DNA of 64,000 bases from positions 21,230 to 85,229 of the forward strand of contig CAYQEE010000006.1 of assembly GCA_964416445.1 (NCBI GenBank), given 5' to 3'. How positions within the stretch are numbered: position 1 is the stretch's first letter; every line of letters starts with the position of its first letter. The translations under genes were made by a program, and so were the position numbers. Source of the DNA: an uncultured Gammaproteobacteria bacterium (GTDB lineage: Bacteria; Patescibacteriota; Microgenomatia; Levybacterales; UBA12049). This document shows, in pieces, positions 1 through 64,000 of the stretch. The notes beneath the pieces were generated by a model that saw nothing but the letters and a program-made list of their open reading frames with translations, had not been told where the DNA came from and made no database searches.

Positions 1-777
1 GGTAAAGTTAACGGTCAATGGAGCTGATGCTGTACTGGTGTTATCGGCAGTTAAACTTGTACAGATGGGATTCTGTGCTGTTGGTGTGGGTGTTGTTCCT
101 CCCCCTCCACCGCCTCCGCCAGGTGTAACTGATGGAGCATTGGTAGGTGTTGGTGTGTTGGTTGGGGTCACAGCACCGGTAGGTGTTCCATTTAATGTTG
201 TCGTAATAATAACATTCACCGGGGCAGGAGCTGCTGAAAGAACATTTTCACTTGGTTGGTCGGTTGATGCAAGGGACAAAACTTGGGTTCCATTAGCCAC
301 TCCGATAGGTGTTCCGGTCGTAGGATCAGTTGCAGCGATAGCGTTAAAATTTAAATTAGCTATCGTTACTGGACTTCCTGCTCCTTGTATCGCTTTTGTC
401 ACTTCGGTACCTATGGACATTGTGATTGATTCCGTGCATGCAGTACCAGTACATTGATTATACGTTGGTCCCTCTAAGGTAACAGGGAAAACACTGGTGT
501 TCGGAACGATTCCTTGGCTTGTTGGAGTAATTTTAGAATTATCATAGGAAATAATCAGTTTGACAAATGAGACTTGATTTTGTCCTGGATCGAGTAATAC
601 ATTTAAACTAAATGTTGATCCTATACCTACTGGTCCGCTTAATGTTGAAAAAGAAAGATTTGTTGATGCAGCTGCTTTGGATCGATTGTTTGTTTGTTTC
701 CCAATGAGAAATATCGTAAGTGGTACCGCGACAAGGATAACAACAATAAATCCAAGTAATAAAACTTTTTTATTCAT
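1..777 (-). CDS. Partial N-terminal part of a secreted or surface protein (gene runs off the left edge). It has an N-terminal signal/TM helix, a beta-rich cohesin-like segment, and Pro/Thr- and poly-Gly-rich linkers.
   Basis: The minus-strand ATG is at 775-777 and the frame stays open to position 1. The N-terminus MNKKVLLLGFIVVILVAVPLTIFLIGKQ is hydrophobic. A G8 run and TPTNTPTPT linkers follow. The 38-457 plus ORF in the track is the antisense reading of this gene (its PPPPPPPP is the reverse of the GGGGGGGG run). Confidence 0.55.
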   Translation of the reverse strand, partial: MNKKVLLLGFIVVILVAVPLTIFLIGKQTNNRSKAAASTNLSFSTLSGPVGIGSTFSLNVLLDPGQNQVSFVKLIISYDNSKITPTSQGIVPNTSVFPVTLEGPTYNQCTGTACTESITMSIGTEVTKAIQGAGSPVTIANLNFNAIAATDPTTGTPIGVANGTQVLSLASTDQPSENVLSAAPAPVNVIITTTLNGTPTGAVTPTNTPTPTNAPSVTPGGGGGGGGTTPTPTAQNPICTSLTADNTSTASAPLTVNFT

Positions 778-957
778 ACGAGCAGTAATATAAAATCCCT
801 CCTTCTATCGTATGGTAGTTAACAAGAAGTGTCAACTACCGTAAGAGCCTTTATAGGAAACTGATACTATATTGAGAATATGATGATATTGTTTTGTCAC
901 AATTTCTTGATTGTAGGGTTATCAATCTTTTTTCTCACACTAATTTTCTATAGGGTA

Positions 958-987
958 TTGACAACTGTTTGGGAAATTTGTTATAAA
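958..987 (+). promoter_or_regulatory. Sigma70-like promoter for groES-groEL (TTGACA, 17-nt spacer, TATAAA).
   Basis: TTGACA lies at 958-963 and TTATAA/TATAAA at 981-987, about 55 nt upstream of the groES ATG. Confidence 0.5.
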
Positions 988-1014
988 TTAGCAGTCACTT
1001 ATTCACAGTGATTT
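988..1014 (+). promoter_or_regulatory. Degenerate CIRCE-like HrcA operator next to the groES promoter.
   Basis: The site reads TTAGCAGTC-N9-CAGTGATTT. The left half matches the CIRCE consensus TTAGCACTC-N9-GAGTGCTAA at 8 of 9 positions and the right half at 5 of 9. It contains the inverted repeat TCACT-N7-AGTGA. hrcA is present in this window. Confidence 0.35.
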
Positions 1015-1043
1015 TTTAGTTTCCTGTTAGAAGAAATAAAAAT

Positions 1044-1331
1044 ATGAAAATTACACCATTATTTGATAATGTTTTAATTCAAGCTGTTGAGGCAGAATCA
1101 AAAACAGCAAGTGGCATCATTTTACCTGATACGGTTAAAGAAAAACCACAAATGGGTGTAGTAAAAGCAGTAGGCAAAGGTAAAACTGATAAAGAAGGTA
1201 AATTTGTTCCGATGGCAGTTAAAGTTGGCGATAAAGTCTATTATAAAAAATGGGGAGGAACAGAAATTAAAGTGAATGGTGAAGAATTAACCATTGTTGG
1301 TCAAGAAGATATTCTTGCAGTTGTAGCATAA
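1044..1331 (+). CDS. groES: Co-chaperonin GroES (Hsp10).
   Basis: The 95-aa protein has the typical GroES mobile-loop and beta-barrel pattern (ILPDTVKEKPQMGVVKAVG...GDKVYYKKWGGTE). It sits immediately upstream of groEL. Confidence 0.95.
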   Translation: MKITPLFDNVLIQAVEAESKTASGIILPDTVKEKPQMGVVKAVGKGKTDKEGKFVPMAVKVGDKVYYKKWGGTEIKVNGEELTIVGQEDILAVVA

Positions 1332-1339
1332 CTAAATAA

Positions 1340-2980
<1,641 letters not shown>

Positions 2981-3004
2981 AGAAGATCGCTATTCTTTTC
3001 CATA

Positions 3005-3029
3005 ACCGCCACTGAAGGCGGTTTTTTTA
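3005..3029 (+). terminator. Rho-independent terminator after groEL.
   Basis: The stem ACCGCC, loop ACTGAA and stem GGCGGT are followed by TTTTTTT. Confidence 0.7.
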
Positions 3030-3084
3030 TACGAAATGAATTATTTAAAACGAATAAGTTGAGTATTTCATATATACTAGAAGT

Positions 3085-4281
3085 ATGAAAAAAGTTGCCG
3101 TATTTAGTCTTCCCGCATATGGGCATGTAAATCCGACGCTCTCTGTCGCACAGGTATTAAGCCAAAAAGGATATGATGTTATTTATTACTCCTCCGAAGA
3201 ATTTCGCGAGCGAATTGAAAAAGCTGGTATTCGATACCGTTCCTATCGTATTCAAGAACGAGTTGACTTGCGAATATCAAATGTTGTTGATATTGCAACC
3301 ACAATCCTCGCCATATCTGAAAAATATATCCCTATCCTTATCCAAGAGCTTGAAAAAGAAAAACCTGATTATATTATTCATGATCAACTTTGTTTTCATG
3401 GCAAAATTGCTGCCCATTATTTTCATATTCCTGCAGCATCATTACAAACATCATTTCTCATAACGAAACGTGTCACCTTTACCTTTCCCCAAGTAGCGCT
3501 TATGTATCTCAAGCAAATTATGCGTCAAGGAAAAAGACATATAAGAAATATGAATAAGTATCGGAAAATCGTAAGAAAATATCATCTGAAAACGCGTGGA
3601 TTTGATGATCTATTTTTAAACGAGGAAAAACTGAATATCGTTTTTACTTCACGATTATTACAACCGAAGGGAAAATTATTTGGAAAAAAATATATCTTCG
3701 TTGGGTCATCGATATCTGCTTCTTCTCGATTAGATAAAAACACGATTGGTACAAAATTAAAAACAAATAAACCAATAATTTATATCTCCTTAGGAACGAT
3801 TTTTAATAATGATTTATCTTTTTTCCATACGTGTGTTCAAGCTTTTAAAGATTCTCCCTATTTTGTTATCATGTCTATTGGTCATCGTTTCACGGAAAAA
3901 GACTTACCTGCAGTTCCTTCTAATATGTACGTCCAAAATTATGTTCCCCAACTTGAGATTCTGAAAAAAGCATCGATATTTATTACTCATGCAGGAATGA
4001 ACAGCGTTACGGAAAGTCTTTCGTTTTCTGTCCCAATGATTTGTATTCCTCAAACAGGAGAACAGATGCTCAATGCATTACGAATTCAACAGATTGGTGC
4101 TGGAGTTGTTTTGGAAGAAGAAGAGCGAACTCCAGAGCGATTGCTATCGTTAGTTACACAGATGCTCAATACAAAATCATTTGTGCAGCATATCCAACCA
4201 GTGAGAGAATCCTTGCTTGATGCAGGAGGATATGAACGAGCAGCAGAAGAAATTATCACCTATTTTCACAAGTCGAAATAA
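3085..4281 (+). CDS. GT1-family UDP-glycosyltransferase (MGT/OleD/YjiC-like).
   Basis: The 398-aa protein has a C-terminal UDP-sugar binding motif (HAGMNSVTESLSFSVPMICIPQTGEQMLNA) and an N-terminal GHVNP acceptor-domain motif. Confidence 0.8.
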   Translation: MKKVAVFSLPAYGHVNPTLSVAQVLSQKGYDVIYYSSEEFRERIEKAGIRYRSYRIQERVDLRISNVVDIATTILAISEKYIPILIQELEKEKPDYIIHDQLCFHGKIAAHYFHIPAASLQTSFLITKRVTFTFPQVALMYLKQIMRQGKRHIRNMNKYRKIVRKYHLKTRGFDDLFLNEEKLNIVFTSRLLQPKGKLFGKKYIFVGSSISASSRLDKNTIGTKLKTNKPIIYISLGTIFNNDLSFFHTCVQAFKDSPYFVIMSIGHRFTEKDLPAVPSNMYVQNYVPQLEILKKASIFITHAGMNSVTESLSFSVPMICIPQTGEQMLNALRIQQIGAGVVLEEEERTPERLLSLVTQMLNTKSFVQHIQPVRESLLDAGGYERAAEEIITYFHKSK

Positions 4282-4286
4282 CCGGT

Positions 4287-4883
4287 ATGATTCCAAAGCT
4301 TTTATTGAATGAGAAAAGTTTTACGATAACTCCGAACGATTTGCCTCTTTTTATTCATGGTGAAGTCCAATCTGGCGCATCTTATTTTAGCATAATAACG
4401 TTCGCATCGCTTGTCCTTCAGGGAGAATCGATTCTTTTTTATAGTGCATTTTTCAGAGGACTCGAAGCATTACAACAATTACTTTCTCAAGAAAAGATTG
4501 CAGTAGTGAGGGAAAATGAAGAGAGTGTAGTGATAAAAAAGAGAAAAATTCTTGCTGTGCAGAGTGGTGATGAACCACTGTTGATGCAAATGTTGACATC
4601 ATGCAAAAATACTCAACGGATTATTTGTATCAAAAATATTGAGACACTTACCAAAAATATTACTCCCTTTATTTCTCATCATAAATTCTTTATTATTTCT
4701 GGAGATATTGAGCGATACCGATACAAACAGGCGTTACTCAACGAACCATTTACGACAAAAATATTATTTTCTCACCTTCCTACATTATTGGTACAACTAC
4801 CAGCTCTTGATAGATTTCAAGCGATTTTCTTAGGTGCAACTACCAGTGGCGTTACACAAGCAACTAATCAAAAACAACACTAA
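4287..4883 (+). CDS. Hypothetical protein, co-transcribed with the GT1 gene.
   Basis: The 198-aa ORF starts 6 nt after the GT1 stop. I recognise no family. Confidence 0.45.
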   Translation: MIPKLLLNEKSFTITPNDLPLFIHGEVQSGASYFSIITFASLVLQGESILFYSAFFRGLEALQQLLSQEKIAVVRENEESVVIKKRKILAVQSGDEPLLMQMLTSCKNTQRIICIKNIETLTKNITPFISHHKFFIISGDIERYRYKQALLNEPFTTKILFSHLPTLLVQLPALDRFQAIFLGATTSGVTQATNQKQH

Positions 4884-5387
4884 TAGGTCGTACAAAAGTA
4901 CGTAATAACCAAGTATATATCTCTACCTCGTTCCTACTAAACAGACCAACAAGTACTGCAAGAATGATCATTTTTCATGATCTCTTTTTTTGGTCAGCAT
5001 GGCAAACGGAAATTTTTTCTCAAGAAGGAGAGCCTATAAAATTTTCAAATTCTCCTGTATAATTGCAAACAAGTTTATACAAAAAATCCTAGTAATCATA
5101 ATTTTCTATAAATAGAAGAACAAAATGCAGATTGGCACAAGCGAAAGTTATTACTTATTTAATTGAGAATAGATACAAAATTTACATCGGTGGATAAATT
5201 ATCAGAATCATGAAAATTGAAATGTGACAATATCATAATCTAACGAAAGGATAAATATTGATAAATTTAATAATAGCCAGTATGATGTAATTGCTGTTTA
5301 CATAGACTCAAAAGACAAAATTATTTTGGTTGATGCTTTCAAAGTTAGAGCAAGAAGTTTGTCCATACGATATTGAATGAGTTATAT

Positions 5388-5474
5388 GGAGAGGTCGCAT
5401 AGTGGTCGAGTGCAGAAGTTTACTAAACTTCCAATCCGTAAGGATTCGTGGGTTCGAATCCCACCCTCTCCGCA
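5388..5474 (+). tRNA. Type II tRNA (long variable arm), Ser-like with a G73 discriminator. The nominal anticodon is ACU.
   Basis: The cloverleaf is read directly from the sequence. Acceptor stem GGAGAGG/CCTCTCC. D-arm GCAT-AGTGGTCGA-GTGC. Anticodon stem GAAGT/ACTTC with loop TTACTAA. Variable arm AATCC-GTAA-GGATT. T-arm GTGGG-TTCGAAT-CCCAC. CCA is not encoded. Confidence 0.8.
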
Positions 5475-5508
5475 AACAGTCATATAGTTTGAAACTTGGT
5501 TTCTACTT

Positions 5509-6417
5509 TTGTATAATCCGTATTTAATGGATCGTAAATACGAAAAAAGAACAACAGGTTTTTTAACTCCTGATAATTGGCTGACTACATATTCAACTGC
5601 AGTAAATAGAACTGCTATGGCTCCTGTAGGAGTAGATCCAATTATGCAAAGATTGCTCATTCAGGCTACAACATTCTTACCGCAACAAACCAGATGGCGA
5701 GATGTTTTACATTCAAGTTTAAATCCATCTCAAAGACTAAAGCTCGCATCAGACATTTCACATTTTCATATAAGTATTTTTGTACCGTTATTGGGTGAAG
5801 GTTTTGACACAAGAACACTTTCTTCAAGACAAATTGAAATATTGAAAATGGCGTCACATCATTACTTTGTCGAACATCAAAGTCCTTCAGAAGTACCAGG
5901 TATCTATTTTTCTTCTTTCTCTGAACAAGACATACAATTAGGAATAATCTATCAAACTCATATAGAGAATAAAATATGGAAAGGAGGAATAATTGGAGGA
6001 ACGTTTAAAGCATTACTTAATTTAATCAATAATGTAGAAGGACTAAACGGCAGAGCACTACTAAAATATAAACAAGTGGATTCTCATGATTCTTTATTAA
6101 CCGAAGACAACGCTCGTCGTCTTGATGAATTCTCTACGAGCGCAGAATACGCCGAAATTATTGGAATGACATTAAACAGGTATGATGCTGCAATATCCGC
6201 ACTCGATAGTGATGAAGGGAGGGAAATTGCACTCAGACAACGAAATGCATTTAATGCCCACCTTGGGGGTAATCCGCGTACAAGAGCAACTGATGAATTA
6301 GAAAAGTTGAATACCTTAGTAAAAAATGCTGTATTAGGAATCCAAGATGATTTACCAAATGTTGCAGTAATACAATTATTAAAAAATATGATAAATCTAA
6401 ATAACTTTAGTAAATAA
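5509..6417 (+). CDS. Hypothetical protein (no recognisable family), immediately downstream of the tRNA.
   Basis: The 302-aa ORF has no TM segments and no motif I recognise. Confidence 0.5.
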   Translation: MYNPYLMDRKYEKRTTGFLTPDNWLTTYSTAVNRTAMAPVGVDPIMQRLLIQATTFLPQQTRWRDVLHSSLNPSQRLKLASDISHFHISIFVPLLGEGFDTRTLSSRQIEILKMASHHYFVEHQSPSEVPGIYFSSFSEQDIQLGIIYQTHIENKIWKGGIIGGTFKALLNLINNVEGLNGRALLKYKQVDSHDSLLTEDNARRLDEFSTSAEYAEIIGMTLNRYDAAISALDSDEGREIALRQRNAFNAHLGGNPRTRATDELEKLNTLVKNAVLGIQDDLPNVAVIQLLKNMINLNNFSK

Positions 6418-6600
6418 AAAATGTTATTGTATTATTAATTTTTTTTTAATCTGATGTTCTTGAATACAAAATTCACACCTCGCTTAAATTATAGTAGTAA
6501 GAATGCTAGATTTGCTTGTTTCTTCTCCAAAACTTCCATAAATACGTTCCAACCTGGTCAATCAGACACCGCACTTTAAAGATCACTACAATGTTCGTAA

Positions 6601-6906
6601 ATGAGAATGCCCTTTGAAGCTTTTTGGTATAATCAATGCATGAGTATAGAGGATTTAGAAAAAAGAATTGAAAGAATTGAACTGAGGAACGGAAATGTAG
6701 AAGCAAATAAAGCATGGGAGACGAGTATTTCAAGAAAAATTGTCCTTGTGCTTATGACGTATTTAGTCATTGCTTTAACTTTATTGTCAATACATCATCA
6801 AGACCCTTGGATAAATGCGCTTATTCCTGCAATTGGTTTTTTCTTGTCCACCTTATCACTACCACTTATCAAAAAATACTGGATAAAACACGTATATCAC
6901 AAATAG
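6601..6906 (+). CDS. Small two-TM membrane protein of unknown function. The likely true start is 6640 (MSIEDLEK...).
   Basis: The protein is 88-101 aa with two hydrophobic helices. The promoter overlaps the ORF start given in the track. Confidence 0.5.
   Translation: MRMPFEAFWYNQCMSIEDLEKRIERIELRNGNVEANKAWETSISRKIVLVLMTYLVIALTLLSIHHQDPWINALIPAIGFFLSTLSLPLIKKYWIKHVYHK
6625..6633 (+). promoter_or_regulatory. Extended -10 promoter (TGgTATAAT) in front of the small membrane-protein gene, possibly giving a leaderless mRNA.
   Basis: TGGTATAAT at 6625-6633 ends about 6 nt before the in-frame ATG at 6640. Confidence 0.4.
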
Positions 6907-7009
6907 CATTTTAGAGAATTGACTAACCTCATGGAATATTTTCTGTTAATGAAAATAACTGGACATTTTGCAAAACTTGCACTGATGTAACTAATTTATT
7001 GAATAGATT

Positions 7010-7900
7010 TTATGATGAATTATTACCTTGTTTTTTTCCAATGCCTAATAATACCATGCCAAAAAACATAGGAATAATTGAGCATAACTGCCAGACAGTT
7101 GGTACATTTTGGAGAAATATCCATGCACTGAAAAGCGTTATGAGTGGTGACATACTTGATAACGCATTGGCTTTGACGACGCTGATTCGGTGAATTCCTT
7201 CTACCCATAATGCTTTGGAAAGACCGAGTAAGAAAATTCCATTAATTGCGAGAAATAAAAATGAGTTTTTTATACTTCCATACGAAAAGGTATTGTTGAA
7301 TGCACCTGCGAGCAGAAAAATAACGGACGCACTGATAATACTCCGGATAAACATGATGGTGTCGCTACTCACTTTCGTTCGCGCTTTTCTGACATAGAAA
7401 TTGCCAAATGGAGCAGTGAAAGCAGCAAGGAGAATAAGCAGATCACCTAGTTGAAATGTATGGATATTTGGATATAAAACAATACAAGCTCCTAGTATCA
7501 TTAGCGAAGCACCAATGATATGAAGAAATGGTAACGGTTGTTTTTTCCATACTTGAAAGAACAGGTAGCTAAAAAAAACTTCTGTTAAAGCAACAATACT
7601 CGCGTTACCTGCACTCGTTGATCGTAATCCGAAATAATAAAAAAGATAATAAAGGATACCCAGAAAAAATGTTGCGAATAGAATATCTCGTAATGCCGCA
7701 ATATTAGTGATCTCAAACCATTTCTTTTTCAGCGTAAGCATGAATGCGAAAAAAACTCCTGCAAGCAACGTACTGATTGCGAGCGATACCAAAGGGGATA
7801 CTTTCCCATAGGATAAAATAGTTATTACGGGAAATAAGCCCCATAACGCCGTTTCACCTAAAATAAAAAGTTCTCCTTGCTTTTCATTATTCAATTTCAT
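7010..7900 (-). CDS. EamA/DMT-family transporter.
   Basis: The 296-aa protein has about 10 TM helices with a duplicated EamA-like arrangement. Confidence 0.75.
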   Translation of the reverse strand: MKLNNEKQGELFILGETALWGLFPVITILSYGKVSPLVSLAISTLLAGVFFAFMLTLKKKWFEITNIAALRDILFATFFLGILYYLFYYFGLRSTSAGNASIVALTEVFFSYLFFQVWKKQPLPFLHIIGASLMILGACIVLYPNIHTFQLGDLLILLAAFTAPFGNFYVRKARTKVSSDTIMFIRSIISASVIFLLAGAFNNTFSYGSIKNSFLFLAINGIFLLGLSKALWVEGIHRISVVKANALSSMSPLITLFSAWIFLQNVPTVWQLCSIIPMFFGMVLLGIGKKQGNNSS

Positions 7901-7930
7901 TCCTTTAGTTTATCAGATATACTACTATGT

Positions 7931-9055
7931 ATGCCCGAACAAGGTTCAAAAGGAATATTTGCAAATTGGAAAGCACGTTTGTTGAGACCTCCCACCAATG
8001 ATAGATCGACCCCAACTGTTTCTCAACGAAGGTGGTATATTGAAGGTATCGCTCCAGAATCTTTGCCTGTTGGTATTGAATCAATTCGTCTGAAAAATCT
8101 TCCTATTGGTTGGCAACAATTACCAACGCTCGCGAAATCAATAAATGCGTTAAAAGAAGAGCCTTTTGGAGCAGGATTTGAGCTTGCTCAACTAAAACCT
8201 TTAGAAAAGGAGGCGATTGTCATTCCAATGATTGCAAGTGTGGTAGCAAACCATGCGGATCCTGCGATACCTCTCAATTTACCTAACTCTGAAGAAGTGA
8301 AAACAATTAAACCTTGGCTAAAAAGAGTATCAGTTTTTGTTGGGAGATTTTCGAATGGTCTCGGACATAGGTTTGATCGGTTTATAGAAAAGAAGGGACA
8401 ACAGACAGTTCAAAAAACTGGTGAGAAAATATTCGAGGCAGCTCACGCACTTGGACAAACAGAGAATCCACAAAGCAGATTTGTTACTGAAGTAGCTCAA
8501 TTATATACTCGTTTAACGCAACCAGAAACGTATTTTGATTTTGAAGAAAAAGAGCGTTCAATTGAGCAAAAGATTAGCGGGTTAATTGGTCAAATGGATC
8601 GTGCAAAACGGGGAAAGCCGTTTGATAGCGATTGGTTTTCAAAGAAGCACTTTCCGCTCTTGGCAAATGTTTTTGCCGTCGTCGGATTTCCTCCAACGTC
8701 TTTGTATATTGAATCTGGTAACGTTGGTATCGTTGGCGCTGAATTGATGCAAGGAATCGAAATATTTTTACGCCAATCAGATGTCTCAAATATTCCGCAA
8801 GCACCACTACCAACAGAGTTTGATTTATTTAATATGAATACGTGGATGAGAGGACTTGCTGAGTTATTTAAAGCAGGTCAGTTAGAAAAAGTGAAAAGAG
8901 AACTGCCAAGTGTTTTGTCTCAAGTACGTGAAGTCCTTCCTCATGATGGAAGACAATTTGAACAAGAGATCTATGGGATTGCAAAAAATGTTGTTGCTCT
9001 CAAAGCAAAGGGGATAGAAGATCATGCATTAGTTAATGGACTTTTTGCTGCATAA
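7931..9055 (+). CDS. Hypothetical soluble protein (no recognisable family).
   Basis: About 374 aa from the ATG at 7931 (MPEQGSK...). The track start at 7877 overlaps the divergent EamA gene. Confidence 0.5.
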   Translation: MPEQGSKGIFANWKARLLRPPTNDRSTPTVSQRRWYIEGIAPESLPVGIESIRLKNLPIGWQQLPTLAKSINALKEEPFGAGFELAQLKPLEKEAIVIPMIASVVANHADPAIPLNLPNSEEVKTIKPWLKRVSVFVGRFSNGLGHRFDRFIEKKGQQTVQKTGEKIFEAAHALGQTENPQSRFVTEVAQLYTRLTQPETYFDFEEKERSIEQKISGLIGQMDRAKRGKPFDSDWFSKKHFPLLANVFAVVGFPPTSLYIESGNVGIVGAELMQGIEIFLRQSDVSNIPQAPLPTEFDLFNMNTWMRGLAELFKAGQLEKVKRELPSVLSQVREVLPHDGRQFEQEIYGIAKNVVALKAKGIEDHALVNGLFAA

Positions 9056-9115
9056 TGATTAAGAAAAATCACACGATGACTCAGATATGCAATACACTTT
9101 TGCTATAATCACCGC

Positions 9116-9550
9116 ATGGAAATAAAAAAAGTAGATCTTCTCGCTGAAGCAAAAACGTTACTTACCCTAGATAATAAAGCATTTCACCGCGATTATGATT
9201 TACCTTCAAAAGATACCAACGAACAAATAGCATATTTGCGAGATTGTGAAGTATATATTGCCTATGAGCACGAGCAACCAGTTGGATTTTTTGCCTATAA
9301 ACTCTCCGAAACGCATTGTGATCTTAAGTCCATAGGAGTAATTCCAGAAAGGCAAGGGAAAAAGTACGGAAAGGCAATGATGAAAAAATTATTGGATATA
9401 ACCAAAAATAACACAATAACTCTTGTTACCCATCCAAAAAACAGTGTTGCAATCCGCATGTATTTAACCTGTGGGTTTCATATATACGGATGGAAAGATA
9501 ACTTCTATGGTGATAATGAGCCAAGACTCTTGATGAAATTAACCAGATAA
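9116..9550 (+). CDS. GNAT-family N-acetyltransferase.
   Basis: The acetyl-CoA binding motif ERQGKKYGKAMMKKLL is present. Confidence 0.75.
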   Translation: MEIKKVDLLAEAKTLLTLDNKAFHRDYDLPSKDTNEQIAYLRDCEVYIAYEHEQPVGFFAYKLSETHCDLKSIGVIPERQGKKYGKAMMKKLLDITKNNTITLVTHPKNSVAIRMYLTCGFHIYGWKDNFYGDNEPRLLMKLTR

Positions 9551-9614
9551 CTTTTCAAGCAATCGTAACTCTTTTTCTTCATGTCTCTTTTGCGTATAAT
9601 GAGATGAACGGCTA

Positions 9615-10295
9615 TTGTTGGAAGATTATATGGCAGAAGTAAAAATAGAAGCATCTTGGAAAACGGCATTAGAGTCTGAGTTTACAAAGCCATATTGGGA
9701 AGCGTTAACGACATTTATTCGCCATGAATATACCACACAGGTGGTTTTTCCACCTCCGCGAAATATTTTTCGAGCGTTTGATCTGTGTCCTTTTGCATCC
9801 GTAAAAGTTGTTATTGTGGGGCAAGATCCATATCATGGAGTCCGTCAAGCAAATGGATTATCGTTTGCCGTTAATGATGGTGTCGCTCTTCCGCCATCGC
9901 TTAAAAATATTTATCAAGAAATTCGTTCAGATATAGGTATTACTCCATCCTCTTCAGGAGATCTTTCTCGGTGGGCAACGCAAGGAGTACTTATGCTCAA
10001 TAGCGTTCTTACCGTTCTAGCAAATAAACCAACATCGCATAAAGGAAAAGGATGGGAACAATTTACGGATGCAGTCATACAAGCACTCAATGCTAAACGG
10101 AAACATATTGTCTATATGTTATGGGGAAAATATGCACAAACAAAAGGAATGGTTATTAACACCGAACAAAATTTAGTTCTTGCATCTGGACATCCGTCTC
10201 CGTATTCAGCAAATCTCTTTTTTGGGAATCATCATTTTAGTAAGTGCAATGCGTATCTGGTACAACATGGCATGACCCCTATTGATTGGCATTAA
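9615..10295 (+). CDS. ung: Uracil-DNA glycosylase (family 1).
   Basis: The protein has the water-activating loop GQDPYHG, LMLNSVLTV, and GHPSPYSA (family-1 His-containing C-terminal loop). Confidence 0.9.
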   Translation: MLEDYMAEVKIEASWKTALESEFTKPYWEALTTFIRHEYTTQVVFPPPRNIFRAFDLCPFASVKVVIVGQDPYHGVRQANGLSFAVNDGVALPPSLKNIYQEIRSDIGITPSSSGDLSRWATQGVLMLNSVLTVLANKPTSHKGKGWEQFTDAVIQALNAKRKHIVYMLWGKYAQTKGMVINTEQNLVLASGHPSPYSANLFFGNHHFSKCNAYLVQHGMTPIDWH

Positions 10296-10334
10296 AAAAG
10301 CATTATCAACAGAACATATGTTCTTCTTGTTGAA

Positions 10335-10859
10335 TTGTTCTCCTCATACTATAATTTCACTATGCAACCACTGATCATTCGAAAAGCAACCGCAGATGAT
10401 CTTTCGTACGTGCAACAGTTATGTGATGAGCTTATCCAGGTGAGTAATACCTTTGATCCTCATTATAATCTTCGATGGTCTTTTGAACCTGATGGAATTA
10501 AGTATCTTACTTCTCGAATTTTTGATATACAGTGCGTTTGTTTTCTTGCGATTTGGGAGGAGAGGATTGTTGGCTATGTAACAGGTGCAGTGTTACCCAT
10601 ACGTTTATGGAGGCCGATCAAACAAATTGAGCTTGAAAATTTATACATACAAAAAAACTATCGCAAAAAGGGAATTGGAACACGATTAGTGAAAGAGCTT
10701 TTTTTATGGGGAAAAGAACAGAAAGCACAACGGGTTGTGGTGACTACTGAAGCAATTGATAAGCATGCGATTGCTTTTTATCAAAGAAATAACTTCTCAC
10801 CCTTACATCTAAAATTAGAAGCAGTACTTGATACAGACGAAGCGAATGGATCTTCTTAA
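10335..10859 (+). CDS. GNAT-family N-acetyltransferase.
   Basis: The motif IQKNYRKKGIGTRLVKEL is present. Confidence 0.7.
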   Translation: MFSSYYNFTMQPLIIRKATADDLSYVQQLCDELIQVSNTFDPHYNLRWSFEPDGIKYLTSRIFDIQCVCFLAIWEERIVGYVTGAVLPIRLWRPIKQIELENLYIQKNYRKKGIGTRLVKELFLWGKEQKAQRVVVTTEAIDKHAIAFYQRNNFSPLHLKLEAVLDTDEANGSS

Positions 10860-10870
10860 AAGGTGAGAAG

Positions 10871-11167
10871 TTATTTCTTACGAAATGAAGGCCCGATTTG
10901 GCACGGAATAACTTCATAAGTTTCCCAGACGTTATTAACGACATATGGTTCTTTTTTAAGCCACGCCTCAACCTCTTTTTGAGATGGAAACTCAACAATC
11001 ATAACTGATCCTTGCATATTTCCGTGCTCATCTAAGAGTGCCACACCCATATGATAATTTCCTGCAGCTTTCATATTCTCTCCCAGTGCAATATGTTCAT
11101 CTCTCACTGTTAATCGTCTGGCAAGCCCATCCTTTTTATAATCTCGAGCAATAATAATAAATTGCAT
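10871..11167 (-). CDS. YciI-like protein.
   Basis: The 98-aa protein has a YCII-type fold pattern with conserved His/Asp (ALLDEHGNMQGSVMIVEF). Confidence 0.6.
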   Translation of the reverse strand: MQFIIIARDYKKDGLARRLTVRDEHIALGENMKAAGNYHMGVALLDEHGNMQGSVMIVEFPSQKEVEAWLKKEPYVVNNVWETYEVIPCQIGPSFRKK

Positions 11168-11186
11168 AACCTTAGTTCAACAAATA

Positions 11187-12041
11187 TTATATCGAAAAAT
11201 TTCGGAATACCTCAAGAATGCCATGATCATCCACATGAGGAGCAAGAAAATAATTTCCTTCACCTTTTGTCGTAATCATTTCTTTTAACTCATTTGTTGC
11301 ATTTCCCATGGCAGCAACGTACTGGCACAATGACATAAATTGCCAATCACCAATGTTATCACCAACGCCTAACACATGGTCAAAAGTAAGCCCGAGACTT
11401 TGTATGACTTCTTGTGCACCGTAGGTTTTTGAAATACCTGACGCGGTTATCATTGCCACCTCAATTGGTAATAATGCTGGGTTGCTGCTCCATGTTGTCG
11501 TTGTTGTTTTCTGATAGCGGGTAAGAATTGTTTTAATGGTATTTTTTTGGTGGTTGTTATGAGAGAAGGCATTAATGCGAATAATATTTTCATTTTTTGC
11601 TAACTTCGTTAGATCATCAGAGAGGTGTGGTTCTTGTTGCATAAAAATTATTCTTTTTTGCGTGAGTGCTCCAGATTGACTTGTTTGGACAAAATAGTTT
11701 TTGTCAGTAAAAACTTCGAGATAGATATGAGATTTGATAAATGCAGTAAGTAATGCGTGAACAATTTTTCTATCGAAGGAATGTTTACTCAGTACCTTAT
11801 TTGCGAGCGGATCAATAATGAGAGCTCCATTATCCGTAATATGAGGATTATGCAACTGGGCATGGTGAATCGTTGGTAATTTAGCAAAATAATAGCTTCC
11901 GGTACATAAAATTACGGGAATACCTTTCTGCCGAATTTGTTTCAATTTGTCAATAACAGAACGATGAGGATTTGGGTAATTGATACCTAATTGTGAACCG
12001 ACAAGAACACCATCAACATCAAGAATTACTGCTTCAATCAT
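11187..12041 (-). CDS. HAD-IIB (Cof-type) phosphatase.
   Basis: The N-terminal ILDVDGVL nucleophile motif and a C-terminal GDNIGDWQF (HAD motif IV, GDxxND-like) are present. Confidence 0.7.
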   Translation of the reverse strand: MIEAVILDVDGVLVGSQLGINYPNPHRSVIDKLKQIRQKGIPVILCTGSYYFAKLPTIHHAQLHNPHITDNGALIIDPLANKVLSKHSFDRKIVHALLTAFIKSHIYLEVFTDKNYFVQTSQSGALTQKRIIFMQQEPHLSDDLTKLAKNENIIRINAFSHNNHQKNTIKTILTRYQKTTTTTWSSNPALLPIEVAMITASGISKTYGAQEVIQSLGLTFDHVLGVGDNIGDWQFMSLCQYVAAMGNATNELKEMITTKGEGNYFLAPHVDDHGILEVFRNFSI

Positions 12042-12104
12042 CGCAAATGCTTTCGTATTTTAACAAAGTTTAAAAGAATTAGTGAATGTACTCTGTAGCA
12101 TTAT

Positions 12105-12476
12105 TTGTCATTGGAGTATACTATGAGTATGAAAAAAAATTATCAAGAGTTAACGAATGAAATTGCCCGTTCAGGGGGGTTACAAACAGACTTACGTCCG
12201 TATTTTGATCCAATCTATACTTCATGGATGCAGGGAGATTTCTTACGAAAGATATGGCATTCGAAAAAGTATCCATCTATTAAAATTTTTGTAGGTTTAT
12301 TTTTCTTTATTCTCCCAAGTAGTATATGGATTATCGGAGGATTTTTTTCTCAAGCAGCACGTAATGAAGCTTTGGTAGGAACATTATTTCTTCTCTCGCT
12401 CGTAAGTATGTATGGATATATTGGAATACAATTACTACTTCGTGGGCTTCGTGATCTGAGAACTACAAAAAAATAA
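12105..12476 (+). CDS. Small membrane protein, hypothetical.
   Basis: The 123-aa protein has two or three TM helices. Confidence 0.4.
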   Translation: MSLEYTMSMKKNYQELTNEIARSGGLQTDLRPYFDPIYTSWMQGDFLRKIWHSKKYPSIKIFVGLFFFILPSSIWIIGGFFSQAARNEALVGTLFLLSLVSMYGYIGIQLLLRGLRDLRTTKK

Positions 12477-12477
12477 T

Positions 12478-14292
12478 TTATTCAGTTGTCTCAGGTGCTT
12501 TGTTCTTTCGTCCCATTTTTTGGGTGATGTTTATAAAGAATATTTTTTTTGCAAGGAGAAAACTCCAAAGCAGCCCAATACCAAAGAGGAGAAATGAAAT
12601 ACCAGAAATGAGATTACTGATTTTTCGAAGGGGTGTATCAGTCAGTTGTAACGTAATCGTGTGTGCACCTGCTTGGGTTGTTAACTCAATAAAACCAAAT
12701 AAGTTATCAGATCGAATTGGTGTTTGTTTTCCATCAACATATGCTTTCCAACCAGGATATTGATGGACATAAAAAATAAACTGAGTGGGAACTTCAGAAA
12801 CAAGGCGGTATTCTTTTTTCGTGGTGTTGTCCGTAAAACGAGTAATATGCGCTTTTCCTGATATAAGTTTAATTTGACTTTGTGGTGTTGAAGCTTTATC
12901 AGGATTGATAATAGCACCTTTAGGCATGTATCCTATTTCAGGAACGGTCGATGAAAAATCTTGCGTTTGTGCCATATCAAACGAAGAGGCAAAACTGCTT
13001 AACCATTGCGCCGGATGCAAATACCACGCTGATAACAGAAAAACGATGATGACACTCACAAAGTAGATGCTATATTGCACTACGGTGTTTCGAATATTCC
13101 AGAGGAGATATCCCCCAAGAATTGCCGAAAGAAAAATGGTAACCGATAAAAATCGCCAAGGGTATTGAATAAGCGCAACATACGGGTTACTTTCCCAAAT
13201 TCGTTGTGTTACTGGTAATGTTAAACAACATACGAGAACAAAAATGCTTATCGTGCCAACAAGCAATATATTCATTGCCTGCGTTTGTTTTTCCCACCGC
13301 CACCAGAGAATACCAATTGCTGTAAAAAAAATAACCCAATTACTTATACCGACTTGAAAGGATAAATCATCTGAACAATCGGGAACGGAAATACCATATC
13401 CCCAATTGGGAGTAAATAATTGTTGGATGCAGACAAAATGTTGATGAAAATCATAGTACCCACTATGGAGATACATTGGTTGAATAAAGGATTGTTCAAA
13501 TACAAGAGGAATAAGAAAAAAAGATGATAAACACGCACCAAAAAGAAAACTTCCGAGAAACAAAAATAACAGCATAAAATTCTTATCAACAAACGCAAGA
13601 TAGAAAAGGTAAAAAAAGATAAACGGCAAAAACATAATAAGTGTGGGAGGATGGGCAGTCAAAAGACTCGCTACGGAAAGACTTGTTAGGAGAAAATAAA
13701 ACAGTTTTTTTGTCGTTGCATATCGTTTCATTGACCAAAAAAGGAAAGGGATAATGGTTAGTGCTAAAAATTCAGGAAGCGCTGCGCGGACAAAAATATC
13801 CAGAATATGATAGGGAGCATAGAGGTAAATAATCCCTGAAAATAATGCAGGAACTTTTCCAAAATATTCTTTTGTAAATGCATACATTGTGATGCCCGAT
13901 AATACCCAGAGAATACCAACTTCTATTTTAAGAGACGTAGTATTTGCGAACCCAAGCATTCGAGGAATTTGGAACAAATAGTAAAAAAGTGGTTGATAAA
14001 AAGTGAATAAGGGTTGATTAAAACCAGGATGTACCCAATCAATCCAACGAACAGGAATTTGTCCGGCGATAACTGCTTTCGTAAAAAGAAGGAGATAAAT
14101 AACATGGGTTTGAATATCATGTCCTGAAAAAATACCATCGTGGGAAAGCAGATAAAAGGGAATAAGAAACAGAAAAAGAGACAAAAAAATACCTGCTTTT
14201 AGCATAACAAGTAATCCAGAAGTATTTTTTTGTTGCGCTGGTTTTTGTTGTGTCCGATAGAGTTGTTGCTGGTGTTTTTTCTTGCGTTTCAT
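12478..14292 (-). CDS. Large polytopic membrane protein of unknown family, GT-C-fold glycosyltransferase-like (possibly YfhO- or PTPS-related).
   Basis: The 604-aa protein has more than 12 TM helices in the N-terminal two thirds and a soluble C-terminal domain. A GHD...H loop follows TM1. Confidence 0.5.
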   Translation of the reverse strand: MKRKKKHQQQLYRTQQKPAQQKNTSGLLVMLKAGIFLSLFLFLIPFYLLSHDGIFSGHDIQTHVIYLLLFTKAVIAGQIPVRWIDWVHPGFNQPLFTFYQPLFYYLFQIPRMLGFANTTSLKIEVGILWVLSGITMYAFTKEYFGKVPALFSGIIYLYAPYHILDIFVRAALPEFLALTIIPFLFWSMKRYATTKKLFYFLLTSLSVASLLTAHPPTLIMFLPFIFFYLFYLAFVDKNFMLLFLFLGSFLFGACLSSFFLIPLVFEQSFIQPMYLHSGYYDFHQHFVCIQQLFTPNWGYGISVPDCSDDLSFQVGISNWVIFFTAIGILWWRWEKQTQAMNILLVGTISIFVLVCCLTLPVTQRIWESNPYVALIQYPWRFLSVTIFLSAILGGYLLWNIRNTVVQYSIYFVSVIIVFLLSAWYLHPAQWLSSFASSFDMAQTQDFSSTVPEIGYMPKGAIINPDKASTPQSQIKLISGKAHITRFTDNTTKKEYRLVSEVPTQFIFYVHQYPGWKAYVDGKQTPIRSDNLFGFIELTTQAGAHTITLQLTDTPLRKISNLISGISFLLFGIGLLWSFLLAKKIFFINITQKMGRKNKAPETTE

Positions 14293-14293
14293 A

Positions 14294-17080
14294 TTACTGT
14301 ATTGGTTGAATCGTATTTAACAGTTGATAAAACGATGCCATTTGTGGCGAATCTGCAGGGGATGCCGTTATTTCATAAATTACAGTATCTTTTTGTAAAA
14401 CAAAAAAGAGCAATGCTTTTCCTGTTGGTAATCCGTAAATTTTTACTGTGGTTTGGAATCCAGGAATAGTATAGGGTTTTGTAGCAAGAAGCACACCTGT
14501 TGGAGGTTGCAAAGAGGAAGTTGCAAGGTACGAATCAACTGTTTCTTGACTGGTGAGTTGGTGACCATGAATAGCTATGGATAATTGGGGATTTGTTACA
14601 GTACTAATATCCCCATTTGCATAAGAGAAACCAGGAGGAACTTGGAAAGAGAGAACATTTTGTTTATCAGTAATTGAAGTCCACCCATTTTGTGTCGGTC
14701 CATTCCCTGTTTGAGAAATTGGTTGGTTAGTTAGGTGAGCTAGTTCGTTTCGTGCATTTTGATAAATTTCTTGAGATGAATCAGTTAGTTGTAACACTGC
14801 TTTAAACTCATTCACTGCATTCTGGATAGCTCCTGATTTTTCATACGATAATCCCAAATTATAATGAATTTCAGGAGTTTGTGAGGTATGCAGTAAGGTA
14901 TTTTGATAGAATGAAATAGCTGAACTATATTGATTCTGCTTAAACATATAATTCCCAATATCACCGAGAAGGTTTGGTTCATATTGGGAAATAGCTAGTC
15001 CTTTTTTAAAACTCGCAATTGCTTGCGGAGAATTTCCATGATCAATATACCAATCGGCAAGTGTTTGGTAAGCATAAATATAATCATCTTGAATATTTTG
15101 GAAGGCACCAATATAATTCCGTTCAATATAAAAAGGTGACGTTTGCATTGCTGAGTGGATTTGAAACTGAAAAGCGTTGAAATTTGGTTGTTCGGTGCTT
15201 GAGGCGTATACAACTCGTAACGTGAGTCCATTGGGTATTAGCTTAAATCGATTATCTAATTGGAGTTCGCCTGATGTTGTCCCGGCAAGTGCTGAAGCAC
15301 GAAGTGCCAGGGGAGTAATATAAATAGGGTGTTTTGCAATATTATCTGCAATTAACGTGTTCATTGCTCGATTATATTCATCAAAATGTTTGTATTGAAT
15401 AATATTTTCAATTTTTGAAGAAACATACACAGGTGTTGCATGACGGATATCATCACGATACCATTTATTCACATAAAATGTATTTACCGTGATGGGAGTA
15501 ATATCGCGACGATAAATATCTGCCTCATGCAGATAATAGGTAAGTGAATTAAAAAAATCTCCTGAACCGAGAATTATAGCATTTTTTTCAAGAGGAAAGT
15601 ATAAATTATATCCATAATCTTTGCTGTAATAATGATGGCTTCTATTCAAGGCACCAATCCATACAAGAAGCGGGAGAATGCAGAGACATGTTAAGAGAAT
15701 TTTTTGGACAGGTGTTTTCGTGATGTATTGGAAAGAAAAATAAAACCCAATTCCAATAAAAATTGCCATAAAAATCCAAACAGGAATAAACCATGATTCT
15801 TGATTTCCTGAGAAATATAATCCCGCATAAGTAACATCGGTCAATGGAGCGAGTAATAATAGGATAAGTATTGTCTTATTTTTTTTCCACAAAACATACA
15901 TTCCCAGAGGAGCCAGAAGAATAACAAATGGAGTAAATTGAATAAAGAAGAGATAAAGAAAATAGAATACTGATTGAATAAAAACTAACGGGGATCCTGT
16001 AAAACCGTTGATGGTATTTGTTTGGGGTTCATAAATATTGAGTCCTTTTCCTTGAAGTTGTCCAATAAAAAGCGGGAGCGTTTGTGGATTTCCCCAGTTT
16101 ACAAAAGGATAACTTCTTGCACGAACGGGAAGATAACTATATATTACCAAAACAGCAAGAAAAAAGCTTACTCCTACGATTAGTAATTTTCTTTGAGTTA
16201 AACTGTCACGAAAGATAAATAATAAGTAAAGGTAAATCGGGAGAAATACTGCGATTGTTGGGTTTGCACCAGTACCAATTCCGAAAGCAACAGCAATAAG
16301 GATAATCCATCGAAATATTATTGCATCAAATGTTTTATCAGGATTTTTTTGCATTTTAAAAGCTACATATTTTTGTAATAATCGCAAGCAAATGTATACA
16401 AAAATAGTCAGTAACGCATAGGTAAAAATGAAGGCTTCGGTATTTTCTGATTGTGACCAATATTCGTATGAGAATGCTAAGCTCATTGTTGCAAAAAATG
16501 CTGCAAGATGGGAAAGATAGGGATGACTTGTTGCGACTGATTGCGTTTCCGTATCTCCAGTGCTTGTTAAGAATTGAGTATCGATGAGAAGTAAAATAAT
16601 GTTGTACAAAAAGAAGAGTAAAATAAGCGACCAAACAATTGTAAATAATTCCAGTCGGGTTAATACGGAAGCAAATGGTAAAATGGCGAAAAAGTGAGAA
16701 ATAAGCATATACAGAGGAAATCCGGGAGGATTGGGAATACCGAGTGACTTTGACGCTGCAATCATTGTTCCAGAATCAATCCAAAGAATTGATGGAGGTT
16801 TGGTGAGAAAGTAGACAATTCCAGCAAAAATTAAAATAAGAGGAAGAAGATAGCGTATATGCACTATAATGAACAAGTATATTTTTTGAAAAATTCTTTC
16901 ACATTGTTCTGAAAATAAAATCCAATACTTTCTTATTGCTTCCATAATTAAGATGCGGTGAGCTTTGTTACTAGTTATATCATATATTGCTGAGTGAGTG
17001 GAAAATATTTTTACGTATTCACGAAGTCTACTAAGTACTGCTGTTTGCACTCCAATCCTGAGGGCAGTTAGTCTTTTCAT
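14294..17080 (-). CDS. DUF2723/TMEM260-like GT-C membrane protein with C-terminal TPR repeats (putative protein O-glycosyl or mannosyl transferase).
   Basis: The 928-aa protein has the N-terminal signature WIDSGTMIAASKSLGIPNPPGFPLY and about 11 TM helices. TPR-like repeats follow (YYSLGNAYQK-type: HYNLGLSYEKSGAIQNAVNEFKAVL). Confidence 0.65.
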   Translation of the reverse strand: MKRLTALRIGVQTAVLSRLREYVKIFSTHSAIYDITSNKAHRILIMEAIRKYWILFSEQCERIFQKIYLFIIVHIRYLLPLILIFAGIVYFLTKPPSILWIDSGTMIAASKSLGIPNPPGFPLYMLISHFFAILPFASVLTRLELFTIVWSLILLFFLYNIILLLIDTQFLTSTGDTETQSVATSHPYLSHLAAFFATMSLAFSYEYWSQSENTEAFIFTYALLTIFVYICLRLLQKYVAFKMQKNPDKTFDAIIFRWIILIAVAFGIGTGANPTIAVFLPIYLYLLFIFRDSLTQRKLLIVGVSFFLAVLVIYSYLPVRARSYPFVNWGNPQTLPLFIGQLQGKGLNIYEPQTNTINGFTGSPLVFIQSVFYFLYLFFIQFTPFVILLAPLGMYVLWKKNKTILILLLLAPLTDVTYAGLYFSGNQESWFIPVWIFMAIFIGIGFYFSFQYITKTPVQKILLTCLCILPLLVWIGALNRSHHYYSKDYGYNLYFPLEKNAIILGSGDFFNSLTYYLHEADIYRRDITPITVNTFYVNKWYRDDIRHATPVYVSSKIENIIQYKHFDEYNRAMNTLIADNIAKHPIYITPLALRASALAGTTSGELQLDNRFKLIPNGLTLRVVYASSTEQPNFNAFQFQIHSAMQTSPFYIERNYIGAFQNIQDDYIYAYQTLADWYIDHGNSPQAIASFKKGLAISQYEPNLLGDIGNYMFKQNQYSSAISFYQNTLLHTSQTPEIHYNLGLSYEKSGAIQNAVNEFKAVLQLTDSSQEIYQNARNELAHLTNQPISQTGNGPTQNGWTSITDKQNVLSFQVPPGFSYANGDISTVTNPQLSIAIHGHQLTSQETVDSYLATSSLQPPTGVLLATKPYTIPGFQTTVKIYGLPTGKALLFFVLQKDTVIYEITASPADSPQMASFYQLLNTIQPIQ

Positions 17081-17330
17081 GGTAATAAATTCGTTAATAA
17101 TTGCAACTATCTTTTTTCAATACTTTTATAACCTCATAGTATTTTCTTCATACCATAAATAACCTAATCCATTCATTAGGTCTCCCTCCAGCTTCTCAAA
17201 TAGATAATCAATTGTAAAGTAGAACGTTTCTCAAGTATTTTATGAGAAAGTATTGTTGGTATAAACAAATAAAAAACTAAAAAAAGAAAGAGATTAATTT
17301 TGGTTGGTTCGATGTCTTATAATACTCTTT

Positions 17331-17633
17331 TTATACAGGTAAGGGTTTTTGGATTTTCTCAGGAACTGCTTCAATGCCAAGAAATATCTCAACGCCTTTT
17401 CTGGTAATTTTAATAATCCCTAGTTCTATCGGTATTTCTTTCGTTTGATCGTCTAGAAGATAAATAATAATTTTTTCTCTAATTGCTGAAATAAAATTGG
17501 TATGTTTTTCAACCACATCAAACGGACCGAGTTCATTAATCAATGTTGCTGCCTTTACATCACCTGCAAAAATTGTTCCTGTTGGACCATTGACTTCCAG
17601 ATGAAATTTTGATGGTTTTAGTATATGTACCAT
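17331..17633 (-). CDS. atpC: F1 ATP synthase epsilon subunit (short, beta-sandwich domain only).
   Basis: It lies directly after atpD. The pattern matches the epsilon N-terminal domain (HLEVNGPTGTIFAGDV...). Confidence 0.6.
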   Translation of the reverse strand: MVHILKPSKFHLEVNGPTGTIFAGDVKAATLINELGPFDVVEKHTNFISAIREKIIIYLLDDQTKEIPIELGIIKITRKGVEIFLGIEAVPEKIQKPLPV

Positions 17634-17639
17634 AAAGAG

Positions 17640-19892
<2,253 letters not shown>

Positions 19893-19902
<10 letters not shown>

Positions 19903-21353
19903 AATTTCATAATTTGATCTTTATGAGTTAAGACATTTTGCAAAAAATCATTAAAGGTTTTTGCGGTAAAGCACGAATCGAAAAGTGCTTTTGTTTCAGG
20001 CGTCTCAGCAGCTTTTTGTAATTTGGTACGAATTTGTGGAATTTTTTCAATTTCTTTAATTTGATCCACCCAAATGAGACTAAAGAGAATGAGTTGTACT
20101 TGTTCTTCAACAATGGCCATAAACGGTTGTTCGAAAAAAGAAAATATTGTATCGCCTTTTTTGAGAATATTAATCACGTTATCAGTCAATTCGGTACCAA
20201 AATGGGAAAGATCTTGCATGCGTTCATACAGCGTTAAAAAAGCAGTTAACTCTCGGGTAATATCTCGATTGAGTTGTGATTGGGTTTGTCTTCCCGCACG
20301 GGTAACAGAAATATGCACATTAATTGCAGGTCGTCGACCGTTATAGAATATTTCACTATCAAATAAGATGTGTCCGTCTGTAATACCCATTAAATTGGTT
20401 TGAATATATCCCGTGATATCTCCCTCAATGGTTTCAACTACAGGAAGACAGGTAATAGAAACTTCACCTTTTGCCGGATGTTTGAAGTTCCCTGCACGTT
20501 CAAGAAGTCGAGCGTGGGTATAGAAAATATCTCCCGGATAACTATCTCGTCCCGGGAAATTATTGGAAACTAACGATAACTCTCGGTAGAATCGAGCATG
20601 GGCATACAGATCGTCAAGAATAATAAGGACATCTTTACCTTGCTCAGCGAAATACTCAGCTAATGTCATGCTCGCAAACGGAGTAACATAAATCGTACTT
20701 GCGGGATCATATGCACTGGAGGCGACGACCACGACTTTATCTCGTAATCCTTCTTCAATTAGTAACTCTTCAATTGCTTTAATATCGCTTTTTTTCTTTC
20801 CAATAATACAGTAAATAGCCACTGTTCCTTCTTTGATTTGTTTTTTAATCGTATTTAATACAAATGCGGATTTTCCTGTTTTTCGATCACCCATGACTAA
20901 CTCTTTTTGACCTTTTCCCAGCGGAATCATCATATCAACAAGTGTTGTTCCTGTTTTAAATGGTCGAGTAATTCTCGCTCGACTTTTAATACCCGGTGGT
21001 CTTGTATCAACTGGGCGAAATTTCACATCTACGGGATGTAATTTCGTGTCATCAAGGGAATTTCCTAAAGGATCAATAAGCATTCCCAATAAATGATCAC
21101 CAACAGGAATCGAGAGCGTGGTTTGTGTACGAACAACCTTTGTCCCAACAGGAATTTTTTCCTGAGAGAACAGTAAAATAGTGACACTATCCCGATTGAG
21201 TCCGATTACCCAACCTTTTTGCCCTGTTTCAAATAACACGAGTTCTCGTAATTTAACATACGGGAGTCCTTTGGCAATCAGAATAGGAGTATTGACTTGA
21301 TCAACCTCACCATATTCACCAAAGGTGGTTAAATAGTATTGATAATCTTGCAT
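19893..21353 (-). CDS. atpA: F1 ATP synthase alpha subunit.
   Basis: The Walker A motif GDRKTGKSAF is present. Confidence 0.95.
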
Positions 21354-21358
21354 CGTTT

Positions 21359-21829
21359 TTATTCTTTTTTATCTTGAATATATTTTTTTAGTGTGTAATC
21401 TCTGGCAAGTCCTCCGGAACCAATAATTGCGCCCGCGATGAGAGTTGGATCTACTTCGATTTTGAAAAGAACTGATCTTTGGTAATTTTTTCGGAACCAC
21501 TCTGCCATCATATCCAACATATTTTCTGTAGGTTGGATTGGCAGAGAGAGTTCAATGAGAGGAAGTGCTGATATTGTCTCTTTGAGAGAAGTAATAAAGT
21601 TTTGCATATCGGTACTATTCGTTTTATTGATTGCATTTGCCGACATAAGTTGTTCGAATTGTTCTTTTTTTTCGTATGACATTATTGTTTTTAAATAAGA
21701 ATCTAGATCCATTTTTTGTGAATAGATACTATTGACCAGTTCATCAAGTTGCCAAAAAAACGCATCAGCGTCTGCTTTTGTCCGAACTAATTGCGTCAAG
21801 TTTTCTTCAGCCAATTTATATGGTGTCAC
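21359..21829 (-). CDS. atpH: ATP synthase delta (OSCP) subunit.
   Basis: The 156-aa protein is in the delta position. Its C-terminus IAGAIIGSGGLARDYTLKKYI is OSCP-like. Confidence 0.7.
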   Translation of the reverse strand: MTPYKLAEENLTQLVRTKADADAFFWQLDELVNSIYSQKMDLDSYLKTIMSYEKKEQFEQLMSANAINKTNSTDMQNFITSLKETISALPLIELSLPIQPTENMLDMMAEWFRKNYQRSVLFKIEVDPTLIAGAIIGSGGLARDYTLKKYIQDKKE

Positions 21830-22499
21830 GTAATAATATATCCTCCTTTTTGGCTTTCTCTAAGGAATCGAGGAGTAATTTTTCATGGTCAGATGTTGAG
21901 ATTGCTCGGCCTAAAAATTCTAATGATACTTTGTGAACGACAGACGTGACATCATTAGCAATTTTATCCATTTGTTCTTTTTTATATGCCTGAAGTTCTT
22001 CCTGCATTTTTTTGAATGATTCATCTGCTTGTTTAACCAAGGTCTCTTGGACGCTTGAGGTTTTATTTGAAAATTCAGCGAGATATGCGTTCATATCATC
22101 TTGAGTGGTTTTGGAAATATTAGTGAACATATCCTGCGTTTGTTGTTCCACAGTCGCATGGAGCGTTTCTAAGTTTTTCTTATATTCACTAAGCAAATCT
22201 TGCACTGTTTTTGCAACAGTTGCGTCTGCATTATCAACAATTTTTTTATTCGTCTCAACAATTTCTTGTTCGAGTTGTGTTCCTTTTTCTGAAGCTTCAG
22301 CTAAAATCCGTTCAGCATCTTTATGGGCATGCAATAATACTTTTTTATAATTGTGAATTGTCCGTTTTTCTTTTTCTTCAAATTTTTCTTCAGCGTCGAA
22401 AACTTTTTTAAAAAAAAGTGCAAACCCGCCAATAGCAACCACTAAAAAACAGGTGAGTACCAACAATAATAAGCCTTCAGAAAGTATAGGCAGATTCAT
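21816..22499 (-). CDS. atpF: ATP synthase Fo b subunit.
   Basis: A single N-terminal TM helix is followed by a long charged coiled-coil stalk. Confidence 0.75.
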   Translation of the reverse strand: MNLPILSEGLLLLVLTCFLVVAIGGFALFFKKVFDAEEKFEEKEKRTIHNYKKVLLHAHKDAERILAEASEKGTQLEQEIVETNKKIVDNADATVAKTVQDLLSEYKKNLETLHATVEQQTQDMFTNISKTTQDDMNAYLAEFSNKTSSVQETLVKQADESFKKMQEELQAYKKEQMDKIANDVTSVVHKVSLEFLGRAISTSDHEKLLLDSLEKAKKEDILLRDTI

Positions 22500-22505
22500 A
22501 TACTT

Positions 22506-23393
22506 TTATAATCTTAACACAAGAAAACCCATAACAAAACCAGTTGCTAAAATAACAATGGCGATAAAGACATTCAGTGCCATACCAATATGAATTTCAG
22601 TACTTGAAAGAGGGTTTCGTCCTAACGCATCAATACCTTTATTTGCTGTCCGTGAAATTAGCACAAAAGCAAATAACAGTGCTAGTGCTACAATACCCCC
22701 AGCGAGAACATACTTAAAAACTAAACTTGGTTGTTCATAGGTTGCCAAGGTACTTAAAGCAAAGATATCAAGTAAACTGGAACGAATATTTGCATTGCCA
22801 ATGAAATAGTGAATATTAAGACTGATAGGAATTTTCCCAATTGTTTTCGGATTACTTGCTGTATAGTCACTGAGCGCAACGCCAATAGTATAACCTGGTG
22901 CGGAAGCTTTTTGTCCAATACCTGAGATAGTGGAACTCGTAATAAAATCACCTTTTTTAATTGGTCCATTGCTTGTTGTAACAAGGATTTGTCCCTGCCC
23001 TGTTGCAACCACGGGATAGAAGGGAATAGGGCCTTGAATGTCTTGGGTAATTGCAGGATTTGCAGTAATAACGCCAACCATAAATTGATCACCGGGAGTT
23101 TTACTTAATGCATAAGTACCATCAGTAAATGAGACAATTTCTCCCTCGCGAATATTCGATGTGCCAATAGGATAATAGTTTGCAGGGGAATAAAGGGTGT
23201 TCGTATCAGTTGCTGCATAGGTAAAGTTTTTTAGTATGGAAGATTGAAAGGAAAAGAGAATAAGAATGATGAGTGAAGTTTCGAAAATTACAAATAACGA
23301 TCGTTTTATTCTAGTTGGTTGTCTCATAAGTACAAGAATAATGGATAAAAATATCCCTCTCATAAGCAAAGCATATTTATCAAAAAAATGCAA
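22506..23393 (-). CDS. Atypical membrane protein occupying the atpB/atpE slot of the operon. It has two N-terminal TM helices, a Gly/Thr/Ser-rich soluble beta domain of about 170 aa, and a C-terminal two-helix hairpin resembling an Fo c-subunit.
   Basis: The C-terminal 70 aa (LAGGIVALALLFAFVLISRT-ANKGIDALGRNP-...IGMALNVFIAIVILATGF) resemble the c-subunit helix-GRNP/ARQP loop-helix pattern. The ion-binding carboxylate position appears to be Asn. The likely start is the ATG at 23363 (MRGIF...). Confidence 0.45.
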   Translation of the reverse strand: MHFFDKYALLMRGIFLSIILVLMRQPTRIKRSLFVIFETSLIILILFSFQSSILKNFTYAATDTNTLYSPANYYPIGTSNIREGEIVSFTDGTYALSKTPGDQFMVGVITANPAITQDIQGPIPFYPVVATGQGQILVTTSNGPIKKGDFITSSTISGIGQKASAPGYTIGVALSDYTASNPKTIGKIPISLNIHYFIGNANIRSSLLDIFALSTLATYEQPSLVFKYVLAGGIVALALLFAFVLISRTANKGIDALGRNPLSSTEIHIGMALNVFIAIVILATGFVMGFLVLRL

Positions 23394-23584
23394 AGAGGGT
23401 TTTTATTGATTTGGTAATCAGAATCATGATCCTTTCATAAAGAATGGATCTTTTATAATGGCCTATAAAATGGTAATTATTTGATTATTATTTTTAGAAG
23501 GATCTTACGAGAGGAAAAAAGGTGCTAAGACAAAAAAATAAGATGAGAAACTCATCTTATTAAAAACTCAATTTATACCTCAAG

Positions 23585-23731
23585 CTATTCAAGATTATCG
23601 AAATCTTCTGGAGTGTCGATATTTGATTTATCTGATTGACCAGACTGATTGGAAACTTCACCACCTTTTTGACCGATTGATTGATCATCGCCCGATGATT
23701 GTTTTTGTTGTTTTGTATCTTCTAACATCAT
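23585..23731 (-). CDS. Small acidic hypothetical protein (48 aa).
   Basis: A strong SD (GGAGG) sits 5 nt upstream of ATGATG. The protein reads MMLEDTKQQKQSSGDDQ...PEDFDNLE. Confidence 0.45.
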   Translation of the reverse strand: MMLEDTKQQKQSSGDDQSIGQKGGEVSNQSGQSDKSNIDTPEDFDNLE

Positions 23732-24224
23732 AGAACCTCCTTTCTGATAAGTTATACTAATTGGTAATCTAGTAAAAAAACTCGTTTCATTTTCTGTTTA
23801 CTTATTTGGAAAATACGCTTTTCATAGTTATTAAGGAGGGAATGATATTTATGGATATAGGTAAATGTCTTTGCTTTATACATAGTAATAAATCCTATAC
23901 CCAATGGTAATAAAAAAGCTAATGTAATCTCAAAAGTTTGTAAAAAATCTTGGGTCATAATGACATTATCAAGGTTTACTTTTCAAAACAATATAAAAGT
24001 TATACAAGAATGTTTTTTTAACAATTTGAGAAGTAGCTCGTTTTACTTCAAACAATGGCGAAGTAGATAATGAAAGTTGCGGAAGCGAAATTCTTGGCAA
24101 CGTTCGTGTACCTAATGGTAATTGGACAGTATTCATGATTAATTACTATTTTAGGGCGGAAATGTAAAAAGAGTAATTTGGTATAGTAAGAGTTTTGCAA
24201 GAGGGAGAAAGGAGTAACATTAAC

Positions 24225-24530
24225 GGAAAAAATGACCTATCACGTCAATTGTTCTTATGAAAGAACTACCCATGGATCCACTTGTCCTAATTGCTCTTCT
24301 GATTGTACCTTCTCTTAACCCCGATTCGTTGTCACGCGGACGCAGTAGTCTTCTCGTTGCGTTCTTTATTCCATTTTGTGTACTTTCACAGCCAACAGAG
24401 AGTGACTCTATTCCTGTTTGATCAAAACGATATATTTCCATAGTATTCTGATGAAGTTGGTATAGTCCTTTTCTTTCTTTTTAGCAAGAAGGAATATAAG
24501 CGCCTTGTAGGGACAAGCCAACGAGATTCT
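24225..24530 (-). other. Candidate small structured RNA (unknown family), or alternatively a 73-aa Arg-rich ORF. It is a GC-elevated, hairpin-rich non-coding-looking interval.
   Basis: Local GC is higher than the flanks (for example GTCACGCGGACGCAGTAGTC). There is a perfect hairpin GTTCTT-ATGA-AAGAAC at 24251-24266. Reading 5' to 3' on the minus strand, the motif TGACGTGATAGGTCA is followed by TTTTTT near 24225, which is terminator-like. A -35/-10-like pair (TTGGCT-N16-TTATAT) sits near 24490-24520 on the minus strand. Confidence 0.25.
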
Positions 24531-24605
24531 TTTATAATTTTATGCTAATAGATGTTATCTTATGAGTACTTTGCTATAATGCCCAAGCTATTAAAAAAGC
24601 AATGT

Positions 24606-25772
24606 ATGGCAAAGATCTATTCTCAGCATGAGAAAAAAAGCGAAGTAGTAAATGTTTGGGCAACAAGAAGAGATATTCCTCTTGCAATTTTGGGCTGGAT
24701 TGTGTTACTCATCATTATCTTAAGGGGTCTCAGTTATATTAGTGGAACAATCATTTTACTGTTAATTGCTGGTTTTTTAGCATACGCATTAGTTCCTGCT
24801 GTAACCTTTCTGGAAAAGTATATGCCTCGGTTTCTTGCCATTTTTTTTACGTACCTTGTTATCTTGAGTGGGCTCGGTGTTCTTATTTATTTTATTGCCA
24901 GTACTGCGGTACTGCAGTTCGAATTATTTGCTCATAATGTTCAATCGTTACTTACTCCGCGAAACGGTTTAGGTACGCCACTCTTTATGACTCTGAAACG
25001 ATTTGGTATCTCTCAGCAACAAATATCACTTGTGGGACAAGATCTCACTGCTTCAGCGGAACAACTCACCAGTAGTATTGTTCCTTTTTTGAGCAGTATT
25101 TTTACGTTTGTTCTGGATATTTTAGTAGTGGCCGTTTTAAGCATTTATTTACTCACTGATGGCATCAAAATCACGGAATGGTTGCGAAACAATACCCCTC
25201 CCGCCCAAGAAAAACGAATGGAGTTTCTGATGAGACTTATTGAAAAAATTGTCGGAGGGTATATTCGCGGACAAGTTACCTTAGCATTTATAGTCGGTTT
25301 TTTAGTTGGCATTGGTATGGTAATCTTGCAAGTGCCTTATGCAGTACTCTTAGGAGTTTTAGCATTTTTACTAGAATTTATACCTATTTTAGGAACACTC
25401 ATTTCTGGAGCAATTTGTGTTGTTCTGGCCTTATCGCAAGGGTGGATTATTGCAGTAATTGTACTTGTTTATTTTATTATTGTTCATGTTATTGAAGGAG
25501 ATATTTTAGGTCCTCGAATTGTTGGAAAAGCAATTGGGCTCCATCCATTAGTTTCTCTTATTGCACTAATTGCAGGTTCAGAGCTTTTTGGATTGATTGG
25601 CGCGTTATTTGCTTCACCAGTTGCTGGAATTGTACAAGCATTACTAATTACAGTTTGGACAGAGTGGAAGTCTACGCATACTGAACTTTTTGCAAAACAA
25701 AAACGCAAAGTTGTCCAAAGTATCAATAAAAATCTTTCTGATGATCCATTGCAGAGCAAGAAAAACACGTAG
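24606..25772 (+). CDS. AI-2E family transporter (UPF0118, PerM/YhhT-like).
   Basis: There are about 8 TM helices and the characteristic C-terminal IPILGTLISGAICVVLAL region. An extended -10 promoter (TGCTATAAT) lies at 24570-24578. Confidence 0.75.
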   Translation: MAKIYSQHEKKSEVVNVWATRRDIPLAILGWIVLLIIILRGLSYISGTIILLLIAGFLAYALVPAVTFLEKYMPRFLAIFFTYLVILSGLGVLIYFIASTAVLQFELFAHNVQSLLTPRNGLGTPLFMTLKRFGISQQQISLVGQDLTASAEQLTSSIVPFLSSIFTFVLDILVVAVLSIYLLTDGIKITEWLRNNTPPAQEKRMEFLMRLIEKIVGGYIRGQVTLAFIVGFLVGIGMVILQVPYAVLLGVLAFLLEFIPILGTLISGAICVVLALSQGWIIAVIVLVYFIIVHVIEGDILGPRIVGKAIGLHPLVSLIALIAGSELFGLIGALFASPVAGIVQALLITVWTEWKSTHTELFAKQKRKVVQSINKNLSDDPLQSKKNT

Positions 25773-25827
25773 TTTGCAAATTTCTTCTGTACATCTTTGT
25801 TGATATTCTTTATGATAATAAAATCGA

Positions 25828-27153
25828 ATGCAGATACAATTTTTTGGAGCAGCGGGAACAGTGACGGGTTCATGCTATCTTCTTTCAACGAATTCTCAAA
25901 CTATTCTCATTGATTGCGGTATGTTTCAAGGAAGTGATGTTTCGCATCTTAATTTTGAGAAACTTCCTTTTGATCCCACTACTGTGTCGCTTGTGGTTCT
26001 TACTCATGCACACTTAGATCATTGTGGACGGTTACCTCTTTTAGTTAAGGAAGGGTTTACGGGGAAAATTTATATGACTCAAGCAACAAAACTGCTTGTT
26101 GGTATTGCTTTGTTTGATGCAGTGAAAGTTGCCAATGAGCATACAGATCGTCCAGCAATGTATACCGAAGATGACGTGCATAAAACATTACAACATATTG
26201 AAATTATTCCGTACGATCAAGCAATTATTCTTGGGCAGCTTCGTATTTCCTTTCGAAACGCCGGTCATATTTTAGGGTCGGCGAGTATTGAGATTAATGA
26301 CGGTACGCAAATTGTTTTATTTTCTGGTGATTTGGGAAATCCATTACAAAAATTATTACAACCAACCGCTTCTGTTCCACAAGCGGATGTGGTTGTCATG
26401 GAAGCAACCTATGGCAATAGAATTCATCCAAATATTGACGCCTTAACGCAATTACAGCAAGAAATTACGCTGATAGAGCAATCAAAAGCAGTCTTATTAC
26501 TTCCTGCATTTGCCTTAGATCGAACCCAAGTATTATTGCATTTATTAAACCATTTAAAACGAGACGGGAAGATACCACGTGGGATACCCGTATATTTAGA
26601 TAGTCCGATGGGAATTCGAGCAACAGCAGTCTATAAAGAGTGTAAAGCATTATGGAGTGATGAGTTACAAAGCCATACTGATGATCCGTTCTCCTTTCCT
26701 GACCTTTTTGTGACAGAAGAAGCAAAGGAAAGTGAAAAAATAGTGAAAGTGCCAGGACCTAAAATTATTATTGCGGGAAATGGCATGATGAATGGAGGAA
26801 GAATATGGCATCATTTACTGAATTATTTACCGCTTCCTTCAACACGATTACTGAGTGTTGGGTATCAAGGAGTAGGTACGGTAGGGAGAGAAATTTTAGA
26901 AGGCGCAAAACGTATTACCTTGTATCACGAAACAATTTCAGTGAACGGAACAGTTACCAGTATGGAAGGACTGAGTGCGCATGCAGATCAAACCGAACTT
27001 TGTTCGTGGTTACAAAAAATTCGTAACGTAAAAAAGCTTTTTATAACCCATGGGGACGATGAATCTCGACAAACGCTTGTTAATACCATTTCTGAAACAA
27101 TAAAAATCACTGATATTATTCTCCCAACAAAAGATAGTATCTATTCCTGGTAA
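25828..27153 (+). CDS. MBL-fold beta-CASP metallo-hydrolase (RNA-processing nuclease-like).
   Basis: The HAHLDHCG (HxHxDH) motif is present and the C-terminus SAHAD is beta-CASP-type. Confidence 0.75.
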   Translation: MQIQFFGAAGTVTGSCYLLSTNSQTILIDCGMFQGSDVSHLNFEKLPFDPTTVSLVVLTHAHLDHCGRLPLLVKEGFTGKIYMTQATKLLVGIALFDAVKVANEHTDRPAMYTEDDVHKTLQHIEIIPYDQAIILGQLRISFRNAGHILGSASIEINDGTQIVLFSGDLGNPLQKLLQPTASVPQADVVVMEATYGNRIHPNIDALTQLQQEITLIEQSKAVLLLPAFALDRTQVLLHLLNHLKRDGKIPRGIPVYLDSPMGIRATAVYKECKALWSDELQSHTDDPFSFPDLFVTEEAKESEKIVKVPGPKIIIAGNGMMNGGRIWHHLLNYLPLPSTRLLSVGYQGVGTVGREILEGAKRITLYHETISVNGTVTSMEGLSAHADQTELCSWLQKIRNVKKLFITHGDDESRQTLVNTISETIKITDIILPTKDSIYSW

Positions 27154-27156
27154 TCA

Positions 27157-27339
27157 TTATCGATCATCACGAAACGCATTCTTTACATCTTGCTTTAAAC
27201 GCGATGCTGCTTCATTTGCACTGCCTTTAATTTCATCCCATGTTCCACCTGCGTCATCACCAGTTGATTTTTTTATTTTTCCTCTTCCTTTTTGAAATTT
27301 TCCTTTAATATTTTGTGCGAGATCATCAAGGTCTGACAT
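27157..27339 (-). CDS. CsbD-family general stress protein.
   Basis: The 60-aa protein has the KGKFQKGRGKIKK...ASRLKQDVKNAFRD pattern. Confidence 0.6.
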   Translation of the reverse strand: MSDLDDLAQNIKGKFQKGRGKIKKSTGDDAGGTWDEIKGSANEAASRLKQDVKNAFRDDR

Positions 27340-27422
27340 ATTGGTTACCTCCTTTCTTTGTTTACTATATCCTATGTGATTGGTAGCGATGTAAAAGAGA
27401 ACGAAGAGATTGGTAAGAGTAA

Positions 27423-28343
27423 CTAGGTCTCTTGCTGCAATTGAGGAAATAAATCATAATGTGCGGTTTGTGCAGCAGTTGCTCCTTCATGGGCTGCGGT
27501 GATAACTTGATGATTAAATAATTTTGTTACATCTCCCGCTGCATAGACAAAAGGAATATTTGTTCGTTGTTCCGCATCAGTGAGGATATAGCTTGTTTCT
27601 GAGAGACGAACACCAAGTTGTTTTGCGAGTGTGGTATTTGGTTTTGCTTCATGTTCACTAAAGAGGTAATCAAGAGGAAGTTGTTGACCATTCGAAAGGG
27701 TCACTAAAGAAAATATTCCATTGTCTCCTGCTATTGCGGTAATTTGCGTGTCATAGAAGGGAATATGTGTTTTTTCTAATCGCCTTATCCATTCTTTTGT
27801 TATTACGTGTTTTCCTGGGGGAGTATTCGTCACAAACACTATCTGTCGTGTAAAAATAAGAAATTGTAACGCAGTACAGACTGCCTCATTTGTTTTTCCT
27901 ATGACGATAATTCGTTTTCCCCTCGTTTTATATCCATCACAGGTTATACACCAAAATAATGATTTTCCTAAGTATGCTTTCCAATTGGTGAAATGGGGGA
28001 AAAAATCAGTGACACCTGTTGCGAGAATTAGCGAGCGGCTTCGATATGTTATGTGTTTTCCTTGCGAGATAAAAATCTCTTTTTCCTTGTATGTCGTTTC
28101 AATAGTGTCATCACCAAATTGACTACCAAACATTCGTGCTTGTTCTATTCCTCGACGTCTCAGTTCTTGCGATGATATTCCTTGTGGAAATCCTAAATAA
28201 TTTTGATTGACTTCTTGAGAATTCCATCTGCCTGTTCCATTATCGAGAACGATGGTTGATCGATTCAATCGTGTCGTATAGATTGCAGCGGAAATACCAG
28301 CAAATCCCCCACCAATAACGACAACATCATAGAGTGGCTTCAT
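27423..28343 (-). CDS. trxB: Thioredoxin-disulfide reductase.
   Basis: FAD-binding VVIGGGFAGISAA, redox-active CITC (CxxC), and a second Rossmann GxGxxA motif are present. Confidence 0.85.
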   Translation of the reverse strand: MKPLYDVVVIGGGFAGISAAIYTTRLNRSTIVLDNGTGRWNSQEVNQNYLGFPQGISSQELRRRGIEQARMFGSQFGDDTIETTYKEKEIFISQGKHITYRSRSLILATGVTDFFPHFTNWKAYLGKSLFWCITCDGYKTRGKRIIVIGKTNEAVCTALQFLIFTRQIVFVTNTPPGKHVITKEWIRRLEKTHIPFYDTQITAIAGDNGIFSLVTLSNGQQLPLDYLFSEHEAKPNTTLAKQLGVRLSETSYILTDAEQRTNIPFVYAAGDVTKLFNHQVITAAHEGATAAQTAHYDLFPQLQQET

Positions 28344-28405
28344 ACTATGCTTGTACGGTATTTTTGTAAGAATTAGAAAAGAGTGTTGTTTGCTATAATT
28401 GAGCA

Positions 28406-28999
28406 ATGCCAATTGCCTTTCTCTATTGTGATCTTGCTGGAGTGCACTATGATTTTCAAACTGGTCTGACGAAGCTCTTAGAAAATGAAGGTATTACCTA
28501 TGCATCTTTTGCCAATGATATTGAACCACTTGAGAAAAAGCTTAATGAAGGATCGATTTCATTGGATCAAGCGCTTCCATCATACGAAAGATATTTTCAC
28601 CATTCATTGGCAAAGAAGGAATTTATTAATTTTCTTACTGATCAATTTCAACCAATTACCGCAATGCATACTGTGCTTCAAAATCTTTCAAAACACTATC
28701 CGATTGGATTGCTAACAAATATTTTTGATGGATTATTTAGCGTATTACAAAAAAAACATCTTATTGCATCTCTCGATTATCAACAAATTATTCAGTCATA
28801 CCAAGTAGGAGTAGTAAAACCTGATCCACGAATTTATCTTCTTGCTACTAAAAAGGCACAAGTAAATCCAGAACAAATCCTTTTTATTGATGATTCTCCA
28901 GTATCTGTTGCCGCAGCAAACCAAGTGGGTTGGAATACCATTTTGTTTGATGTAAAACGAGTTGATACGATTCGTGAAGAAATTGCCGCAAAGTTGTGA
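28406..28999 (+). CDS. HAD-superfamily hydrolase (subfamily IA-like).
   Basis: The C-terminal motif ILFIDDSPVSVAAANQVGW is present. The N-terminal nucleophile motif is atypical (YCDLAGV). Confidence 0.55.
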   Translation: MPIAFLYCDLAGVHYDFQTGLTKLLENEGITYASFANDIEPLEKKLNEGSISLDQALPSYERYFHHSLAKKEFINFLTDQFQPITAMHTVLQNLSKHYPIGLLTNIFDGLFSVLQKKHLIASLDYQQIIQSYQVGVVKPDPRIYLLATKKAQVNPEQILFIDDSPVSVAAANQVGWNTILFDVKRVDTIREEIAAKL

Positions 29000-29155
29000 T
29001 ACCCCAAAACGTATGGAATAATATGGATAATGAACGTTCATGGGTGTCTGAAATTTGTATTGTCCTTGTGATCTTAATTATTGCGGGAAGAGTTTTTTTT
29101 GGCAAATAGTTTTTCAGAAAGCATATCATTACCTCTGTTGCATGTATGCAATATC

Positions 29156-29944
29156 CTAATAATGTCCAAAAGGATAGGTAATATCTTTAGTAAAATATTC
29201 AATACCATAACGCCACAGTCCATAGATTCCTTTCAGATAAAATACCAAAAAGGGAAGAGGTCCCATTTTCCGAATTCGTCGTACAGAATGATAAGCAAGA
29301 GGCGAGAAATAAAAATGATACGAGGCACCATTTGCATAGGATCTTCTTGCATAATCAATATCTTCTGCAATCAGTAAATCAGTTCGGAAACCATTTAACT
29401 TCTCATGATTTTCTTTGGTGGTAAATAGAAAAAACCCGGGTGCATAATGTCCGAAGAGACAGAATAGAATTCCCACAGGAGCAAGAATCGCAATAATGAG
29501 CGTTGAAAAGAAATCAAATTCTGCGGCTAAACATAAGGTGACTGCGAGGGTACGTTCCTGAGGAGGAACTTTTGGAAGAAAAGATGCTAAAAAATGAGGA
29601 GGTAAAATCATATCTGCGTCAAGGAAAAGAATATGATGAAATGATGCTTTTTTTGCACCAAAGTTTCGTTGTGCTCCGATATTCTTATTGATTTCATAAA
29701 CAGAGAGATTTGGTAACGTTTGCTGGAACTGTCTAATGACCTCTCTTGTTTTGTCGGTTGATTTTCCATCGACAACAATGATCTCAAGTTTTCCGGTATG
29801 GGTTTGGTTTTGAAGTGAGTTCAGTAATTTAGGTAAATATTTTTCTTCATTAAGTGTTGGAATAACGATGGAAAGTTGAGAAATCATGAATTTTATCATA
29901 AATAAAAAATGATTAGGTGTCAAAAATACTTTTTTTATTTTCAC
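29156..29944 (-). CDS. GT2-family glycosyltransferase.
   Basis: SIVIPTLNEEKYL, VVDGKSTDKT and LFLDADMI (DxD) are present. Confidence 0.8.
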   Translation of the reverse strand: MKIKKVFLTPNHFLFMIKFMISQLSIVIPTLNEEKYLPKLLNSLQNQTHTGKLEIIVVDGKSTDKTREVIRQFQQTLPNLSVYEINKNIGAQRNFGAKKASFHHILFLDADMILPPHFLASFLPKVPPQERTLAVTLCLAAEFDFFSTLIIAILAPVGILFCLFGHYAPGFFLFTTKENHEKLNGFRTDLLIAEDIDYARRSYANGASYHFYFSPLAYHSVRRIRKMGPLPFLVFYLKGIYGLWRYGIEYFTKDITYPFGHY

Positions 29945-29981
29945 ATCTCTTTGTTTATGGTATAGTTTTACTATCCGCCCT

Positions 29982-30851
29982 ATGAAGAAAGTATTGCTTT
30001 TTCTCTTACCTGTTGTCTTAGCGATTCTTGTTTTTCTTGGAGTTGTGTATTTTTTGCAAAAAACAACCGTGAGTAAAGGTGCTTTACAAGTAACTTCCCA
30101 ACCACAAAGTACGGCGTATTTAAATGGACAAATTGTTGGAAAGACACCGTTATGTGATTGTGACCCGAAAGATATGCTTCCTGTTGGTGACTACACAATT
30201 CGACTTGTCCCCACAAGTGGGAATGCAGAACCTTATGAAGAGAAAATTACACTTTCCCAATCCGTTTTAACTGTTGTTGATCGGACGTTTGGCGATGTGG
30301 GAAAATCAAACGGAAGTGTTATCTCCTTAAGTCCGATTTCTGATCCGAAGGATGCACAAATTTTTGTTTCGTCCTTTCCCTATGGTGCAGATGTTTCATT
30401 AGATAGTAATCCTTCAGGAAGTACCCCGTTGGTAATTGATCATGTCACGGAATCTGACCATGAGTTAACTGTTTCCAAAAGCGGCTATGATCAGAAAACA
30501 ATTCGAATTCATGGCGTGTTAGGATATAAACTCAGTGCCATTATCTCACTAGCAACTGATCTTTCTCAGCAACCCGTTGCGATTACTACTGCTACACCTT
30601 CTGCGTCAGTAACTCCTACGGGGAATCCGACACCGACGAGTATCTTACAAGGTCCCCAAATTACTATTTTAGATACACCCACTGGTTTTCTTCGAGTTCG
30701 AGACTCAGCGTCCTTAGGTGGTACTGAAATTGCACAAGTTCATCCAGGAGAAACCTACCCGTACGTTGGAGAACAGGATGGGTGGATGGAAATAAAGCTA
30801 CCAAATGGTCAAAAGGGATGGGTAAGCGCAACCTATACCAAAAAGCTGTAA
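29982..30851 (+). CDS. Membrane-anchored surface protein with two PEGA domains and a C-terminal bacterial SH3 (SH3b) domain.
   Basis: An N-terminal TM helix is followed by PEGA-like repeats (YLNGQIVGKTPL...DYTIRL; FPYGADVSLDSNPSGSTPLVID) and a C-terminal SH3b pattern (LRVRDSASLGGTEIAQVHPGETY...GWMEIKLPNGQKGWVSATY). Confidence 0.65.
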   Translation: MKKVLLFLLPVVLAILVFLGVVYFLQKTTVSKGALQVTSQPQSTAYLNGQIVGKTPLCDCDPKDMLPVGDYTIRLVPTSGNAEPYEEKITLSQSVLTVVDRTFGDVGKSNGSVISLSPISDPKDAQIFVSSFPYGADVSLDSNPSGSTPLVIDHVTESDHELTVSKSGYDQKTIRIHGVLGYKLSAIISLATDLSQQPVAITTATPSASVTPTGNPTPTSILQGPQITILDTPTGFLRVRDSASLGGTEIAQVHPGETYPYVGEQDGWMEIKLPNGQKGWVSATYTKKL

Positions 30852-31796
30852 TTATCCTCGGATGAAGTAAATGACTATAATAACAAGAAGAATCCATGAA
30901 ATAACACTGATTAATAATGGCGTATCAGATAAGAATACTTTCTCCGGACTCTCTCCTTCATGTTTTTCATAAATATCTTGTAAATAACGCATTAATCCGT
31001 ATACTACGGGGAAAATAGTTATCATTAACCATTTTCTTTGGAAATAGTCGGGAAGAAAATTGGGAAGCAAAGCGTTAATAGAAATTTTTATTCCTTGAGG
31101 GTCTTCAAAAAACGTAAAAAATGAATAGAAAATCAGTGTACACGAGACAAAGATTGAAGCATAAACATCCAAGAGCCGTTCAGAATAATGAGATAATGTT
31201 TTTCTGGTAGCTTCAATTTGTTTTTCGGTAAATCGGGAGATGAGGGTTAACTCGGAACGTCGTTTTCCAACAGCTAAAAACAGCGATAAAGAAACCGTTG
31301 TGAGTACAAGCCAAATGGAAATATGGTATCCGCTTGCAACTTCGCCACCATATACTCGTAAAATATATCCCGCAGCAAGTGCAAGAATATCAAGAATTGT
31401 AATATCTTTAATAAACATGGAATAGGAAAGTTGGAGTGCGAGGTAAATAGTGACAAGAAAGAAAAATGCTGGATTAATAGCAATACTCAAAATGAGTGAT
31501 CCAATGGCAAGAATAAAAAAGAGTACTAATGCATATGGTATCGAAAGATCTCCTGCAGCTAACGGTCGAAACTTTTTAAAAGGATGCATTCGGTCTTTTT
31601 GAATGTCGAAAATATCATTGATAACATAGACAGCACTGGAAAGGCCACAAAAAATAATAAAAGCAAAACAGACATTTAAGAAAATTGGGAGATTAAAGAG
31701 TTGACCAGTAAAAACAAGAGAGGGAAAAACAGCAAAGTTTTTAATCCATTGCTTTGGTCTGAACAACTTTAGCGTTTTAATAATTTTCTTTTTCAT
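30852..31796 (-). CDS. UbiA-family prenyltransferase, decaprenyl-phosphate phosphoribosyltransferase (DPPR synthase)-like.
   Basis: The NDIFDIQKDRMHP motif (NDxxDxxxD) is present with 8-9 TM helices. Confidence 0.7.
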   Translation of the reverse strand: MKKKIIKTLKLFRPKQWIKNFAVFPSLVFTGQLFNLPIFLNVCFAFIIFCGLSSAVYVINDIFDIQKDRMHPFKKFRPLAAGDLSIPYALVLFFILAIGSLILSIAINPAFFFLVTIYLALQLSYSMFIKDITILDILALAAGYILRVYGGEVASGYHISIWLVLTTVSLSLFLAVGKRRSELTLISRFTEKQIEATRKTLSHYSERLLDVYASIFVSCTLIFYSFFTFFEDPQGIKISINALLPNFLPDYFQRKWLMITIFPVVYGLMRYLQDIYEKHEGESPEKVFLSDTPLLISVISWILLVIIVIYFIRG

Positions 31797-32856
31797 GGTT
31801 TGCTTTTAGCGTAATATGCAAGAAAAGCAATCCGCCACCTAACACTACTCCCAACATGACAATCGCGAATATTTTGCCTGAACTCGAGAGTGTTAAGGAA
31901 GCTGCTCCTAATATAGCAGAAATTATCCAATAAAACAAAGCTACTCCGCGTTGTCCCAACCCTTTTTGCAGTAATAAGTGGTGCAAATGTTTATTATCTC
32001 CCCAAAAAGGTGATCTGCCACTGAGTAAGCGACGAATTATCGTAAAAATACCATCAATCATAGGAACTCCCATAACTAAAATAGCTGTAGCTAATTTTGC
32101 TCCCGATAAAATCGAAACAGCACTCAAAAGAAGATAAATAGCAGTCGCTCCATATCCGGGAAAAATCCGGGCAGGATAGTAATTATAGACAAGAAACCCC
32201 AGAGCAGCTCCAGCAATAATAAATGATAATTTTACTGGTAACGCTGTAACGGGATCACTCAGAAAAAAGCGAAGACTTAACAATCCAATAACAAATGCTG
32301 ATATTGCTACCACTCCTGGCATTTGTCCATCGACTCCTTTACTCCAATTCAACATATTCATTACCCAGACAATCCAAATGAGAGATAAGATGTCAGAAAG
32401 ATGTAATCCCACTCGTACTTGAAAAAGTGTTGTGGAAAATCCAATAGCGTTTAAATGAAGGATACCGCCTAATGGATTCGTGATAAAAGGTATCGTGACT
32501 CCGCTATTAACAATAATTAAAGCACAAAAGATATTAACCGCAAATCGAAAATAGCGGGATATATCGTACTTATCATCGAGAGTTCCGGTTACTAAGGCAA
32601 TGAGCGATGAAACAAAAAGAGCAACGGTTATTCGATTAATAGGGAGAAAAAAGATGCTTGCTCCAACAACTCCGAGGAATAAAGGAATGCCACCTCCACG
32701 AGGAATTGGTTTGGTATGTACCATTGCCGGATGTTTGTGTGTTTTTGGATCATCAATAAGTCCCCATTTTCGAATGAAAATAAGACAAAAAGGAGTAACG
32801 AGGAGCGTTATGAAAAAAGAAGAAAAGAGCGGTAAGAAAATTATCATTGTTTCCAT
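31777..32856 (-). CDS. MraY/WecA-family (GT4) polyprenyl-phosphate N-acetylhexosamine-1-phosphate transferase.
   Basis: The protein has 10-11 TM helices, a cytoplasmic-loop motif TLDDKYDIS and MNMLNWSKGVDG. Confidence 0.7.
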   Translation of the reverse strand: METMIIFLPLFSSFFITLLVTPFCLIFIRKWGLIDDPKTHKHPAMVHTKPIPRGGGIPLFLGVVGASIFFLPINRITVALFVSSLIALVTGTLDDKYDISRYFRFAVNIFCALIIVNSGVTIPFITNPLGGILHLNAIGFSTTLFQVRVGLHLSDILSLIWIVWVMNMLNWSKGVDGQMPGVVAISAFVIGLLSLRFFLSDPVTALPVKLSFIIAGAALGFLVYNYYPARIFPGYGATAIYLLLSAVSILSGAKLATAILVMGVPMIDGIFTIIRRLLSGRSPFWGDNKHLHHLLLQKGLGQRGVALFYWIISAILGAASLTLSSSGKIFAIVMLGVVLGGGLLFLHITLKANHEKENY

Positions 32857-32862
32857 TAATCG

Positions 32863-33216
32863 TTACCTCATTAACAGTATTATTTGAATCACATAGATAA
32901 AAACGAATAGCCAAAACATTACGGTTGTAATTCCAAGAAATCGGGCAAGTAATGCTATTCTTTTATATACTTTTGATGCAACAACAAGGTTGATAATAAA
33001 GAAGATCATGGCAGTTCCCAGATAGATAAATATATCTATTTTTTGCCCGATCCGTTCATATCCCCAAGGCATTTTATTATACAAGGGAAGAAAAGGGGGG
33101 AGTGCATTATAGGAAAACCCAATAAAAAGAAAACTTGCAATTAACAGGAGAAAGCTGATAAGAAAACCCCAATAGGTAATTTTGTCTTGTCGTAAATGTT
33201 TAAAGAATTTTTTCAT
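32863..33216 (-). CDS. Small membrane protein (3-4 TM), hypothetical.
   Basis: The 117-aa protein overlaps the neighbouring genes inside the operon. Confidence 0.4.
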   Translation of the reverse strand: MKKFFKHLRQDKITYWGFLISFLLLIASFLFIGFSYNALPPFLPLYNKMPWGYERIGQKIDIFIYLGTAMIFFIINLVVASKVYKRIALLARFLGITTVMFWLFVFIYVIQIILLMR

Positions 33217-34687
33217 AAATTGTTGTCCGATCTATAGTAAGTCTAGGTGTATATTGATTGAGCGAATAAGGTAAGGCTGGTTCATTAGGAAAAATTATTA
33301 TATACTTTGGTTTGATTTGTGCAAGTATCATTGCAGTTTCTTTCATATTACTTGCACTACTGTCCATATGATAAGCGACAATAAATCGTCCTAGTGGAAG
33401 GGTATTGGTTATCATATAGATCTGAGGGATATCCCCCCAAATGAAAACTCTATCGTTTGGTTTTTTTGTATTGTTAATATATTGGGCAAGTGTTGCATTA
33501 CGAATAGTAACTTTGTCGAAAAATGTATCATATTGTGCTGTTGATTTTTGTTGCATGGTATAGCCAATGAAGTTTCCATAGTATCCAAACAAATACTTAG
33601 GTATTCGTGTATGCAGTCCAAATGGTATATCAATAAGGATAAGTAAACTCAGCATACCTAGGGTAAAAGGGCGTGAAGTTCTTTTCTGAGAAAACCAAAG
33701 TCCAAAACCTAATGATAAACTGGAGAGAATCATGAGAACGTAATGTGTATATGGCCGTTGCGAAAAGAAAATATCAAACAGAGAAAAAACAATCCAAAGA
33801 AAAATGAATAGCTGTGTATGGGTAAACTTTTTACGGAAATAGAAAAGCAAGAGAGTCAAAAGGCAAAGAATACCAAGTTTTACCATAAGAAGGCCACGAG
33901 GAATAACGAAGGTATTTCCATAGGCGACATAATTAACATTACTAAAAAATGCTGAAATAAAGAATGCATGGAGATTCCCTTGAAAGAAAAAAATAATACT
34001 GGTAAGCAGAAAGGGGACAAAAAAACCAGCAACAAAGATACCCAGTATTTTCATTTGTTTTTGTATTTCTGAAAGTTTTGTATAAGAAATAAAAAAGAGA
34101 TAAATAAAAAATGCCGTAAAATCAAAAAAAGCAACAATTTTTGTAAGAAATGCAATGCCAAGGGCAATACCTGCAATGAGTAATAAAATAAGGTGTGCAA
34201 AAGATGGTTTAGTTACTGGTTTCTGTTGAGCTACCATGTAGACAACGATTGCTGCCAAAAGAATAGGTAGGAGCATGAAATTTTCAGCATTTGCTATATT
34301 TCCCTCCAGAAAGGGTGTTGCAAAGAGAAACGCAAATATTCCTGTTGTAATAAATTGTATCTTTTCCTGCAAAAATAATTTTTTCGAAAGAAAATAAAAT
34401 GCGATGACTGTGCAAAGTCCTACGCATAAAGAGAAAATTCTGACGCTTGTTTGATCGCCATTAAAAAATGCATAGAGTACATATAAAAGTGGTGGTTTAT
34501 TATCCCAAATGCCTGTATATAGGATTCTTCCTTGTTTGAGTGCTGTCCCAATCACTTGATAGATTCCCTCATCCCCATACCAATAAGGTTCAAAAATAGA
34601 GGGCAATCGAAGAAGAAAAAAAAGAAATACCGTGAGGAGAAGAAACCATGTAGATTTTTGCTTCTCAAGTTTATGAAGAAGTTTCAT
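33200..34687 (-). CDS. GT-C-fold glycosyltransferase (ArnT/PMT-like, GT39/GT83-type).
   Basis: The 495-aa protein has about 12 TM helices and a first-loop acidic motif YWYGDEGIY. Confidence 0.65.
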   Translation of the reverse strand: MKLLHKLEKQKSTWFLLLTVFLFFLLRLPSIFEPYWYGDEGIYQVIGTALKQGRILYTGIWDNKPPLLYVLYAFFNGDQTSVRIFSLCVGLCTVIAFYFLSKKLFLQEKIQFITTGIFAFLFATPFLEGNIANAENFMLLPILLAAIVVYMVAQQKPVTKPSFAHLILLLIAGIALGIAFLTKIVAFFDFTAFFIYLFFISYTKLSEIQKQMKILGIFVAGFFVPFLLTSIIFFFQGNLHAFFISAFFSNVNYVAYGNTFVIPRGLLMVKLGILCLLTLLLFYFRKKFTHTQLFIFLWIVFSLFDIFFSQRPYTHYVLMILSSLSLGFGLWFSQKRTSRPFTLGMLSLLILIDIPFGLHTRIPKYLFGYYGNFIGYTMQQKSTAQYDTFFDKVTIRNATLAQYINNTKKPNDRVFIWGDIPQIYMITNTLPLGRFIVAYHMDSSASNMKETAMILAQIKPKYIIIFPNEPALPYSLNQYTPRLTIDRTTIYEKIL

Positions 34688-36177
34688 AATTTTTCAGTTA
34701 CTTTATATTCAATTCGTTTCCCAAACATTAGTTGTGTATGAGAAATAAGGGCTGGAAGAGCGCCAAGGAAAAAACCAACAATAGGAAGTAACACTAATTC
34801 AAGCGGAAAAAGGAATTGCTTTGATTTAGAGACGACATGTCGATCTTTTCTATTTCGAAAATCAATAACAATCATGGTTAACGTTGCAAATATACATGAT
34901 GTTAAGATAAATCCTGCAAGTCGAGGAAGGTTATAACCTAAATCAGTATTCACAAACACAGGATTAACAAGAGGAATGACGTTGGCAGCGATAGTAATAA
35001 TAAACCAGTTTACCGGCCACAAAAAATGATCAAGTAAGACATGATATAACATGAGGGTTTTTCGAAAGAATGGTATTCCAGGAACTGTTAACCACCACTG
35101 AATAAAAAGTGGGTCGTCTGATACACCCCACGACCATCGTCGTTCTTGGTCATATTTATTTTTGAGACTTTTCCAATAATTTGAAGACAAAGGTGCATCC
35201 ATTGAGGTTTGCAGAAAAATTGGATCTACCCATGTATTTCCTCGCAATTTATAAAATGCCTTAAAAAAGATACGGTAATCTTCTGGAATAACATCGGTAT
35301 CCCAATATCCAATATCAACGAGCATTTTATATGATAATGAATACGTGGAATTTGAGACTAAACGGTCTCCTTGAATAAGCAGTGCTGTTCGCCATAAGCT
35401 ACTGAAAAAAGCAAGTACCCGAATAGGTGCCGGAACTTCCCAGAAATTATTATAGTTTACATTTGCTGATTGCCAAAATTTATGATTTCTTTTTGGATCA
35501 TGCAAGAAACTATTGGAAAGATAGGAAAAATATTGCGTATCAAAAATGGAATCTGCATCAACTGAAGAAATTGTTGCATAGTCAAGATCAATTTTTTTTG
35601 TTTTGACTAATCGTTCATATGCTTCTTTGGCGGCAAATGATTCATTGGAAGATTTTCCTTTTACCTCTCCGGCAATGTCAGGATGAAAGGTCGCAAAAAT
35701 ATCACCGAAAAATGGCTTAAATTCATGAATCAATTTGTCTGCTTTTTCAGGTCCTTCCGTTTCTCGTAATTCCATGGCCAGAACAATATATAAACGTTTT
35801 GTGGGAAAAGTTTGTTTGGTTATTGCGGCAAGCGTATGTCGTAACTTTTCATAGCGTTCACAATAATTGGGAATGACAATAATATGCGTAACGTTTTCAA
35901 ATTGAGCATGAGATTTTGCTTTTTCTAACCAATTTTGTGCTTCGGCATCCCGTATTTTATTTGAAGCAATCCACGCCATAATTGCTAATGAAAATGAACG
36001 ATAAAGCCAATAAACATCAAAAAGTAAAATGAAGTAAGCTAAAATATTTGGGAGAAATATCGATCCCCATAACGGGAATAAAATAAGCGTCCATGAAATT
36101 AAACCAGGGATAAGTTCAAGGGTTCGTCTTGTTTTAATAGGATAGCGTATGAAAAGTTTATTGAAAAATGAATTCAT
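34684..36177 (-). CDS. Membrane-embedded processive GT2 glycosyltransferase (cellulose/chitin/hyaluronan synthase-like).
   Basis: Motifs SSVDADS, TDVIPEDY and QERRWSWG (QxxRW) are present. There are N- and C-terminal TM helices. Confidence 0.7.
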   Translation of the reverse strand: MNSFFNKLFIRYPIKTRRTLELIPGLISWTLILFPLWGSIFLPNILAYFILLFDVYWLYRSFSLAIMAWIASNKIRDAEAQNWLEKAKSHAQFENVTHIIVIPNYCERYEKLRHTLAAITKQTFPTKRLYIVLAMELRETEGPEKADKLIHEFKPFFGDIFATFHPDIAGEVKGKSSNESFAAKEAYERLVKTKKIDLDYATISSVDADSIFDTQYFSYLSNSFLHDPKRNHKFWQSANVNYNNFWEVPAPIRVLAFFSSLWRTALLIQGDRLVSNSTYSLSYKMLVDIGYWDTDVIPEDYRIFFKAFYKLRGNTWVDPIFLQTSMDAPLSSNYWKSLKNKYDQERRWSWGVSDDPLFIQWWLTVPGIPFFRKTLMLYHVLLDHFLWPVNWFIITIAANVIPLVNPVFVNTDLGYNLPRLAGFILTSCIFATLTMIVIDFRNRKDRHVVSKSKQFLFPLELVLLPIVGFFLGALPALISHTQLMFGKRIEYKVTEKL

Positions 36178-36974
36178 AGGTGAAATAAAGTTTTTGCATT
36201 GAGAACTGTTTGCTGTTGAATCTTTTCAAATGAAACTCCCTTGATTTTTGCAAGAAACTTACCTACAAGTATAACATGGGAAGGAAGATTTCTGCTACCT
36301 CGGAATGGTACCGGAGTGAGAAAGGGTGAATCTGTTTCCGTTACTATTCGATCAAGTGGAGTTGCTTTTGCAAGATCAGTAAGTGTCGTAGTCTCTCCTG
36401 GGGCTAATCCCTTATACGTAATATTCCCATCAAAACCAATAAAAAATCCTAAATCTAATGCTCCCTTAAGAGTATCCATATCTCCTGCGAAACAATGAAA
36501 CATACCAGGTTTTGTTGCGAGAAGGTTTTTATGATGTCGTAAAATAGCGAGGATATCCTTTCCCGCGTGTCGATTATGAATTTGCAGGGGAAGGCCAACA
36601 GTATGAGCTAATACAATTTGTTTTTCAAAAACTTCTTTTTGGAGTGTTGGATCAACAATGCCATTTGATTTATAATGATAGTAATCCATACCGATTTCAC
36701 CAATTGCAACAACTTTTGGTTTTTTTGCAAGGGCTTCCAGTTGTTTTTCCCAATCAGATGATAAATCATGTTTATCTGCATGATGTGGATGAATACCGAC
36801 AATAGCATACAAATAGGGATAATGTTCAGCAAGTGCAACCGCTTTTTCACTTGAATCTATTTTTGTTCCAACATTGATGATGGTATGTACTCCTGTTGTG
36901 TGTGCTTGATGAATAATTTCGTCAACATCTTTTTCATAGGCGTGAAAGTTGAGGTGACAATGAACATCGATCAT
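36174..36974 (-). CDS. tatD: TatD-family metal-dependent hydrolase (DNase).
   Basis: The N-terminal MIDVHCHLNF and conserved His/Asp/Glu positions are present. Confidence 0.85.
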   Translation of the reverse strand: MIDVHCHLNFHAYEKDVDEIIHQAHTTGVHTIINVGTKIDSSEKAVALAEHYPYLYAIVGIHPHHADKHDLSSDWEKQLEALAKKPKVVAIGEIGMDYYHYKSNGIVDPTLQKEVFEKQIVLAHTVGLPLQIHNRHAGKDILAILRHHKNLLATKPGMFHCFAGDMDTLKGALDLGFFIGFDGNITYKGLAPGETTTLTDLAKATPLDRIVTETDSPFLTPVPFRGSRNLPSHVILVGKFLAKIKGVSFEKIQQQTVLNAKTLFHL

Positions 36975-37105
36975 CTCTCTATTATAGCAACAAAACGTTT
37001 CTCCTTGGGCTTATTGATATATTACCAGCAAAAGTTGTAAATGAATGACCTTCGTTACCAGGAAAAGAAAAAAGTGGAGAACCTTTTGAACAGTAGAGAC
37101 GAAGG

Positions 37106-38557
37106 TTAGGTAATGCGAGGAAAAAGAGGTTTTTGTGCTTTTATTTCTGGTCCTTGAAATTGTTTTTCAATTTTTTCTGCAGTTTCTGGAAGGAACGGTT
37201 CAAGAAGACCGGCAATCTCAAGTAGTTGGTCAACACAGTGTGCAAGAATAGGTTTTAATTTACTGTCTTGTCTTTTTAATAAGTCCCATGGTTTTTCTTG
37301 ATCAATAAATTGATTGAGTTTTGTAATTTTATCCCAAATGAACCCTAAGGCAATGTGGAATTGATAGGTTGATAAGCTTTCTGTATATTGTGCAACATCA
37401 AGTATATGTCCAGAAACACGATTCTCGGATCCCATCGTTTCATACTGTGATGATTCACACAATTTTGCAACTCGAGCAACAAGATTTCCCAGACCATTTG
37501 CAAGGTCAGCATTATAAACTTCTTTTAATTTCTTTTCAGAAAAATCCCCATCTGCAGTTGATAAAATTTTCCGCAAAAGAAAATAGCGAAGGGTATCAAC
37601 ACCATACTGTTCAATCAGAACAAGCGGATCAATAACATTCCCTAATGTTTTTGACATCTTCTGTCCATCAACCGTTAAGTATCCATGAACGAAAAGTGAT
37701 TTCGGAACTGCAAGTCCAGCTGATTTGAGAATGGCAGGCCAATAAATAGCATGAAAACGAATAATTCCTTTCCCAATGACCATAACATCTTGGGGCCACC
37801 ACTGCTGGTAATGTTTTTCATTCCAGCCAAATCCAATTCCCGTTTGATAAATGTTTAACGCATCAAACCAGACATACATGATTTGGTCAGGATCATTGGG
37901 AACAGGAATTCCCCATCCACGAGCGCGTTCTTTACTGCGAGAAATAGAAAAATCTTCAAGACCTTTGCGAACGAATGCCAGTGCTTCATTTTTGCGAATT
38001 TCAGGAGTTATTTGAAGCTTATCATTTTGTATTAAATCTTCTAAAAACGATTGATATTTTGATAATCTAAAAAAATAATTTTCTTCAGAAACAGTATCTA
38101 ACTTTCTTCCAGGGTGTTCAAAACATTCTCCGTTTTCATTTAATTCTTCGGGTTCATAAAACTGTTCACAGCCGACGCAATACAATCCTGTATACGATTT
38201 TTTATAAATATCGTTGTTTTTTGCACATAATTCCCATAACTTTTGTGATGAAGGGAAATGATGTTTAACATCGGATCCCCTTTGCCAAACATCAAACTTA
38301 ACATGCAACTTCTTTGCAACTGCTAAAAATTCTTCATTATGTTCATTCGTAAATTCTTGAGGGGCTTTCCCTGCTTTTTCAGCTGCTTGAAAGATTTTTA
38401 ATGCATTTTCGTCTGCACCACATAAGTAGAAAACGTCATCTCCAATAATTTTGTGATATCGGCGAATAACATCTGCATAAATAAATTCTTGCGCATGACC
38501 AATATGTGGTTTTGCGTTAACATACGGAATTGCGCTCGTGATATAAAATTTTGCCAT
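37106..38557 (-). CDS. metG: Methionyl-tRNA synthetase (short form without the C-terminal domain).
   Basis: HIGH (PHIGHA) and KMSKS (KMSKTLGN) motifs are present, plus a zinc knuckle CVGCEQF. Confidence 0.9.
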   Translation of the reverse strand: MAKFYITSAIPYVNAKPHIGHAQEFIYADVIRRYHKIIGDDVFYLCGADENALKIFQAAEKAGKAPQEFTNEHNEEFLAVAKKLHVKFDVWQRGSDVKHHFPSSQKLWELCAKNNDIYKKSYTGLYCVGCEQFYEPEELNENGECFEHPGRKLDTVSEENYFFRLSKYQSFLEDLIQNDKLQITPEIRKNEALAFVRKGLEDFSISRSKERARGWGIPVPNDPDQIMYVWFDALNIYQTGIGFGWNEKHYQQWWPQDVMVIGKGIIRFHAIYWPAILKSAGLAVPKSLFVHGYLTVDGQKMSKTLGNVIDPLVLIEQYGVDTLRYFLLRKILSTADGDFSEKKLKEVYNADLANGLGNLVARVAKLCESSQYETMGSENRVSGHILDVAQYTESLSTYQFHIALGFIWDKITKLNQFIDQEKPWDLLKRQDSKLKPILAHCVDQLLEIAGLLEPFLPETAEKIEKQFQGPEIKAQKPLFPRIT

Positions 38558-38594
38558 GGCCTCATTTTATCAGAAGGGGTAAGCTGAAACAAGG

Positions 38595-38930
38595 TTATTG
38601 TGTTTTGAGAAAAATAATTTCAAGTAAAACAAATAAAATTGTTAGCAGTAAGAGAAAAAACCAATTCGTAATTTGAAAATATCGAAAAAGTAAAAAGCAA
38701 ATAAAGAATATACTTACCAGTGTTCCCTGTAGTTTGCTTTTGATTAAATATCCCACCAAACCAAAGATAAGAAAAAAAAGTAAGATAAAAAACAAAACAA
38801 TAAGTGAAATGCTTACTCCTCCCAAGCCGATAGTATATTGAGGGGGGAAAGCATACGTCATATAGAGTAATAAAAGAAGTGAGAGTATACTAATTAACAA
38901 CAAGGTAATTTGCTTTTTGAAATATACCAT
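38595..38930 (-). CDS. Small membrane protein, hypothetical.
   Basis: The 111-aa protein has 3 TM helices. Confidence 0.35.
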   Translation of the reverse strand: MVYFKKQITLLLISILSLLLLLYMTYAFPPQYTIGLGGVSISLIVLFFILLFFLIFGLVGYLIKSKLQGTLVSIFFICFLLFRYFQITNWFFLLLLTILFVLLEIIFLKTQ

Positions 38931-38960
38931 TGGATTAGTCTAGCATAGTCGTTTGGTATC

Positions 38961-39359
38961 TTGGTACAATATGCAGGTAGTATGGTACGTTTTTGGGGAA
39001 AAGTTATACATGGGAAAAAACAAGGGAAGTCCTTTGGATTTCCAACAGCAAATATGGCATTGCATAAACCTATTGCAGAAGGTATTTATATTTCAAAAAC
39101 GAAAATTAATGGAAAACTCTATGCTTCCGCTACCTTTATTGGTCCTGCTCGTATGTTCGGAGAGAACAATACGAAAGCAGAAACATATATTCTCCATTTT
39201 CAACAAAATATTTATGATACATGGATTACCGTAACGCTTCTTAAAAAAATTCGGAATAATGAGGTTTTTTCATCAGAACAAGCATTAATTGCTCAAATGC
39301 ATGATGATATTCAAAAAGTGAAGGAATATTTTTCAAATGCTGAATCTGCATTACAGTAA
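38961..39359 (+). CDS. Stand-alone riboflavin kinase domain (RibF C-terminal type).
   Basis: The GFPTANM motif (GxPTANx) and the FxxxxR kinase pattern are present. Confidence 0.7.
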   Translation: MVQYAGSMVRFWGKVIHGKKQGKSFGFPTANMALHKPIAEGIYISKTKINGKLYASATFIGPARMFGENNTKAETYILHFQQNIYDTWITVTLLKKIRNNEVFSSEQALIAQMHDDIQKVKEYFSNAESALQ

Positions 39360-39364
39360 CTCGG

Positions 39365-40306
39365 TTAGGAATGAGGAAAATCTTCTGCCAGTTCTGCTTT
39401 TTTCCCACGAAGAGGTTTTGTAATATTGTAGATAGCAATAAGAAGGACAATGATTCCCAAGATCTGTGTGATTGAGAGTGATTTGTGAAAATAGAAATAA
39501 TCAGTAAGAACTGCTGCAGCAGGCCAGGCAAGTTCACAAAGTGTCGTAATGCGAGCAGGAGTGCGTTTCAGTCCATAATAATAGAAACAGACGGCAACAA
39601 GTCCTGTTGAAAAAGTAATTGCAAGTAACGTAAGCCACTGTGAAGAAGTGATTGCAAACAAACTGCTTGTTTGGTGTTGTCCAAAAACAAAAAGAAGTGC
39701 AAAAATAGGAGCGATGTAATATCGTAAAGCCGTCGCAGTAAGTGTTGAAACTTTATTTAATACATATTTACTAATAGCGGTAGATGCACCCCACATGAAT
39801 CCTGCTGCTAATGCAAATCCTGCTGCAATAATGGTTCCTTGTCCTGTTGAAAAATTCACTCGCATGTCTTTAAAAGTAACAAAATAAACAGCTAGTAATG
39901 CCAGTGCAGCCCACCAGAAAAATTGTCTGGTAATTTTTTCTTTGAGCAATATAGCAGCAGTTGCAATTGCCCATATCGGTTGCAATTGCTGTTGTAATAG
40001 CACAACGACAGAATATTGAATATAGTTAATTTTTTGTAATGCAGCAGTATATAAAATAGTACCAAGTGCTCCAGAAAAAATAGCAACAAGAGAAATTGCT
40101 AGCCATTCTCTGCTAGTCATTTTTTTCAAATCTTTCATCCAAAGGAAGCTGAAGAAAATAAGGACCAGTGCTCCAACTGCATGTTCATAAAAAACAATTA
40201 CTGCAGGAGGTAAAGAATAAAGGGTAATTCGTAAAAATCCATCAAAGTTCCACAATAGTGCGGTAATAATAATAAAGAGTGGTCCAAATTGTAATATTTT
40301 TTTCAT
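39365..40306 (-). CDS. EamA/DMT-family transporter.
   Basis: The protein has 10 TM helices and is about 314 aa from MKKILQF. Confidence 0.7.
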   Translation of the reverse strand: MKKILQFGPLFIIITALLWNFDGFLRITLYSLPPAVIVFYEHAVGALVLIFFSFLWMKDLKKMTSREWLAISLVAIFSGALGTILYTAALQKINYIQYSVVVLLQQQLQPIWAIATAAILLKEKITRQFFWWAALALLAVYFVTFKDMRVNFSTGQGTIIAAGFALAAGFMWGASTAISKYVLNKVSTLTATALRYYIAPIFALLFVFGQHQTSSLFAITSSQWLTLLAITFSTGLVAVCFYYYGLKRTPARITTLCELAWPAAAVLTDYFYFHKSLSITQILGIIVLLIAIYNITKPLRGKKAELAEDFPHS

Positions 40307-40630
40307 AAAAAAACACCCATTTCGGGGTGCACATAAACATATTCTCATCAATTATGATAAGAATCCATTCTTTCTTTTATCCCGACTTTACGGTCGCTAC
40401 TAGATATTCACTAGTTCCTGCAAGAAATCTTGCTCGTAGAGTTTACTACCGATTTTGACTTACACAAAACCCCGAAAGAATATCTAGATAGTAATAGCTT
40501 ATGATAAAAAAGTCAAGATGAAATGAAAGATAGACAAGAAAGAATGAGAAGAAAAGGTCAAAAAAAGTCTTCCTGTTATTTTTCCCATTGTTCATGCGAA
40601 ATTGCGGCACACTAAAAATAATATAGGTTA

Positions 40631-40658
40631 TTGACAGGGCTTGGCAGTCGTGATAAAT
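40631..40658 (+). promoter_or_regulatory. Sigma70-like promoter of the hrcA-grpE-dnaK-dnaJ operon.
   Basis: TTGACA at 40631-40636 is followed by a 16-17-nt spacer and ATAAAT at 40653-40658. Confidence 0.5.
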
Positions 40659-40667
40659 TAGTGCTAA
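40641..40667 (+). promoter_or_regulatory. CIRCE operator (HrcA binding site) overlapping the hrcA promoter.
   Basis: The site TTGGCAGTC-N9-TAGTGCTAA matches the consensus TTAGCACTC-N9-GAGTGCTAA at 7 of 9 and 8 of 9 positions, with exact 9-nt spacing. Confidence 0.65.
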
Positions 40668-40679
40668 GTCTAAAAATAT

Positions 40680-41411
40680 ATGCACGATTTAACTCAACGA
40701 CAAATACAAATATTGAAAAGTCTCATTGAGGAATATATTGAAACTGCAGATGCAGTAGGTTCAGAAACGTTAGAAAAAAAACATAATCTTAGTGCTTCAC
40801 CGGCAACCATCAGAAATGAAATGGTTACGTTGGAAAAACTCGGTTATTTGAAAAAGCCGCATACTTCAGCAGGTCGTGTTCCTACTCCAGTTGCAATGAA
40901 ATTTTATGTAAAACAACTAATGAAGGAGAAAGAATTATCAGTAGCTGAAGAAGTTGCGATGAAAGAGCGAATTTGGGATTTTCGAGAAAAAGAACAACAA
41001 TGTTTGCGAATGCTCACCAAATCACTCGCTGAAAAAACAAAAGCACTTGCTATTACTACTACGCGTGAAGGCGATATATATGCTGCAGGATACGCAAATA
41101 TCTTAGATATGCCGGAATTTTATGATATTGATATTACTAAAAATCTTCTTGCAGCATTGGATGAATATGATGCATTTGAAAGTATGTTTAAAAACTTAGA
41201 ACAAGATGAAGAAGTACATATTTTGCTTGGTGAAGAGTTGGGAACGCGGTTGAATGGACCATATGGATTTGTGTTTACTCGATATCATACACCATTGAAT
41301 TTGACCGGTGAAATTGGAGTTCTTGGTCCAACACGATTGAATTATACAGCAGTCATTCCTGTTGTAAGATACTTTGGAGACCTTATTGCAGAAATTGCAA
41401 AAGGATGGTAA
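40680..41411 (+). CDS. hrcA: Heat-inducible transcription repressor HrcA (short, 243 aa).
   Basis: The N-terminal winged-helix (LTQRQIQILKSLIEEYIETADAVGSETL) and TLEKLGYL are present. It is positioned before grpE-dnaK. Confidence 0.85.
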   Translation: MHDLTQRQIQILKSLIEEYIETADAVGSETLEKKHNLSASPATIRNEMVTLEKLGYLKKPHTSAGRVPTPVAMKFYVKQLMKEKELSVAEEVAMKERIWDFREKEQQCLRMLTKSLAEKTKALAITTTREGDIYAAGYANILDMPEFYDIDITKNLLAALDEYDAFESMFKNLEQDEEVHILLGEELGTRLNGPYGFVFTRYHTPLNLTGEIGVLGPTRLNYTAVIPVVRYFGDLIAEIAKGW

Positions 41412-41427
41412 AAAAGTAACAAACATT

Positions 41428-41925
41428 ATGGATAAAAAACATGAAATCGATTTAGAAGAACAAACCTTAGAAGAGATCGTTGAGAATACGAAAGAAGAAT
41501 CTGATGAACTAGCACATTTACAGAAGAAAGTAACGGATTATGAAGAAAAATATAAAAGAGCAATTGCTGATTATCAAAATTTACAACGTCGAACACAAGA
41601 ACAAAAATCAGAGTGGATTAAATCAGCAAATAAAGATTTACTCTTGAAACTTTTGCCAGTTTTGGATACACTAATACTAGCGGAAAAACATATAAAGGAT
41701 AAAGGCATAGCGATAAGTATCGATCAATTTATAAAAGTTTTACAACAAGAAGGATTAGAACGAATAAAAACAATTGGGGAAAAGTTTGATCCCCATACAA
41801 TGGAAGCAATTGCTACGGCAGAAGGAGAAAACGGAAAAGTTTTAGAAGAAATTCGGGCTGGTTTTCGATTATATGATACGATTCTTCGTTCTGCGCAAGT
41901 CATTGTTGGACAAAAAAGTGCGTAA
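41428..41925 (+). CDS. grpE: Nucleotide exchange factor GrpE.
   Basis: The [14 protein letters not shown] (DFDNFRKR-like) motif and a C-terminal beta domain are present. Confidence 0.85.
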
Positions 41926-42002
41926 GAGATTGTTTAAAAAAAGTGAAGCGTTCACTTTGTTTAAAGAATAAATTACGCTATAATAGAAAGAAGGAAAAAT
42001 AT

Positions 42003-43898
42003 ATGGCAAAAATAATTGGAATAGATTTAGGAACAACAAATTCATGTGTAGCAGTAATGGAAGGTGGATCGCCAAAAGTGATTCATTCCGCAGAAGGAAG
42101 GAATGTTATTCCTTCAGTCGTTGATCCAAAAACACATGTGGTGGGAGATGTTGCAAAGAGACAGTTAGTCTTAAAACCAAAAGAGACAATTTTCTCAGTA
42201 AAACGTCTCATGGGCCGGAAATATACTGACCCATCGGTAAAATATGATCTTAAATGGTTACCTTATACTGTTAAAGCTGGTCGTGATGGAATGGCGGTAG
42301 TCGAAGTAGATGGAAAAACCTATACACCTCAAGAAGTATCAGCAATGATTCTCCAAAAAATTAAAGCAGATGCGGAGAGTTATTTGGGGGACAAAGTAAC
42401 ACAAGCTGTTATTACTGTTCCAGCGTATTTTGACGATTCGCAAAGACAAGCAACCAAACAAGCTGGTGAAATTGCAGGGCTTGAAGTACTGCGTATTATT
42501 AATGAACCTACAGCGGCAGCTCTTGCCTATGGACTTGATAAAAAAAATGCGCATACGATTGCTGTGTATGATTTAGGTGGAGGAACATTTGATATCTCCA
42601 TTCTTGAGCTTGGTGATGGTGTTTATGAGGTAAAGTCTACCAATGGTGATACCCATCTTGGAGGCGATGATTTTGACCAAGCTATTGTTAACTATATTGC
42701 TGATGAATTCAAAAAAGAAAATAATATTGACTTACGAAAGGATCCACAAGCATTACAACGATTACGAGAATCTGCAGAGAAAGCAAAGATTGAATTATCA
42801 TCTTCACAAGAGGCCCAAATAAATCAGCCATTTATTACCGTAGGTCAGAATGGTCCTCTTCATTTGACCATGACCCTTACCCGTGCAAAACTTGAACAAA
42901 TTGTTGATGGATTAATTCAAAAAACGCTAAGTCCAGTACAAAAGGCACTTGATGACGCAAAAATTAAAGTTTCCAATATAGATGAAGTTGTTCTTGTCGG
43001 TGGTATGACGAGAATGCCTAAGGTTATTGAAGCAGTAACGAAATTTTTTGGGAAAGAACCAAATCGTGGAGTGAATCCCGATGAAGTCGTTGCTGTTGGT
43101 GCTGCAGTACAAGGTGGTGTGTTAGCAGGAGAAGTGAATGATGTATTATTACTTGATGTTACACCATTAACATTAGGTCTTGAGACATTAGGCAGTGTTT
43201 CCACGCCATTAATTCCAAGAAATACAACGATTCCAACGTCAAAATCACAAGTATTTTCTACTGCTGCTGATAATCAAACACAAGTCGAAATTAATATTCT
43301 CCAAGGTGAACGTCCAATGGCGGCAGACAACAAATCACTTGGCCGATTCATTCTGGATGGTATTCCTCCTGCACCTCGAGGTGTACCACAAATTGAAGTA
43401 ACCTTTGATATTGACGCAAGCGGAATCTTATCCGTAAAAGCAAAAGATAAAGCTTCTGGAAAAGAACAAAGTATTAAAATTACAGGAAGCACTGGTCTCT
43501 CAAAAGATGAAATTGAGAAAATGACCAAGGAAGCAGAAATGCATGCAAAAGAAGATCAGGAAAAGAAAGATAAAATTGAAGCACGAAATCACGCCGATTC
43601 TCTTATCTTTACTTCAGAAAAAGCATTAAAAGATGCTGGCGATAAAGTGAATGCAGATATTAAAAAAGAGGTTGAAGATAAAATAAAAGCACTCAAAGAT
43701 ATTCTTGATTCAGGAAGTAAAGAAGATATTGAAGCAAAAACAAAAGAGTTATCAGAAAGTCTTTCAAAAATTGGCGAAGCTGCGTATAAACAAGGACAAC
43801 AGGCACAACAAGAAGAGGAAATTGAGAATAAAGAACAAGAAGGAAAAACTGACAACAAGCCAGGTGATGAGCCTGTTGAAGGTGAAGTTGTCAGCTAA
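42003..43898 (+). CDS. dnaK: Chaperone DnaK (Hsp70).
   Basis: [18 protein letters not shown] and a C-terminal EEV-less lid are present. Confidence 0.97.
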
Positions 43899-43970
43899 AC
43901 AAATAGAGTGTCGTGAACAAAAATGAGCGCAGAGATGCGCTTATTTATTATCAAGAAGGAAAAATGACTT

Positions 43971-44840
43971 ATGGCAACAAATAATGATTACTATGGTGTG
44001 TTAGGAGTTACCAAAAGTGCAAGTGAAGATGAAATTAAAAAAGCGTATAGAAAATTAGCACTGCAATATCATCCTGATCGAAATAAAACACCTGAAGCTG
44101 CAGAAAAATTTAAAGAAGTCACTCATGCCTATGAGGTTCTTTCTGATCCGCAAAAAAGACAGACATATGATCAATTTGGTGCCAGCGCGTTTGAACAAGG
44201 TGGTCCTGGTGCCCAAGGACCATTTGGGCAAGGACAAGCCGGACAATATGGTCCGTTTAGTTATTCATATTCCACAAATGGTGAAGGTTTTGATTTTGGA
44301 GGGTTTACTGATCCCTTTGAAATTTTTGAACAATTTTTTGGAGGTGGATTTTCTCGGCAGCCGAGAAGGCAAGTCTATTCAATAACCATTGATTTCATGG
44401 ATGCCATTAAAGGAACGACAAAAAAAGTATCAATAAATGGCAAAGAACAAACGATAAAAATTCCTGCAGGTGTTGATACCGGATCCCGTATTCGGTTTGG
44501 TGACTATGATATCCTTATTCAAGTTGCTTCAAGTGACACGTTTACTCGAGAAGGAGATGATATTATTTCTCAGCAGGAAATTACTTTTGCCCAAGCTGCG
44601 TTAGGGACTGAGTTAATAGTGGAAACAGTTGAAGGGAAAGTAACTGTTCGTATTCCTGCTGGTACACAACCAAATGCAGTCATTCGATTACGCGAAAAAG
44701 GCGTTCCTCATGTTAGAGGAAATGGGAGAGGGGATCATTACTTACGAATAAAAGTAACAATTCCTAAAAATTTAACTACAAAACAGAAAGAATTACTGAA
44801 AGAATTTGATTCGGTCAAAGAGAAAAAAGGCTGGTTTTAA
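43971..44840 (+). CDS. dnaJ: J-domain co-chaperone (DnaJ/CbpA-like, no zinc-finger domain).
   Basis: The J domain with HPD (YHPDRN) is present, plus a G/F-rich region and C-terminal CTD I/II. The CxxCxGxG repeats are absent. Confidence 0.85.
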
Positions 44841-44916
44841 TCTTTGTTTATTTGTTTGATTGCGTTCTTTGCTAAAAGAAGATTAAACATCCCCTTCGAA
44901 TAAAAATATCGTCAAT

Positions 44917-45358
44917 ATGCGGCAACAGGCCCAACGAGTATAGGTCAGTACGAGTAGTTTGAACTTACCTACCCTTATTCTGGTAACTATAGCAATCCGA
45001 ATAATCTTGCAATTGCTGATTTAGAAGCAAGGTCGAACTTAAATATATCTGATCGTGTTGAAGCAGTTGTTAATTGGTATGGTTGGAATAATATGTCACG
45101 GCCATACCTTCATCCGATGATACTCCAGTTCTTATTCAGCAAGGACTCAACGATACAACTGTTCCTCCACAAATGTCTACCGATTATTTTAACAAATTGG
45201 TTGCTGCTTATATTTTTACGAATATTCAGTATGTAGCAAATGCAGGACATGAATTTGCAGGAAATAATACCAATTCTGATTATGAGCAAATTGCGCAAAC
45301 TGCTGTTCAGTTTCTTAATGTCCATGTAAAGAACAATGCAAATCCATCACCGCAATAA
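44917..45358 (+). pseudogene. Degraded C-terminal fragment of an alpha/beta-hydrolase (S9/esterase-type), interrupted by an in-frame stop and a frameshift.
   Basis: One frame reads ...RVEAVVNWYGWNN and shifts at about 45105 to ...PVLIQQGLNDTTVP...ANAGHEFAGNN. This matches the HG.nD..VP ... GagHgf C-terminal catalytic His region. An in-frame stop lies upstream (GQYE*). Confidence 0.55.
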
Positions 45359-45752
45359 CAATGCATGTTTGTATTTTCCTGTAATTCTTTTTATACTAAG
45401 TGAGCATCTTCTTATGCCAAACTTTTTACTGCTTGCCATTGACTTCATGAAATTTTGGTACATTGATGCACCAAAAGGATTAATTGATTATTTTTCCTCA
45501 TTAAACGCTTCCTTTTTAAAATTATTTTCATTGAGACTGTTATTAGCAACATTTTTTAAACCATGGAAGAATGAGTATAGACAAGGATTAGTAGGATTTT
45601 CCATGATTATGGGAATGGCAATAAAAAGTATGATTATTGCTTTTGATCTCATTGTGTTTTTTGTGCTGGTCGTTTGTGAGATATTTGCTATTTTTCTTTT
45701 TATTACATGGCCAGTAATTACTATATTATTGTTATTTATTCCTAACTTATGA
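45336..45752 (+). CDS. Small polytopic membrane protein (hypothetical), 4-nt overlap with the downstream Clp ATPase gene.
   Basis: The protein has 3-4 TM helices. The likely start is MPNFLLLAI at 45414. Its stop overlaps the next gene's start (ATGA). Confidence 0.45.
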   Translation: MQIHHRNNNACLYFPVILFILSEHLLMPNFLLLAIDFMKFWYIDAPKGLIDYFSSLNASFLKLFSLRLLLATFFKPWKNEYRQGLVGFSMIMGMAIKSMIIAFDLIVFFVLVVCEIFAIFLFITWPVITILLLFIPNL

Positions 45753-48136
45753 AACAAGAAACATACGCAGTTTTATATCATGCCTATAAGTCGCCTCTTG
45801 CTCGGTTTTTCCGAATTCTATTTGTCTTGCTAATGGTAGGTATTAGTGTTGCTTTTATTTTGATGCACTCGATACCTCGAGGTCCGCTATTCTTCTTATC
45901 AATCTTTTTTATGGCCGAAGTTATCTATCGATTCAAAATATTAAAAATTACTCCACTTATTTCGGTGAACGAAAATACGGGAAAAGATATGTATGCTTCC
46001 TTTACTATGCAAACGCTTGATGCATTCTTTTTTGCTCAAGATCCGCAAGGAGTATTAAAAAATCTTCTGAAAGCAACGAGTGTGCGGTTTATTTTACATA
46101 AAGCAAATATAACAGTTCATGAAATATCCTATGCAAATTTAACTAAAGAACAGATTGGGCAAAAAGCCCTTGAAGTCGTGAAACAAGTAAATGGGAAATT
46201 TGTTACCCGTATGGATCTCATTGCCGCTTGTCTATTACTGACGGAAACGCAAACTCGTTTGCTTTTTTCAAAACGATTGAAAGAAGAGGAATTTATGCAT
46301 ATTCTGTATTGGGCCCGCTCTGAATTTCCCCAAGAAGAAATGCCGGCAAGATCCCGAGTTACCTTTTATGGTGAAGGATTGTTTGATAGTTTTACCACAG
46401 GATGGTCCCTTGAAACTGCGAAATATACAGCTGATATTACGTATAAAGTTCTTGATGAGAAACCAATTCTTATTGGCAGAAGAAAAGAATTTGATCAAGC
46501 AGTTTCCATTCTCTCTCGTCTCTCAAAAGATAATGCATTGTTAGTTGGCGAACCGGGAGCAGGGAAGAGTTCCCTCGTTGATGCAATTGCTTTAGATAGC
46601 TATCTCGGCTACGTACAAGGTCCTCTCGCTCATAAACGTGTTTACGAATTGATGATTGGGTTACTTGTTGCTGGCGTAAAGGAAATGGGGGATCTTGAAT
46701 CAAGATTGCAAAATATCATTGAGGAAATTTCCCATGCTGGAAACGTTATTTTATATATTGCTGATTTAGAAAATATTCTCGGATCACAAACATTTCATTT
46801 AGACTTAACTGGCGTATTAATTCCTTATTTAAGGGGGAAACATGTTCCTGTTATTGCGACAATATCGGCGTCAGCATATCGGAATTTTGTGGAACCGATG
46901 GCAGCCTTTGCCGATTTGTTTGAAATTGTTCGTATTGACGAGTTAGGACGTGATGAAGCTATTCAAATGTTGCTTGAAAAAGCAAGTGAAATCGAAGATA
47001 AAAATCGAGTAACGATTACGTTTAAAGCAATTATTGCTGCGGTCGATTTAAGTCATAGATATTTACAAAATAAAGTATTACCGGGAAGCGCAGTCTCATT
47101 ATTAGACGCTGCAGCTGCAATGAAAAGTGGGAAAAATGCTATTGTTGATGAAACAGATGTTATTGCTAAAATCGAAGAAAAAACGCATGTTGCCATAGCT
47201 ACTCCAGGAGAGAAGGAAAAAAGTCTCTTACTCCATTTAGAAGATAAACTTCACGAACGAATTGTTGATCAAGTAGAAGCTGTAAATGCCATAGCAGAAG
47301 CGTTACGGAGATTACGATCAGGTATCACGTCACAGAATAGACCAATTTCGTTTCTTTTTTTAGGGCCTACGGGAGTTGGAAAAACAGAAACTGCGAAAGC
47401 GTTAGCGGCCGTATATTTTGGCGGAGAAGATAAAATTGTTCGATTAGATATGAGTGAATATACGAGTAGTGATTCAATCAATCGGTTACTCGGTTCGGCA
47501 CCAGGGGGAGGAACCGAAAAAGGAGAACTTACCGAAAAAGTCTATGAGAATCCATTCTCCTTGGTACTTCTTGACGAATTTGAAAAAGCACATCTTGAAA
47601 TCTTGGATTTATTTTTACAAGTCCTCGAAGATGGACGATTAACTGATAATCATGGAAAAACCGTTTCCTTTGCAAATACCATCATTATTGCTACTTCTAA
47701 TGCTGGAGCTCTCTATATTCAAGATGAATTACATCAAGGAAAAAAAGTTGATAAGGAGTTTAAAGCGTCACTGCTTCAAGAAGTTGAAAAAGAGCATTTA
47801 TTCAAACCTGAATTGTTAAATAGGTTTGATGACATTATTGTCTTTGCGCCACTTGGACAACCAGAGATTCAAGCAATTGCGCAGTTATATTTGCAAAAAG
47901 TTATCAGTAAATTGAAAGAACAAGATATTGAAATTACTTTTGATCCACAGGTAGTTCAATTAGCTGCGCAAGAAGGATTTGATCCGCAATTTGGCGCTCG
48001 TCCTTTAAGACGGTTCATACAGGATAAAATTGAAGATGCAATTGCGCGCGCTATGCTTGAAGGAACAATTGGAAGAGGAATGGCAGTGAATGTCTCTCTT
48101 GATCCACAAGGAAACATTACTTTTATCCCAAAATAA
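45749..48136 (+). CDS. Hsp100/Clp-family AAA+ ATPase with two nucleotide-binding domains and an N-terminal double-TM membrane anchor.
   Basis: NBD1 Walker A GEPGAGKSS and NBD2 Walker A GPTGVGKTE are present, with sensor-2 GARPLRR and Clp-N-like repeats. The first ~60 aa form two hydrophobic helices. I found no IGF/L ClpP loop. Confidence 0.75.
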   Translation: MKQETYAVLYHAYKSPLARFFRILFVLLMVGISVAFILMHSIPRGPLFFLSIFFMAEVIYRFKILKITPLISVNENTGKDMYASFTMQTLDAFFFAQDPQGVLKNLLKATSVRFILHKANITVHEISYANLTKEQIGQKALEVVKQVNGKFVTRMDLIAACLLLTETQTRLLFSKRLKEEEFMHILYWARSEFPQEEMPARSRVTFYGEGLFDSFTTGWSLETAKYTADITYKVLDEKPILIGRRKEFDQAVSILSRLSKDNALLVGEPGAGKSSLVDAIALDSYLGYVQGPLAHKRVYELMIGLLVAGVKEMGDLESRLQNIIEEISHAGNVILYIADLENILGSQTFHLDLTGVLIPYLRGKHVPVIATISASAYRNFVEPMAAFADLFEIVRIDELGRDEAIQMLLEKASEIEDKNRVTITFKAIIAAVDLSHRYLQNKVLPGSAVSLLDAAAAMKSGKNAIVDETDVIAKIEEKTHVAIATPGEKEKSLLLHLEDKLHERIVDQVEAVNAIAEALRRLRSGITSQNRPISFLFLGPTGVGKTETAKALAAVYFGGEDKIVRLDMSEYTSSDSINRLLGSAPGGGTEKGELTEKVYENPFSLVLLDEFEKAHLEILDLFLQVLEDGRLTDNHGKTVSFANTIIIATSNAGALYIQDELHQGKKVDKEFKASLLQEVEKEHLFKPELLNRFDDIIVFAPLGQPEIQAIAQLYLQKVISKLKEQDIEITFDPQVVQLAAQEGFDPQFGARPLRRFIQDKIEDAIARAMLEGTIGRGMAVNVSLDPQGNITFIPK

Positions 48137-48147
48137 GCAATATTCTG

Positions 48148-48669
48148 TTAGAGATTATCAAGTTCGTAGTTGCAAAATACTGTCCCCTGCGTCCCACTTC
48201 CGGCACATTGAGTTGTTGGAATGCCATTTGTACAAATACTTGCACATGATGAGGCACATTGTGAACCTATGGTACAGGCTTCGGAATCTTGGGAACCCCG
48301 TTCAAGAGATGCGTAGAGTGCGTATTGGCTACCTGTACTATAATAAACGTATTTTCTTTCGCTGCTCTCTATTGGTAAGATATTAATATATGGTGGCCAA
48401 GGAGATCCCCAAGGAATAACTTTATTTGCATCTTCGTCTTTAATTTCATATTGATTATTCATAGGAGGATAATGGCCATGGGTATTGCGATAGAGTTCAA
48501 GAGCTATTTGGATCTGTTTTAAATCAGTTTTTCTTTTCGAGTCATGTGCTTTTTGTAATTGACCGAGGGGATTAATCAGGAGAATTAAAACAACACTCAA
48601 AGTTCCAATTACCCCAATTACGACAAGTAATTCGAGTAAGGTAAAACCATAGGATCTATTACTCTTCAT
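48148..48669 (-). CDS. Type IV pilin or pseudopilin with a Cys-rich C-terminal domain.
   Basis: The prepilin leader and methylation motif MKSNRSYG/FTLLELLVVIGVIG is present. Six or more Cys lie in the C-terminal 50 aa. Confidence 0.8.
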   Translation of the reverse strand: MKSNRSYGFTLLELLVVIGVIGTLSVVLILLINPLGQLQKAHDSKRKTDLKQIQIALELYRNTHGHYPPMNNQYEIKDEDANKVIPWGSPWPPYINILPIESSERKYVYYSTGSQYALYASLERGSQDSEACTIGSQCASSCASICTNGIPTTQCAGSGTQGTVFCNYELDNL

Positions 48670-48801
48670 AGGTAATATGCTTTTTATTAGTATAGCATGC
48701 TTCGTAAGTGTTATTTCTCGGTTATTTATCGAATAGGCCACCTAGGCGGGATTTGTTTCCGTATTGAAGCAAATTCGCTAATCTGGTATACTTATTCCAC
48801 T

Positions 48802-49815
48802 ATGCCAGCAATTCAAAGAAGTGAATTTTATCTAGCTCTCAATCAAGTAGCTACCGAACGAGGCGTTTCCGTTGATGTTGTACTAGAAAGTGTAAAAAAT
48901 GCTATTCTAGCTGCATACCGGAAAGATCATCCAGATGTTATTATCGAAGAATATGCGGTGACCTTAAATCCAAATACTGGGGAAGCACGAGTATTACACA
49001 ATGATCAAGATGTTACTCCTCCAGGTTTTGGAAGAATTGCTGCACAAACTGCAAAGCAAGTCATTTTACAAAAAGTACGAGAAGAAGAAAAACAAGTTAT
49101 TTTGAATGATTATAAACTCAGAATAGGAACAATTATGAATGGCATGATACTTCGCTTTTCAGGTCCTAATATTATTGTGGACGTTGGAAAAACAGAAGCT
49201 ATTATGCCTCCTCATGAACAAATTCAATATGAAAAATATCATGTAAATCAACGTTTGTCAGTTTATCTTGTTGAAATTCGTGAAGGTACACGAGGCCAAG
49301 AACTGATCGTTTCTCGAGCAAGTAATGGATTACTCGAAGGTCTTTTTCGAAGAGAAGTTCCTGAAATTGCTCAGGGGAATGTCATTATTAAAAAAATAGC
49401 TCGGGAACCAGGAATACGATCAAAAATTGCAGTTGAGGCAACTACTTCAGGAATTGACCCAGTTGGCAGTTGTGTGGGGCAAAAGGGGGTTCGGGTACAA
49501 GCAGTAATTCAAGAATTTGGCGGTATTGAAAAAATTGATGTTATTCCTTGGCAAGAGAATGAAGAAGAATTTATAGCGCTTTCATTATCTCCAGCAAAGA
49601 ACATTCAAGTCACCTTAGACAAAGAGAGTAAAGTTGCGAGTGTAGCTGTTGCAAAAGACGAGCTTTCTGCAGCTATTGGGAAAGATGGCCAGAATGTTAA
49701 ATTAGCTTCAGAATTAACCGGCTATAAAATTGAGATTAATGAAGCAAAAGACGACAGTGCAGCGCCTTCAGATGTACCCTCTTCAGAAACGCCAGAATCA
49801 ACAGAAACTGCGTAA
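48802..49815 (+). CDS. nusA: Transcription termination/antitermination factor NusA.
   Basis: An N-terminal domain, S1 and two KH domains (GxxG: VGQKGVRVQ, IGKDGQNVK) are present. Confidence 0.9.
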   Translation: MPAIQRSEFYLALNQVATERGVSVDVVLESVKNAILAAYRKDHPDVIIEEYAVTLNPNTGEARVLHNDQDVTPPGFGRIAAQTAKQVILQKVREEEKQVILNDYKLRIGTIMNGMILRFSGPNIIVDVGKTEAIMPPHEQIQYEKYHVNQRLSVYLVEIREGTRGQELIVSRASNGLLEGLFRREVPEIAQGNVIIKKIAREPGIRSKIAVEATTSGIDPVGSCVGQKGVRVQAVIQEFGGIEKIDVIPWQENEEEFIALSLSPAKNIQVTLDKESKVASVAVAKDELSAAIGKDGQNVKLASELTGYKIEINEAKDDSAAPSDVPSSETPESTETA

Positions 49816-49867
49816 TTCAGAGATCCCTTGCCTAGTAAAGCGTAGTCTAAGCTGATAAGATATATAT

Positions 49868-51310
49868 ATGAGTGATAAAAAACACAATACATCGCAAACC
49901 AAGTTTTTCCCGCCGGTTGTCTCCGTGCTTGGCCATGTAGATCATGGTAAAACCACGTTACTTGACGCAATTCGAAAGTCAAATATTGCTGCAAGAGAAC
50001 ACGGAGGAATTACCCAAAAAATCGGTGCATCAACGGTGGAAGTACTCCATGATGGTCAAAAAAGGAAAATTACCTTTATTGATACTCCTGGGCATGAGGC
50101 TTTTTCAAAAATGAGGAGTAGAGGTTCGCAAGCAGCTGATATCGGATTGCTCATTGTCTCTTCCGTCGATGGTGTTATGCCTCAAACGAAGGAATCTATC
50201 CAACTTTTGCAGCAGTCTCATGTGCCATTTATTGTTGTCCTGACAAAAGCAGACGTAGAAGGTAAAAATCCAGAAAAAGTGAAACAGCAATTGATACGGG
50301 AAAACATTATATTGGAAGGTTATGGGGGTGATGTACCTGTTATAGAAGTTTCTGCTCGCACAGGACTGCATATTCCAGAGCTCTTAGATTTGATTCTTTT
50401 GATGTGGGAAATGAAATCATCTACAGCTTCGGAACATGAACCACTGAAAGCTATTGTTATCGAATCTCGGCTTGATACGAAAGCAGGACCTCGGGCGACA
50501 ATTGTTATTAAACAAGGCACAGTTCTAATCAAAGAAGAGCTTGTTACACAATCTACCGAAGGCAAAGTGCGTTCTTTGATAAGTGATACCGGAGCACCTA
50601 TTCAAAAAGCAAGTGTTGGTGAGGCAGTCGAAGTACTTGGGTTTGTAAAAGTACCCTCCGTAGGGGAACTTGTATATCAGAAAAAACATGCTTCCTTGGA
50701 AAAAAGTGTTCATGCCCCGCAAAGTCATCAAGCACCAGCAGAAGGGAAAACACTCTCTCTCTTTCTCTGTGCAGATACTCTTGGTTCTCTGGAAGCTATT
50801 ATGCATGCGTTACCTCCGGAAGTTCATTTAGTTGCGGAAAAAACGGGTGAAATTTCAGAAGGAGATATTTTACTTGCAAAGTCGACAAATGCGCTTGTTC
50901 TTACCTTTAATGTGAGATTACGACCAGATATTATTAAGTTTGCTACAACAGAAAAAGTAATTTTGAAGAACTATACCATAATCTATGAAATGCTTGATGA
51001 AATAACCCAAGTTATCGAAGGGAAAGCATTAGCCCTTATGGAACAGATTTTTGGAGTTGCAAGATTACTTGCTACGTTCCCTTTTGAAAAAACTATAGTC
51101 CTAGGAGTAGATGTCATAGATGGCAGAGTGGCACGCGGAGATAAAGTACGTGTGATGCGCGGAGAAACTTTGGTAGGCGAAAGCATGATTGTCTCGTTAA
51201 GACAAGGCAAAAATACCACTTCGAAAGTAGAAAAAGGACAAGAAGCAGGCTTGATAATATCTCCTGCACTTGACATTACTATAGGTGATATGATAGTATG
51301 CCATAGCTGA
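49868..51310 (+). CDS. infB: Translation initiation factor IF-2 (short form, G domain to C-terminus).
   Basis: GHVDHGKTTLLD, DTPGHEAF and TKAD G-motifs are present. Confidence 0.92.
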   Translation: MSDKKHNTSQTKFFPPVVSVLGHVDHGKTTLLDAIRKSNIAAREHGGITQKIGASTVEVLHDGQKRKITFIDTPGHEAFSKMRSRGSQAADIGLLIVSSVDGVMPQTKESIQLLQQSHVPFIVVLTKADVEGKNPEKVKQQLIRENIILEGYGGDVPVIEVSARTGLHIPELLDLILLMWEMKSSTASEHEPLKAIVIESRLDTKAGPRATIVIKQGTVLIKEELVTQSTEGKVRSLISDTGAPIQKASVGEAVEVLGFVKVPSVGELVYQKKHASLEKSVHAPQSHQAPAEGKTLSLFLCADTLGSLEAIMHALPPEVHLVAEKTGEISEGDILLAKSTNALVLTFNVRLRPDIIKFATTEKVILKNYTIIYEMLDEITQVIEGKALALMEQIFGVARLLATFPFEKTIVLGVDVIDGRVARGDKVRVMRGETLVGESMIVSLRQGKNTTSKVEKGQEAGLIISPALDITIGDMIVCHS

Positions 51311-51311
51311 T

Positions 51312-52322
51312 ATGGATAATGCTACATTTCAACGCATTAAAGATTTAATTCTCAAACACCAAGACATTGGTATCGTCGTAGGTCCAAACCCAGGTTTTGA
51401 TGAAATGGCCGCAGGGTTAGGCTTATATTTGAGTGTTAAACAAATGGGTAAAAATGTCGTTATTGCTTGTCCTACAGATCCACTTGTAGCTGTCTCTTCA
51501 TTAGTTGGTATTGATAAAGTGCAAAAATCACTTGGTGGAGAAGGTGGAGATTTAACAGTATCATTTCCCTATCAAGAGGGAGAAATAGAAAAAGTTTCGT
51601 ATACGTTAGATAATGGATTTCTTAATATTGTCGTGAAAGCAGGAGAACGAGGTCTTTCCTTCAATCAAAAAGATATTCAATTTAAACGAAGTGGAAAAGC
51701 ACCAAGCTTGTTATTTTTTGTCGGAATTCCACGATTATCAGATGTCGCTGCTTTATATAAACCAGACGGATCACAACAGACTGAAATCATTAATATTGAT
51801 AATAAACAATATAATGAGAAATATGGGGATATTATTGTTGTTGACCAAAAGTGGTCATCAGTTAGTGAACAAATTGCTGATTTTGTTACCTTACTCGAAC
51901 CTCAAATTGAATTAGATACCGATACAGCACAAAACTTACTCAATGGTATCGATTATGCTACCGAAGATTTCAAAAGTCCTCGAACTAGTTATTTAGCCTT
52001 TGAAGTTGCAGGAATTTTAATGAAAAAAGGTGCAACTCGACAACGTGCCCAATCAATCGGAGTTAATATGAATAATTCATATCAAAACAGTAATTCATTC
52101 TTCCCTCCAATTCCACCAGCTCAACCACAGCCAATACAGCCAATACAACCAGTGCAACCGTTACAACCTATGCAATCACAATCACAGCAAATGCCACAAC
52201 AACCTGCGGTAAATCAACAGTCTCAACCAACGCAACAAGCACCAAAACAACCCAGTACACAACAGCAAACACCTCCCGATTGGTTAACGCCGAAAGTCTA
52301 TAAAGGTTCAACGGTCCTGTAA
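51312..52322 (+). CDS. DHH-family (NrnA-like) protein with degenerate catalytic motifs and a Pro/Gln-rich C-terminal tail.
   Basis: The N-terminal GPNPGFDEMAAGLGL resembles NrnA motif I (HxNPDGDAxGS) with Asp replaced by Gly. The expected DHH is DQK (IIVVDQKW). The tail PQPIQPIQPVQPLQPMQSQ is encoded by imperfect 9-bp tandem repeats. Confidence 0.5.
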   Translation: MDNATFQRIKDLILKHQDIGIVVGPNPGFDEMAAGLGLYLSVKQMGKNVVIACPTDPLVAVSSLVGIDKVQKSLGGEGGDLTVSFPYQEGEIEKVSYTLDNGFLNIVVKAGERGLSFNQKDIQFKRSGKAPSLLFFVGIPRLSDVAALYKPDGSQQTEIINIDNKQYNEKYGDIIVVDQKWSSVSEQIADFVTLLEPQIELDTDTAQNLLNGIDYATEDFKSPRTSYLAFEVAGILMKKGATRQRAQSIGVNMNNSYQNSNSFFPPIPPAQPQPIQPIQPVQPLQPMQSQSQQMPQQPAVNQQSQPTQQAPKQPSTQQQTPPDWLTPKVYKGSTVL

Positions 52323-52427
52323 ATTCTCCAACAGCATTGTTGATAAGAAATAAGTTTTCATCTCTTTTCTTAGAATTAATTGTTTTATATCGTTGCGTCA
52401 AAAAGATAAAACTGGTATAATACCCTC

Positions 52428-52697
52428 ATGCCTTTATCAGCTACACAAAAAAAACAGATTATTGAGGAGTTCCAAACCGTTAAAGGAGATACAGGAAGTC
52501 CAGAAGTACAAATTGCATTACTCACCTATCGAATTAATGCGCTGACTGATCATTTGAAATCGCATGCCCATGATGTACACAGTAGACGGGGACTTTTATC
52601 AATGATTGCAAAACGAAGAAGACTCATTTACTTTTTGCAAAAAACAGATAAGAAACGAGCCACAACGATTGTAAAAAAGATTGGATTAAAGAACTAA
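52428..52697 (+). CDS. rpsO: 30S ribosomal protein S15.
   Basis: The 89-aa protein has LTYRINALTDHLKSHAHDVHSRRGL. Confidence 0.95.
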   Translation: MPLSATQKKQIIEEFQTVKGDTGSPEVQIALLTYRINALTDHLKSHAHDVHSRRGLLSMIAKRRRLIYFLQKTDKKRATTIVKKIGLKN

Positions 52698-52701
52698 ACT
52701 A

Positions 52702-54960
52702 ATGAAACAAACCTCCCTTTCCATTGACGTCGCAGGAAAAAAGCTTACCCTCGAAACCGGTCGACTCGCAAATCAAGCAACAAGTTCCGTTCTTGCACGT
52801 ATGGGTGATACTATGGTGTTAGCAACAATTGTCGCATCACGAAAAGAAACAACATTAGATTATTTTCCATTAAGTGTTGAGTATGTTGAGCGTCTCTATG
52901 CAGGTGGACGTATTAAAGGAAGTCGTTGGGTAAAACGAGAAGGTCGACCAACGGATAACGCTATTTTAACAGGAAGGCTTATTGATCGTTCTATCCGCCC
53001 TTTATTTCCTAAAGAATTTAAAAATGATGTTCAAGTTGTGGTAACGGTATTATCAGTTGATGGAGAAAATGAGCCAGATATTTTATCGATCATTGCTGTC
53101 TCAGCTGCATTAGCAAGTTCGTCAATTCCTTGGAATGGACCAATTGGCGCAATTCGTATAGGCTATGTTACTGAACCAGAAACAGGCAAAGGTGAATTTC
53201 TTATTAATCCCGGCGGTGCTGAGCTTGCCTTATCAGAGCTGGATATGGTGGTTTCTCAGACAAAAGAAAAAACGATTATGATCGAAGCGGGTGCTTTACA
53301 AACTCCTGAATCAGTTGCCCTTGAAGCGGTCAAAAAAGGTCATGAACATACACAACAAATTATTGCTTTCATTGAGAAATTTGTAAAAGAAGCTGGTAGG
53401 GAAAAAATGCCGGTAAAAACAGATTCTGTTTTACTGGAATATGTTGCAAAAATTGAAAAATCATATAAAGCAGATGTCACAAGACTTATTGAACTTCGCG
53501 CAGCCAACGAAGGTGGAGGCTCAGCAGACCAAGATGCAGTTATTGAAAAAATCTATAATGATGAACAGATTGGAAATCCAGGAGTTAATATAGATAAAAA
53601 AATCCTTGCGAAAGCATTAGAGAAAGTATTCTTTAAAATGATTCGGGATAATATTCTGAAAAAAGGGAAACGTCCTGATGGAAGAAAAATTGATGAAATT
53701 CGTCCAATCTCAGTAGAAGTTGGTGTATTACCTCGTACCCATGGATCAGCAATCTTTCAACGAGGAGATACCCAAGTTCTGAGTATTGCCACACTTGGAT
53801 CACCACGTATGGAACAATTGATCGAATCTGCTGAAGGAGAAGAAAAAAAACGGTATATCCATCATTATTCATTTCCTCCATACTCAGTTGGTGAGACAGG
53901 AAGAATTGGTTTTCTTTCTCGTCGTGAAATTGGTCATGGTGCACTTGCTGAACGAGCTTTAGAAGCGGTTATTCCAACACCGGATGTATTTCCTTACACC
54001 ATTCGTATTGTTTCAGAAGTCTTATCATCAAATGGTTCAACCTCTATGGCATCAACATGCGGTTCCACACTTGCTCTTATGGATGCAGGAGTACCTATCA
54101 CTAAGCCAGTTGCCGGTATTGCTATGGGATTGGTCAGTACAGACGATAAATATGTTATTTTGACAGATATTTTAGGTCTTGAAGATTTCTCGGGAGATAT
54201 GGATTTTAAAGTAACCGGAACAGATACTGGGATGACTGCAATTCAATTAGATGTAAAGATCCCTGGACTAACAGTTGAGCAAATTGCAGAAGTATTTGAA
54301 CGAGCAAAAACAGCACGACTTTTTATTCTTGATAAAATGGCTCAAGTAATTCCTGATGCTCGAACAGAAGTTTCTGAATACGCTCCAAAAATTACTATGT
54401 TGAAAATACCAGTTGAAAAAATTGGTGAAGTCATTGGTCCAGGGGGGAAAGTTATTAAAAATATTATTGCGACAACAGGAGCTACCGTTGATGTTGAAGA
54501 TGATGGCTCAGTAAGTATTTCAGGAATTTCAGAAGATCAAGTGAAGCAAGCAGTAAACTGGGTACAAGGATTAACTCGCGAAGTAACTGTGGGTGAAGAA
54601 TTTGATCAAGCAGAAGTAAAACGAATTCTTCCATTTGGTGCATTTGTTGAGTTTCTTCCAGGAAAAGAAGGTATGGTGCATGTATCTCAAATGTCCACGC
54701 AATTTGTGAAAGATCCAAACGATTTTGTACATATCGGACAAAAAGTTAAAGTCCGAGTAATGGAAATTGATCAACAAGGAAGAGTTAACCTTTCCATGTT
54801 ATTTGGTGATGATGCAAAAAAAGAGTTTAGAGGTGGAGGAGATCGTGGAGACAGAGGTGGCAATCGAGGGGAAAGATCACAAAGTTTTGGAAATAAACCG
54901 CAACATCCACTTGCTCGACAATTTCAACGTGAACGAAAAGAACAACGGAATCGATATTAA
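52702..54960 (+). CDS. pnp: Polyribonucleotide nucleotidyltransferase (PNPase) with a C-terminal RGG-rich tail.
   Basis: Two RNase PH domains, KH (GPGGKVIKNI) and S1 are present. The tail is RGGGDRGDRGGNRGER. Confidence 0.95.
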   Translation: MKQTSLSIDVAGKKLTLETGRLANQATSSVLARMGDTMVLATIVASRKETTLDYFPLSVEYVERLYAGGRIKGSRWVKREGRPTDNAILTGRLIDRSIRPLFPKEFKNDVQVVVTVLSVDGENEPDILSIIAVSAALASSSIPWNGPIGAIRIGYVTEPETGKGEFLINPGGAELALSELDMVVSQTKEKTIMIEAGALQTPESVALEAVKKGHEHTQQIIAFIEKFVKEAGREKMPVKTDSVLLEYVAKIEKSYKADVTRLIELRAANEGGGSADQDAVIEKIYNDEQIGNPGVNIDKKILAKALEKVFFKMIRDNILKKGKRPDGRKIDEIRPISVEVGVLPRTHGSAIFQRGDTQVLSIATLGSPRMEQLIESAEGEEKKRYIHHYSFPPYSVGETGRIGFLSRREIGHGALAERALEAVIPTPDVFPYTIRIVSEVLSSNGSTSMASTCGSTLALMDAGVPITKPVAGIAMGLVSTDDKYVILTDILGLEDFSGDMDFKVTGTDTGMTAIQLDVKIPGLTVEQIAEVFERAKTARLFILDKMAQVIPDARTEVSEYAPKITMLKIPVEKIGEVIGPGGKVIKNIIATTGATVDVEDDGSVSISGISEDQVKQAVNWVQGLTREVTVGEEFDQAEVKRILPFGAFVEFLPGKEGMVHVSQMSTQFVKDPNDFVHIGQKVKVRVMEIDQQGRVNLSMLFGDDAKKEFRGGGDRGDRGGNRGERSQSFGNKPQHPLARQFQRERKEQRNRY

Positions 54961-55005
54961 TTTTCTTGTTTGACGAATTTATTAAAAAACCTCATACTAT
55001 AACAC

Positions 55006-56667
55006 ATGGATAAGCAACTATCATTTATTTCTCTTGGTGGAATTGGTAGCGTTACTCGTAATATGTATGTTTATGAATACGGTAACGAAATTCTTCTTGT
55101 TGATTGCGGGCTAGGTTTTGCAGACGAAACCATGCTTGGGGTAGACTTTTTATTACCCGATATTACCTACTTACTCAAAGCAGTCAAAGAGGGAAAGAAA
55201 ATAGTTGGTATGCTTATTACTCATGGTCATGAAGATCACATGGGAGCATTACCGTTTATTCTTCCACAATTGCCAGAATTTCCTATCTATGCTTCTGCAT
55301 TTACTGCAGCATTAGCAAATGAAAAACTTGCCCAATTTAATTTACCGAAAGTGATTCAACAATATCCCTTTCGAAAAGAAATAGTTATCGGAAATTTTAT
55401 TGGAAAATTTTTATATGTTACACATTCAATCCCTGATACTGCTCATATTGTTATCAAAACTCCCGTTGGAATTTTTTATCATGGAAGTGATTTTAAATTT
55501 GATCTCACCCCGTTTGATAAAAAACAAACAGATTTTCAAGGTATTGGTGCAATTGGAGCAGAAGGTGTTCGTTGTTTGCTCTCTGAATGTTTAGGCTCTG
55601 AACGAGAAGGATATACGTTATCAGAAGCTAGTTTGCAGACTCCCTTTGAGGATGAAATGCGTAACTGTCGAGGAAAGTTTATTGTTACGACTTATTCTTC
55701 AAATATCTCGCGAATTAATCAAATTGCTTCCATTGCTCGGAAATTACATCGCAAAGTTGGTTTTGTGGGCAGGTCACTGATGAAAGCAGTCGGAGTTGCT
55801 CGAGAACAAAATTTATTGATGGTAAAAAAAGAGGAAGAGATATCTATTGAAAATTTACGACAATTTAAAGATTCAGACCTTGTCTTATTTGTTGCAGGTA
55901 GTCAAGGACAAGAGAATTCATCATTAACCAGAATTATTAATGGAGAACATAAAAATGTCCAATTACATGGAGATGATGTTATCGTTTTCTCTGCTGATCC
56001 AATTCCAGGAAATGAAATGTCTATTTATGCGTTAGTTGATAATCTTTCAAAAATGGGAATACGAGTGCTTTACTCCGATATCTCTAATCATAAATTTCAT
56101 GTGTCGGGACATGGATCCTCACAAGAGCTCCTCCAACTTATGGCACTCTTAAAACCACAGAACCTCCTTCCTATTAGCGGTACGTTCCGACAAATGGCTG
56201 CATATAAACGGTTAGCGAAACGATATGGATATCACGAAAGAGATATTCTTGTCCCTTTAAGTGGTCAACAAGTTATTTTTACGAAAGATAGTACCTATTT
56301 CGGGCAAAAATTGCCAATAAAACATGTCTATGTTGATGAGGTGAGCGGTGAAGAAATTGAGCAATTTGTTTTACGAGATCGACAAAAAATTTCTCAAGAA
56401 GGAGTTGTTGCCGTTATTATTGAAGTTGATGAAGAAAGTGGATCATTTGCTGGTAAGCCTGAAGTAGTTGCAAAAGGATTTGCCATGAAAGATGCACAAA
56501 ATATTGAGTTACTTATTCCCCAAGTTTTAGAACGTGTGTTTTCTAATCCTAAACCAGTAACGGACTGGCAATATCTTCGAAAGCAAGTTCGTGAAGCTGT
56601 TGAGAAAAAACTTTTCGCTGAATTTAAAAGACGTCCACTTGTTTTACCAGTAATTATTGAAATATAA
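55006..56667 (+). CDS. rnj: Ribonuclease J.
   Basis: The MBL motif HGHEDHMGALP, a beta-CASP domain and the RNase J C-terminal domain are present in 553 aa. Confidence 0.88.
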   Translation: MDKQLSFISLGGIGSVTRNMYVYEYGNEILLVDCGLGFADETMLGVDFLLPDITYLLKAVKEGKKIVGMLITHGHEDHMGALPFILPQLPEFPIYASAFTAALANEKLAQFNLPKVIQQYPFRKEIVIGNFIGKFLYVTHSIPDTAHIVIKTPVGIFYHGSDFKFDLTPFDKKQTDFQGIGAIGAEGVRCLLSECLGSEREGYTLSEASLQTPFEDEMRNCRGKFIVTTYSSNISRINQIASIARKLHRKVGFVGRSLMKAVGVAREQNLLMVKKEEEISIENLRQFKDSDLVLFVAGSQGQENSSLTRIINGEHKNVQLHGDDVIVFSADPIPGNEMSIYALVDNLSKMGIRVLYSDISNHKFHVSGHGSSQELLQLMALLKPQNLLPISGTFRQMAAYKRLAKRYGYHERDILVPLSGQQVIFTKDSTYFGQKLPIKHVYVDEVSGEEIEQFVLRDRQKISQEGVVAVIIEVDEESGSFAGKPEVVAKGFAMKDAQNIELLIPQVLERVFSNPKPVTDWQYLRKQVREAVEKKLFAEFKRRPLVLPVIIEI

Positions 56668-56718
56668 CAATCTATTCATAGCTAAGATATTCGCCTGGGA
56701 ATAGTAGACAAGCGAAGA

Positions 56719-58890
56719 ATGGTGTTATACTATAGTAATCTGCCTATGGCCAAGAGAAAAAGAAGAAAGAGTAAAGGAAAAGGTGGCTTAACACCGCAAA
56801 AAGGGACCGTGTACGCGATATTCGCGATTGGATTTCTTGGTGCTGGTATTTTAGGATTTGCTTCATTTTTTCTTCATAGTGATTTATTTACGAAAGTATA
56901 TAATCTTCAAAAACAGGATTTTGGTTCACTTGCCTATTTTGCTCCATTGAGCGCCGTTTTATTGGGATTATTATTTTTACGAATCCGTACTGTTTTTTCT
57001 CGGCCCCATATTATCATTGGTTTTGTTCTTTCTTACGTATCGCTTCTCGGATTATTGAAAACAGGAACAGCGGGGCAAACTCTTTTTGGAATTCTTTCGG
57101 AGATGTTAGGTACTTCAGGATCTGATCTTGTCTATTTAGCAGGACTTGTTATAGGTGTTCTTGTCTTACTTGATACGTCCATTGACGAACTTATTGCCTA
57201 TTTCTTTGCTTTTTTGAAGGCAATTGGAAGACTACTTCCCTTAGGCATGTTTAAATCTAAAAAGATGATTGTGAAAGATAATAAGCAACAAGTACCAATG
57301 AAACAAACGAATCCAAAACAAGTTGCTCCTGCGTTTGCCACACCAATAAAAGAACCTCCGGTAATTAATAAAAAAGAAATACCCCAACCAATGGCAATAT
57401 CTGATAAATTAGTAACCAACATTCTTTCTAATACAAAAGGAGGAATTTGGGAATATCCACCATTATCATTATTACAAGAAGTATCTGGATTTAAAGCAGA
57501 ACGTGGTGATATTAAGAAAATAGCGAATGTTATTGAAAAAACATTACAAAGTTTTGGTATTGAAGCACGAGTGGCTGAAGTTAATTTAGGTCCTGCGGTT
57601 ACGCAATATGCATTGGAAATTGCATTAGGAACAAAAGTATCAAAAATTACTTCATTAACAAACGATTTAGCATTAGCAACAGAAGCTCCTACAGGGCAAA
57701 TTAGAATTGAAGCACCCATTCCAGGAAGAAGTCTTATTGGTATTGAAATTCCAAATCGGTCTCTTGAAGTCGTTACGTTAAAAACAATGCTTGCGTCAAA
57801 TACGATGCAGAAAAGTAAATCGAAACTGACTGTGTCCATGGGGCTTGATGTCTCAGGAAATCCTGTGGTAGCTGATTTAGGAAAGATGCCGCACGTACTT
57901 ATTGCGGGAACAACAGGATCCGGAAAATCTGTCGCTATTAACTCGTTTATTACTTCAATGCTTTTTCGTGCTAGTCCATCAGAAGTAAAGTTTATTATGA
58001 TCGATCCGAAGCGAGTTGAATTAACTGGCTATAACGGTATTCCCCATTTATTAACTCCAGTAATTGTTGAATCTGATAAAATTCTTTCTGCATTAAAATG
58101 GGCGATTGCCGAAATGGATCGAAGATATAAGATCTTTGCTGAGCGTGGGGTAAGAAACTTAGAATCGTATAATGAACTATCTGGATTTCAAGCATTTCCC
58201 TATATCGTTATTTTTATTGACGAATTAGCTGATCTGATGTCATACGCACCAGTTGAAGTTGAAGATTCAATTGCTCGACTTGCTCAAATGGCCCGAGCGA
58301 CTGGTATTCATTTGGTAGTTGCAACACAACGTCCTTCTGTAGATGTTATTACGGGTTTGATTAAAGCGAATATTCCTGCTCGAATTGCTTTCAATGTGGC
58401 CTCATTAACTGATTCTCGGGTTATTCTCGATACTCCTGGTGCCGAAAAGTTACTGGGGAGAGGTGACATGTTATATATCCCTCCTGATCAGGCAAAACCA
58501 AACCGTATTCAAGGAGCATTCGTTTCAGAAAAAGAAGTACAGAAACTGGTTGAATATATGAAGCAGAAAAATCCTGTGGTGAATTATACTGAAGAGGTAA
58601 CCTCACAACCAATTCTCATTAAAAAAGGGACAGGAGCAACTTCATCGGCAAAGACAGGTGATGACGCTCTCGTTGAAGAAGCTATTCGAATTGTTTGCCA
58701 GTACGATAGTGCATCAGCGTCACTTTTGCAACGAAAACTTTCCTTGGGGTATGCACGAGCAGCTCGCATTCTTGATCAACTAGAAGAGCTTGGTGTTATT
58801 GGTCCAGCTCAGGGATCAAAACCGCGTGACGTGCTGCTCCGAAATGCTGAAGAAGCAATTCAAAATATTCAAGCACAGACTACTCCATAA
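56719..58890 (+). CDS. ftsK: DNA translocase FtsK/SpoIIIE.
   Basis: N-terminal TM helices, Walker A GTTGSGKSV, and a C-terminal gamma winged helix are present. Confidence 0.92.
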   Translation: MVLYYSNLPMAKRKRRKSKGKGGLTPQKGTVYAIFAIGFLGAGILGFASFFLHSDLFTKVYNLQKQDFGSLAYFAPLSAVLLGLLFLRIRTVFSRPHIIIGFVLSYVSLLGLLKTGTAGQTLFGILSEMLGTSGSDLVYLAGLVIGVLVLLDTSIDELIAYFFAFLKAIGRLLPLGMFKSKKMIVKDNKQQVPMKQTNPKQVAPAFATPIKEPPVINKKEIPQPMAISDKLVTNILSNTKGGIWEYPPLSLLQEVSGFKAERGDIKKIANVIEKTLQSFGIEARVAEVNLGPAVTQYALEIALGTKVSKITSLTNDLALATEAPTGQIRIEAPIPGRSLIGIEIPNRSLEVVTLKTMLASNTMQKSKSKLTVSMGLDVSGNPVVADLGKMPHVLIAGTTGSGKSVAINSFITSMLFRASPSEVKFIMIDPKRVELTGYNGIPHLLTPVIVESDKILSALKWAIAEMDRRYKIFAERGVRNLESYNELSGFQAFPYIVIFIDELADLMSYAPVEVEDSIARLAQMARATGIHLVVATQRPSVDVITGLIKANIPARIAFNVASLTDSRVILDTPGAEKLLGRGDMLYIPPDQAKPNRIQGAFVSEKEVQKLVEYMKQKNPVVNYTEEVTSQPILIKKGTGATSSAKTGDDALVEEAIRIVCQYDSASASLLQRKLSLGYARAARILDQLEELGVIGPAQGSKPRDVLLRNAEEAIQNIQAQTTP

Positions 58891-58951
58891 CTTCATTCTC
58901 TCAGTTATATAAATATTTCAAAAATTGCTTTGAGAGAGTACAATAGTAGCT

Positions 58952-59581
58952 ATGATCTCAGTGGGACAAAGACTGTCACAAGAACGTTTATCAAAGAAAT
59001 TATCCATTGAGGAAGTGGCGAAAGCAACAAAAATTAGACCCAAATTTATTCAAGCGCTTGAAAAAGGGGAATATAACAAGCTCCCTTCAAGTGCGTATAT
59101 TCAAGGATTTATTAAAAACTACGCAGAATTTTTAGGACTTCCTAAACGAGAAATTTTAGCATTGTTTCGACGAGAGTTTGATGAACGCGAATTCCTAGGA
59201 GTGTTGCCAGATAGTTTTGCAAGAAAGAAGTTCGTTTTCTCAGGTTTCCGATTGCGAACAACGACACTACTTATTATTGCTGGTCTTATCTTTGTTGGAG
59301 GGTTTCTTTTTTTTGCCTATCGTGCAGCATTCTTTAACCCACCACTCTCAATTATTTCTCCTCAAGAAAATGCTGTTGTGAATGCGCAAACAGTAACAAT
59401 TACTGGAAGAACAGATCCAGACACTTCAGTAACTATTGACGATACGCCTGTCTTTATTGACAGAAATGGTGTTTTCAAGAAAGATATTATGGTATTCACT
59501 GGTCCTCGGACTATAACTATTAAAGCAATGAATAAGTTTGGGAAAAAATCACAAGTACTTCGTCATATTATGGTAAAATAA
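58952..59581 (+). CDS. RodZ-like protein (XRE-type HTH, single TM, C-terminal beta domain).
   Basis: The N-terminal HTH (LSIEEVAKATKIRPKFIQALEKGEY), a TM helix (LLIIAGLIFVGGFLFFA) and a DUF4115-like C-terminus are present. Confidence 0.7.
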   Translation: MISVGQRLSQERLSKKLSIEEVAKATKIRPKFIQALEKGEYNKLPSSAYIQGFIKNYAEFLGLPKREILALFRREFDEREFLGVLPDSFARKKFVFSGFRLRTTTLLIIAGLIFVGGFLFFAYRAAFFNPPLSIISPQENAVVNAQTVTITGRTDPDTSVTIDDTPVFIDRNGVFKKDIMVFTGPRTITIKAMNKFGKKSQVLRHIMVK

Positions 59582-59627
59582 TTTTTTGTTATTGACAGAA
59601 ATTAAATTCTTAGCGTAGTATACATAT

Positions 59628-59912
59628 ATGGACCCTGCCCAAATACTCCTATTATCTGTTGTCATCATCTTAAGTTTTCTCTTGCTTATTTTAGGTATTC
59701 AAGTTTTTTTAATTCTCAAAGAATTTCGAAGGACAATTGGTAAGGTAAATAGAATTTTAGATGATGCAGCAGCATTAACGGAAAGTATTTCATCTCCTAT
59801 TGAGAATTTTTCCAGTGTTCTGGGAGGAATAAAAACAGGACTTTCGTTAGTTAGTATGTTTAAAGGAAAAAAAAGAGGTCAAAAAGGAGAAGAAGAGGAA
59901 ATCAATGGATAG
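59628..59912 (+). CDS. DUF948-like small membrane protein.
   Basis: The 94-aa protein has an N-terminal TM helix and a charged C-terminus. It overlaps the next YtxH-like gene. Confidence 0.45.
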   Translation: MDPAQILLLSVVIILSFLLLILGIQVFLILKEFRRTIGKVNRILDDAAALTESISSPIENFSSVLGGIKTGLSLVSMFKGKKRGQKGEEEEING

Positions 59913-60207
59913 GGATCATAAACATCATAATCAAAATTCAGGGTTCTCCAACGGGTTTTTGTTGGGAGCGCTTATTGGTGGAGGGATGGTTTTTCTTCTT
60001 GGCACAAAAAAAGGGAAAGAAGTATTAAAAACACTTACTGAGAATGGATTTGAAGGGGTCGCAGAATTGAGAGAATTATTATCTGACGAAGATGACAGTT
60101 TTATTGAGGAGTATGCTCAAGAAGGAAAAAGTCCTGTGTCAAAAACAGAAGAAGTAAAAACACCAGCAAAATCATTAAAGCGGTTCTTCAGAGGCGTAAA
60201 ACGGTAA
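59905..60207 (+). CDS. YtxH-domain protein.
   Basis: The GFLLGALIGGGMVFLLGTKKGKE motif is present. Confidence 0.55.
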   Translation: MDRDHKHHNQNSGFSNGFLLGALIGGGMVFLLGTKKGKEVLKTLTENGFEGVAELRELLSDEDDSFIEEYAQEGKSPVSKTEEVKTPAKSLKRFFRGVKR

Positions 60208-60235
60208 CTATTTCATCTTTCTTTTATTCTCAGTC

Positions 60236-61195
60236 TTATTGTATGTATTTTGATATATTTGCATTATGTTCCTCAAGTGTCTTTGCAAAATGCAATTTTC
60301 CGCTACTATCTGAGACATAATATAAATAGCTTGTTTGTGGTGTATTCAATACCGCTTGAAGGGCATAGCTTCCCGGGTTTGAGATTGGAGTTGGAGGTAA
60401 TCCAGGGTTGACATAAGTATTATATAAAGAGTTTATCTTTAAATCATCTAATGTAAGCGTTTTTTTCCACCAACTTTTTTCTTTTGGTTGATACCCTAAT
60501 GCATATTGCACTGTTGCATCAACTTCAAGAGGCATACCTATTGTCATTCTATTTTCAAGGACTGACGCAACAAGCTTCATATCACTCTCTGTTTTTCCCT
60601 CTCGTTGTACGATTGATGCAAGAGTAACAACCTGATCTTGAGTAAGTTTTGATGCAGTATGCGCAGTAGCTTGTTGATATTTTGTCGTAAAATTATTTTT
60701 CATTGCTGTCATTATGGTATTCAGATCAGCGTCTTTTGGTAATAAATAAGTGTCAGGGAAAAGGTATCCTTCTTGTGCAGTGAGGGTATTATCCCAACTT
60801 GGTTGGTACGTTGATACTTTATTTTTTAAGATCGCTGCAATTTCAGTTGCTCTAATTCCTTCAGGTATAGTTATCCAAATATCAACTGTACCATGGGTTA
60901 ATGCTTCAGCAATATCTGCGGAGGACATAGAAGGAGATAACTGGAAATTACCCGCTTGAATTTTGCCATCAAGTCCTTTTTGTTTAATAATTAAAAAGAA
61001 GACAATTGGATCTCGAATAAGGTTTGCCCGTTTTAGATCATAGCCAATATCTCGAATATTTTGTTGGGGATGAACAATAAAAGATACTTGAGATTTGTTT
61101 GTTGGATCTGCAGGCCGTTCTCCATTGTTCCACCAAAAGTAAAAACCTAATAACGCGAGAAGAATAAGGATAATGACAATAAATAGCTTTTTCAT
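60236..61195 (-). CDS. mltG: Endolytic murein transglycosylase MltG (YceG family).
   Basis: An N-terminal TM helix and the YceG-like catalytic region (LASIVQREG, YNTYVNPGLPPTPISNPG) are present. Confidence 0.85.
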   Translation of the reverse strand: MKKLFIVIILILLALLGFYFWWNNGERPADPTNKSQVSFIVHPQQNIRDIGYDLKRANLIRDPIVFFLIIKQKGLDGKIQAGNFQLSPSMSSADIAEALTHGTVDIWITIPEGIRATEIAAILKNKVSTYQPSWDNTLTAQEGYLFPDTYLLPKDADLNTIMTAMKNNFTTKYQQATAHTASKLTQDQVVTLASIVQREGKTESDMKLVASVLENRMTIGMPLEVDATVQYALGYQPKEKSWWKKTLTLDDLKINSLYNTYVNPGLPPTPISNPGSYALQAVLNTPQTSYLYYVSDSSGKLHFAKTLEEHNANISKYIQ

Positions 61196-62472
61196 ACAGT
61201 AAGTACGGGAAAGTTCTTAAGTGACATTTTTGCCTCCTGTAAATTATACATGCTTTCACTATATAATGTATAGACTACCTCTCCTTTGTAGACCTTTTCT
61301 GCGATCTTTTTATCTAAATAGATTCCGGATCCTTTTTGATAAGGAGCTCCAAGAATCTTTGCGATGGTAGTGACATTTTTACTATTAATTTCCTGTATCA
61401 TACCGCTTACCTGTGAAGTAATTCCTAGCGAGTATTTTCCTAGTCGGTTTGTTAAATGCGTACTTCTAACTTCGGGATTTCCTTTTTGTGCTTTAATAAT
61501 ATCTTTCATTTTCTGAAGAGCTTTTCCTGAAGTGAGGATATCGTGGGCCCAAGCATAACCATTTTTAAAGAGATGATAAAATTCTTTTTGTTGCGCAGGG
61601 GTTTGACTTTTTACGCATAAATCAAGAAGCGTGCCTGCTAATTCAAGAGCTTTCAATTCTAAATCGAGTGGTCTTTCCTGAGCCTGTTCGAGTACTCGTA
61701 ATGCATCTCTCGTCTCAAGGATAGGACCTATTCCACGACCAGCTGGCTCTAACGTTTCGTGTTTGACAACTTGCAATTGAATTCCAAATTTTTTAGCTAT
61801 ATATAAAAATTTTTGTTCTACAATTGCTGCATCTTTCTTTGTATGTACTTTCATATGTTGTCCAATAGGTAAGTCAATGACGACATGGTTAGATCCGAAT
61901 GCTATTTTTTTAGCCATAATAGAAACAATGAATTTATCATAGCTTTCAAAAAGGAGTGGTTTTTCGACATGAATTAAAACGTCATCTGCCGGAGCGATAT
62001 GGAAACTGCCGCCCCATACAATACAACCATTTGTTTTTTTAACGATTTCAAAGATTTCTTGCTTAGAAAATTCAACATGAGCAATTGTTTCCATATCGTC
62101 AGCTGTCCCATCGGGAGTCGTGATTGCTCGGGATGAACTTTTGGGAATGGTAAATCCTGCGGCTGCGATAATGGGAATAATGATCAATGTTGTTCGTGTT
62201 CCTGGAACACCACCAACCGAATGTTTATCTGCGACAATTCCAGGGAAATGTAATGACTCGCCAGTTTCTACCATTGCTCTTGTGAGAAAATAAAGTTCCT
62301 CATCAGTGAATCCTTTCGAATATCCTGAAGCTGCAAAATACGTTGTAAGAATATCACCAAGCTTGTTATGTGCAATCTCATCCATTACCGCATAAATCTC
62401 TTTGTAGGTGAGTTGTTTGCCAAGCAATTTTTTCCGAATTGTTTCAAGTGCTAATTCTTTTTGATCGATCAT
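61192..62472 (-). CDS. Thymidine/pyrimidine-nucleoside phosphorylase family protein (possibly AMP phosphorylase).
   Basis: The phosphate-binding motif DKHSVGGVPGTRTT (DKHSTGGVGD-like) is present in a 426-aa protein. Confidence 0.75.
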   Translation of the reverse strand: MIDQKELALETIRKKLLGKQLTYKEIYAVMDEIAHNKLGDILTTYFAASGYSKGFTDEELYFLTRAMVETGESLHFPGIVADKHSVGGVPGTRTTLIIIPIIAAAGFTIPKSSSRAITTPDGTADDMETIAHVEFSKQEIFEIVKKTNGCIVWGGSFHIAPADDVLIHVEKPLLFESYDKFIVSIMAKKIAFGSNHVVIDLPIGQHMKVHTKKDAAIVEQKFLYIAKKFGIQLQVVKHETLEPAGRGIGPILETRDALRVLEQAQERPLDLELKALELAGTLLDLCVKSQTPAQQKEFYHLFKNGYAWAHDILTSGKALQKMKDIIKAQKGNPEVRSTHLTNRLGKYSLGITSQVSGMIQEINSKNVTTIAKILGAPYQKGSGIYLDKKIAEKVYKGEVVYTLYSESMYNLQEAKMSLKNFPVLTV

Positions 62473-63197
62473 AATTGTTCAATACGTGATTTAATAATCA
62501 GTCTTTTCCATACAGTTCCTGGAGGTGTACAGGTAATAATAGTAAGATAACTGTCGTCAAAAGTTTGGTCAAGCGGTGATGTATCTGTCGGATCAACAAT
62601 AGTTATTGAAAATATTTTATATGTGTAGGTAATGTTCGCAACGTTAACAAGAATTTCATCTCCAATTTGTAATTGGTGGACATTCGCAAAAATGGTATGG
62701 TAATTACCAGGCTGATATAGTGCAGGAAGCGTGGAATGTCCTTCAATAACAGTATTTCCTTTATCAGGAGGAACCGGCGTACCGGGGACATTAACAAGAT
62801 GTTGTCCTAAATCAGTATCTCGCGTTGAAACAATTGCATTAGCTATCCCAAGTCGTGGAATAGAGATTGCATATGATGCAATTCTTGCATTCATTGTTTT
62901 GTAAATATAACTCGGAAACCAGTTTCGAGCATCATCAAGGTTTCCTCCGCCTAGAGCTTGTACTTGCGAACTCAATAAACTTTGAATGCTTCCTGGGGTA
63001 AGCAGTGAATACTGGGGAATGGGAATAGCGATTTTCTCAGACGCAAATGCTGGAGATAAGGTAAATTGCCATATAATTATTGGTGTAAAAATATAGAGGA
63101 ACATGGCGAGTCCGATGAACGTCAGTACCACTCCAAAGAGACGAATAAGTAACTTTTTGTTTATTTTTTTTGTTTTTTTATAGTAAACTTTATTCAT
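62469..63197 (-). CDS. Sortase-family transpeptidase.
   Basis: An N-terminal TM anchor, catalytic His (VIEGHST), the TLITC-type motif LTIITCTP and a downstream Arg are present. Confidence 0.85.
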   Translation of the reverse strand: MNKVYYKKTKKINKKLLIRLFGVVLTFIGLAMFLYIFTPIIIWQFTLSPAFASEKIAIPIPQYSLLTPGSIQSLLSSQVQALGGGNLDDARNWFPSYIYKTMNARIASYAISIPRLGIANAIVSTRDTDLGQHLVNVPGTPVPPDKGNTVIEGHSTLPALYQPGNYHTIFANVHQLQIGDEILVNVANITYTYKIFSITIVDPTDTSPLDQTFDDSYLTIITCTPPGTVWKRLIIKSRIEQL

Positions 63198-64000
63198 TCG
63201 TTATACTCACATGAATATTCTTAGAGAACCGAGGAAGTAATTTAGGTAAGAATGGAATATTAGGTTGGAGTTGTATAGCGACATTAGAAACTTGCGGATA
63301 TTTTTGAATAATGGATTGTGCTTGATTGAACGATTTTCCCGTAATATCTTGGGTAATGGTTTGTGTATCAAGTTTCGGGAGGAATGACGCTTTCATATCT
63401 AATGATCCACGAAACGACTGATTATCGTTCTTTGGATCACTTACCGTTGCTTGTATACCATTTGGTGAGAGTGTCGAATTGGAAGGAATTTTTCCTTGGA
63501 ATATGCTTTGAGAAAATGATTGTAAATCATTTTTTGTATAACTTGCGCTATGATAGGTAATCGTAGCATCAAGGCTTACTGATTTCGCTTGGTCTCCAAC
63601 ATTTTTACTAAATGTTTTTTTCGTTACTTCTTCTTTGGTAAAGAAAGGTAATACAACTTTGTCATTACCAGCAGTATTTGAAATATCAGTTTGTGCTTTT
63701 GTTTCAAGATTTTTGGTAAGATTGCTTACGAGTGCATCCTCATCTTTTTGAGAAACTACCGTAATATTTTGCTGAGTTCCTCCACTAAAAGCAGCATCGT
63801 TTTTTGCACTGATGCTTCCTTTATCGAGTCCATTAATCGTAAATTTTGTACCTGAAGGTAAATTATAGTTTGGGCCAATATCATTCGCGGTGACTGAGAC
63901 GTTGGAGATTGTTACTGGTGGGTCAGAAATATCTCCTGAAAATGAACCAACGTTAACAGCATTAGTTAATGTAAACACTAATCCATTATCAGAAGTTAAT
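63190..64000 (-). CDS. Partial (C-terminal part) secreted or surface protein upstream of and overlapping the sortase gene. It continues beyond the right edge.
   Basis: The frame is open to the window end (the track start is a GTG codon). The sequence is Ser/Thr/Asn-rich and beta-rich. I see no LPXTG. Confidence 0.5.
   Translation of the reverse strand, partial: LTSDNGLVFTLTNAVNVGSFSGDISDPPVTISNVSVTANDIGPNYNLPSGTKFTINGLDKGSISAKNDAAFSGGTQQNITVVSQKDEDALVSNLTKNLETKAQTDISNTAGNDKVVLPFFTKEEVTKKTFSKNVGDQAKSVSLDATITYHSASYTKNDLQSFSQSIFQGKIPSNSTLSPNGIQATVSDPKNDNQSFRGSLDMKASFLPKLDTQTITQDITGKSFNQAQSIIQKYPQVSNVAIQLQPNIPFLPKLLPRFSKNIHVSITNE

Follow-up and report, generated by a model that had tools for sequence, protein, structure and literature searches.

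A serine tRNA gene flanked by several genes without evident families raises the question of whether the block around it is an element integrated at the tRNA, a module for small-molecule glycosylation and export, or simply native chromosome. The block lies within a 64,000-nt stretch of DNA (the window), and all features listed for it in a first-pass annotation are present at or near their reported positions:

3004-3023, forward strand: terminator-like hairpin from a scan (7 bp with 5 GC pairs, followed by a T run)
3085-4281, forward strand: GT1 UDP-glycosyltransferase of the MGT (YjiC/OleD-like) family, GT-B fold, 398 aa (Pfam, TIGR01426 and PDB sequences)
4287-4883, forward strand: unk198, a near-orphan protein of 198 aa, its start 5 nt from the stop codon of GT1
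4884-5387, no strand: non-coding spacer, 504 bp, 29% GC (sequence, promoter scan, Rfam)
5388-5473, forward strand: class II tRNA-Ser, anticodon ACU (ARAGORN; Rfam RF00005, 54.8 bits)
5489-5517, forward strand: promoter-like site TTGAAA-17-TATAAT from a scan, 11 of 12 matches, 10 nt before the unk296 ATG
5527-6417, forward strand: unk296, a soluble orphan, 296 aa; its reading frame reaches upstream to a TTG at 5509
6601-6906, forward strand: reading frame of a small membrane protein, two TM helices predicted, 101 aa (88 aa with ATG 6640 as start)
7010-7900, reverse strand: EamA/DMT-superfamily transporter, 296 aa (PF00892 in two stretches, 119.9 bits)
7931-9055, forward strand: unk374, member of an uncurated all-alpha family, 374 aa (the form on record); N-terminus disordered, core ~330 aa

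The region is an ordinary stretch of chromosome for a member of the CPR/Patescibacteria, an ultra-small bacterium, with two modest curiosities; nothing identifies it as a mobile island or a functioning gene module. On one side is the groESL operon, on the other a series of small enzymes of housekeeping type (GNAT, UDG, GNAT, YCII and HAD). The closest GroEL sequences belong to Gottesmanbacteria UBA5942 (75%), a Patescibacteria-group MAG (74%) and Parcubacteria SURF_62 (73%). Proteins of the window are singletons at 90% identity, and no neighbour gene of the block is shared with the nearest genomes, whose GroEL reaches 79% identity at most.

The description of the block as accessory-looking and rich in novel proteins was largely borne out. 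Pfam, NCBIfam and PHROGs yielded no match above threshold for unk198, unk296, the two-TM peptide or unk374, and PADLOC returned nothing significant for these four, with one marginal match for unk374 (E 0.028). The three soluble proteins unk198, unk296 and unk374 matched neither PDB sequences nor phage sequences in tblastn searches, no PHROG match assigned a phage function, and no confident structural homolog placed the unknowns in a housekeeping family. Among 5.8 billion proteins, unk198 has a single distant relative (P0002), while the search with unk296 retrieved only itself. Proteins without a Pfam family make up four of the six in the block versus 8 of the window's other 48 (Fisher p = 0.018), an enrichment beyond chance. 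This high share of family-less genes is fast-evolving, lineage-specific content typical of CPR genomes and does not indicate a shared pathway.

Closer annotation changed some of the gene calls. For unk296, the first-pass annotation had given 302 aa; the soluble protein stands, with ATG 5527 as the most likely start, which yields the 296-aa form on record. Its GC3 (0.205) does not stand out among genes of the window, and membership in the unk374 family was ruled out (hhalign probability 0.1%). The extended -10 promoter ascribed to the two-TM peptide is present as TGGTATAAT at 6626-6634, just upstream of the internal ATG 6640. unk374, previously regarded as lacking a recognisable family, does have one: an uncharacterised group of at least 113 clusters from CPR bacteria, one of whose members comes from an archaeal context. 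The protein was modelled with confidence as all-alpha, and comparison of this model with PDB and BFVD gave no match. An N-terminal signal or TM segment is absent, and only a subset of the family carries a C-terminal anchor. Family members occur as stand-alone genes, in many genomes of CPR bacteria and in one or more of archaeal type. Relatives of unk374 adjoin HSP20/GPI/glutaredoxin/LepA (L084), a Xer-like recombinase and S15/PNPase (L210) or SecA/HAD (L215), lie between 16S and 23S rRNA (L207), follow phosphoglucomutase (L208) or occupy an archaeal-type locus (L213). These neighbourhoods are unrelated to one another, showing that linkage is not conserved, and none of seven contexts contains an EamA or a GT1 gene.

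The gap upstream of the tRNA is AT-rich and about 500 bp long, as annotated, but not exceptional among the spacers of the window, of which the others have 26-36% GC and five measure 379-1158 bp. It shows excess folding on neither strand (z -0.29 and -0.20), and Rfam recovered only the tRNA around it. A weak hairpin with a U-run follows unk198 (stem 4966-4971/4977-4982, T run 4983-4991), and two promoter-like sites (5258-5286 and 5297-5324) precede the tRNA. ARAGORN and Rfam confirmed the Ser-like tRNA as a class II tRNA-Ser with a long variable arm, discriminator G and no encoded CCA. Its anticodon loop TTACTAA closes a perfect 5-bp stem (GAAGT/ACTTC), and three independent Logan assemblies give the tRNA the identical sequence. 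The ACU anticodon is rare; the tRNA would decode AGU codons as serine via Watson-Crick pairing.

The glycosyltransferase matched the Pfam families UDPGT (77 bits), EryCIII-like_C and Glyco_tran_28_C and exceeded the cut-off of the NCBIfam model TIGR01426 'macrolide family glycosyltransferase' (339.6 bits, cut-off 260). In alignments to its best PDB sequences (10zg_A, 7vm0, 8h5d and YjiC 6kqx; E 1e-61 to 1e-69), the N-terminal GHxNP and the C-terminal H-x-G-x-N-S...G-(D/E)-Q motifs coincide. With catalytic and nucleotide-sugar motifs intact, GT1 would use a UDP-sugar to add a hexose to an acceptor that is small and lipophilic, the substrate type of MGT-family enzymes. Scores against the resistance-specific models Mgt (183 bits) and OleI (157 bits) are far under the cut-off of 700, and inactivation of macrolides is therefore not implied.

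GT1 and unk198 had been described as translationally coupled. Their adjacency holds (5-nt gap), whereas coupling is at most presumptive for two genes that do not overlap; co-transcription is probable. A weak model of unk198 (pLDDT 58) suggests a RecA/ASCE P-loop-like alpha/beta core, although no known domain matches at the sequence level. The motif HG-x3-SGAS occupies the place of the Walker A motif GxxxxGK[ST], with alanine for lysine, and unk198 is possibly a decayed domain of RecA/P-loop-like type, no longer capable of canonical NTP hydrolysis. Its relative P0002 sits just downstream of an isolated T-arm-like fragment. It is conceivable, if unlikely, that the pair forms a two-protein unit in which unk198 serves GT1 as partner, chaperone or regulator, loosely comparable to the auxiliary activator proteins needed by some antibiotic GT1s. 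The shared strand, the absence of a promoter or terminator between the genes and the position of the hairpin and U-run only after unk198 are consistent with such a unit. HG-x3-SGAS is also conserved between the only two known members, which implies that the unk198 gene is under selection. However, P0002 follows an unrelated non-GT1 gene across a 120-nt spacer and has its own -10 box, and the fold call for unk198 is of low confidence. The GT1 activators known so far (DesVIII/EryCII type) are P450-like and ~400 aa long; P-loop domains are not among them, and GT1 scored only 63.9 bits against the activator-dependent subfamily TIGR04516 (cut-off 440).

The exporter call was upheld at the family level, EamA/DMT proteins being metabolite transporters. 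Matches to TIGR00950 and YddG are weak and far under their cut-offs; as the protein falls under every equivalog cut-off, its substrate is not assignable. It is only remotely related, at ~30% identity over 105 aa, to the second EamA protein of the window, which is FMN-riboswitch-linked (39365-40351). A module in which GT1 glycosylates a metabolite or xenobiotic, EamA exports the product and the unknown proteins act as accessory factors would suit both families, and the two genes are 2.7 kb apart. They lie on opposite strands with separate promoters, however, and the tRNA and two unrelated genes stand between them. A biosynthetic or regulatory gene is absent, the unk198 relative is not beside a GT1, and co-occurrence evidence of any kind is lacking. 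Together with the unk374 contexts, in which neither gene appears, this makes the proposed glycosylation-and-export module very improbable.

Promoter-like sites instead point to separate expression. The hairpin at 3004-3023 would close the groES-groEL operon, so GT1 would open a new transcription unit. Most genes of the block have their own -10-like box, located 6-10 nt ahead of the ATG for GT1 (TATACT, 3073-3078, 6 nt), unk296, the TM peptide and unk374 (TATACT, 7918-7923, 7 nt). About five units would result: the GT1-unk198 pair, probably co-transcribed; tRNA-Ser(ACU) with its own promoter-like sites; the cytoplasmic orphan unk296, whose promoter-like site (5489-5517) is the region's strongest and whose mRNA is probably near-leaderless; the small two-TM protein; and the divergent pair of the EamA/DMT transporter and unk374.

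The suggestion that the tRNA 3' end served as an integration site found no counterpart in the window. Neither the 19-mer TTCGAATCCCACCCTCTCC (up to 3 mismatches) nor the 13-mer 3' core of the tRNA (up to 2 mismatches) recurs in the 64 kb outside the tRNA itself, leaving no downstream direct repeat, and positions 1-16000 contain no meaningful direct repeats. Integrase, transposase and phage families are absent from all scanned reading frames, namely those of at least 120 aa in the window except groEL and a few nested ones. GC (0.33-0.40) and GC3 (0.21-0.32) of the block are in the range of housekeeping genes, and its codon bias falls inside the spread of ATP synthase, DnaK, PNPase and others. 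An integrated element was rejected on these grounds. Still, Logan contigs of three sequencing runs (SRR12266071/72/74) all stop precisely at the 3' end of the tRNA, the left ones ending at 5476/5477 and the right ones starting at 5448, which means that this 30-mer has a second context in those metagenomes. The breaks leave room for strain-level variation at the tRNA and count against a native chromosome, as does the concentration of family-less genes around the only tRNA in 64 kb, a clustering not obviously expected from random scatter of lineage-specific genes. Nor is there a close relative to show stable inheritance of the block.

These observations could reflect an old, ameliorated island, with unk296, the TM peptide, EamA and unk374 acquired by site-specific integration and the integrase and distal att repeat since decayed, or a still active hot spot, with the window as the 'empty' allele and other strains in the same samples carrying an element at the tRNA. 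The breakpoint segment 5448-5477 comprises the T-arm/acceptor part plus 4-5 trailing bases, and the 3' 25-mer of the tRNA is present in over 120 viral contigs of IMG/VR, in 34 of 120 outside a called tRNA, as att sites or contig-end fragments would. The T-arm-like fragment beside P0002 would also fit. Yet the contig break is explained more simply by the 25-mer itself, which many tRNA-Ser genes from numerous organisms share and at which a k = 31 graph therefore branches. Moreover, cargo brought in by 3'-end integration would not end up 5' of the tRNA, which is where GT1-unk198 is located. With the missing repeat and recombinase and a composition indistinguishable from core genes, we regard an island or hot spot as quite unlikely. 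The native chromosome of a low-GC Patescibacteria bacterium, organised in about five independent transcription units and free of an integrated element, is the probable reading.

Like tRNA-targeted islands and prophages with a tyrosine integrase and duplicated tRNA 3' end, the block has poorly conserved genes next to a tRNA whose 3' 25-mer is carried by many viral contigs; unlike them, it has no integrase, att duplication, compositional shift, or mobility or phage genes. GT1 resembles bacterial MGT-family enzymes (Bacillus YjiC, Streptomyces OleD/OleI; TIGR01426) in its full-length match above the curated cut-off and conserved motifs, but occurs in a CPR genome without a biosynthetic cluster. 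The transporter shares two EamA repeats and ~10 TM segments with YddG, RhaT and RibN/ImpX-type proteins, apart from its scores under the equivalog cut-offs. unk198 departs from ASCE/RecA-like P-loop NTPases (HerA/FtsK/VirB4/TrwB, SF2 helicase cores) in its replaced Walker A lysine, common to both known members, its length of only 198 aa and its low model confidence. The unk374 family is likened in kind, with no membership implied, to the 106 published CPR-enriched hypothetical families (Meheust et al. 2019, PMC6744442). Many of those are membrane proteins, unlike unk374, but it is likewise conserved and unannotated across CPR-type contexts, and the orphans of the block fit the high lineage-specific gene load of these genomes.

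Genes without recognisable families are concentrated in the block at 3085-9055: a Pfam family is absent from four of its six proteins, against 8 of the 48 encoded elsewhere in the window (Fisher p = 0.018). Every feature listed for this block in the first-pass annotation was found in the sequence.

Features of the block
3085-4281, plus strand: GT1, glycosyltransferase of 398 aa (Pfam UDPGT, EryCIII-like_C, Glyco_tran_28_C)
4287-4883, plus strand: unk198, 198-aa protein starting 5 nt past the GT1 stop codon
4884-5387: non-coding gap of 504 bp, 29% GC
5388-5473, plus strand: class II tRNA-Ser, on which ARAGORN and Rfam concur
5527-6417, plus strand: unk296, recorded as a 296-aa protein from ATG 5527
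6601-6906, plus strand: TM peptide, a two-TM protein, with an extended -10 (TGGTATAAT at 6626-6634) directly ahead of an internal ATG at 6640
7010-7900, minus strand: EamA, a DMT transporter (PF00892, two repeats)
7931-9055, plus strand: unk374, recorded as a 374-aa protein from ATG 7931

The promoter element ascribed to the TM peptide was thus located, and so was the open reading frame originally given as 302 aa, whose length on record is 296 aa. We regard unk296 as a real gene because an open frame of 296 codons at 36% GC would arise by chance with a probability of ~5e-10 (our own base-composition estimate) and its GC3 of 0.205 is gene-like. No relative of unk296 was obtained in the word-indexed search or in the other libraries, and the idea that it is a diverged copy of the unk374 family was dismissed at an hhalign probability of 0.1%.

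The description of four proteins as lacking recognisable families held up, as unk198, unk296, the TM peptide and unk374 gave no significant match in Pfam, NCBIfam or PHROGs. PADLOC returned a single marginal match for the four (unk374, E 0.028). Neither PDB sequences, searched with single sequences and profiles, nor 50,697 phage records, searched by tblastn, contained a match to unk198, unk296 or unk374. The clustering of family-less genes is real, and the unannotated-gene load of the block fits published descriptions of CPR genomes.

We take the window to be chromosomal DNA of a CPR/Patescibacteria organism, probably close to the Microgenomates. GC content is 36.4% across the window, whose 64 kb contain a single tRNA and a single riboswitch, and its proteins, GroEL included, are all singletons at 90% identity. 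Outside the block, housekeeping genes encode F-type ATP synthase, MetRS, HrcA-GrpE-DnaK-DnaJ, ClpB, NusA, IF2, PNPase, RNase J, FtsK and YceG, next to a sortase, a type IV pilin-like protein and several PMT/GT2/GT4 envelope glycosyltransferases. Upstream of atpH-atpA-atpG-atpD, two ORFs of 227 and 295 aa (21816-23393, minus strand) are without a Pfam match and, judged by position, probably encode highly diverged ATP synthase b and a subunits. The left edge of the window cuts into a minus-strand gene (1-770) whose surface-type product has an N-terminal signal or anchor and a Pro/Thr/Gly-rich linker; this linker, which includes a G8 run, raises local GC to 47%. A 139-aa plus-strand ORF at 38-457 is the shadow of this gene.

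The gap ahead of the tRNA is not unusual, since other spacers in the window are equally AT-rich (26-36% GC) and five of them measure 379-1158 bp. A hidden non-coding RNA in these 504 bp was ruled out: at E ≤ 1, Rfam detected only the tRNA in the gap region, plus sub-threshold RF04351 and RF02223 hits overlapping that tRNA, and folding z-scores were ~0 on both strands.

The first-pass annotation had pointed to the tRNA 3′ end as a potential integration site, a proposal that failed on recombinase, att repeat and composition alike. With up to 3 mismatches, the 19-mer of the tRNA 3′ end had its sole match in 64 kb in the tRNA itself, and its 13-mer core (up to 2 mismatches) likewise occurred nowhere else in the 64 kb. 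General repeat finding over 1-16000 gave chance-level matches only and no relevant direct repeats. Phage_integrase, resolvase, transposase and phage families were absent from the scanned ORFs, which comprised every window ORF of at least 120 aa except groEL and a few nested ones. The block genes have a GC content of 0.33-0.40 and a GC3 of 0.21-0.32, and their GC, GC3 and Karlin codon bias lie inside the range of the 48 other window genes. Moreover, GT1 and unk198 lie on the 5′ side of the tRNA and therefore not where integration at the 3′ end would place cargo.

One observation could nonetheless be read in favour of an island or of strain variation at the tRNA 3′ end. Independent Logan assemblies of the metagenome runs SRR12266071, SRR12266072 and SRR12266074 match the window base for base, tRNA included, and exact-protein look-ups matched only the same population in these three runs. 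In all three, however, the contigs break at the tRNA: the left ones all end at 5476/5477 and the right ones all start at 5448 (L001-L003, L085 and L086). A branch in a de Bruijn graph leaves just such a k-1 overlap, which means that the 30-mer at 5448-5477 (T-arm, 3′ strand of the acceptor and the 4-5 bases that follow) also occurs in another context in these metagenomes. A simple explanation would be that genomes share k-mers at a very common tRNA-Ser 3′ end. The 25-mer GTGGGTTCGAATCCCACCCTCTCCG occurs exactly in more than 120 IMG/VR contigs, and 82 of the 86 tRNA genes containing it are tRNA-Ser genes with anticodons TGA, CGA, GCT or GGA; the next four bases are also common to 1 of 120 IMG/VR contigs. 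We favour k-mer sharing and assign an island or strain variant a low probability.

Gene order in relatives is silent on this point. In a GroEL-anchored comparison of the 80 loci listed, which do not include the window's own genome, the nearest matches among GTDB species representatives were at most 79% identical and all came from MAGs; among the matches listed were Candidatus Gottesmanbacteria UBA5942 (75%), "Patescibacteria group bacterium" (74%), Candidatus Parcubacteria SURF_62 (73%) and Candidatus Daviesbacteria (63%). Of 14 proteins from 3085-17080, UDG was the only one with a gene no more than 10 kb from groEL in any of the eight nearest relatives listed. UDG lies near groEL in a Daviesbacteria MAG, where the genes in between (VanW, a solute-binding protein and MurB) are entirely different from those of the window. 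Gene order around groEL is lost at these identities of 79% or less and bears neither for nor against variable presence of the block.

As to function, small-molecule glycosylation and export had been suggested as a joint role of the block. GT1 scores 339.6 bits against the NCBIfam model TIGR01426 "macrolide family glycosyltransferase" (cut-off 260; residues 7-393 of 398), and among solved structures it is closest to 10zg_A, 7vm0, 8h5d and Bacillus YjiC (E 1e-61 to 1e-69), with OleD/OleI next. Alignment to 10zg_A reveals conservation of the N-terminal G-H-x-N-P with the catalytic His and of the C-terminal UDP-sugar motif H-x-G-x-N-S...G-(D/E)-Q. Scores against the resistance-specific models Mgt and OleI remain far under their cut-offs. 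These motif and profile matches place GT1 in the MGT family as a new member. EamA contains PF00892 in two stretches (E 1.2e-34), in keeping with two tandem domains, and by family assignment is an ordinary DMT transporter. The window encodes a second EamA-family transporter (39365-40351, minus strand), and comparison of the two genes led us to reject them as recent paralogues. Directly upstream of this second gene lies an FMN riboswitch (40365-40483, minus strand; 83 bits), and a riboflavin kinase gene (38961-39359) adjoins it. This arrangement (38961-40483) suggests that a DMT-type importer under riboswitch control takes up riboflavin for flavin salvage.

The signals between the block genes argue for separate transcription units. 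Downstream of groEL there is a good terminator (3004-3023), and TATACT lies 6 nt ahead of the GT1 ATG. A weak hairpin with a U-run (4966-4991) is located 3′ of unk198, and promoter-like sites precede the tRNA at 5258-5324. The unk296 ATG lies 10 nt past the end of the region's strongest promoter-like site (TTGAAA-17-TATAAT, 5489-5517), -10 boxes are found 6-7 nt ahead of the TM peptide and unk374 ATGs, and EamA occupies the strand opposite to the other block genes. Neither EamA nor GT1 was found beside unk374 relatives in the seven loci examined. Given these signs of separate transcription units and a linkage that is not conserved elsewhere, we rejected the glycosylation-and-export module. GT1 and unk198 might still form a pair by themselves, as their 5-nt spacing would allow; the sole unk198 relative (P0002), however, has no GT1 upstream: the preceding gene is unrelated and lies 120 nt away, and P0002 has a -10 box of its own. 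We consider such a pair unlikely.

Independently of the module question, -10-like boxes (TATACT, TATAAT, TGGTATAAT) end 6-10 nt before the start codons of five genes, counting the unk198 relative on contig L217, and an obvious Shine-Dalgarno sequence is absent at all five starts. This looks like frequent leaderless or near-leaderless mRNAs.

-10-like boxes near start codons
3073-3085, plus strand: GT1
5512-5527, plus strand: unk296
6626-6640, plus strand: TM peptide
7918-7931, plus strand: unk374
L217 165-179: unk198 relative

P0002 was the one relative of unk198 among 5.8 billion proteins (27% identity, E 3e-8). The two proteins have L-P-L-x-I-H-G-x3-S-G-A-S, I-L-F-Y-S-A-F and K-N-I-E-T in common. 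An AF2 model from the two-sequence alignment is weak (pLDDT 58, pTM 0.57) and displays an alternating beta-alpha core with a glycine-rich loop, G-E-V-Q-S-G-A-S, at the Walker A position. The Walker A motif GxxxxGK[ST] itself is absent, with Lys replaced by Ala in unk198 and P0002 alike, so unk198 falls outside the canonical P-loop proteins; it may be a degenerate P-loop-like domain, for which a RecA/ASCE alpha-beta-alpha fold is a candidate. Just upstream of the relative, L217 carries an isolated T-arm-like fragment at 75-150 (GGGGGTTCAATTCCCTC, then CACCCCCTGCCA) without a complete tRNA or tmRNA, and ~55 nt before this fragment part of it recurs as a direct repeat (CCAACCCCTGCCAAA / CCACCCCCTGCCAAA), an arrangement reminiscent of an att remnant.

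Two by-products of the analysis deserve mention: the family of unk374 and the tRNA-Ser with anticodon ACU. The word-indexed search with unk374 yielded one relative, a 538-aa Kaiserbacteria protein (35% identity) with an extra N-terminus and a C-terminal TM anchor. A HMMER scan with the resulting two-sequence profile expanded this to 113 clusters at E ≤ 1e-3 (51 at E ≤ 1e-30), and the profile of a 17-sequence subset identified 3 metagenome loci. Members are mostly 320-410 aa long and combine a polar, variable N-terminus with a conserved core of ~330 residues, over which none of 65 members has a Pfam domain; five of the closest members have C-terminal hydrophobic anchors. E271, L280 and P337 are invariant, and A102, P180, E187, Y192, P242, G275, F279, R307, L329, G340 and G361 are at least 90% conserved. 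AF2 modelling with a 65-sequence alignment produced a confident all-alpha structure (pLDDT 88.1, pTM 0.82), for which neither the PDB nor BFVD contained a structural match. The invariant E271 and the near-invariant E187, Y192 and R307 could form a putative active or binding site, and a compact helical domain with conserved Glu, Arg and Tyr would, speculatively, suit an enzyme or a ligand-binding protein.

Family genes stand alone in all contexts examined. With one exception these are CPR-like and include SecA, S15/PNPase, MurJ and rRNA genes close to a LAGLIDADG endonuclease gene. In the exception, the member P0040 (L213, GCA_053533115.1, 8001-8975) lies near split RpoB genes and an Rpb5/RpoH gene, a signature by which its genome would be of archaeal type, the other members examined appearing CPR-like bacterial. 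If true, such sharing across domains would point to genes passing from one episymbiont to another, or to a role linked with the episymbiotic way of life. Two neighbourhoods have features of their own: on a CPR contig (L207, 1-8331), more than 5 kb lie between the 16S and 23S rRNA genes, an interval with three tRNAs, genes for a LAGLIDADG endonuclease and a cupredoxin-like protein, and a family member, and at L210 (5661-7820) a 719-aa Xer-like tyrosine recombinase beside a family member carries an intein with a LAGLIDADG domain (Pfam).

The tRNA of the block folds into a cloverleaf (ARAGORN, Rfam) with a long variable arm and a G73 discriminator. Its anticodon loop TTACTAA sits in a perfect stem (GAAGT/ACTTC), placing ACU at positions 34-36, and the sequence is the same in the three independent assemblies. 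The T-arm/acceptor 25-mer is identical in 85 tRNA-Ser genes of IMG/VR loci. Acceptor stem, G73, long variable arm and T-arm indicate charging with serine, so that AGU would be read as serine, its standard meaning. Among the 86 tRNA genes sharing the 25-mer (85 tRNA-Ser), one has the anticodon ACU and two have AGA; the one with ACU is located on a 185-kb phage contig (L123, 1308-1399). In bacteria, AGY is normally decoded by G34 (GCU), and to our knowledge A34 is otherwise largely confined to tRNA-Arg(ACG). Deamination of A34 to inosine would make AGA misread, and AGA is common in the window (164 codons, next to 240 AGU and 82 AGC). A literature search for bacterial tRNA-Ser with A34 or ACU returned nothing pertinent. 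If it were the sole AGY decoder, a two-codon box would be read by an A34 tRNA, which is unexpected in bacteria. Only tentatively, and with some doubt, we put forward that unk374 defines an undescribed family with a new all-alpha fold, restricted to ultra-small, host-dependent prokaryotes of the two domains, CPR bacteria and DPANN-like archaea, and, as a separate matter, that tRNA-Ser(ACU) could be the sole AGY decoder of this organism.

In summary, the block as a whole is ordinary and in itself matters little. The lesson is that runs of unannotated genes beside a CPR tRNA need att sites, recombinases or conserved linkage before being called islands or pathways. A tRNA-integrated island or prophage has an integrase gene at one end beside the tRNA, an attL/attR repeat at its distal boundary and a composition deviating from the host core, whereas the window has no integrase gene in its scanned ORFs and no such repeat in 64 kb, and the composition of the block is core-like; the island thus fails three of its four defining tests, the fourth being variable presence among close relatives. 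Among the by-products, the unk374 family (~330 residues, at least 113 clusters) is a reasonable structural and functional target for CPR/DPANN biology. Bacterial tRNA-Ser usually carries GCU (for AGY) or NGA (for UCN), whereas the tRNA-Ser of the window carries ACU, and its A34 represents a small, testable decoding oddity.

Follow-up and report, generated by a model that had tools for sequence, protein, structure and literature searches.

We analysed a contiguous stretch of 64,000 nucleotides, hereafter termed the window, in which a single tRNA gene was identified. ARAGORN called this gene at 5388–5473 on the plus strand as tRNA-Ser with the anticodon ACT (ACU in the RNA), and the Rfam model RF00005 covered 5388–5472 with a score of 54.8 bits (gathering score 29; E = 4.9e-9), matching model positions 1–71 of 71 with all four stems paired and no mismatched pair. 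With a score above the gathering threshold and a complete cloverleaf, the gene falls into the Rfam tRNA family. The elements of the gene and of its upstream flank are listed below, read from the sequence where no program is named.

5388–5472, plus strand: tRNA-Ser(ACU) gene, type II, 85 nt up to the discriminator G73 (ARAGORN and Rfam)
5388–5394 / 5465–5471, plus strand: acceptor stem GGAGAGG/CCTCTCC, 7 bp
Plus strand: D stem GCAT/GTGC
5415–5431, plus strand: anticodon arm GAAGT-TTACTAA-ACTTC, flanked by A26 (5414) and C44 (5432)
5415–5419 / 5427–5431, plus strand: anticodon stem GAAGT/ACTTC
5420–5426, plus strand: anticodon loop TTACTAA
5422–5424, plus strand: anticodon A34-C35-T36 (ARAGORN: anticodon at tRNA position 35)
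5432–5447, plus strand: long variable arm of the Ser type, C-AATCC-GTAA-GGATT-C, with AATCC-GTAA-GGATT at 5433–5446
Plus strand: T arm GTGGG-TTCGAAT-CCCAC
5472, plus strand: discriminator G73
4287–4883, plus strand: ORF of 198 aa without a Pfam domain, between a glycosyltransferase gene and the tRNA
5258–5286, plus strand: promoter-like TTGATA-17-TATGAT, 10 of 12 positions, a consensus match only

Sequence, ARAGORN and Rfam bear out every element of the type II serine anatomy described in an earlier note on this DNA, and ARAGORN, the check it had suggested, likewise reads the anticodon as ACT and the tRNA as Ser. Its statement that no other tRNA lies in the window is confirmed by both programs. 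The span of 5388–5474 given there is correct at its start and 2 nt too long at its end, as G73 lies at 5472 and the gene does not encode CCA, the bases following G73 being CAAAC. Within the anticodon loop U33 and A37 are canonical, with A37 following U36 in the usual context for t6A. Bacterial SerRS substrates are characterized by a long variable arm, G73 and the pairs G1-C72/G2-C71/A3-U70, the anticodon being no identity element. All of these features are present in the window tRNA and invariant in the 24 aligned sequences of the family described below. By sequence criteria it is a Ser-type tRNA that would be expected to be charged by SerRS, and the altered identity considered in the earlier note is unsupported because all Ser features are retained.

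Upstream of the tRNA lie groES-groEL, the glycosyltransferase gene and the orphan 198-aa ORF, and downstream three ORFs without Pfam matches, an EamA transporter, GNATs and a UDG. Farther on follow an F-type ATPase operon, metG, tatD, an FMN riboswitch, hrcA-grpE-dnaK-dnaJ and clpB, and the window also contains nusA-infB, pnp, RNase J, ftsK and a sortase gene. The region around the tRNA is ordinary core chromosome and not an island. Of the proposed position at the edge of a block of unknown genes, the three ORFs without Pfam matches stand, but these are interleaved with the EamA transporter within a core region lacking an island. Among 5.8 billion proteins the 198-aa ORF retrieved only itself and one match of 27% identity, and the exact GroEL protein of the window is not on record. 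The promoter-like sequence is located about 100 nt upstream of the tRNA inside the 504-nt non-coding gap at 4884–5387; promoter-like sites numbered 7 compared with 4.0 ± 2.0 in shuffles, which constitutes weak evidence. Two further observations concern other parts of the window. The FMN riboswitch (40365–40483, minus strand; Rfam 83.4 bits) immediately precedes a gene for an EamA-family transporter (39365–40351, minus strand), which suggests a RibN-like riboflavin importer under FMN control; the host is probably devoid of riboflavin synthesis. An ORF at 38–457 (plus strand), whose translation is poly-Pro and Val/Gly-rich and of low complexity, is unlikely to be a genuine gene, or else lies antisense to one that runs off the window start.

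To place the tRNA among its relatives, we searched 185,579 species genomes with a pattern made up of the anticodon arm (R at position 34), a type II spacing and then a T loop; this returned 25 loci, 12 of which have A34. These 12 all share the 5′ half of the window gene, GGAGAGGTCGCATAGTGGYCKAGTGC-AGAAGTTTACTAAACTTCC, and originate from Candidatus Gottesmanbacteria, Levyibacteriota and Microgenomates MAGs as well as from MAGs titled Pseudomonadales or Gammaproteobacteria. A metagenome scan with the D arm and the anticodon arm fixed and positions 26, 34 and 44 left free returned 26 contigs, 24 with A34 (35–49% GC) and two with G34. The latter represent a different, Chloroflexota-like tRNA, as evidenced by their GC content of 66–72% and by G26/T44. 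Membership of the family was defined by the backbone GGAGAGGTCGCATAGTGGYCKAGTGC and the arm GAAGTTTACTAAACTTC with A34, together with covariation in the variable arm and the T stem; including the window, the family comprises 36 loci, each called Ser(ACU) by ARAGORN, with 25 distinct sequences. The question raised earlier, whether A34 is conserved in related genomes, can thus be answered positively for 36 of the 36 loci with the window backbone.

The alignment took in 24 of the 25 distinct sequences. In their cloverleaf 99.7% of the cells are paired and 13 of 26 pairs exhibit compensatory changes, and all five pairs of the variable arm change in this manner across the family. The observed value for pairing and covariation was reached by none of 500 shuffles, and no slid register came close. 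Since the search patterns required the anticodon arm, its invariance within the family is not evidence, and CPR ACU tRNAs with other arms would be missed. The window tRNA itself matches the family definition, being 91–94% identical to the members L149, L155, L109, L142 and L146 and aligning without gaps outside the variable loop; its variable arm most resembles those of L109, L142 and L146. Based on these sequence comparisons, the window gene most likely belongs to a vertically inherited, conserved paralogue family of the CPR Microgenomates group, and the alignments indicate that this Ser(ACU) family is clade-wide and under purifying selection.

Several family loci (L108, L109, L118, L121, L125, L127, L129, L130, L131) stem from TPA MAGs titled uncultured Pseudomonadales or Gammaproteobacteria. 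As L129 is syntenic with Gottesmanbacteria loci, with proteins of 60–86% identity, and as L108, L121 and L130 resemble named CPR genomes in having Arg(GCG), these titles are unreliable and the public taxonomy labels of these MAGs appear to be wrong. L108 furthermore has a long-tag tmRNA like the one in the Amesbacteria locus L117. In five loci a serine-biosynthesis gene was observed just downstream of tRNA-Ser(ACU) (L132, 4571–6490; L140, 4082–6001; L136, 554–1516; L139, 7107–8069; L145, 438–1400), encoding either a fusion of HAD, 2-hydroxyacid dehydrogenase and ACT domains (SerB-SerA-like) or a 2-hydroxyacid dehydrogenase alone (SerA-like). This adjacency may be a coincidence or a functional link.

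A tRNA-Ser(GCU) gene is located within ~1–2 kb of the ACU gene in 21 of the 36 loci, usually along with Ser(UGA), and the loci without a nearby GCU gene are mostly short contigs. The Gottesmanbacteria-like group exhibits a conserved order of smpB, a comFC-like gene and thiamin pyrophosphokinase, followed by the tRNAs GCU, UGA and ACU. The GCU tRNAs are only 65–77% identical to the neighbouring ACU tRNAs, whereas ACU tRNAs from different organisms share 85% on average, indicating that the two are old paralogues. With a distinct GCU gene adjoining in 21 loci, the ACU tRNA of the relatives is an extra isoacceptor and not a replacement, and the notion of ACU standing in for GCU fails there. The search for a GCU isoacceptor elsewhere, as advised in the earlier note, hence succeeded in the relatives, but the window itself holds only the ACU gene, with no second tRNA beside it within 64 kb. 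Likewise, L109, L142 and L146 show ACU alone, without GCU, in the stretches examined. A GCU gene would be expected elsewhere in the window genome, since AGC codons are not avoided and call for a G34 reader. In L147, the GCU and ACU tRNAs (453–540 and 6–91, respectively) have the same acceptor stem, D arm and T arm and entirely different anticodon arms, which hints at gene conversion between the paralogues sparing the anticodon arm.

We next considered the codons that such a tRNA would serve. AGU accounts for 74% of the AGY codons in the window and AGC for 26% (84 codons), the latter compared with a C share of 17–24% in the other two-codon NNY boxes. Correspondingly, the AGU share of 0.74 stands against T shares of 0.76–0.83 in the other two-codon boxes, and in the CPR loci the values are 0.57 and 0.57–0.79. 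Neither in the window nor in the CPR or viral loci is AGU enriched over the remaining NNY boxes, so that there is no codon-usage signature of AGU demand; this is the weak point of AGU-specific decoding, for which the case from demand is a qualitative one. The ORFs are intact under table 11 with normal stop usage. AGA is common in the window (168 codons) and is found at the invariant GroEL arginines R35 and R282 (LGPKG-R-NV and GDR-R-K), showing that the code is standard; on these grounds a recoding of AGA to Ser via an ICU anticodon was rejected. Nor does the gene have the properties of a recoding or suppressor tRNA, as ACU pairs with AGU, which already encodes Ser. Because AGA is frequent, occupies invariant Arg sites and can be paired by inosine, an I34 reader would be hazardous, placing Ser at Arg codons. 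CGA makes up 238 of the 496 CGN codons in the window, a high usage with which a UCG tRNA fits.

The state of A34 was assessed through the arginine tRNAs. tRNA-Arg(GCG) is carried by 16 CPR loci (L108, L110, L111, L114, L117, L119, L120, L121, L123, L126, L130, L139, L148, L149, L152, L154), none of which has ACG, and every CPR locus with an Arg tRNA for the CGN box has Arg(GCG), sometimes plus CCG. Three Bacillota/Clostridiales loci from the same scan have Arg(ACG). The CPR data agree with Shulgina & Eddy 2021 (PMC8629427), according to whom CPR appear to be without tRNA-Arg(ACG), using GCG, UCG and CCG, and some deep-branching bacteria do without wobble inosine. Mollicutes replaced Arg(ACG) by GCG plus UCG after the loss of tadA (Yokobori et al. 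2013, PMC3711424). A regular-expression search for the CDA-type deaminase motif gave no match in 371 kb, which is too little sequence to prove the absence of TadA. The window loop also deviates from the U33-A34-C35-G36 loop of TadA substrates, having U at position 36. In E. coli, ACU on an orthogonal tRNA reassigned AGU at 9.4% with AGC and AGA below detection and no inosine at ACU (Schmitt et al. 2024, PMC11066159). Overexpression of a Ser-tRNA(ACU) improved E. coli growth, with a low estimated likelihood of mistranslation, and A-to-I modification in E. coli was reported for the only two-codon-box ANN tRNA subjected to sequencing (Raval et al. 2026, bioRxiv 10.64898/2026.05.15.725136).

The same anticodon is found in uncultured phages. 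An arm-specific scan of IMG/VR gave 103 matches, 49 of them with A34 and an anticodon arm identical to that of the window. An arm-free scan for TTACTAA, type II spacing and a T loop added at least 113 new loci, comprising at least 101 ARAGORN Ser(ACU) calls with about 40 anticodon-stem variants on many backbones. Together, at least about 150 viral contigs carry Ser(ACU). Ser(GCU) was present in the same viral locus in none of the 49 arm-specific cases and, among the matches listed for the arm-free scan, in 1 of 101. Two settings were apparent: contigs of 27–31% GC with ACU among only 1–3 tRNAs, together with Thr(UGU) and Asn(GUU), and large tRNA arrays in which ACU is next to Ser(UGA). Some arrays with Ser(ACU) also hold Arg(ACG), implying phage hosts with TadA. 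The sampled contigs encode ribonucleotide reductase and PHROG families. BLAST revealed no close match among GenBank phages to the window tRNA or to two viral ACU types, the best for the window tRNA being a Ser(UGA) of S-H9-1. ACU seems to have arisen repeatedly, and as the phage backbones differ from the CPR backbone, the window gene is not phage-derived.

Taken together, we consider it probable that the window gene encodes a functional seryl-tRNA of a CPR paralogue family whose unmodified A34 makes it an AGU-specific Watson–Crick decoder beside the GCU tRNA. The "unusual decoding solution" listed as one option in the earlier note is the one towards which the evidence points. What we infer here are charging, expression, an unmodified A34, the absence of TadA, AGU-only decoding and a GCU gene elsewhere in the window genome. 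The tRNA would be charged with serine because SerRS identifies its substrates by long variable arm and acceptor stem, without reading the anticodon. A34 would be left unmodified, as the lineage probably does not use the TadA/inosine system. ACU would then decode AGU, the majority AGY codon, by three Watson–Crick pairs including A34:U3, the GCU paralogue would cover AGC and, by wobble, AGU, and AGA/AGG would be left to tRNA-Arg species. Synthetases of the Asn, Asp, His, Tyr, Phe and Cys systems rely partly on G34 for recognition. An anticodon-blind SerRS could thus have made AGY the two-codon box in which an ANN tRNA could become fixed.

Several alternatives were weighed against AGU-specific decoding. 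An error of sequencing or assembly might be suspected, as might a pseudogene that recently arose by a G34A change or import of the tRNA on a prophage or genomic island, given that A34 is rare outside Arg, that downstream ORFs lack Pfam matches and that the gene lies at a contig end in other assemblies. The identical gene, including A34, was recovered in three Logan assemblies from the separate runs SRR12266071, SRR12266072 and SRR12266074, which rules out a mistake in base calling or consensus building. Each of the three Logan contigs ends 1–5 nt past the tRNA 3′ end (L001, 3487–3572; L002, 2654–2739; L003, 1416–1501). The T arm and the 3′ strand of the acceptor stem are common to other Ser tRNAs, e.g. 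in L111 and L124, and such common 3′ k-mers would branch the de Bruijn graph, so that the contig ends probably reflect a graph branch and not a variable junction. A34 in all 36 family members, along with the covarying stems of the family and the fully paired stems of the window gene, speaks against the sequencing error and the degenerate copy put forward earlier as well as against a pseudogene. For an island or prophage using the tRNA as attB, which was rejected, the window shows no second copy of the tRNA 3′ end with up to 3 mismatches, no integrase or phage domains by Pfam in any sizeable ORF and no compositional shift, GC being flat across the site; furthermore, its backbone is CPR-specific and unlike those of the phage ACU tRNAs. 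We therefore regard this group of explanations as effectively refuted. Conversion of A34 to inosine, with ICU as a broad AGY reader for AGU, AGC and weakly AGA, would be in line with nearly all known A34 tRNAs being converted to I34, with the A-to-I modification of the two-codon-box ANN tRNA in E. coli (Raval 2026) and with U33-A34-C35 being common to the window loop and tRNA-Arg(ACG). However, CPR loci have Arg(GCG) and never ACG, as the literature agrees (PMC8629427), position 36 is U and not G, and E. coli TadA left ACU undeaminated (PMC11066159). Since ICU would misincorporate Ser at the AGA codons of invariant arginines and a separate GCU tRNA covers AGC in the relatives, with the lack of a CDA-type motif in 371 kb as a weak further indication, we hold inosine conversion to be clearly unlikely.

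Loss of GCU from the window genome would leave ACU as the sole AGY decoder, reading AGC via A:C wobble, a reading to which the single tRNA in 64 kb and the solitary ACU genes in the examined stretches of the closest relatives L109, L142 and L146 lend themselves. It appears very unlikely, as the 84 AGC codons show no avoidance, ACU read AGC below detection in E. coli (PMC11066159), and GCU is close by in 21 of 36 family loci, the rest being mostly short contigs. The tRNA might also be conserved for a role outside bulk decoding, as an aminoacyl donor for cell-wall or other non-ribosomal transfer, a regulatory ligand, or a spare copy escaping an anticodon nuclease directed at tRNA-Ser(GCU). Such a role would account for the redundancy of ACU with GCU for AGU and for the missing AGU enrichment, and it would fit the serA or serB-serA fusion genes adjoining the tRNA in five loci as well as the very frequent Ser(ACU) without GCU in phages, which often carry nuclease-resistant tRNA variants. 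We judge it unlikely nonetheless: the T arm, D arm and acceptor stem have fully canonical elongator features, the conserved feature is the anticodon itself, the tRNAs that accompany it in phages read codons ending in A or U in the ordinary way (Thr UGU, Asn GUU, Arg UCU, Glu UUC), and the neighbourhood revealed neither a toxin nor a Fem-type transferase nor a T-box.

Comparison with known systems sets AGU-specific decoding by the CPR tRNA in context. Canonical tRNA-Ser(GCU), represented by E. coli serV and the co-resident GCU genes of L108, L116, L120, L122 and L126, is likewise type II with a long variable arm and G73, and has in common with the ACU family G1-C72/G2-C71/A3-U70, the loop YU-NCU-AA and a serine identity independent of the anticodon. 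The ACU family differs from it by A34 instead of G34, A or U at position 26 and C at 44, and would be expected to read AGU only, whereas tRNA-Ser(GCU) reads AGC and AGU. The anticodon stem GAAGU/ACUUC also occurs in G34 tRNAs of Saccharibacteria, Nealsonbacteria and some Bacillota. With the tRNA-Arg(ACG)/TadA system the window tRNA shares A34-C35 after U33, differing from tRNA-Arg(ACG) by U rather than G at position 36 and by U at position 32. Non-Arg A34 tRNAs retained within a clade are known from Mycoplasma capricolum, whose tRNA-Thr(AGU) has an unmodified A34, and from Lactobacillales with tRNA-Leu(AAG) (PMC3711424; Raval 2026). Like CPR ACU, these are ANN tRNAs kept across a clade in AT-rich genomes. 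In contrast, they serve four-codon boxes, where superwobble is harmless, and replaced the GNN isoacceptor, whereas CPR ACU belongs to a split box (AGY Ser / AGR Arg) with its GNN partner retained. The engineered ACU tRNAs, the Ser-tRNA in E. coli (Raval 2026) and the M. jannaschii orthogonal tRNA (Schmitt 2024), have the same anticodon and were AGU-specific, unmodified, and tolerated or beneficial; these are laboratory constructs, in contrast to the natural and conserved CPR ACU. Phage Ser(ACU) from IMG/VR has the loop UUACUAA as in the window, in 49 cases within an identical anticodon arm, but differs in the acceptor, D, variable and T arms and has ACU in place of GCU.

In the survey of Raval et al. 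2026 (bioRxiv 10.64898/2026.05.15.725136), two-codon-box ANN tRNAs were only sporadic and always accompanied by GNN; being based on GtRNAdb, it was without CPR MAGs or uncultured phages. Our search of open-access and bioRxiv literature brought up no account of a tRNA-Ser(ACU) occurring naturally in bacteria or phages. The ACU tRNA is most likely a natural exception to the bacterial avoidance of such tRNAs in split codon boxes. More tentatively, in a proposal that we hold to be near evenly balanced while leaning slightly against it, the CPR family may be the first two-codon-box ANN tRNA kept clade-wide, reading AGU only beside GCU and enabled by the loss of TadA/inosine together with an anticodon-blind SerRS, with phages having adopted the same solution independently many times in replacement of GCU. 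If true, this would overturn the current picture of merely sporadic ANN tRNAs in split boxes and would provide a natural precedent for separate tRNAs reading AGU and AGC. For asking why bacteria almost never use anticodons starting with A, CPR Ser(ACU) offers a natural system: whether an unmodified A34 reads U-ending codons with high fidelity, whether synthetase anticodon recognition or TadA limits the spread of ANN tRNAs, and whether a split box can be divided once more by assigning AGU and AGC to separate tRNAs, which is of interest for sense-codon reassignment. For annotators, Ser(ACT) calls in Patescibacteria or phage contigs should not be treated as errors or pseudogenes.

The phage arrays contain other unusual tRNAs as well. 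Additional ANN tRNAs were observed in the IMG/VR arrays L005, L018, L030, L040, L047, L056, L062, L064, L099 and L101 and in a second viral set, often Thr(AGU), along with Leu(AAG), Ile(AAU), Asn(AUU), His(AUG) and Gly(ACC), and phages seem to carry ANN tRNAs far more commonly than bacterial genomes do. Furthermore, the IMG/VR arrays L007, L041, L082, L084 and L094 hold a tRNA with the anticodon CUA, labelled 'Pyl' by ARAGORN, which is likely an amber suppressor of stop-codon-recoded phages.

Follow-up and report, generated by a model that had tools for sequence, protein, structure and literature searches.

Two adjacent genes in the 64,000-nucleotide stretch of DNA analysed here (hereafter the window) encode membrane proteins of GT-C glycosyltransferase families. 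The first, a 928-aa ORF (14294..17080, the maximal reading frame including the stop codon; this and all other coordinates of the pair and its features are on the minus strand), is a well-supported bacterial member of the TMEM260 family (DUF2723, PF11028), and the second, a 604-aa ORF (12478..14292), belongs to PF10131 (PTPS_related) and has a YfhO-like architecture. GT-C enzymes draw on a sugar donor that is carried in the membrane on polyprenyl phosphate, and transfer its sugar to an acceptor on the outer side of the cytoplasmic membrane. The pair is probably best explained as two extracytoplasmic GT-C glycosyltransferases, the TMEM260-like enzyme acting on protein and the 604-aa enzyme acting in the same pathway.

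The 928-aa protein is a bacterial TMEM260 relative

PF11028 matched residues 102–291 of the 928-aa protein at 78.6 bits against a gathering score of 24.2 (E 6.4e-22), and it matched all 37 of 37 aligned homologues. When a TPR-free family profile was compared with PDB sequences, human TMEM260 was the sole match (E 1e-21, residues 36–479); a single-sequence search finds this likeness only over the first ~75 residues of the aligned core. These results bear out the DUF2723 signature that an earlier, sequence-only reading of this DNA had reported. Pfam profile searches returned no PMT_2 or MIR match in the protein.

The model of the 928-aa protein, which is confident, displays a GT-C fold whose membrane core has 11 transmembrane (TM) helices; it also shows an alpha/beta domain of five strands, and TPR helices. 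The core spans residues ~70–480 (15641..16873), including the first outside loop and the loop that matches the human donor-loading loop, and is followed by an extracytoplasmic, Rossmann-like alpha/beta domain at residues 481–653 (15122..15640), with model strands at 502–505, 528–531, 586–588, 612–617 and 620–625. Human TMEM260 (PDB 9RQL, 9RQM and 9RQN), a protein O-mannosyltransferase of the same Pfam family that we compared through its cryo-EM description, arranges its parts in the same order: a GT-C core of 11 helices comes first, then a Rossmann-like domain with five strands, and last a TPR domain, which binds the acceptor peptide. The lipid carrier is expected to be a bacterial polyprenyl phosphate in a bacterium, as against dolichyl phosphate for the human enzyme. 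We found no characterised bacterial TMEM260 homologue in the literature searched, where the one paper that mentions DUF2723 notes only ‘distant homologs in bacteria’. The 928-aa protein is a fairly ordinary member of a known family.

The length of 928 aa is the longest possible reading of the ORF. Homologue N-termini start only ~20–25 residues ahead of the TKPPSILWIDSG motif, and the first 45–70 residues are therefore probably not translated; M46, TTG codon 70 and GTG codon 74 are possible true starts. The N-terminal stretch (residues 1–69, 16874..17080), which by the same count back from TKPPSILW probably lies upstream of the true start, is unconserved, and the model has a pLDDT of 57–75 across residues 1–80. 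No Shine–Dalgarno sequence was visible in the DNA at either ATG of the ORF.

Catalytic aspartates are conserved and donor contacts differ

Residues 102–124, DSGTMIAASKSLGIPNPPGFPLY, fall within the PF11028 match and, as mapped by hand from the HMMER alignment, form the sugar-recognition motif in the first outside loop (16709..16777). In this motif D102 (16775–16777), part of WIDSG, aligns with human D52, while D508 (15557–15559), part of a GxGD motif, aligns with human D441; each is kept in 37/37 family members. The alignment places human R439-G440-D441 against S506-G507-D508. According to the TMEM260 structure paper, D52 and D441 are both essential by mutagenesis, with D441A abolishing activity, and D441 is the catalytic base, located in the Rossmann-like domain, that activates the peptide Thr hydroxyl. 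A third acidic residue is common to both proteins, as the GNQESW motif is aligned to human G351–W357 and E354 is retained as E428. Across divergent homologues of the 928-aa protein many loop motifs are kept, GIPNPPGFP, GNQESW and GxGD among them.

The human donor-contact residues (H67, R264, Y267 and R355), by contrast, were not conserved at the aligned positions in the 928-aa family. Human H67 is replaced by N117 (present in 36/37 members) and R355 by S429, while R264 and Y267 of the donor-loading loop are without clear counterpart, aligning with G344 and L347 where the loop alignment is uncertain. These four residues define the human mannose site and not the Pfam family. The donor sugar of the 928-aa enzyme need not be mannose.

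The TPR domain is followed by a PsbP-like domain

Pfam TPR_2 and TPR_11 matched above their cutoffs over approximately residues 660–780. Together with the model helices and the TPR matches in PDB searches, this delimits a TPR domain at residues 654–785 (14726..15121), with seven helices, or ~3.5 repeats, as against five helices in human TMEM260. Of the Asn ladder described for the human TPR, only one repeat asparagine is kept here, N741 (36/37 members). The C-terminal TPR array that the sequence-only reading had described is therefore present, but its framing as a fusion is wrong, the human protein having the same Rossmann-like and TPR lobe. By analogy with the human domain, protein-substrate recognition by the TPR would be a reasonable role.

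Beyond the TPR, and joined to it via a low-confidence linker (786–800), lies an extra C-terminal, beta-rich domain of ~130 aa at residues 801–928 (14297..14680; model strands and helices at 801–921), which is absent from human TMEM260. Foldseek matched this domain to cyanobacterial PsbP (2xb3; E 4e-4, target TM-score 0.57), and Pfam PsbP_2 was matched by one member of the family (E 5.9e-5). A local HMM built for the domain hit every Microgenomates homologue, and also TPR membrane paralogues encoded nearby, but none of the homologues from other phyla. This real addition to the family architecture had been missed in the earlier reading.

The 604-aa protein combines a GT-C core with a YfhO-like C-terminal region

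PF10131, a family of unknown function in the GT-C/PMT clan, matched the 604-aa protein at 31.9 bits against a cutoff of 26.4 and was matched by 36 of its 40 aligned homologues. With PF11028 and PF10131 both above cutoff, profile searches assign a GT-C fold to each protein of the pair, as had been proposed. PMT_2 gave a weak match to the 604-aa protein, below cutoff (E 0.005), and a MIR domain was not matched in Pfam.

About 12 TM helices are seen in the model of the 604-aa protein, where more than 12 had been claimed before, and those at residues 24–422 (13027..14223) make up the GT-C transmembrane core. The soluble domain claimed for this protein exists but is not C-terminal: an extracytoplasmic region at residues 423–553 (12634..13026), with an eight-stranded beta-sandwich at 474–550, is followed by a last TM helix (model helix 554–594, with a hydrophobic segment at residue 557) and a basic cytoplasmic tail, which together occupy residues 554–604 (12481..12633). 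An invariant H58-D59 lies in the first outside loop, and D59 (14116–14118), R82, R169, E174, H214 and R380 are each found in 40/40 members.

Like the YfhO/GtlB-type enzymes (PF09586, PMT_2) of multi-component transmembrane glycosylation systems, the 604-aa protein has a beta-domain on the outside and a final TM helix in addition to its GT-C core, and transfer from a flipped polyprenyl-phosphate sugar would be the expected mechanism for both. It is ~250 residues shorter than the YfhO profile, and there was no full-length YfhO (PF09586) match; its C-terminal 173 residues aligned, below cutoff, only through ~70 residues (profile positions 756–823 of 835, E 3.6e-4). The YfhO profile was matched by 8 of the 40 family members. 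YfhO-type systems usually have a partner GT2, which makes the polyprenyl-phosphate sugar, and a GtrA-type flippase, whereas neither adjoins the 604-aa gene.

Other genes in the window

A separate gene at 33200..34687 encodes a PMT/PMT_2-like protein of 495 aa; unlike the protein O-mannosyltransferases PMT/POMT (GT39) and TMTC1–4, the pair is without MIR domains. The 497-aa protein at 34684..36177 gave no GT-C family match, showing instead a weak PgaC-like GT2 match (E 4e-5) and a 1+3 TM layout, and the count of four GT-C enzymes in the window thus comes down to three that are supported. The ‘unusually heavy investment’ in glycosylation that was read from this count is not something that one window can judge, and related genomes hold larger clusters of such genes.

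Also encoded in the window are a decaprenyl-phosphate phosphoribosyltransferase homologue (above the NCBIfam cutoff) and a GT2, which possibly provide a donor route, as well as a WecA-like GT4. The GT2 nearest to the pair is 15 kb away, and within the window we recognised neither a GtrA-type flippase nor a clear polyprenyl-phosphate hexose synthase. A secreted protein with a Thr/Pro-rich linker, encoded at 1–777, is a possible acceptor; the sequence-only reading had suggested pilin, S-layer or sortase substrates as candidates. The human IPT sequon, P-x5-P-x3-G-P-x2-[GA]-G-G-x2-[ST], had no strict or relaxed match in the window's ORFs of at least 80 aa, which represent one window of the genome.

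Proposed function

We propose that the 928-aa protein most likely works like human TMEM260. Its 11-helix core would bind a lipid-linked sugar, with D102 positioning the donor, while the TPR helices and the Rossmann-like domain would hold part of a secreted or surface protein in extended form, allowing D508 to deprotonate a Ser/Thr hydroxyl for inverting transfer. The PsbP-like domain probably adds a substrate- or partner-binding surface. The 604-aa enzyme probably acts in the same pathway, where it may extend the glycan, or use the same lipid-linked donor to modify a related acceptor.

The most serious alternative, which we regard as possible although distinctly less probable, is that the acceptor is not a protein but a cell-wall or membrane glycopolymer or a glycolipid, as for YfhO, GtlB and ArnT, with the TPR and PsbP-like domains binding the polymer or a partner. 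TPR domains are found also on polysaccharide-handling enzymes and exporters, which makes such an acceptor possible, and neither the donor contacts of the human enzyme nor most of its Asn ladder is conserved; these differences, like the lack of an IPT sequon in the window ORFs, tell against the protein-directed reading. The beta-domain and terminal TM helix of the 604-aa protein, and the relatives of it that match YfhO, point the same way. Among bacterial YfhO and PMT_2-type GT-C enzymes, those that a review lists as characterised act on teichoic acids and wall polysaccharides. ArnT, AftD, AftA and AftB, which are among the top structural neighbours, all use lipid or polysaccharide acceptors; ArnT, AglB/STT3/PglB and the mycobacterial Aft arabinosyltransferases share 9–12% identity with the pair, differ in their outside domains and gave no profile matches. 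The polyprenyl-phosphate phosphoribosyltransferase homologue and the WecA-like GT4 in the window are also typical of glycopolymer synthesis. Against a non-protein acceptor, the Rossmann-like domain is fully kept together with the TPR and with the invariant aspartate that in the human enzyme activates Thr, and the CsbB-type GT2 or GtrA-type flippase usual for YfhO-type systems is not beside the pair.

A bolder form of the protein-directed reading, which we put forward tentatively and consider rather unlikely as a whole, is that the two genes form a self-contained protein O-glycosylation module of Microgenomates-type (CPR) bacteria. Here the TMEM260-like enzyme, with its TPR and the lineage-specific PsbP-like domain as guides, would put the first sugar on extended, Thr/Pro-rich parts of surface proteins that are secreted, such as the 1–777 protein, and the PF10131 enzyme would extend or complete the glycan. 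If true, bacterial DUF2723 and PF10131 would both gain their first assigned function, and the split-active-site mechanism known from human TMEM260 would be older than eukaryotes, with a donor that may carry a sugar other than mannose, for example a polyprenyl-phosphate pentose.

Linkage of the two genes

A single nucleotide separates the stop codon of the 928-aa gene from the start codon of the 604-aa gene, in a TAA-T-ATG junction (14290..14296) read directly from the sequence, and the two genes are most likely co-transcribed. Their neighbours are an ATP synthase operon, a 123-aa membrane ORF and a HAD hydrolase. Overlapping or abutting junctions were also found at four orthologous loci (L001, L005, L008 and L011). 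A PF10131-like gene directly adjoins the TMEM260-like gene in 12 of 14 distinct close orthologous loci and lies 3.5 kb off in one more.

This adjacency might be no more than inherited gene order, with a TMEM260-like protein glycosyltransferase and an unrelated GT-C enzyme serving separate pathways, an explanation that we find improbable. The adjoining PF10131-like gene varies in orientation across the close loci, being co-directional, convergent or divergent, and a shared transcript is thus not conserved. In a distant Microgenomates clade, a PF10131 gene was within the flanks in 0/11 loci, and the pairing is therefore not obligatory. Islands with several GT-C and TPR membrane genes occur at related loci, where clustering may reflect a general glycosylation region. 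However, the adjacency has outlasted changes of orientation among close loci that share only 45–55% protein identity, which suggests selection for proximity, and the co-directional genes 1 nt apart or overlapping likewise argue against separate pathways. That either protein, or both, has kept the GT-C fold without catalytic activity and serves as a scaffold or chaperone is highly improbable, given that the acidic residues D102, D508 and E428 are invariant in 37 homologues and D59 and E174 in 40, and that the loop motifs of the 928-aa protein are kept.

A TMEM260-type enzyme with both catalytic aspartates

Two long minus-strand reading frames had been proposed at 12478–17080 and both are there, at 14294..17080 (−; 928 aa) and 12478..14292 (−; 604 aa), with a single base separating the stop codon of the larger frame from the start codon of the smaller (TAA-T-ATG, read from the sequence). 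The larger product is of the DUF2723/TMEM260 type, as had been claimed: Pfam PF11028 (TMEM260-like) matched residues 102–291 (E 6.4e-22; 78.6 bits against a gathering score of 24.2), and the signature peptide quoted in the sequence-only reading, DSGTMIAASKSLGIPNPPGFPLY, is residues 102–124. TPR_2 and TPR_11 were above the Pfam cutoff at about residues 660–780, and NCBIfam gave generic TPR matches only. Public databases already contain an identical protein. About 85 full-length homologues (28–50% identity, 760–950 aa) come from Levy-, Davies-, Curtiss- and Gottesmanbacteria and other Patescibacteria, those with names being labelled ‘DUF2723 domain-containing protein’; among the aligned homologues PF11028 was found in 37/37 and TPR_2 in 34/37. 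Judged by these nearest homologues, the window most likely derives from a Microgenomates-type CPR bacterium. An AlphaFold model built on an alignment of 37 sequences was confident (mean pLDDT 87, pTM 0.77), with 11 transmembrane (TM) helices, a five-stranded alpha/beta domain (residues about 485–650), seven TPR helices (654–785), a low-confidence linker (786–800) and a beta-rich domain (801–928).

TMEM260 was not identified as a protein O-mannosyltransferase until 2023, and its structure dates from 2026. The human protein comprises an 11-helix GT-C core (residues 24–415), a Rossmann-like domain built on a five-stranded sheet (416–564) and a TPR domain (565–706) that holds the extended acceptor peptide; the Rossmann-like domain supplies the general base, D441, the donor is positioned by D52 of the first luminal loop, and four further residues (H67, R264, Y267 and R355) make contact with the mannose phosphate (10.64898/2026.03.17.711096, preprint).

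Human TMEM260 is now in the PDB sequence set (9RQL, 9RQM and 9RQN), where a single-sequence search with the 928-aa protein matched it over residues 84–159 only (E 1.8e-7), and a family profile without the TPR region found it as the sole match (E 1e-21), profile positions 16–476 aligning with human residues 36–479. The residue comparison is this profile–sequence alignment, PDB fold libraries, apparently older than these entries, having given no TMEM260 match. In it, the donor-positioning D52 corresponds to D102, the general base D441 (in R-G-D) to D508 (in S-G-D) and E354, to which the preprint assigns no role, to E428 (in GNQESW), each kept in 37/37 homologues. The mannose contacts H67 and R355 are replaced by N117 (36/37) and S429 (35/37), and R264 and Y267, which contact phosphate and sugar, fall opposite G344 and L347 in a loop of uncertain alignment; because these residues differ, the donor sugar is not fixed as mannose. 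Of the human TPR asparagine ladder, a single repeat asparagine is kept in the bacterial family (N741 of the 928-aa protein).

The TPR array had been read as a fusion special to the 928-aa protein. This does not stand, since human TMEM260 shares the Rossmann-like plus TPR lobe, and the supposed fusion is the ancestral architecture. What sets the 928-aa protein apart from its human counterpart is an added stretch of about 130 residues at its end; the true addition is a PsbP-like C-terminal domain, not the TPR.

A lineage-specific PsbP-like domain

Foldseek aligned the C-terminal region of the model with cyanobacterial PsbP (2xb3; E 4e-4, target TM-score 0.57, 154 columns), and one family member matched Pfam PsbP_2 (E 5.9e-5). 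A local HMM located the domain at the C-terminal end of all Microgenomates TMEM260-like proteins fetched, and likewise of divergent 630–755-aa TPR membrane proteins adjoining in five fetched loci (L001, L003, L008, L016 and L020), and gave no match to it in the homologues of Nitrospirota, WOR-1, archaea and Deltaproteobacteria. A single-sequence Pfam search of the domain gave no match and exhaustive phmmer with the domain alone gave just 5, none informative; its profile matched nothing in a 5.8-billion-protein set and reached only chance-level matches among PDB sequences. A stand-alone protein of 154 aa (P0227) matches the entire domain (E 6e-7), which may mean that it occurs as a separate protein too.

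More broadly, membrane proteins of 590–755 aa, most with TPR and a PsbP-like C-terminal domain, adjoin the TMEM260-like gene in related genomes (L001 5774–9896 (−), L003 15986–19887 (−), L008 14838–19183 (−), L016 7048–8973 (+) and L020 7248–9341 (−)). Their N-terminal membrane part has no Pfam match and matches the TMEM260-like profile weakly; none of this type lies within the window. On a Methanosarcinales-labelled contig (L035 3231–17075 (+)), seven consecutive ORFs match the TMEM260-like profile, four spanning most of it, one starting in the membrane core and reaching the TPR, and two covering the TPR region only.

Conserved pairing with a PF10131 enzyme

The 604-aa protein scored above the Pfam cutoff for PF10131 (PTPS_related; 31.9 versus 26.4 bits), with a weak PMT_2 match and no NCBIfam match; its aligned homologues matched PF10131 in 36/40 cases, YfhO in 8/40 and PMT_2 in 7/40. 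PF10131 is a GT-C/PMT-clan family without assigned function in the literature (PMC7801869). The model is very confident (pLDDT 90.5, pTM 0.91) and has about 11 TM helices, then an outside region that contains a beta-sandwich of eight strands (474–550), a final TM helix (554–594) and a basic tail; over its last 173 residues the protein matched the end of the YfhO profile (E 3.6e-4). Invariant in the 40 homologues are D59 (in H-D after TM1), R82, R169, E174, H214 and R380.

The sample comprised 35 loci of species-representative genomes together with contigs for two homologues, and every ORF was scored against HMMs of both families. Among close orthologues (about 45–55% identity, 14 distinct loci), a PF10131-like gene was immediately adjacent in 12, 3.5 kb off in one and absent in one. 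Its orientation varied between same strand, convergent and divergent, and in co-directional pairs the gene junctions abut or overlap. The two genes stay neighbours in all three arrangements, which speaks for a functional link between them; the link is not universal, as none of 11 more distant Microgenomates loci had a PF10131-like gene within its flanks. The pairing gives the uncharacterised PF10131 family its first functional lead.

Proposed activity of the pair

The larger enzyme has the fold, the family signature and the conserved catalytic residues of TMEM260, and the best-supported reading is that the pair are extracytoplasmic, polyprenyl-phosphate-sugar-dependent GT-C glycosyltransferases. 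Acting as TMEM260 does, the 928-aa enzyme would bind its donor through the membrane core and D102 and its acceptor through the TPR and Rossmann-like domains, with D508 as base. We infer that the acceptor is a protein, that the two enzymes cooperate and that the PsbP-like domain has a role. The main rival, by analogy with YfhO, GtlB or ArnT (review PMC8035078), is that the acceptor may instead be a wall or membrane glycopolymer.

As to the donor, a minus-strand cluster at 29156–36177 (29–36 kb) carries genes for a GT2, a homologue of decaprenyl-phosphate phosphoribosyltransferase (30852–31796 (−); NCBIfam NF008978, 213 bits against a cutoff of 207), a WecA/MraY-like GT4, a PMT-like GT-C of 495 aa and a 497-aa membrane protein, and includes a 117-aa ORF with three TM helices. 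Such a gene set points to a pathway for polyprenyl-phosphate pentose in a CPR-type bacterium, which could provide a donor of that kind. Among the window's small multi-TM ORFs, none was recognisable as a GtrA-type flippase. Four GT-C enzymes had been counted in the window, of which three are supported; the 497-aa protein has a weak PgaC-like match only and a 1+3 TM layout.

A plausible O-glycosylation target is the putative secreted protein at 1–777 (−), whose gene is cut by the window edge: it is signal-anchored and has no Pfam match, and its domain of about 170 aa is followed by a Thr/Pro-rich linker, TPTGAVTPTNTPTPTNAPSVTPGGGGGGGGTTPTPT, that includes eight glycines in a row. No window ORF contained the acceptor sequon that has been proposed for human TMEM260.

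Bacterial homologues of TMEM260 were already noted in 2023 (PMC10214176), and no characterised bacterial TMEM260/DUF2723 member was apparent in the literature searched, where DUF2723 comes up in a single paper. Public records already carry a family annotation for both genes, so the advance is incremental and would not surprise a specialist. New are the alignment-based placement of the two catalytic aspartates in the bacterial TMEM260 family, the lineage-specific PsbP-like domain and the conserved pairing with PF10131. Relatives so far known just as ‘DUF2723’ annotations thus include, in Microgenomates-type bacteria, the entire human architecture with both predicted catalytic aspartates. The locus thereby offers a tractable model of the family in bacteria, and it frames a concrete hypothesis that uncultured bacteria with small genomes may glycosylate their surface proteins.

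Genomic surroundings

Directly upstream of the pair, on the same strand, lies an ATP synthase operon (17331–23393 (−)) ending in an atpC-like epsilon subunit gene (17331..17633 (−)); the pair is followed downstream by a membrane ORF of 123 aa in convergent orientation and by a gene for a Cof-type HAD hydrolase. In L001, the closest orthologous locus, the operon (1–5762 (+)) is also near the TMEM260-like gene. We set aside a functional tie to it: two opposite-strand genes intervene in L001 and the operon is absent near the TMEM260-like gene in L003, so its position probably reflects local gene order, not function. Promoter and terminator scans of the window between 11 and 18 kb found sites no commoner than in shuffled sequence, and transcription units around the pair are therefore not delimited. 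The 250-nt gap between the atpC-like and 928-aa genes holds a 16-codon ORF (MNGLGYLWYEENTMRL; about 17131–17200 (−)) preceded by a strong Shine–Dalgarno-like GGAGGGAG; no such site accompanies either candidate ATG of the 928-aa gene. Elsewhere in the window, 3085–4281 (+) encodes a macrolide-family (MGT) GT-B glycosyltransferase (TIGR01426, 339.6 bits against a cutoff of 260).

Follow-up and report, generated by a model that had tools for sequence, protein, structure and literature searches.

Six genes run head-to-tail along the minus strand of the 64-kb window (the whole stretch of 64,000 nucleotides that was analysed), in the order tatD, a 497-aa family-2 glycosyltransferase (GT2L), a 495-aa GT-C glycosyltransferase, a 117-aa protein with three transmembrane (TM) segments (sTM), a WecA-like sugar-1-phosphate transferase (GT4) and a UbiA-family protein (Table 1). 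This block is convergent with a gene encoding a PEGA-PEGA-SH3b protein. All eight open reading frames of the locus were found where the original prediction had placed them, and its gene identifications hold: Pfam and NCBIfam recover TatD, PMT/PMT_2, Glycos_transf_4, UbiA, PEGA (twice) with SH3_3, and Glycos_transf_2, the 497-aa GT2 itself being without a Pfam match. The motifs it had named (QERRW, YWYGDEGIY and NDIFDIQKD) are all present in the translations.

Table 1. Genes and candidate promoter element at the locus (positions within the window).
Feature	Position	Strand	Basis
Independent GT2, 262 aa	29156..29944	-	PF00535 E=3e-25
PEGA-PEGA-SH3b membrane-anchored surface protein	29982..30851	+	PF08308 twice, PF08239 once
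Predicted polyprenyl-phosphate 5-phosphoribosyltransferase (DPPR synthase / PPPRS; UbiA superfamily), 314 aa	30852..31796	-	NF008978, PDB 8j8j, residue conservation
Polyprenyl-phosphate sugar-1-phosphate transferase, MraY/WecA superfamily (GT4), 359 aa	31777..32856	-	PF00953
Small 3-TM protein sTM, 117 aa, undescribed family	32863..33216	-	Hydropathy, alignment
GT-C fold glycosyltransferase (PMT/ArnT-like, GT39/GT83-type), 495 aa	33200..34687	-	Pfam PMT/PMT_2
Membrane-integrated family-2 glycosyltransferase GT2L, 497 aa	34684..36177	-	AF2 model, Foldseek, motifs
tatD (YchF/TatD-family metal-dependent hydrolase), first gene of block	36174..36974	-	PF01026 E=2e-77
Candidate extended -10-like element TGCTATAAT	36981..36989	-	7 nt upstream of tatD ATG; read from sequence

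From tatD to the UbiA gene the junctions measure -4, -4, -17, +6 and -20 nt. Overlaps of 4 to 20 nt, as originally described, are thus found at four of the five junctions (4 nt for tatD/GT2L and GT2L/GT-C, 17 nt for GT-C/sTM, 20 nt for GT4/UbiA), the exception being a 6-nt gap between sTM and GT4. The long start codons that create these overlaps are supported by homologues whose N-termini are conserved from Met1; one public gene call trims sTM to 69 aa, and an alignment of 25 homologues, conserved from Met1, favours the 117-aa form. Among related species genomes the overlap is kept at 79/79 GT4/UbiA and 72/73 GT-C/sTM junctions, with an ATGA overlap of tatD and GT2L in 32/69 and an overlap of GT2L and GT-C in 28/68; such recurrence across 80 genomes indicates that the tight packing is not due to chance. 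Shine-Dalgarno-like sequences were not seen ahead of the operon-internal genes, which fits translational coupling. The overlaps from which co-translation had been argued are conserved, and from them we infer that the six packed genes are probably co-translated. The element TGCTATAAT is a possible operon promoter that would leave almost no leader; a two-hexamer promoter scan, which performed no better than on shuffled sequences, did not pick it up.

The UbiA-family protein gave the clearest functional signal. It scores 213.1 bits against NF008978 (cut-off 207), thereby passing one NCBIfam equivalog cut-off, and 213, 210 and 164 bits against the NCBIfam DPPR models, compared with 45 bits or less for every model of an aromatic or haem prenyltransferase. 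PDB entry 8j8j (Rv3806c) matches residues 8–308 with E=8.6e-37, while the UbiA structure 4od4 is matched with E=0.007. Fifteen of 15 functional residues checked, from a list compiled from the literature on Rv3806c (PMC10994848, PMC11127046), are conserved, 14 of them without variation across 27 homologues; they comprise the PRPP-, ribose-, 5'-phosphate- and lipid-phosphate-binding residues and the remainder of the NDxxDxxxD motif. Among them are the phosphoribose-binding residues of Rv3806c that are not common to ordinary UbiA enzymes (PMC10994848). The sequence evidence is strong for its assignment as a polyprenyl-phosphate phosphoribosyltransferase: by both HMM and PDB scores it groups with the DPPR synthases, and not with the menaquinone or haem-O enzymes that would have spoken against the original prediction. 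The same bit scores and E-values contradict a reading as a prenyltransferase of quinone or haem synthesis. Homologues are already listed by NCBI as decaprenyl-phosphate phosphoribosyltransferase.

GT4 matches PF00953 with 77.5 bits (cut-off 27), and its translation contains DDxxD, NxxNxxxGxDG and HLHH motifs, which we take to be those of WecA. It scores 92.3 bits against the WecA model TIGR02380 and 35.6 bits against bacterial MraY, both below the equivalog cut-offs, so that the family-level assignment is WecA/TagO-like rather than MraY-like. Its best PDB sequence match carries an MraY annotation. The sTM gene always lies directly upstream of GT4. Hydropathy gives its product three TM segments, and the protein carries an invariant loop motif, LPPxxPxxNxxPWGxxR; no Pfam family was matched by the window protein, nor consistently across 25 homologues. 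sTM could act as an accessory subunit or as a flippase.

In GT2L a GT-A domain, with the motifs D207xD209, E299-D300 and Q344xxR347W348, lies between two TM helices at the N-terminus and further TM helices at the C-terminus. The window protein falls below all Pfam thresholds and matches PgaC weakly; PF13632 is matched by 34 of its 46 distant relatives. The best Foldseek matches of its AF2 model (pLDDT 79.7) are Chlorella virus hyaluronan synthase (HAS; TM 0.57–0.59 over about 485 columns), BcsA, XlHAS1 and chitin synthase, suggesting, at the level of fold, a protein of the hyaluronan/cellulose synthase type. Across 35 homologues the motif residues do not vary; among the 46 distant relatives D207, D209, D300, Q344 and R347 remain invariant, E299 nearly so, and W348 is kept in fewer than 90%. 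The family is small, with 303 clusters at E<=1e-30 among 1.84 billion representatives. The first outside loop of the GT-C protein holds an invariant D39-E40 pair, and its C-terminal domain is small and of alpha/beta type. It is not a GT136 enzyme and resembles the Emb/Aft enzymes distantly at most. Its best Foldseek E-values include the STT3/AglB oligosaccharyltransferases, which use diphosphate-linked donors; the protein itself is PMT/ArnT-like, and does not fall into oligosaccharyltransferase families unrelated to polyprenyl-phospho-sugar use, one of the two outcomes that had been named as refuting the original prediction.

The same gene order occurs in 80 Levybacteria GTDB species genomes, with unrelated outer flanks, and in more distant metagenome contigs where GT2L is 40–49% identical. 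tatD (264.8 bits against TIGR00010, cut-off 206) is directly upstream of GT2L in 69/70 Levybacteria loci and is also present in distant loci; sTM occurs in 78 of the 80 Levybacteria loci and accompanies GT4 at each distant locus where the latter is present. Of the two flanking genes included in the original prediction, one is a conserved neighbour and the other lies outside the conserved module. The PEGA-SH3b gene abuts the synthase gene and is found in 79/80 Levybacteria loci, convergent with a gap of 0 or a 4-nt overlap, as well as in distant loci; its product carries a TM segment at the N-terminus, a pair of PEGA domains, a linker rich in Ser, Thr, Pro and Ala, and an SH3b domain at the C-terminus. 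This conserved partner is possibly an acceptor or a wall-binding scaffold. The 262-aa GT2 is found in none of the 80 related loci, with weak matches in six distant loci at other positions. The synthase gene directly follows GT4 in 24 of 30 cluster-bearing distant loci; one clade (five distinct loci) and one further locus keep GT2L, GT-C, sTM, GT4 and PEGA and lack the synthase. Conversely, two Levybacteria loci (L047 and L090) lack the orthologous GT-C and retain the synthase. Pairing of donor enzyme and transferase is therefore not obligatory, and GT-C, kept by a clade without the UbiA gene, need not depend on the UbiA enzyme. The synthase is best seen as an accessory decoration module, and to judge from its distribution looks like one grafted onto a core of GT2L, GT-C, sTM and GT4.

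We regard the locus as a conserved cell-envelope glycan operon of Levybacteria-type Patescibacteria, which are ultrasmall members of the candidate phyla radiation; the host presumably has a single membrane. Most likely, judged by its gene content, the operon builds and decorates a cell-surface sugar polymer. GT4 would prime polyprenyl phosphate with HexNAc-1-phosphate, and GT2L would extend this primer (a conjectural link), or make a polymer alone, and move it through the membrane. At the cytoplasmic face the UbiA-family enzyme would load polyprenyl phosphate with 5-phosphoribose taken from PRPP. Once further proteins had dephosphorylated and flipped the product, the lipid-linked ribofuranose would serve GT-C outside the membrane, which would add the pentofuranose either to the polymer or to a surface protein, the adjacent PEGA-SH3b being one candidate. 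We give this sequence of primer, polymer, donor and decoration slightly better than an even chance. A lipid-linked pentose donor for extracytoplasmic glycosylation, as originally proposed, remains the best reading. The 64-kb window, including the operon itself, and the genes that recur within 10 kb of the operon in 80 relatives showed neither DprE1/DprE2 epimerases nor a phosphoribose phosphatase (PRP-type HAD or PAP2) nor a recognisable flippase (MATE, GtrA/SMR-type); an HAD protein near the operon is of generic type and not a conserved neighbour. Without an epimerase nearby, ribofuranose becomes the default sugar and a more economical guess than arabinofuranose. The proposed analogy with decaprenyl-phospho-arabinose (DPA) synthesis thus stands for the synthase and weakens where epimerases, phosphatase and an Emb/Aft-like GT-C would be expected.

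The observation that GT-C persists beside GT2L, sTM and GT4 in loci without a synthase gene, while L047 and L090 keep the synthase without the orthologous GT-C, also suits a division of donors. GT-C would then transfer or ligate the diphosphate-linked GT4/GT2L glycan to protein or wall, in the manner of an oligosaccharyltransferase or a polymerase/ligase, and lipid-ribose would feed another GT-C encoded elsewhere, for example by the two GT-C-like genes at 12478–17080. STT3 and AglB among the best Foldseek E-values of the operon's GT-C, the presence of further GT-C-like genes in the window and the Ser/Thr/Pro-rich linker of the neighbouring PEGA-SH3b agree with this arrangement, which we consider a serious, if clearly less probable, alternative. 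A genuine arabinofuranose pathway, of the kind known from mycobacteria and from Pseudomonas pilin glycosylation, would require DprE1/DprE2-type epimerases elsewhere in the genome to make lipid-arabinose for a GT-C acting as arabinofuranosyltransferase. The synthase is, by sequence, apparently a close functional homologue of Rv3806c, the mycobacterial epimerase genes lie apart from Rv3806c, to go by the gene numbers in PMC11127046, and our inspection covered 64 kb of this genome and 10 kb either side in relatives; we nevertheless think such a pathway unlikely. Chance adjacency of housekeeping genes, with GT4 as peptidoglycan MraY, UbiA as a quinone/haem prenyltransferase and no shared glycan pathway, might be argued from the presence of two housekeeping genes, tatD and metG, in the same block and from the MraY annotation of the top PDB match of GT4. 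However, it is contradicted by the preference of GT4 for WecA over bacterial MraY (92 against 36 bits), by the DPPR synthase scores of the UbiA protein (213 against 45 bits at most) and its 15/15 Rv3806c residues, and by an order and overlaps kept, between variable outer flanks, in 80 species and in far more distant contigs, and we judge it highly improbable.

GT2L shares with class I hyaluronan synthase, BcsA cellulose synthase, chitin synthase and PgaC a full-length fold (TM 0.57–0.59, Chlorella virus HAS) and the DxD, ED and QxxRW motifs, at an identity of only about 12%. The mycobacterial DPA pathway (Rv3806c, Rv3807c, DprE1/DprE2, Rv3789, Emb/Aft GT-Cs; arabinogalactan priming by WecA) likewise contains a homologue of the UbiA protein, with all substrate-binding residues conserved, combines within one functional set a primer enzyme of the WecA type with a GT2 acting on the backbone, and uses a lipid-linked pentose outside the membrane through GT-C enzymes. 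In the D-arabinofuranosylation of Pseudomonas aeruginosa group IV pilin (TfpW GT-C, PPPRS and DprE1/E2 homologues), a PPPRS and a GT-C likewise glycosylate Ser/Thr of a surface protein (PMC11127046; bioRxiv 10.1101/2020.04.19.049825). The Levybacteria locus has neither epimerases nor an adjacent pilin, the pilin-like gene of the window lying 17 kb away; PEGA-SH3b, with its Ser/Thr/Pro-rich linker, could be the counterpart acceptor, and GT4 and the synthase-like GT2L have no counterpart there. Systems of the GtrA/GtrB/GtrC type, and the Gram-positive CsbB/GtcA/YfhO and GacI/J/K/L, make a lipid-monophosphate sugar inside the cell, flip it and use it outside through a GT-C, beside which a small membrane protein is encoded (described in part in PMC11127046). 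The Levybacteria operon would follow the same donor logic and has a small membrane protein gene beside GT-C, but its donor synthase is a UbiA-type PRPP user and not a GtrB-type GT2, and its sTM has three TM segments and no GtrA signature.

Of the systems compared, the three-component one for pentofuranose transfer reported by Kelly et al. 2024 (PMC11127046) comes closest; in it PPPRS and GT-C form an experimentally supported glycosylation system and an epimerase decides the sugar. Such pathways had been called uncharacterised in small-genome lineages; the pathway type is now described in other bacteria (Kelly et al. 2024, PMC11127046), and the literature searched holds no description for the candidate phyla radiation. 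In Citrobacter youngae O1/O2 (ORF15-ORF14-ORF12; Kelly et al., PNAS 2024, PMC11127046), a PRPP-using UbiA-superfamily phosphoribosyltransferase is likewise encoded with a GT-C and a WecA-primed glycan pathway, presence or absence of epimerases decides between ribose, xylose and arabinose, and decoration with the pentofuranose is optional, in keeping with the operon-bearing clade that has no synthase gene. In contrast to C. youngae, the Levybacteria synthase has no fused HAD phosphoribose-phosphatase domain, the operon encodes no MATE flippase, and GT-C is of PMT/ArnT type rather than GT136, without a beta-rich carbohydrate-binding module. Furthermore, the Levybacteria backbone enzyme is a hyaluronan/cellulose-synthase-like GT2 in place of ABC-transporter-dependent glycosyltransferases, and a novel 3-TM protein and PEGA-SH3b are fixed partners in a host belonging to the candidate phyla radiation.

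All of the open reading frames originally listed for window positions 29156-36974 are present in the sequence, as are the quoted motifs QERRW, YWYGDEGIY and NDIFDIQKD, and Pfam and NCBIfam models identify the products as TatD, a PMT/PMT_2 membrane glycosyltransferase (GT-C), Glycos_transf_4, UbiA, a protein with two PEGA domains and SH3_3, and Glycos_transf_2. The minus-strand genes had been described as overlapping throughout; four of the five junctions do overlap (by 4, 4, 17 and 20 nt), while the fifth, between a small three-helix membrane protein (sTM) and the GT4-family transferase (GT4), is a gap of 6 nt. The PEGA-PEGA-SH3b gene and the UbiA gene are convergent and abut. Start codons behind the overlaps are backed by homologue alignments that are conserved from the first methionine; in one public annotation sTM is only 69 aa long. 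No Shine-Dalgarno-like sequence stands ahead of the internal operon genes. An extended -10-like element, TGCTATAAT, can be read 7 nt 5' of the tatD ATG, and a scan of 28900-38800 for consensus promoters and terminators was uninformative, with counts no higher than in shuffled sequence.

Genes of the packed block and its flank, in window positions
Gene or product	Position	Strand	Remarks
tatD	36174-36974	-	first gene of packed block
GT2L, 497 aa	34684-36177	-	synthase-like GT2
GT-C, 495 aa	33200-34687	-	PMT/PMT_2 match
sTM, 117 aa	32863-33216	-	three-helix membrane protein
GT4-family transferase, 359 aa	31777-32856	-	Glycos_transf_4
UbiA-family protein, 314 aa	30852-31796	-	phosphoribosyltransferase models, Rv3806c structure
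PEGA-PEGA-SH3b protein	29982-30851	+	PEGA x2 + SH3_3
separate GT2, 262 aa	29156-29944	-	Glycos_transf_2

The UbiA protein is predicted from its sequence to be a polyprenyl-phosphate 5-phosphoribosyltransferase of the UbiA superfamily. It passes the decaprenyl-phosphate phosphoribosyltransferase equivalog model NF008978 (213.1 bits against a cut-off of 207), scores 210.4 bits with the sister model NF008977, which is below the cut-off of 234, and 164 bits with another, and reaches at most 45 bits with every NCBIfam model for aromatic, haem or chlorophyll prenyltransferases. Among PDB entries, the mycobacterial enzyme Rv3806c (8j8j) aligns with residues 8-308 at E=8.6e-37, against E=0.007 for the 4-hydroxybenzoate prenyltransferase 4od4. 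The structure paper on Rv3806c assigns residues to the binding of Mg/PRPP, ribose, 5'-phosphate, pyrophosphate and lipid phosphate (PMC10994848), and from that list we took R22, K28, Y70, N73, D77, K87, R90, Q135, Y138, K143, Y157, K191 and K208, whose counterparts here are R13, K19, Y57, N60, D64, K74, R77, Q122, Y125, K130, Y144, K178 and K199. With D61 and D68 added from the NDxxDxxxD residues mutated in Citrobacter youngae ORF15 (PMC11127046), all 15 functional residues are kept, comprising the NDxxDxxxD motif, the pyrophosphate K/R cluster and the ribose and 5'-phosphate contacts, and 14 of the 15 are invariant among 27 homologues. Since the phosphoribose-binding residues of Rv3806c are not common to ordinary UbiA enzymes (PMC10994848), their retention specifically favours the use of PRPP. 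Homologues in Patescibacteria and Levybacteria are already annotated at NCBI as decaprenyl-phosphate phosphoribosyltransferase.

Sequence searches of the PDB with GT2L, the 497-aa GT2, and with GT-C alone gave nothing meaningful, and fold searches were therefore used for both. The window GT2L has no Pfam match and scores 22.6 bits with the PgaC model TIGR03937, for which the cut-off is 422; among 46 relatives, 34 match PF13632 and three match Chitin_synth_2, and the family profile finds weak PDB matches (E=0.006-0.07). Its AlphaFold (AF2) model (pLDDT 79.7) superposes over its full length on Chlorella virus hyaluronan synthase (TM 0.55-0.59 across 475-500 columns), followed by BcsA, Xenopus HAS1 and chitin synthase, and places N- and C-terminal transmembrane helices around the GT-A domain in keeping with HAS/BcsA-type architecture. 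The 35 close homologues all share D207xD209, E299-D300 and Q344xxR347W348, and D207, D209, D300, Q344 and R347 are invariant in the 46 relatives at 27-55% identity. Motifs and modelled fold together point to a membrane-integrated, processive synthase-type GT2, belonging to a small family, of which 303 clusters reach E<=1e-30 in a set of 1.84 billion representatives.

GT4 matches PF00953 (77.5 bits, cut-off 27) and is predicted to be a WecA/TagO-like primer enzyme, nearer to WecA than to MraY; its 92.3 bits with the WecA model TIGR02380, compared with 35.6 for bacterial MraY, fall far short of the equivalog cut-off of 326, so that WecA-level identity, and with it UDP-GlcNAc specificity, does not follow. 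GT-C is of the PMT/ArnT type (GT39/GT83): it has a PMT/PMT_2 domain above threshold, its first extracytoplasmic loop carries an acidic motif, and its fold is that of GT-C enzymes. It is not of the Emb/Aft arabinofuranosyltransferase type. The sTM protein has three hydrophobic stretches and a loop in which LPPxxPxxNxxPWGxxR is invariant, and none of 25 members searched has a family match at E<=1; a role as a GtrA- or SMR-type flippase was rejected on this ground and because such a protein would have four transmembrane segments rather than three.

The operon is highly conserved in relatives, whose homologues carry source names such as Patescibacteria group bacterium, Candidatus Levybacteria and Levyibacteriota. 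A search of one genome per GTDB species with the alignment of UbiA proteins returned 259 relatives, of which the best 80 loci (59-79% identity) were compared. Across these 80 the order tatD, GT2L, GT-C, sTM, GT4, UbiA, convergent PEGA-SH3b holds almost without exception, the departures being truncated contigs and two loci (L047 and L090) from which the orthologous GT-C is absent; GT2L identity is 59-76%. The GT4/UbiA overlap is kept in 79 of 79 cases and that of GT-C with sTM in 72 of 73, and at tatD/GT2L and GT2L/GT-C roughly every second junction is an ATGA overlap. The outer flanks vary and consist of housekeeping genes (metG, GroEL/ES, LepA, MurJ, HrcA/GrpE, PilN/O). The window's own flankers, namely the 262-aa GT2, a HAD hydrolase and a thioredoxin-reductase-like gene, are not conserved neighbours; the 262-aa GT2, put forward as a flanking member of the module, occurs in none of the 80 loci.

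Linkage of metG and tatD is common in other bacteria. Across loci L011-L090 tatD is bound more tightly to the glycan genes than to metG: in 69 of 70 loci it immediately precedes GT2L, and the two genes often share an ATGA overlap, whereas the distance to metG ranges from 0 to 3.5 kb. TatD was considered as a pathway enzyme; its synteny is strong, but no functional argument for such a role was found.

A metagenome scan begun from GT2L relatives about 34% identical to the window protein extended the comparison. Many of the contigs retrieved, with GT2L 40-49% identical to that of the window, have the order metG, tatD, GT2L, GT-C, sTM, GT4, (UbiA), convergent PEGA. Thirty-nine loci had enough flank to be classified: GT4 is followed by the UbiA gene in 24; in six the UbiA gene is missing and the convergent PEGA gene comes straight after GT4; and nine lack GT4, seven of them being the most distant GT2L relatives in unrelated context. 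Wherever GT4 is present in a distant locus, sTM directly precedes it. The slot between GT2L and sTM is filled in distant loci either by a window-type GT-C or by a second subfamily, which is shorter (about 430-448 aa), has QSxWRDE as an invariant motif in a loop (consensus QSLWRDEAFS) and is found at L094, L104-L107, L113, L115, L123, L129, L142, L143, L145 and L146. L047 has a different PMT_2-type GT-C, also of this subfamily, just upstream of tatD (5017-6309). The second subfamily is probably GT-C, judging from the PMT_2 match of the L047 member and from a profile-profile comparison with the window-type subfamily, which gave a weak local match and nothing more. In the synthase-less loci (L117, L129, L143, L145, L146 and L147, and also L113) the convergent PEGA-SH3b gene follows GT4 within 29-139 nt; they comprise one sub-clade of the second subfamily together with L117, which has a window-type GT-C. 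The conserved core is GT2L, GT-C, sTM and GT4 with tatD and PEGA-SH3b, and because some loci keep this core without a UbiA gene, the phosphoribosyltransferase is a frequent but dispensable addition to it. The most distant GT2L relatives, at L091, L093, L097, L101, L102, L140 and L141 (32-39% identical to the window protein), lie in contigs with no other operon genes; hence the GT2L family also exists outside the operon.

Several components expected of a lipid-linked pentose pathway were sought. A Pfam scan covered window ORFs of at least 110 aa, except a few that overlap operon genes on another frame or strand, and among these found no DprE1-type FAD oxidase, partner reductase, PAP2 phosphatase, MATE or GtrA protein. 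The UbiA protein aligns with Rv3806c from end to end and has no additional (phosphatase) domain. One candidate for the missing phosphoribose phosphatase, the HAD gene at 28406-28999, was set aside, since its product is a generic HAD-IA protein that the HAD-UbiA fusion model NF006088 does not hit and since relatives do not keep it as a neighbour. This plus-strand gene starts MPIAFLYCDLAGV, which shows no clear N-terminal DxD nucleophile motif of the usual kind; the start may be set wrongly, or else the enzyme is atypical. As for a dedicated flippase, the operon has no MATE or GtrA gene and contains the conserved sTM, which matches no family. A MurJ gene lies about 7 kb from the operon in 37 of the 80 relatives and is probably the lipid II flippase.

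Homology or fold establishes the four enzyme classes, and their co-location is conserved. In the pathway that we propose as the most likely, GT4 would prime a polyprenyl carrier and GT2L would make the backbone; the synthase would make polyprenyl-P-5-phosphoribose from PRPP, other proteins would dephosphorylate and flip the lipid-linked phosphoribose, and GT-C would add ribofuranose outside the membrane, to a polymer or a surface protein. A linker rich in Ser, Thr, Pro and Ala makes up part of the PEGA-SH3b protein, for which a role as acceptor or wall tether is possible but speculative. In Levybacteria and related Patescibacteria the product might be a wall- or lipid-anchored glycopolymer made by a minimal version of mycobacterial arabinogalactan logic: priming by a WecA-type enzyme, a backbone from a synthase-type GT2, and GT-C drawing on a lipid-phospho-pentofuranose donor. 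In this scheme unrecognised proteins would replace the usual phosphatase and flippase, sTM would be either a new kind of flippase for lipid-linked sugars or an obligate primer-enzyme subunit, and PEGA-SH3b would take either of its suggested roles. Taken as a whole, this fuller scheme is doubtful.

The main rival to ribofuranose transfer by the operon GT-C is that this enzyme handles the product of GT4 and GT2L while the lipid-linked ribose feeds another GT-C. The retention of GT-C in synthase-less loci speaks for such a division, as do its strong structural matches to oligosaccharyltransferases; we judge the division somewhat unlikely. Two large GT-C-like membrane proteins are encoded on the minus strand at 12478-14292 and 14294-17080, beside F-type ATP synthase genes (17640-23393), one matching PTPS_related (PF10131) and the other TMEM260-like (PF11028) with TPR repeats; the former region's product has no BLAST similarity to the operon GT-C. 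These two proteins are candidates for using a lipid-linked sugar donor in place of the operon GT-C. It is unlikely that this is a true arabinose pathway whose epimerase genes lie far from the operon. The original prediction drew an analogy with decaprenyl-phospho-arabinose (DPA), and this is unsupported, as DprE1 and DprE2 were found neither among window ORFs of at least 110 aa nor among recurrent neighbours in the 80 loci, where the sole FAD_binding_4 protein is MurB. The prediction otherwise largely stands, except that the 262-aa flanking gene does not belong and that the concept has already been published.

Other genes in the window were also noted. At 60236-63197 (-) three genes overlap one another: one YceG-like, one of the nucleoside-phosphorylase family (Glycos_transf_3) and one for a sortase, whose presence implies that this organism has surface proteins anchored to the wall. 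The GT1 protein at 3085-4281 (+) passes the NCBIfam MGT 'macrolide family glycosyltransferase' cut-off (339.6 against 260 bits), and a member of this subfamily is unexpected in a very small genome. ARAGORN places a tRNA-Ser with anticodon ACT at 5388-5473 (+); bacterial serine tRNAs do not usually have adenosine as the wobble base.

CPR bacteria live attached to other cells, and to our knowledge almost nothing is known of their surface chemistry. The operon is among the most conserved blocks around these genes, and the persistence of its order even where GT2L is only 40-49% identical indicates a core envelope polymer. Literature searches combining DPPR synthase (the phosphoribosyltransferase) or DprE1 with Patescibacteria, CPR or Levybacteria returned nothing relevant in the literature searched. 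The cases of a PRPP-based pentofuranose donor listed in PMC11127046 are actinobacterial, Gram-negative and Gram-positive, with one phage-encoded candidate. If lipid-linked ribofuranose really is made, this donor pathway would extend to a lineage with very small genomes, and the operon would supply a compact, testable gene set and an uncharacterised family of small membrane proteins. Practical value is modest, since automatic annotation already names the enzymes correctly and the pathway type was published as a concept in 2024 (PMC11127046); the interest, which is moderate, lies chiefly in the conservation and in the sTM family of an understudied lineage.

Among published systems the three-component pentofuranose pathway of C. 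youngae comes closest; older relatives are the mycobacterial DPA pathway and the arabinosylation of Pseudomonas pilin. In C. youngae, Und-P-ribofuranose is formed from PRPP by a UbiA-like synthase to which a HAD phosphatase is fused, the proposed flippase is a MATE protein, and a GT-C of family GT136 adds ribofuranose to a WecA-primed O antigen, while added epimerases switch the pentofuranose to xylose or arabinose (PMC11127046). GT136 was founded since ORF12 resembled no existing family (PMC11127046), whereas the operon GT-C matches PMT/PMT_2, so that its membership of GT136 appears unlikely. The two systems share a synthase, a GT-C and a WecA-type primer; in the present case synthase and GT-C stand in one operon, an arrangement kept in 73 of the 80 loci. 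The Levybacterial operon differs in being without a fused or adjacent phosphatase, a recognisable flippase or an epimerase, in the PMT/ArnT type of its GT-C and the synthase type of its GT2, and in having two fixed partners, sTM and PEGA-SH3b.
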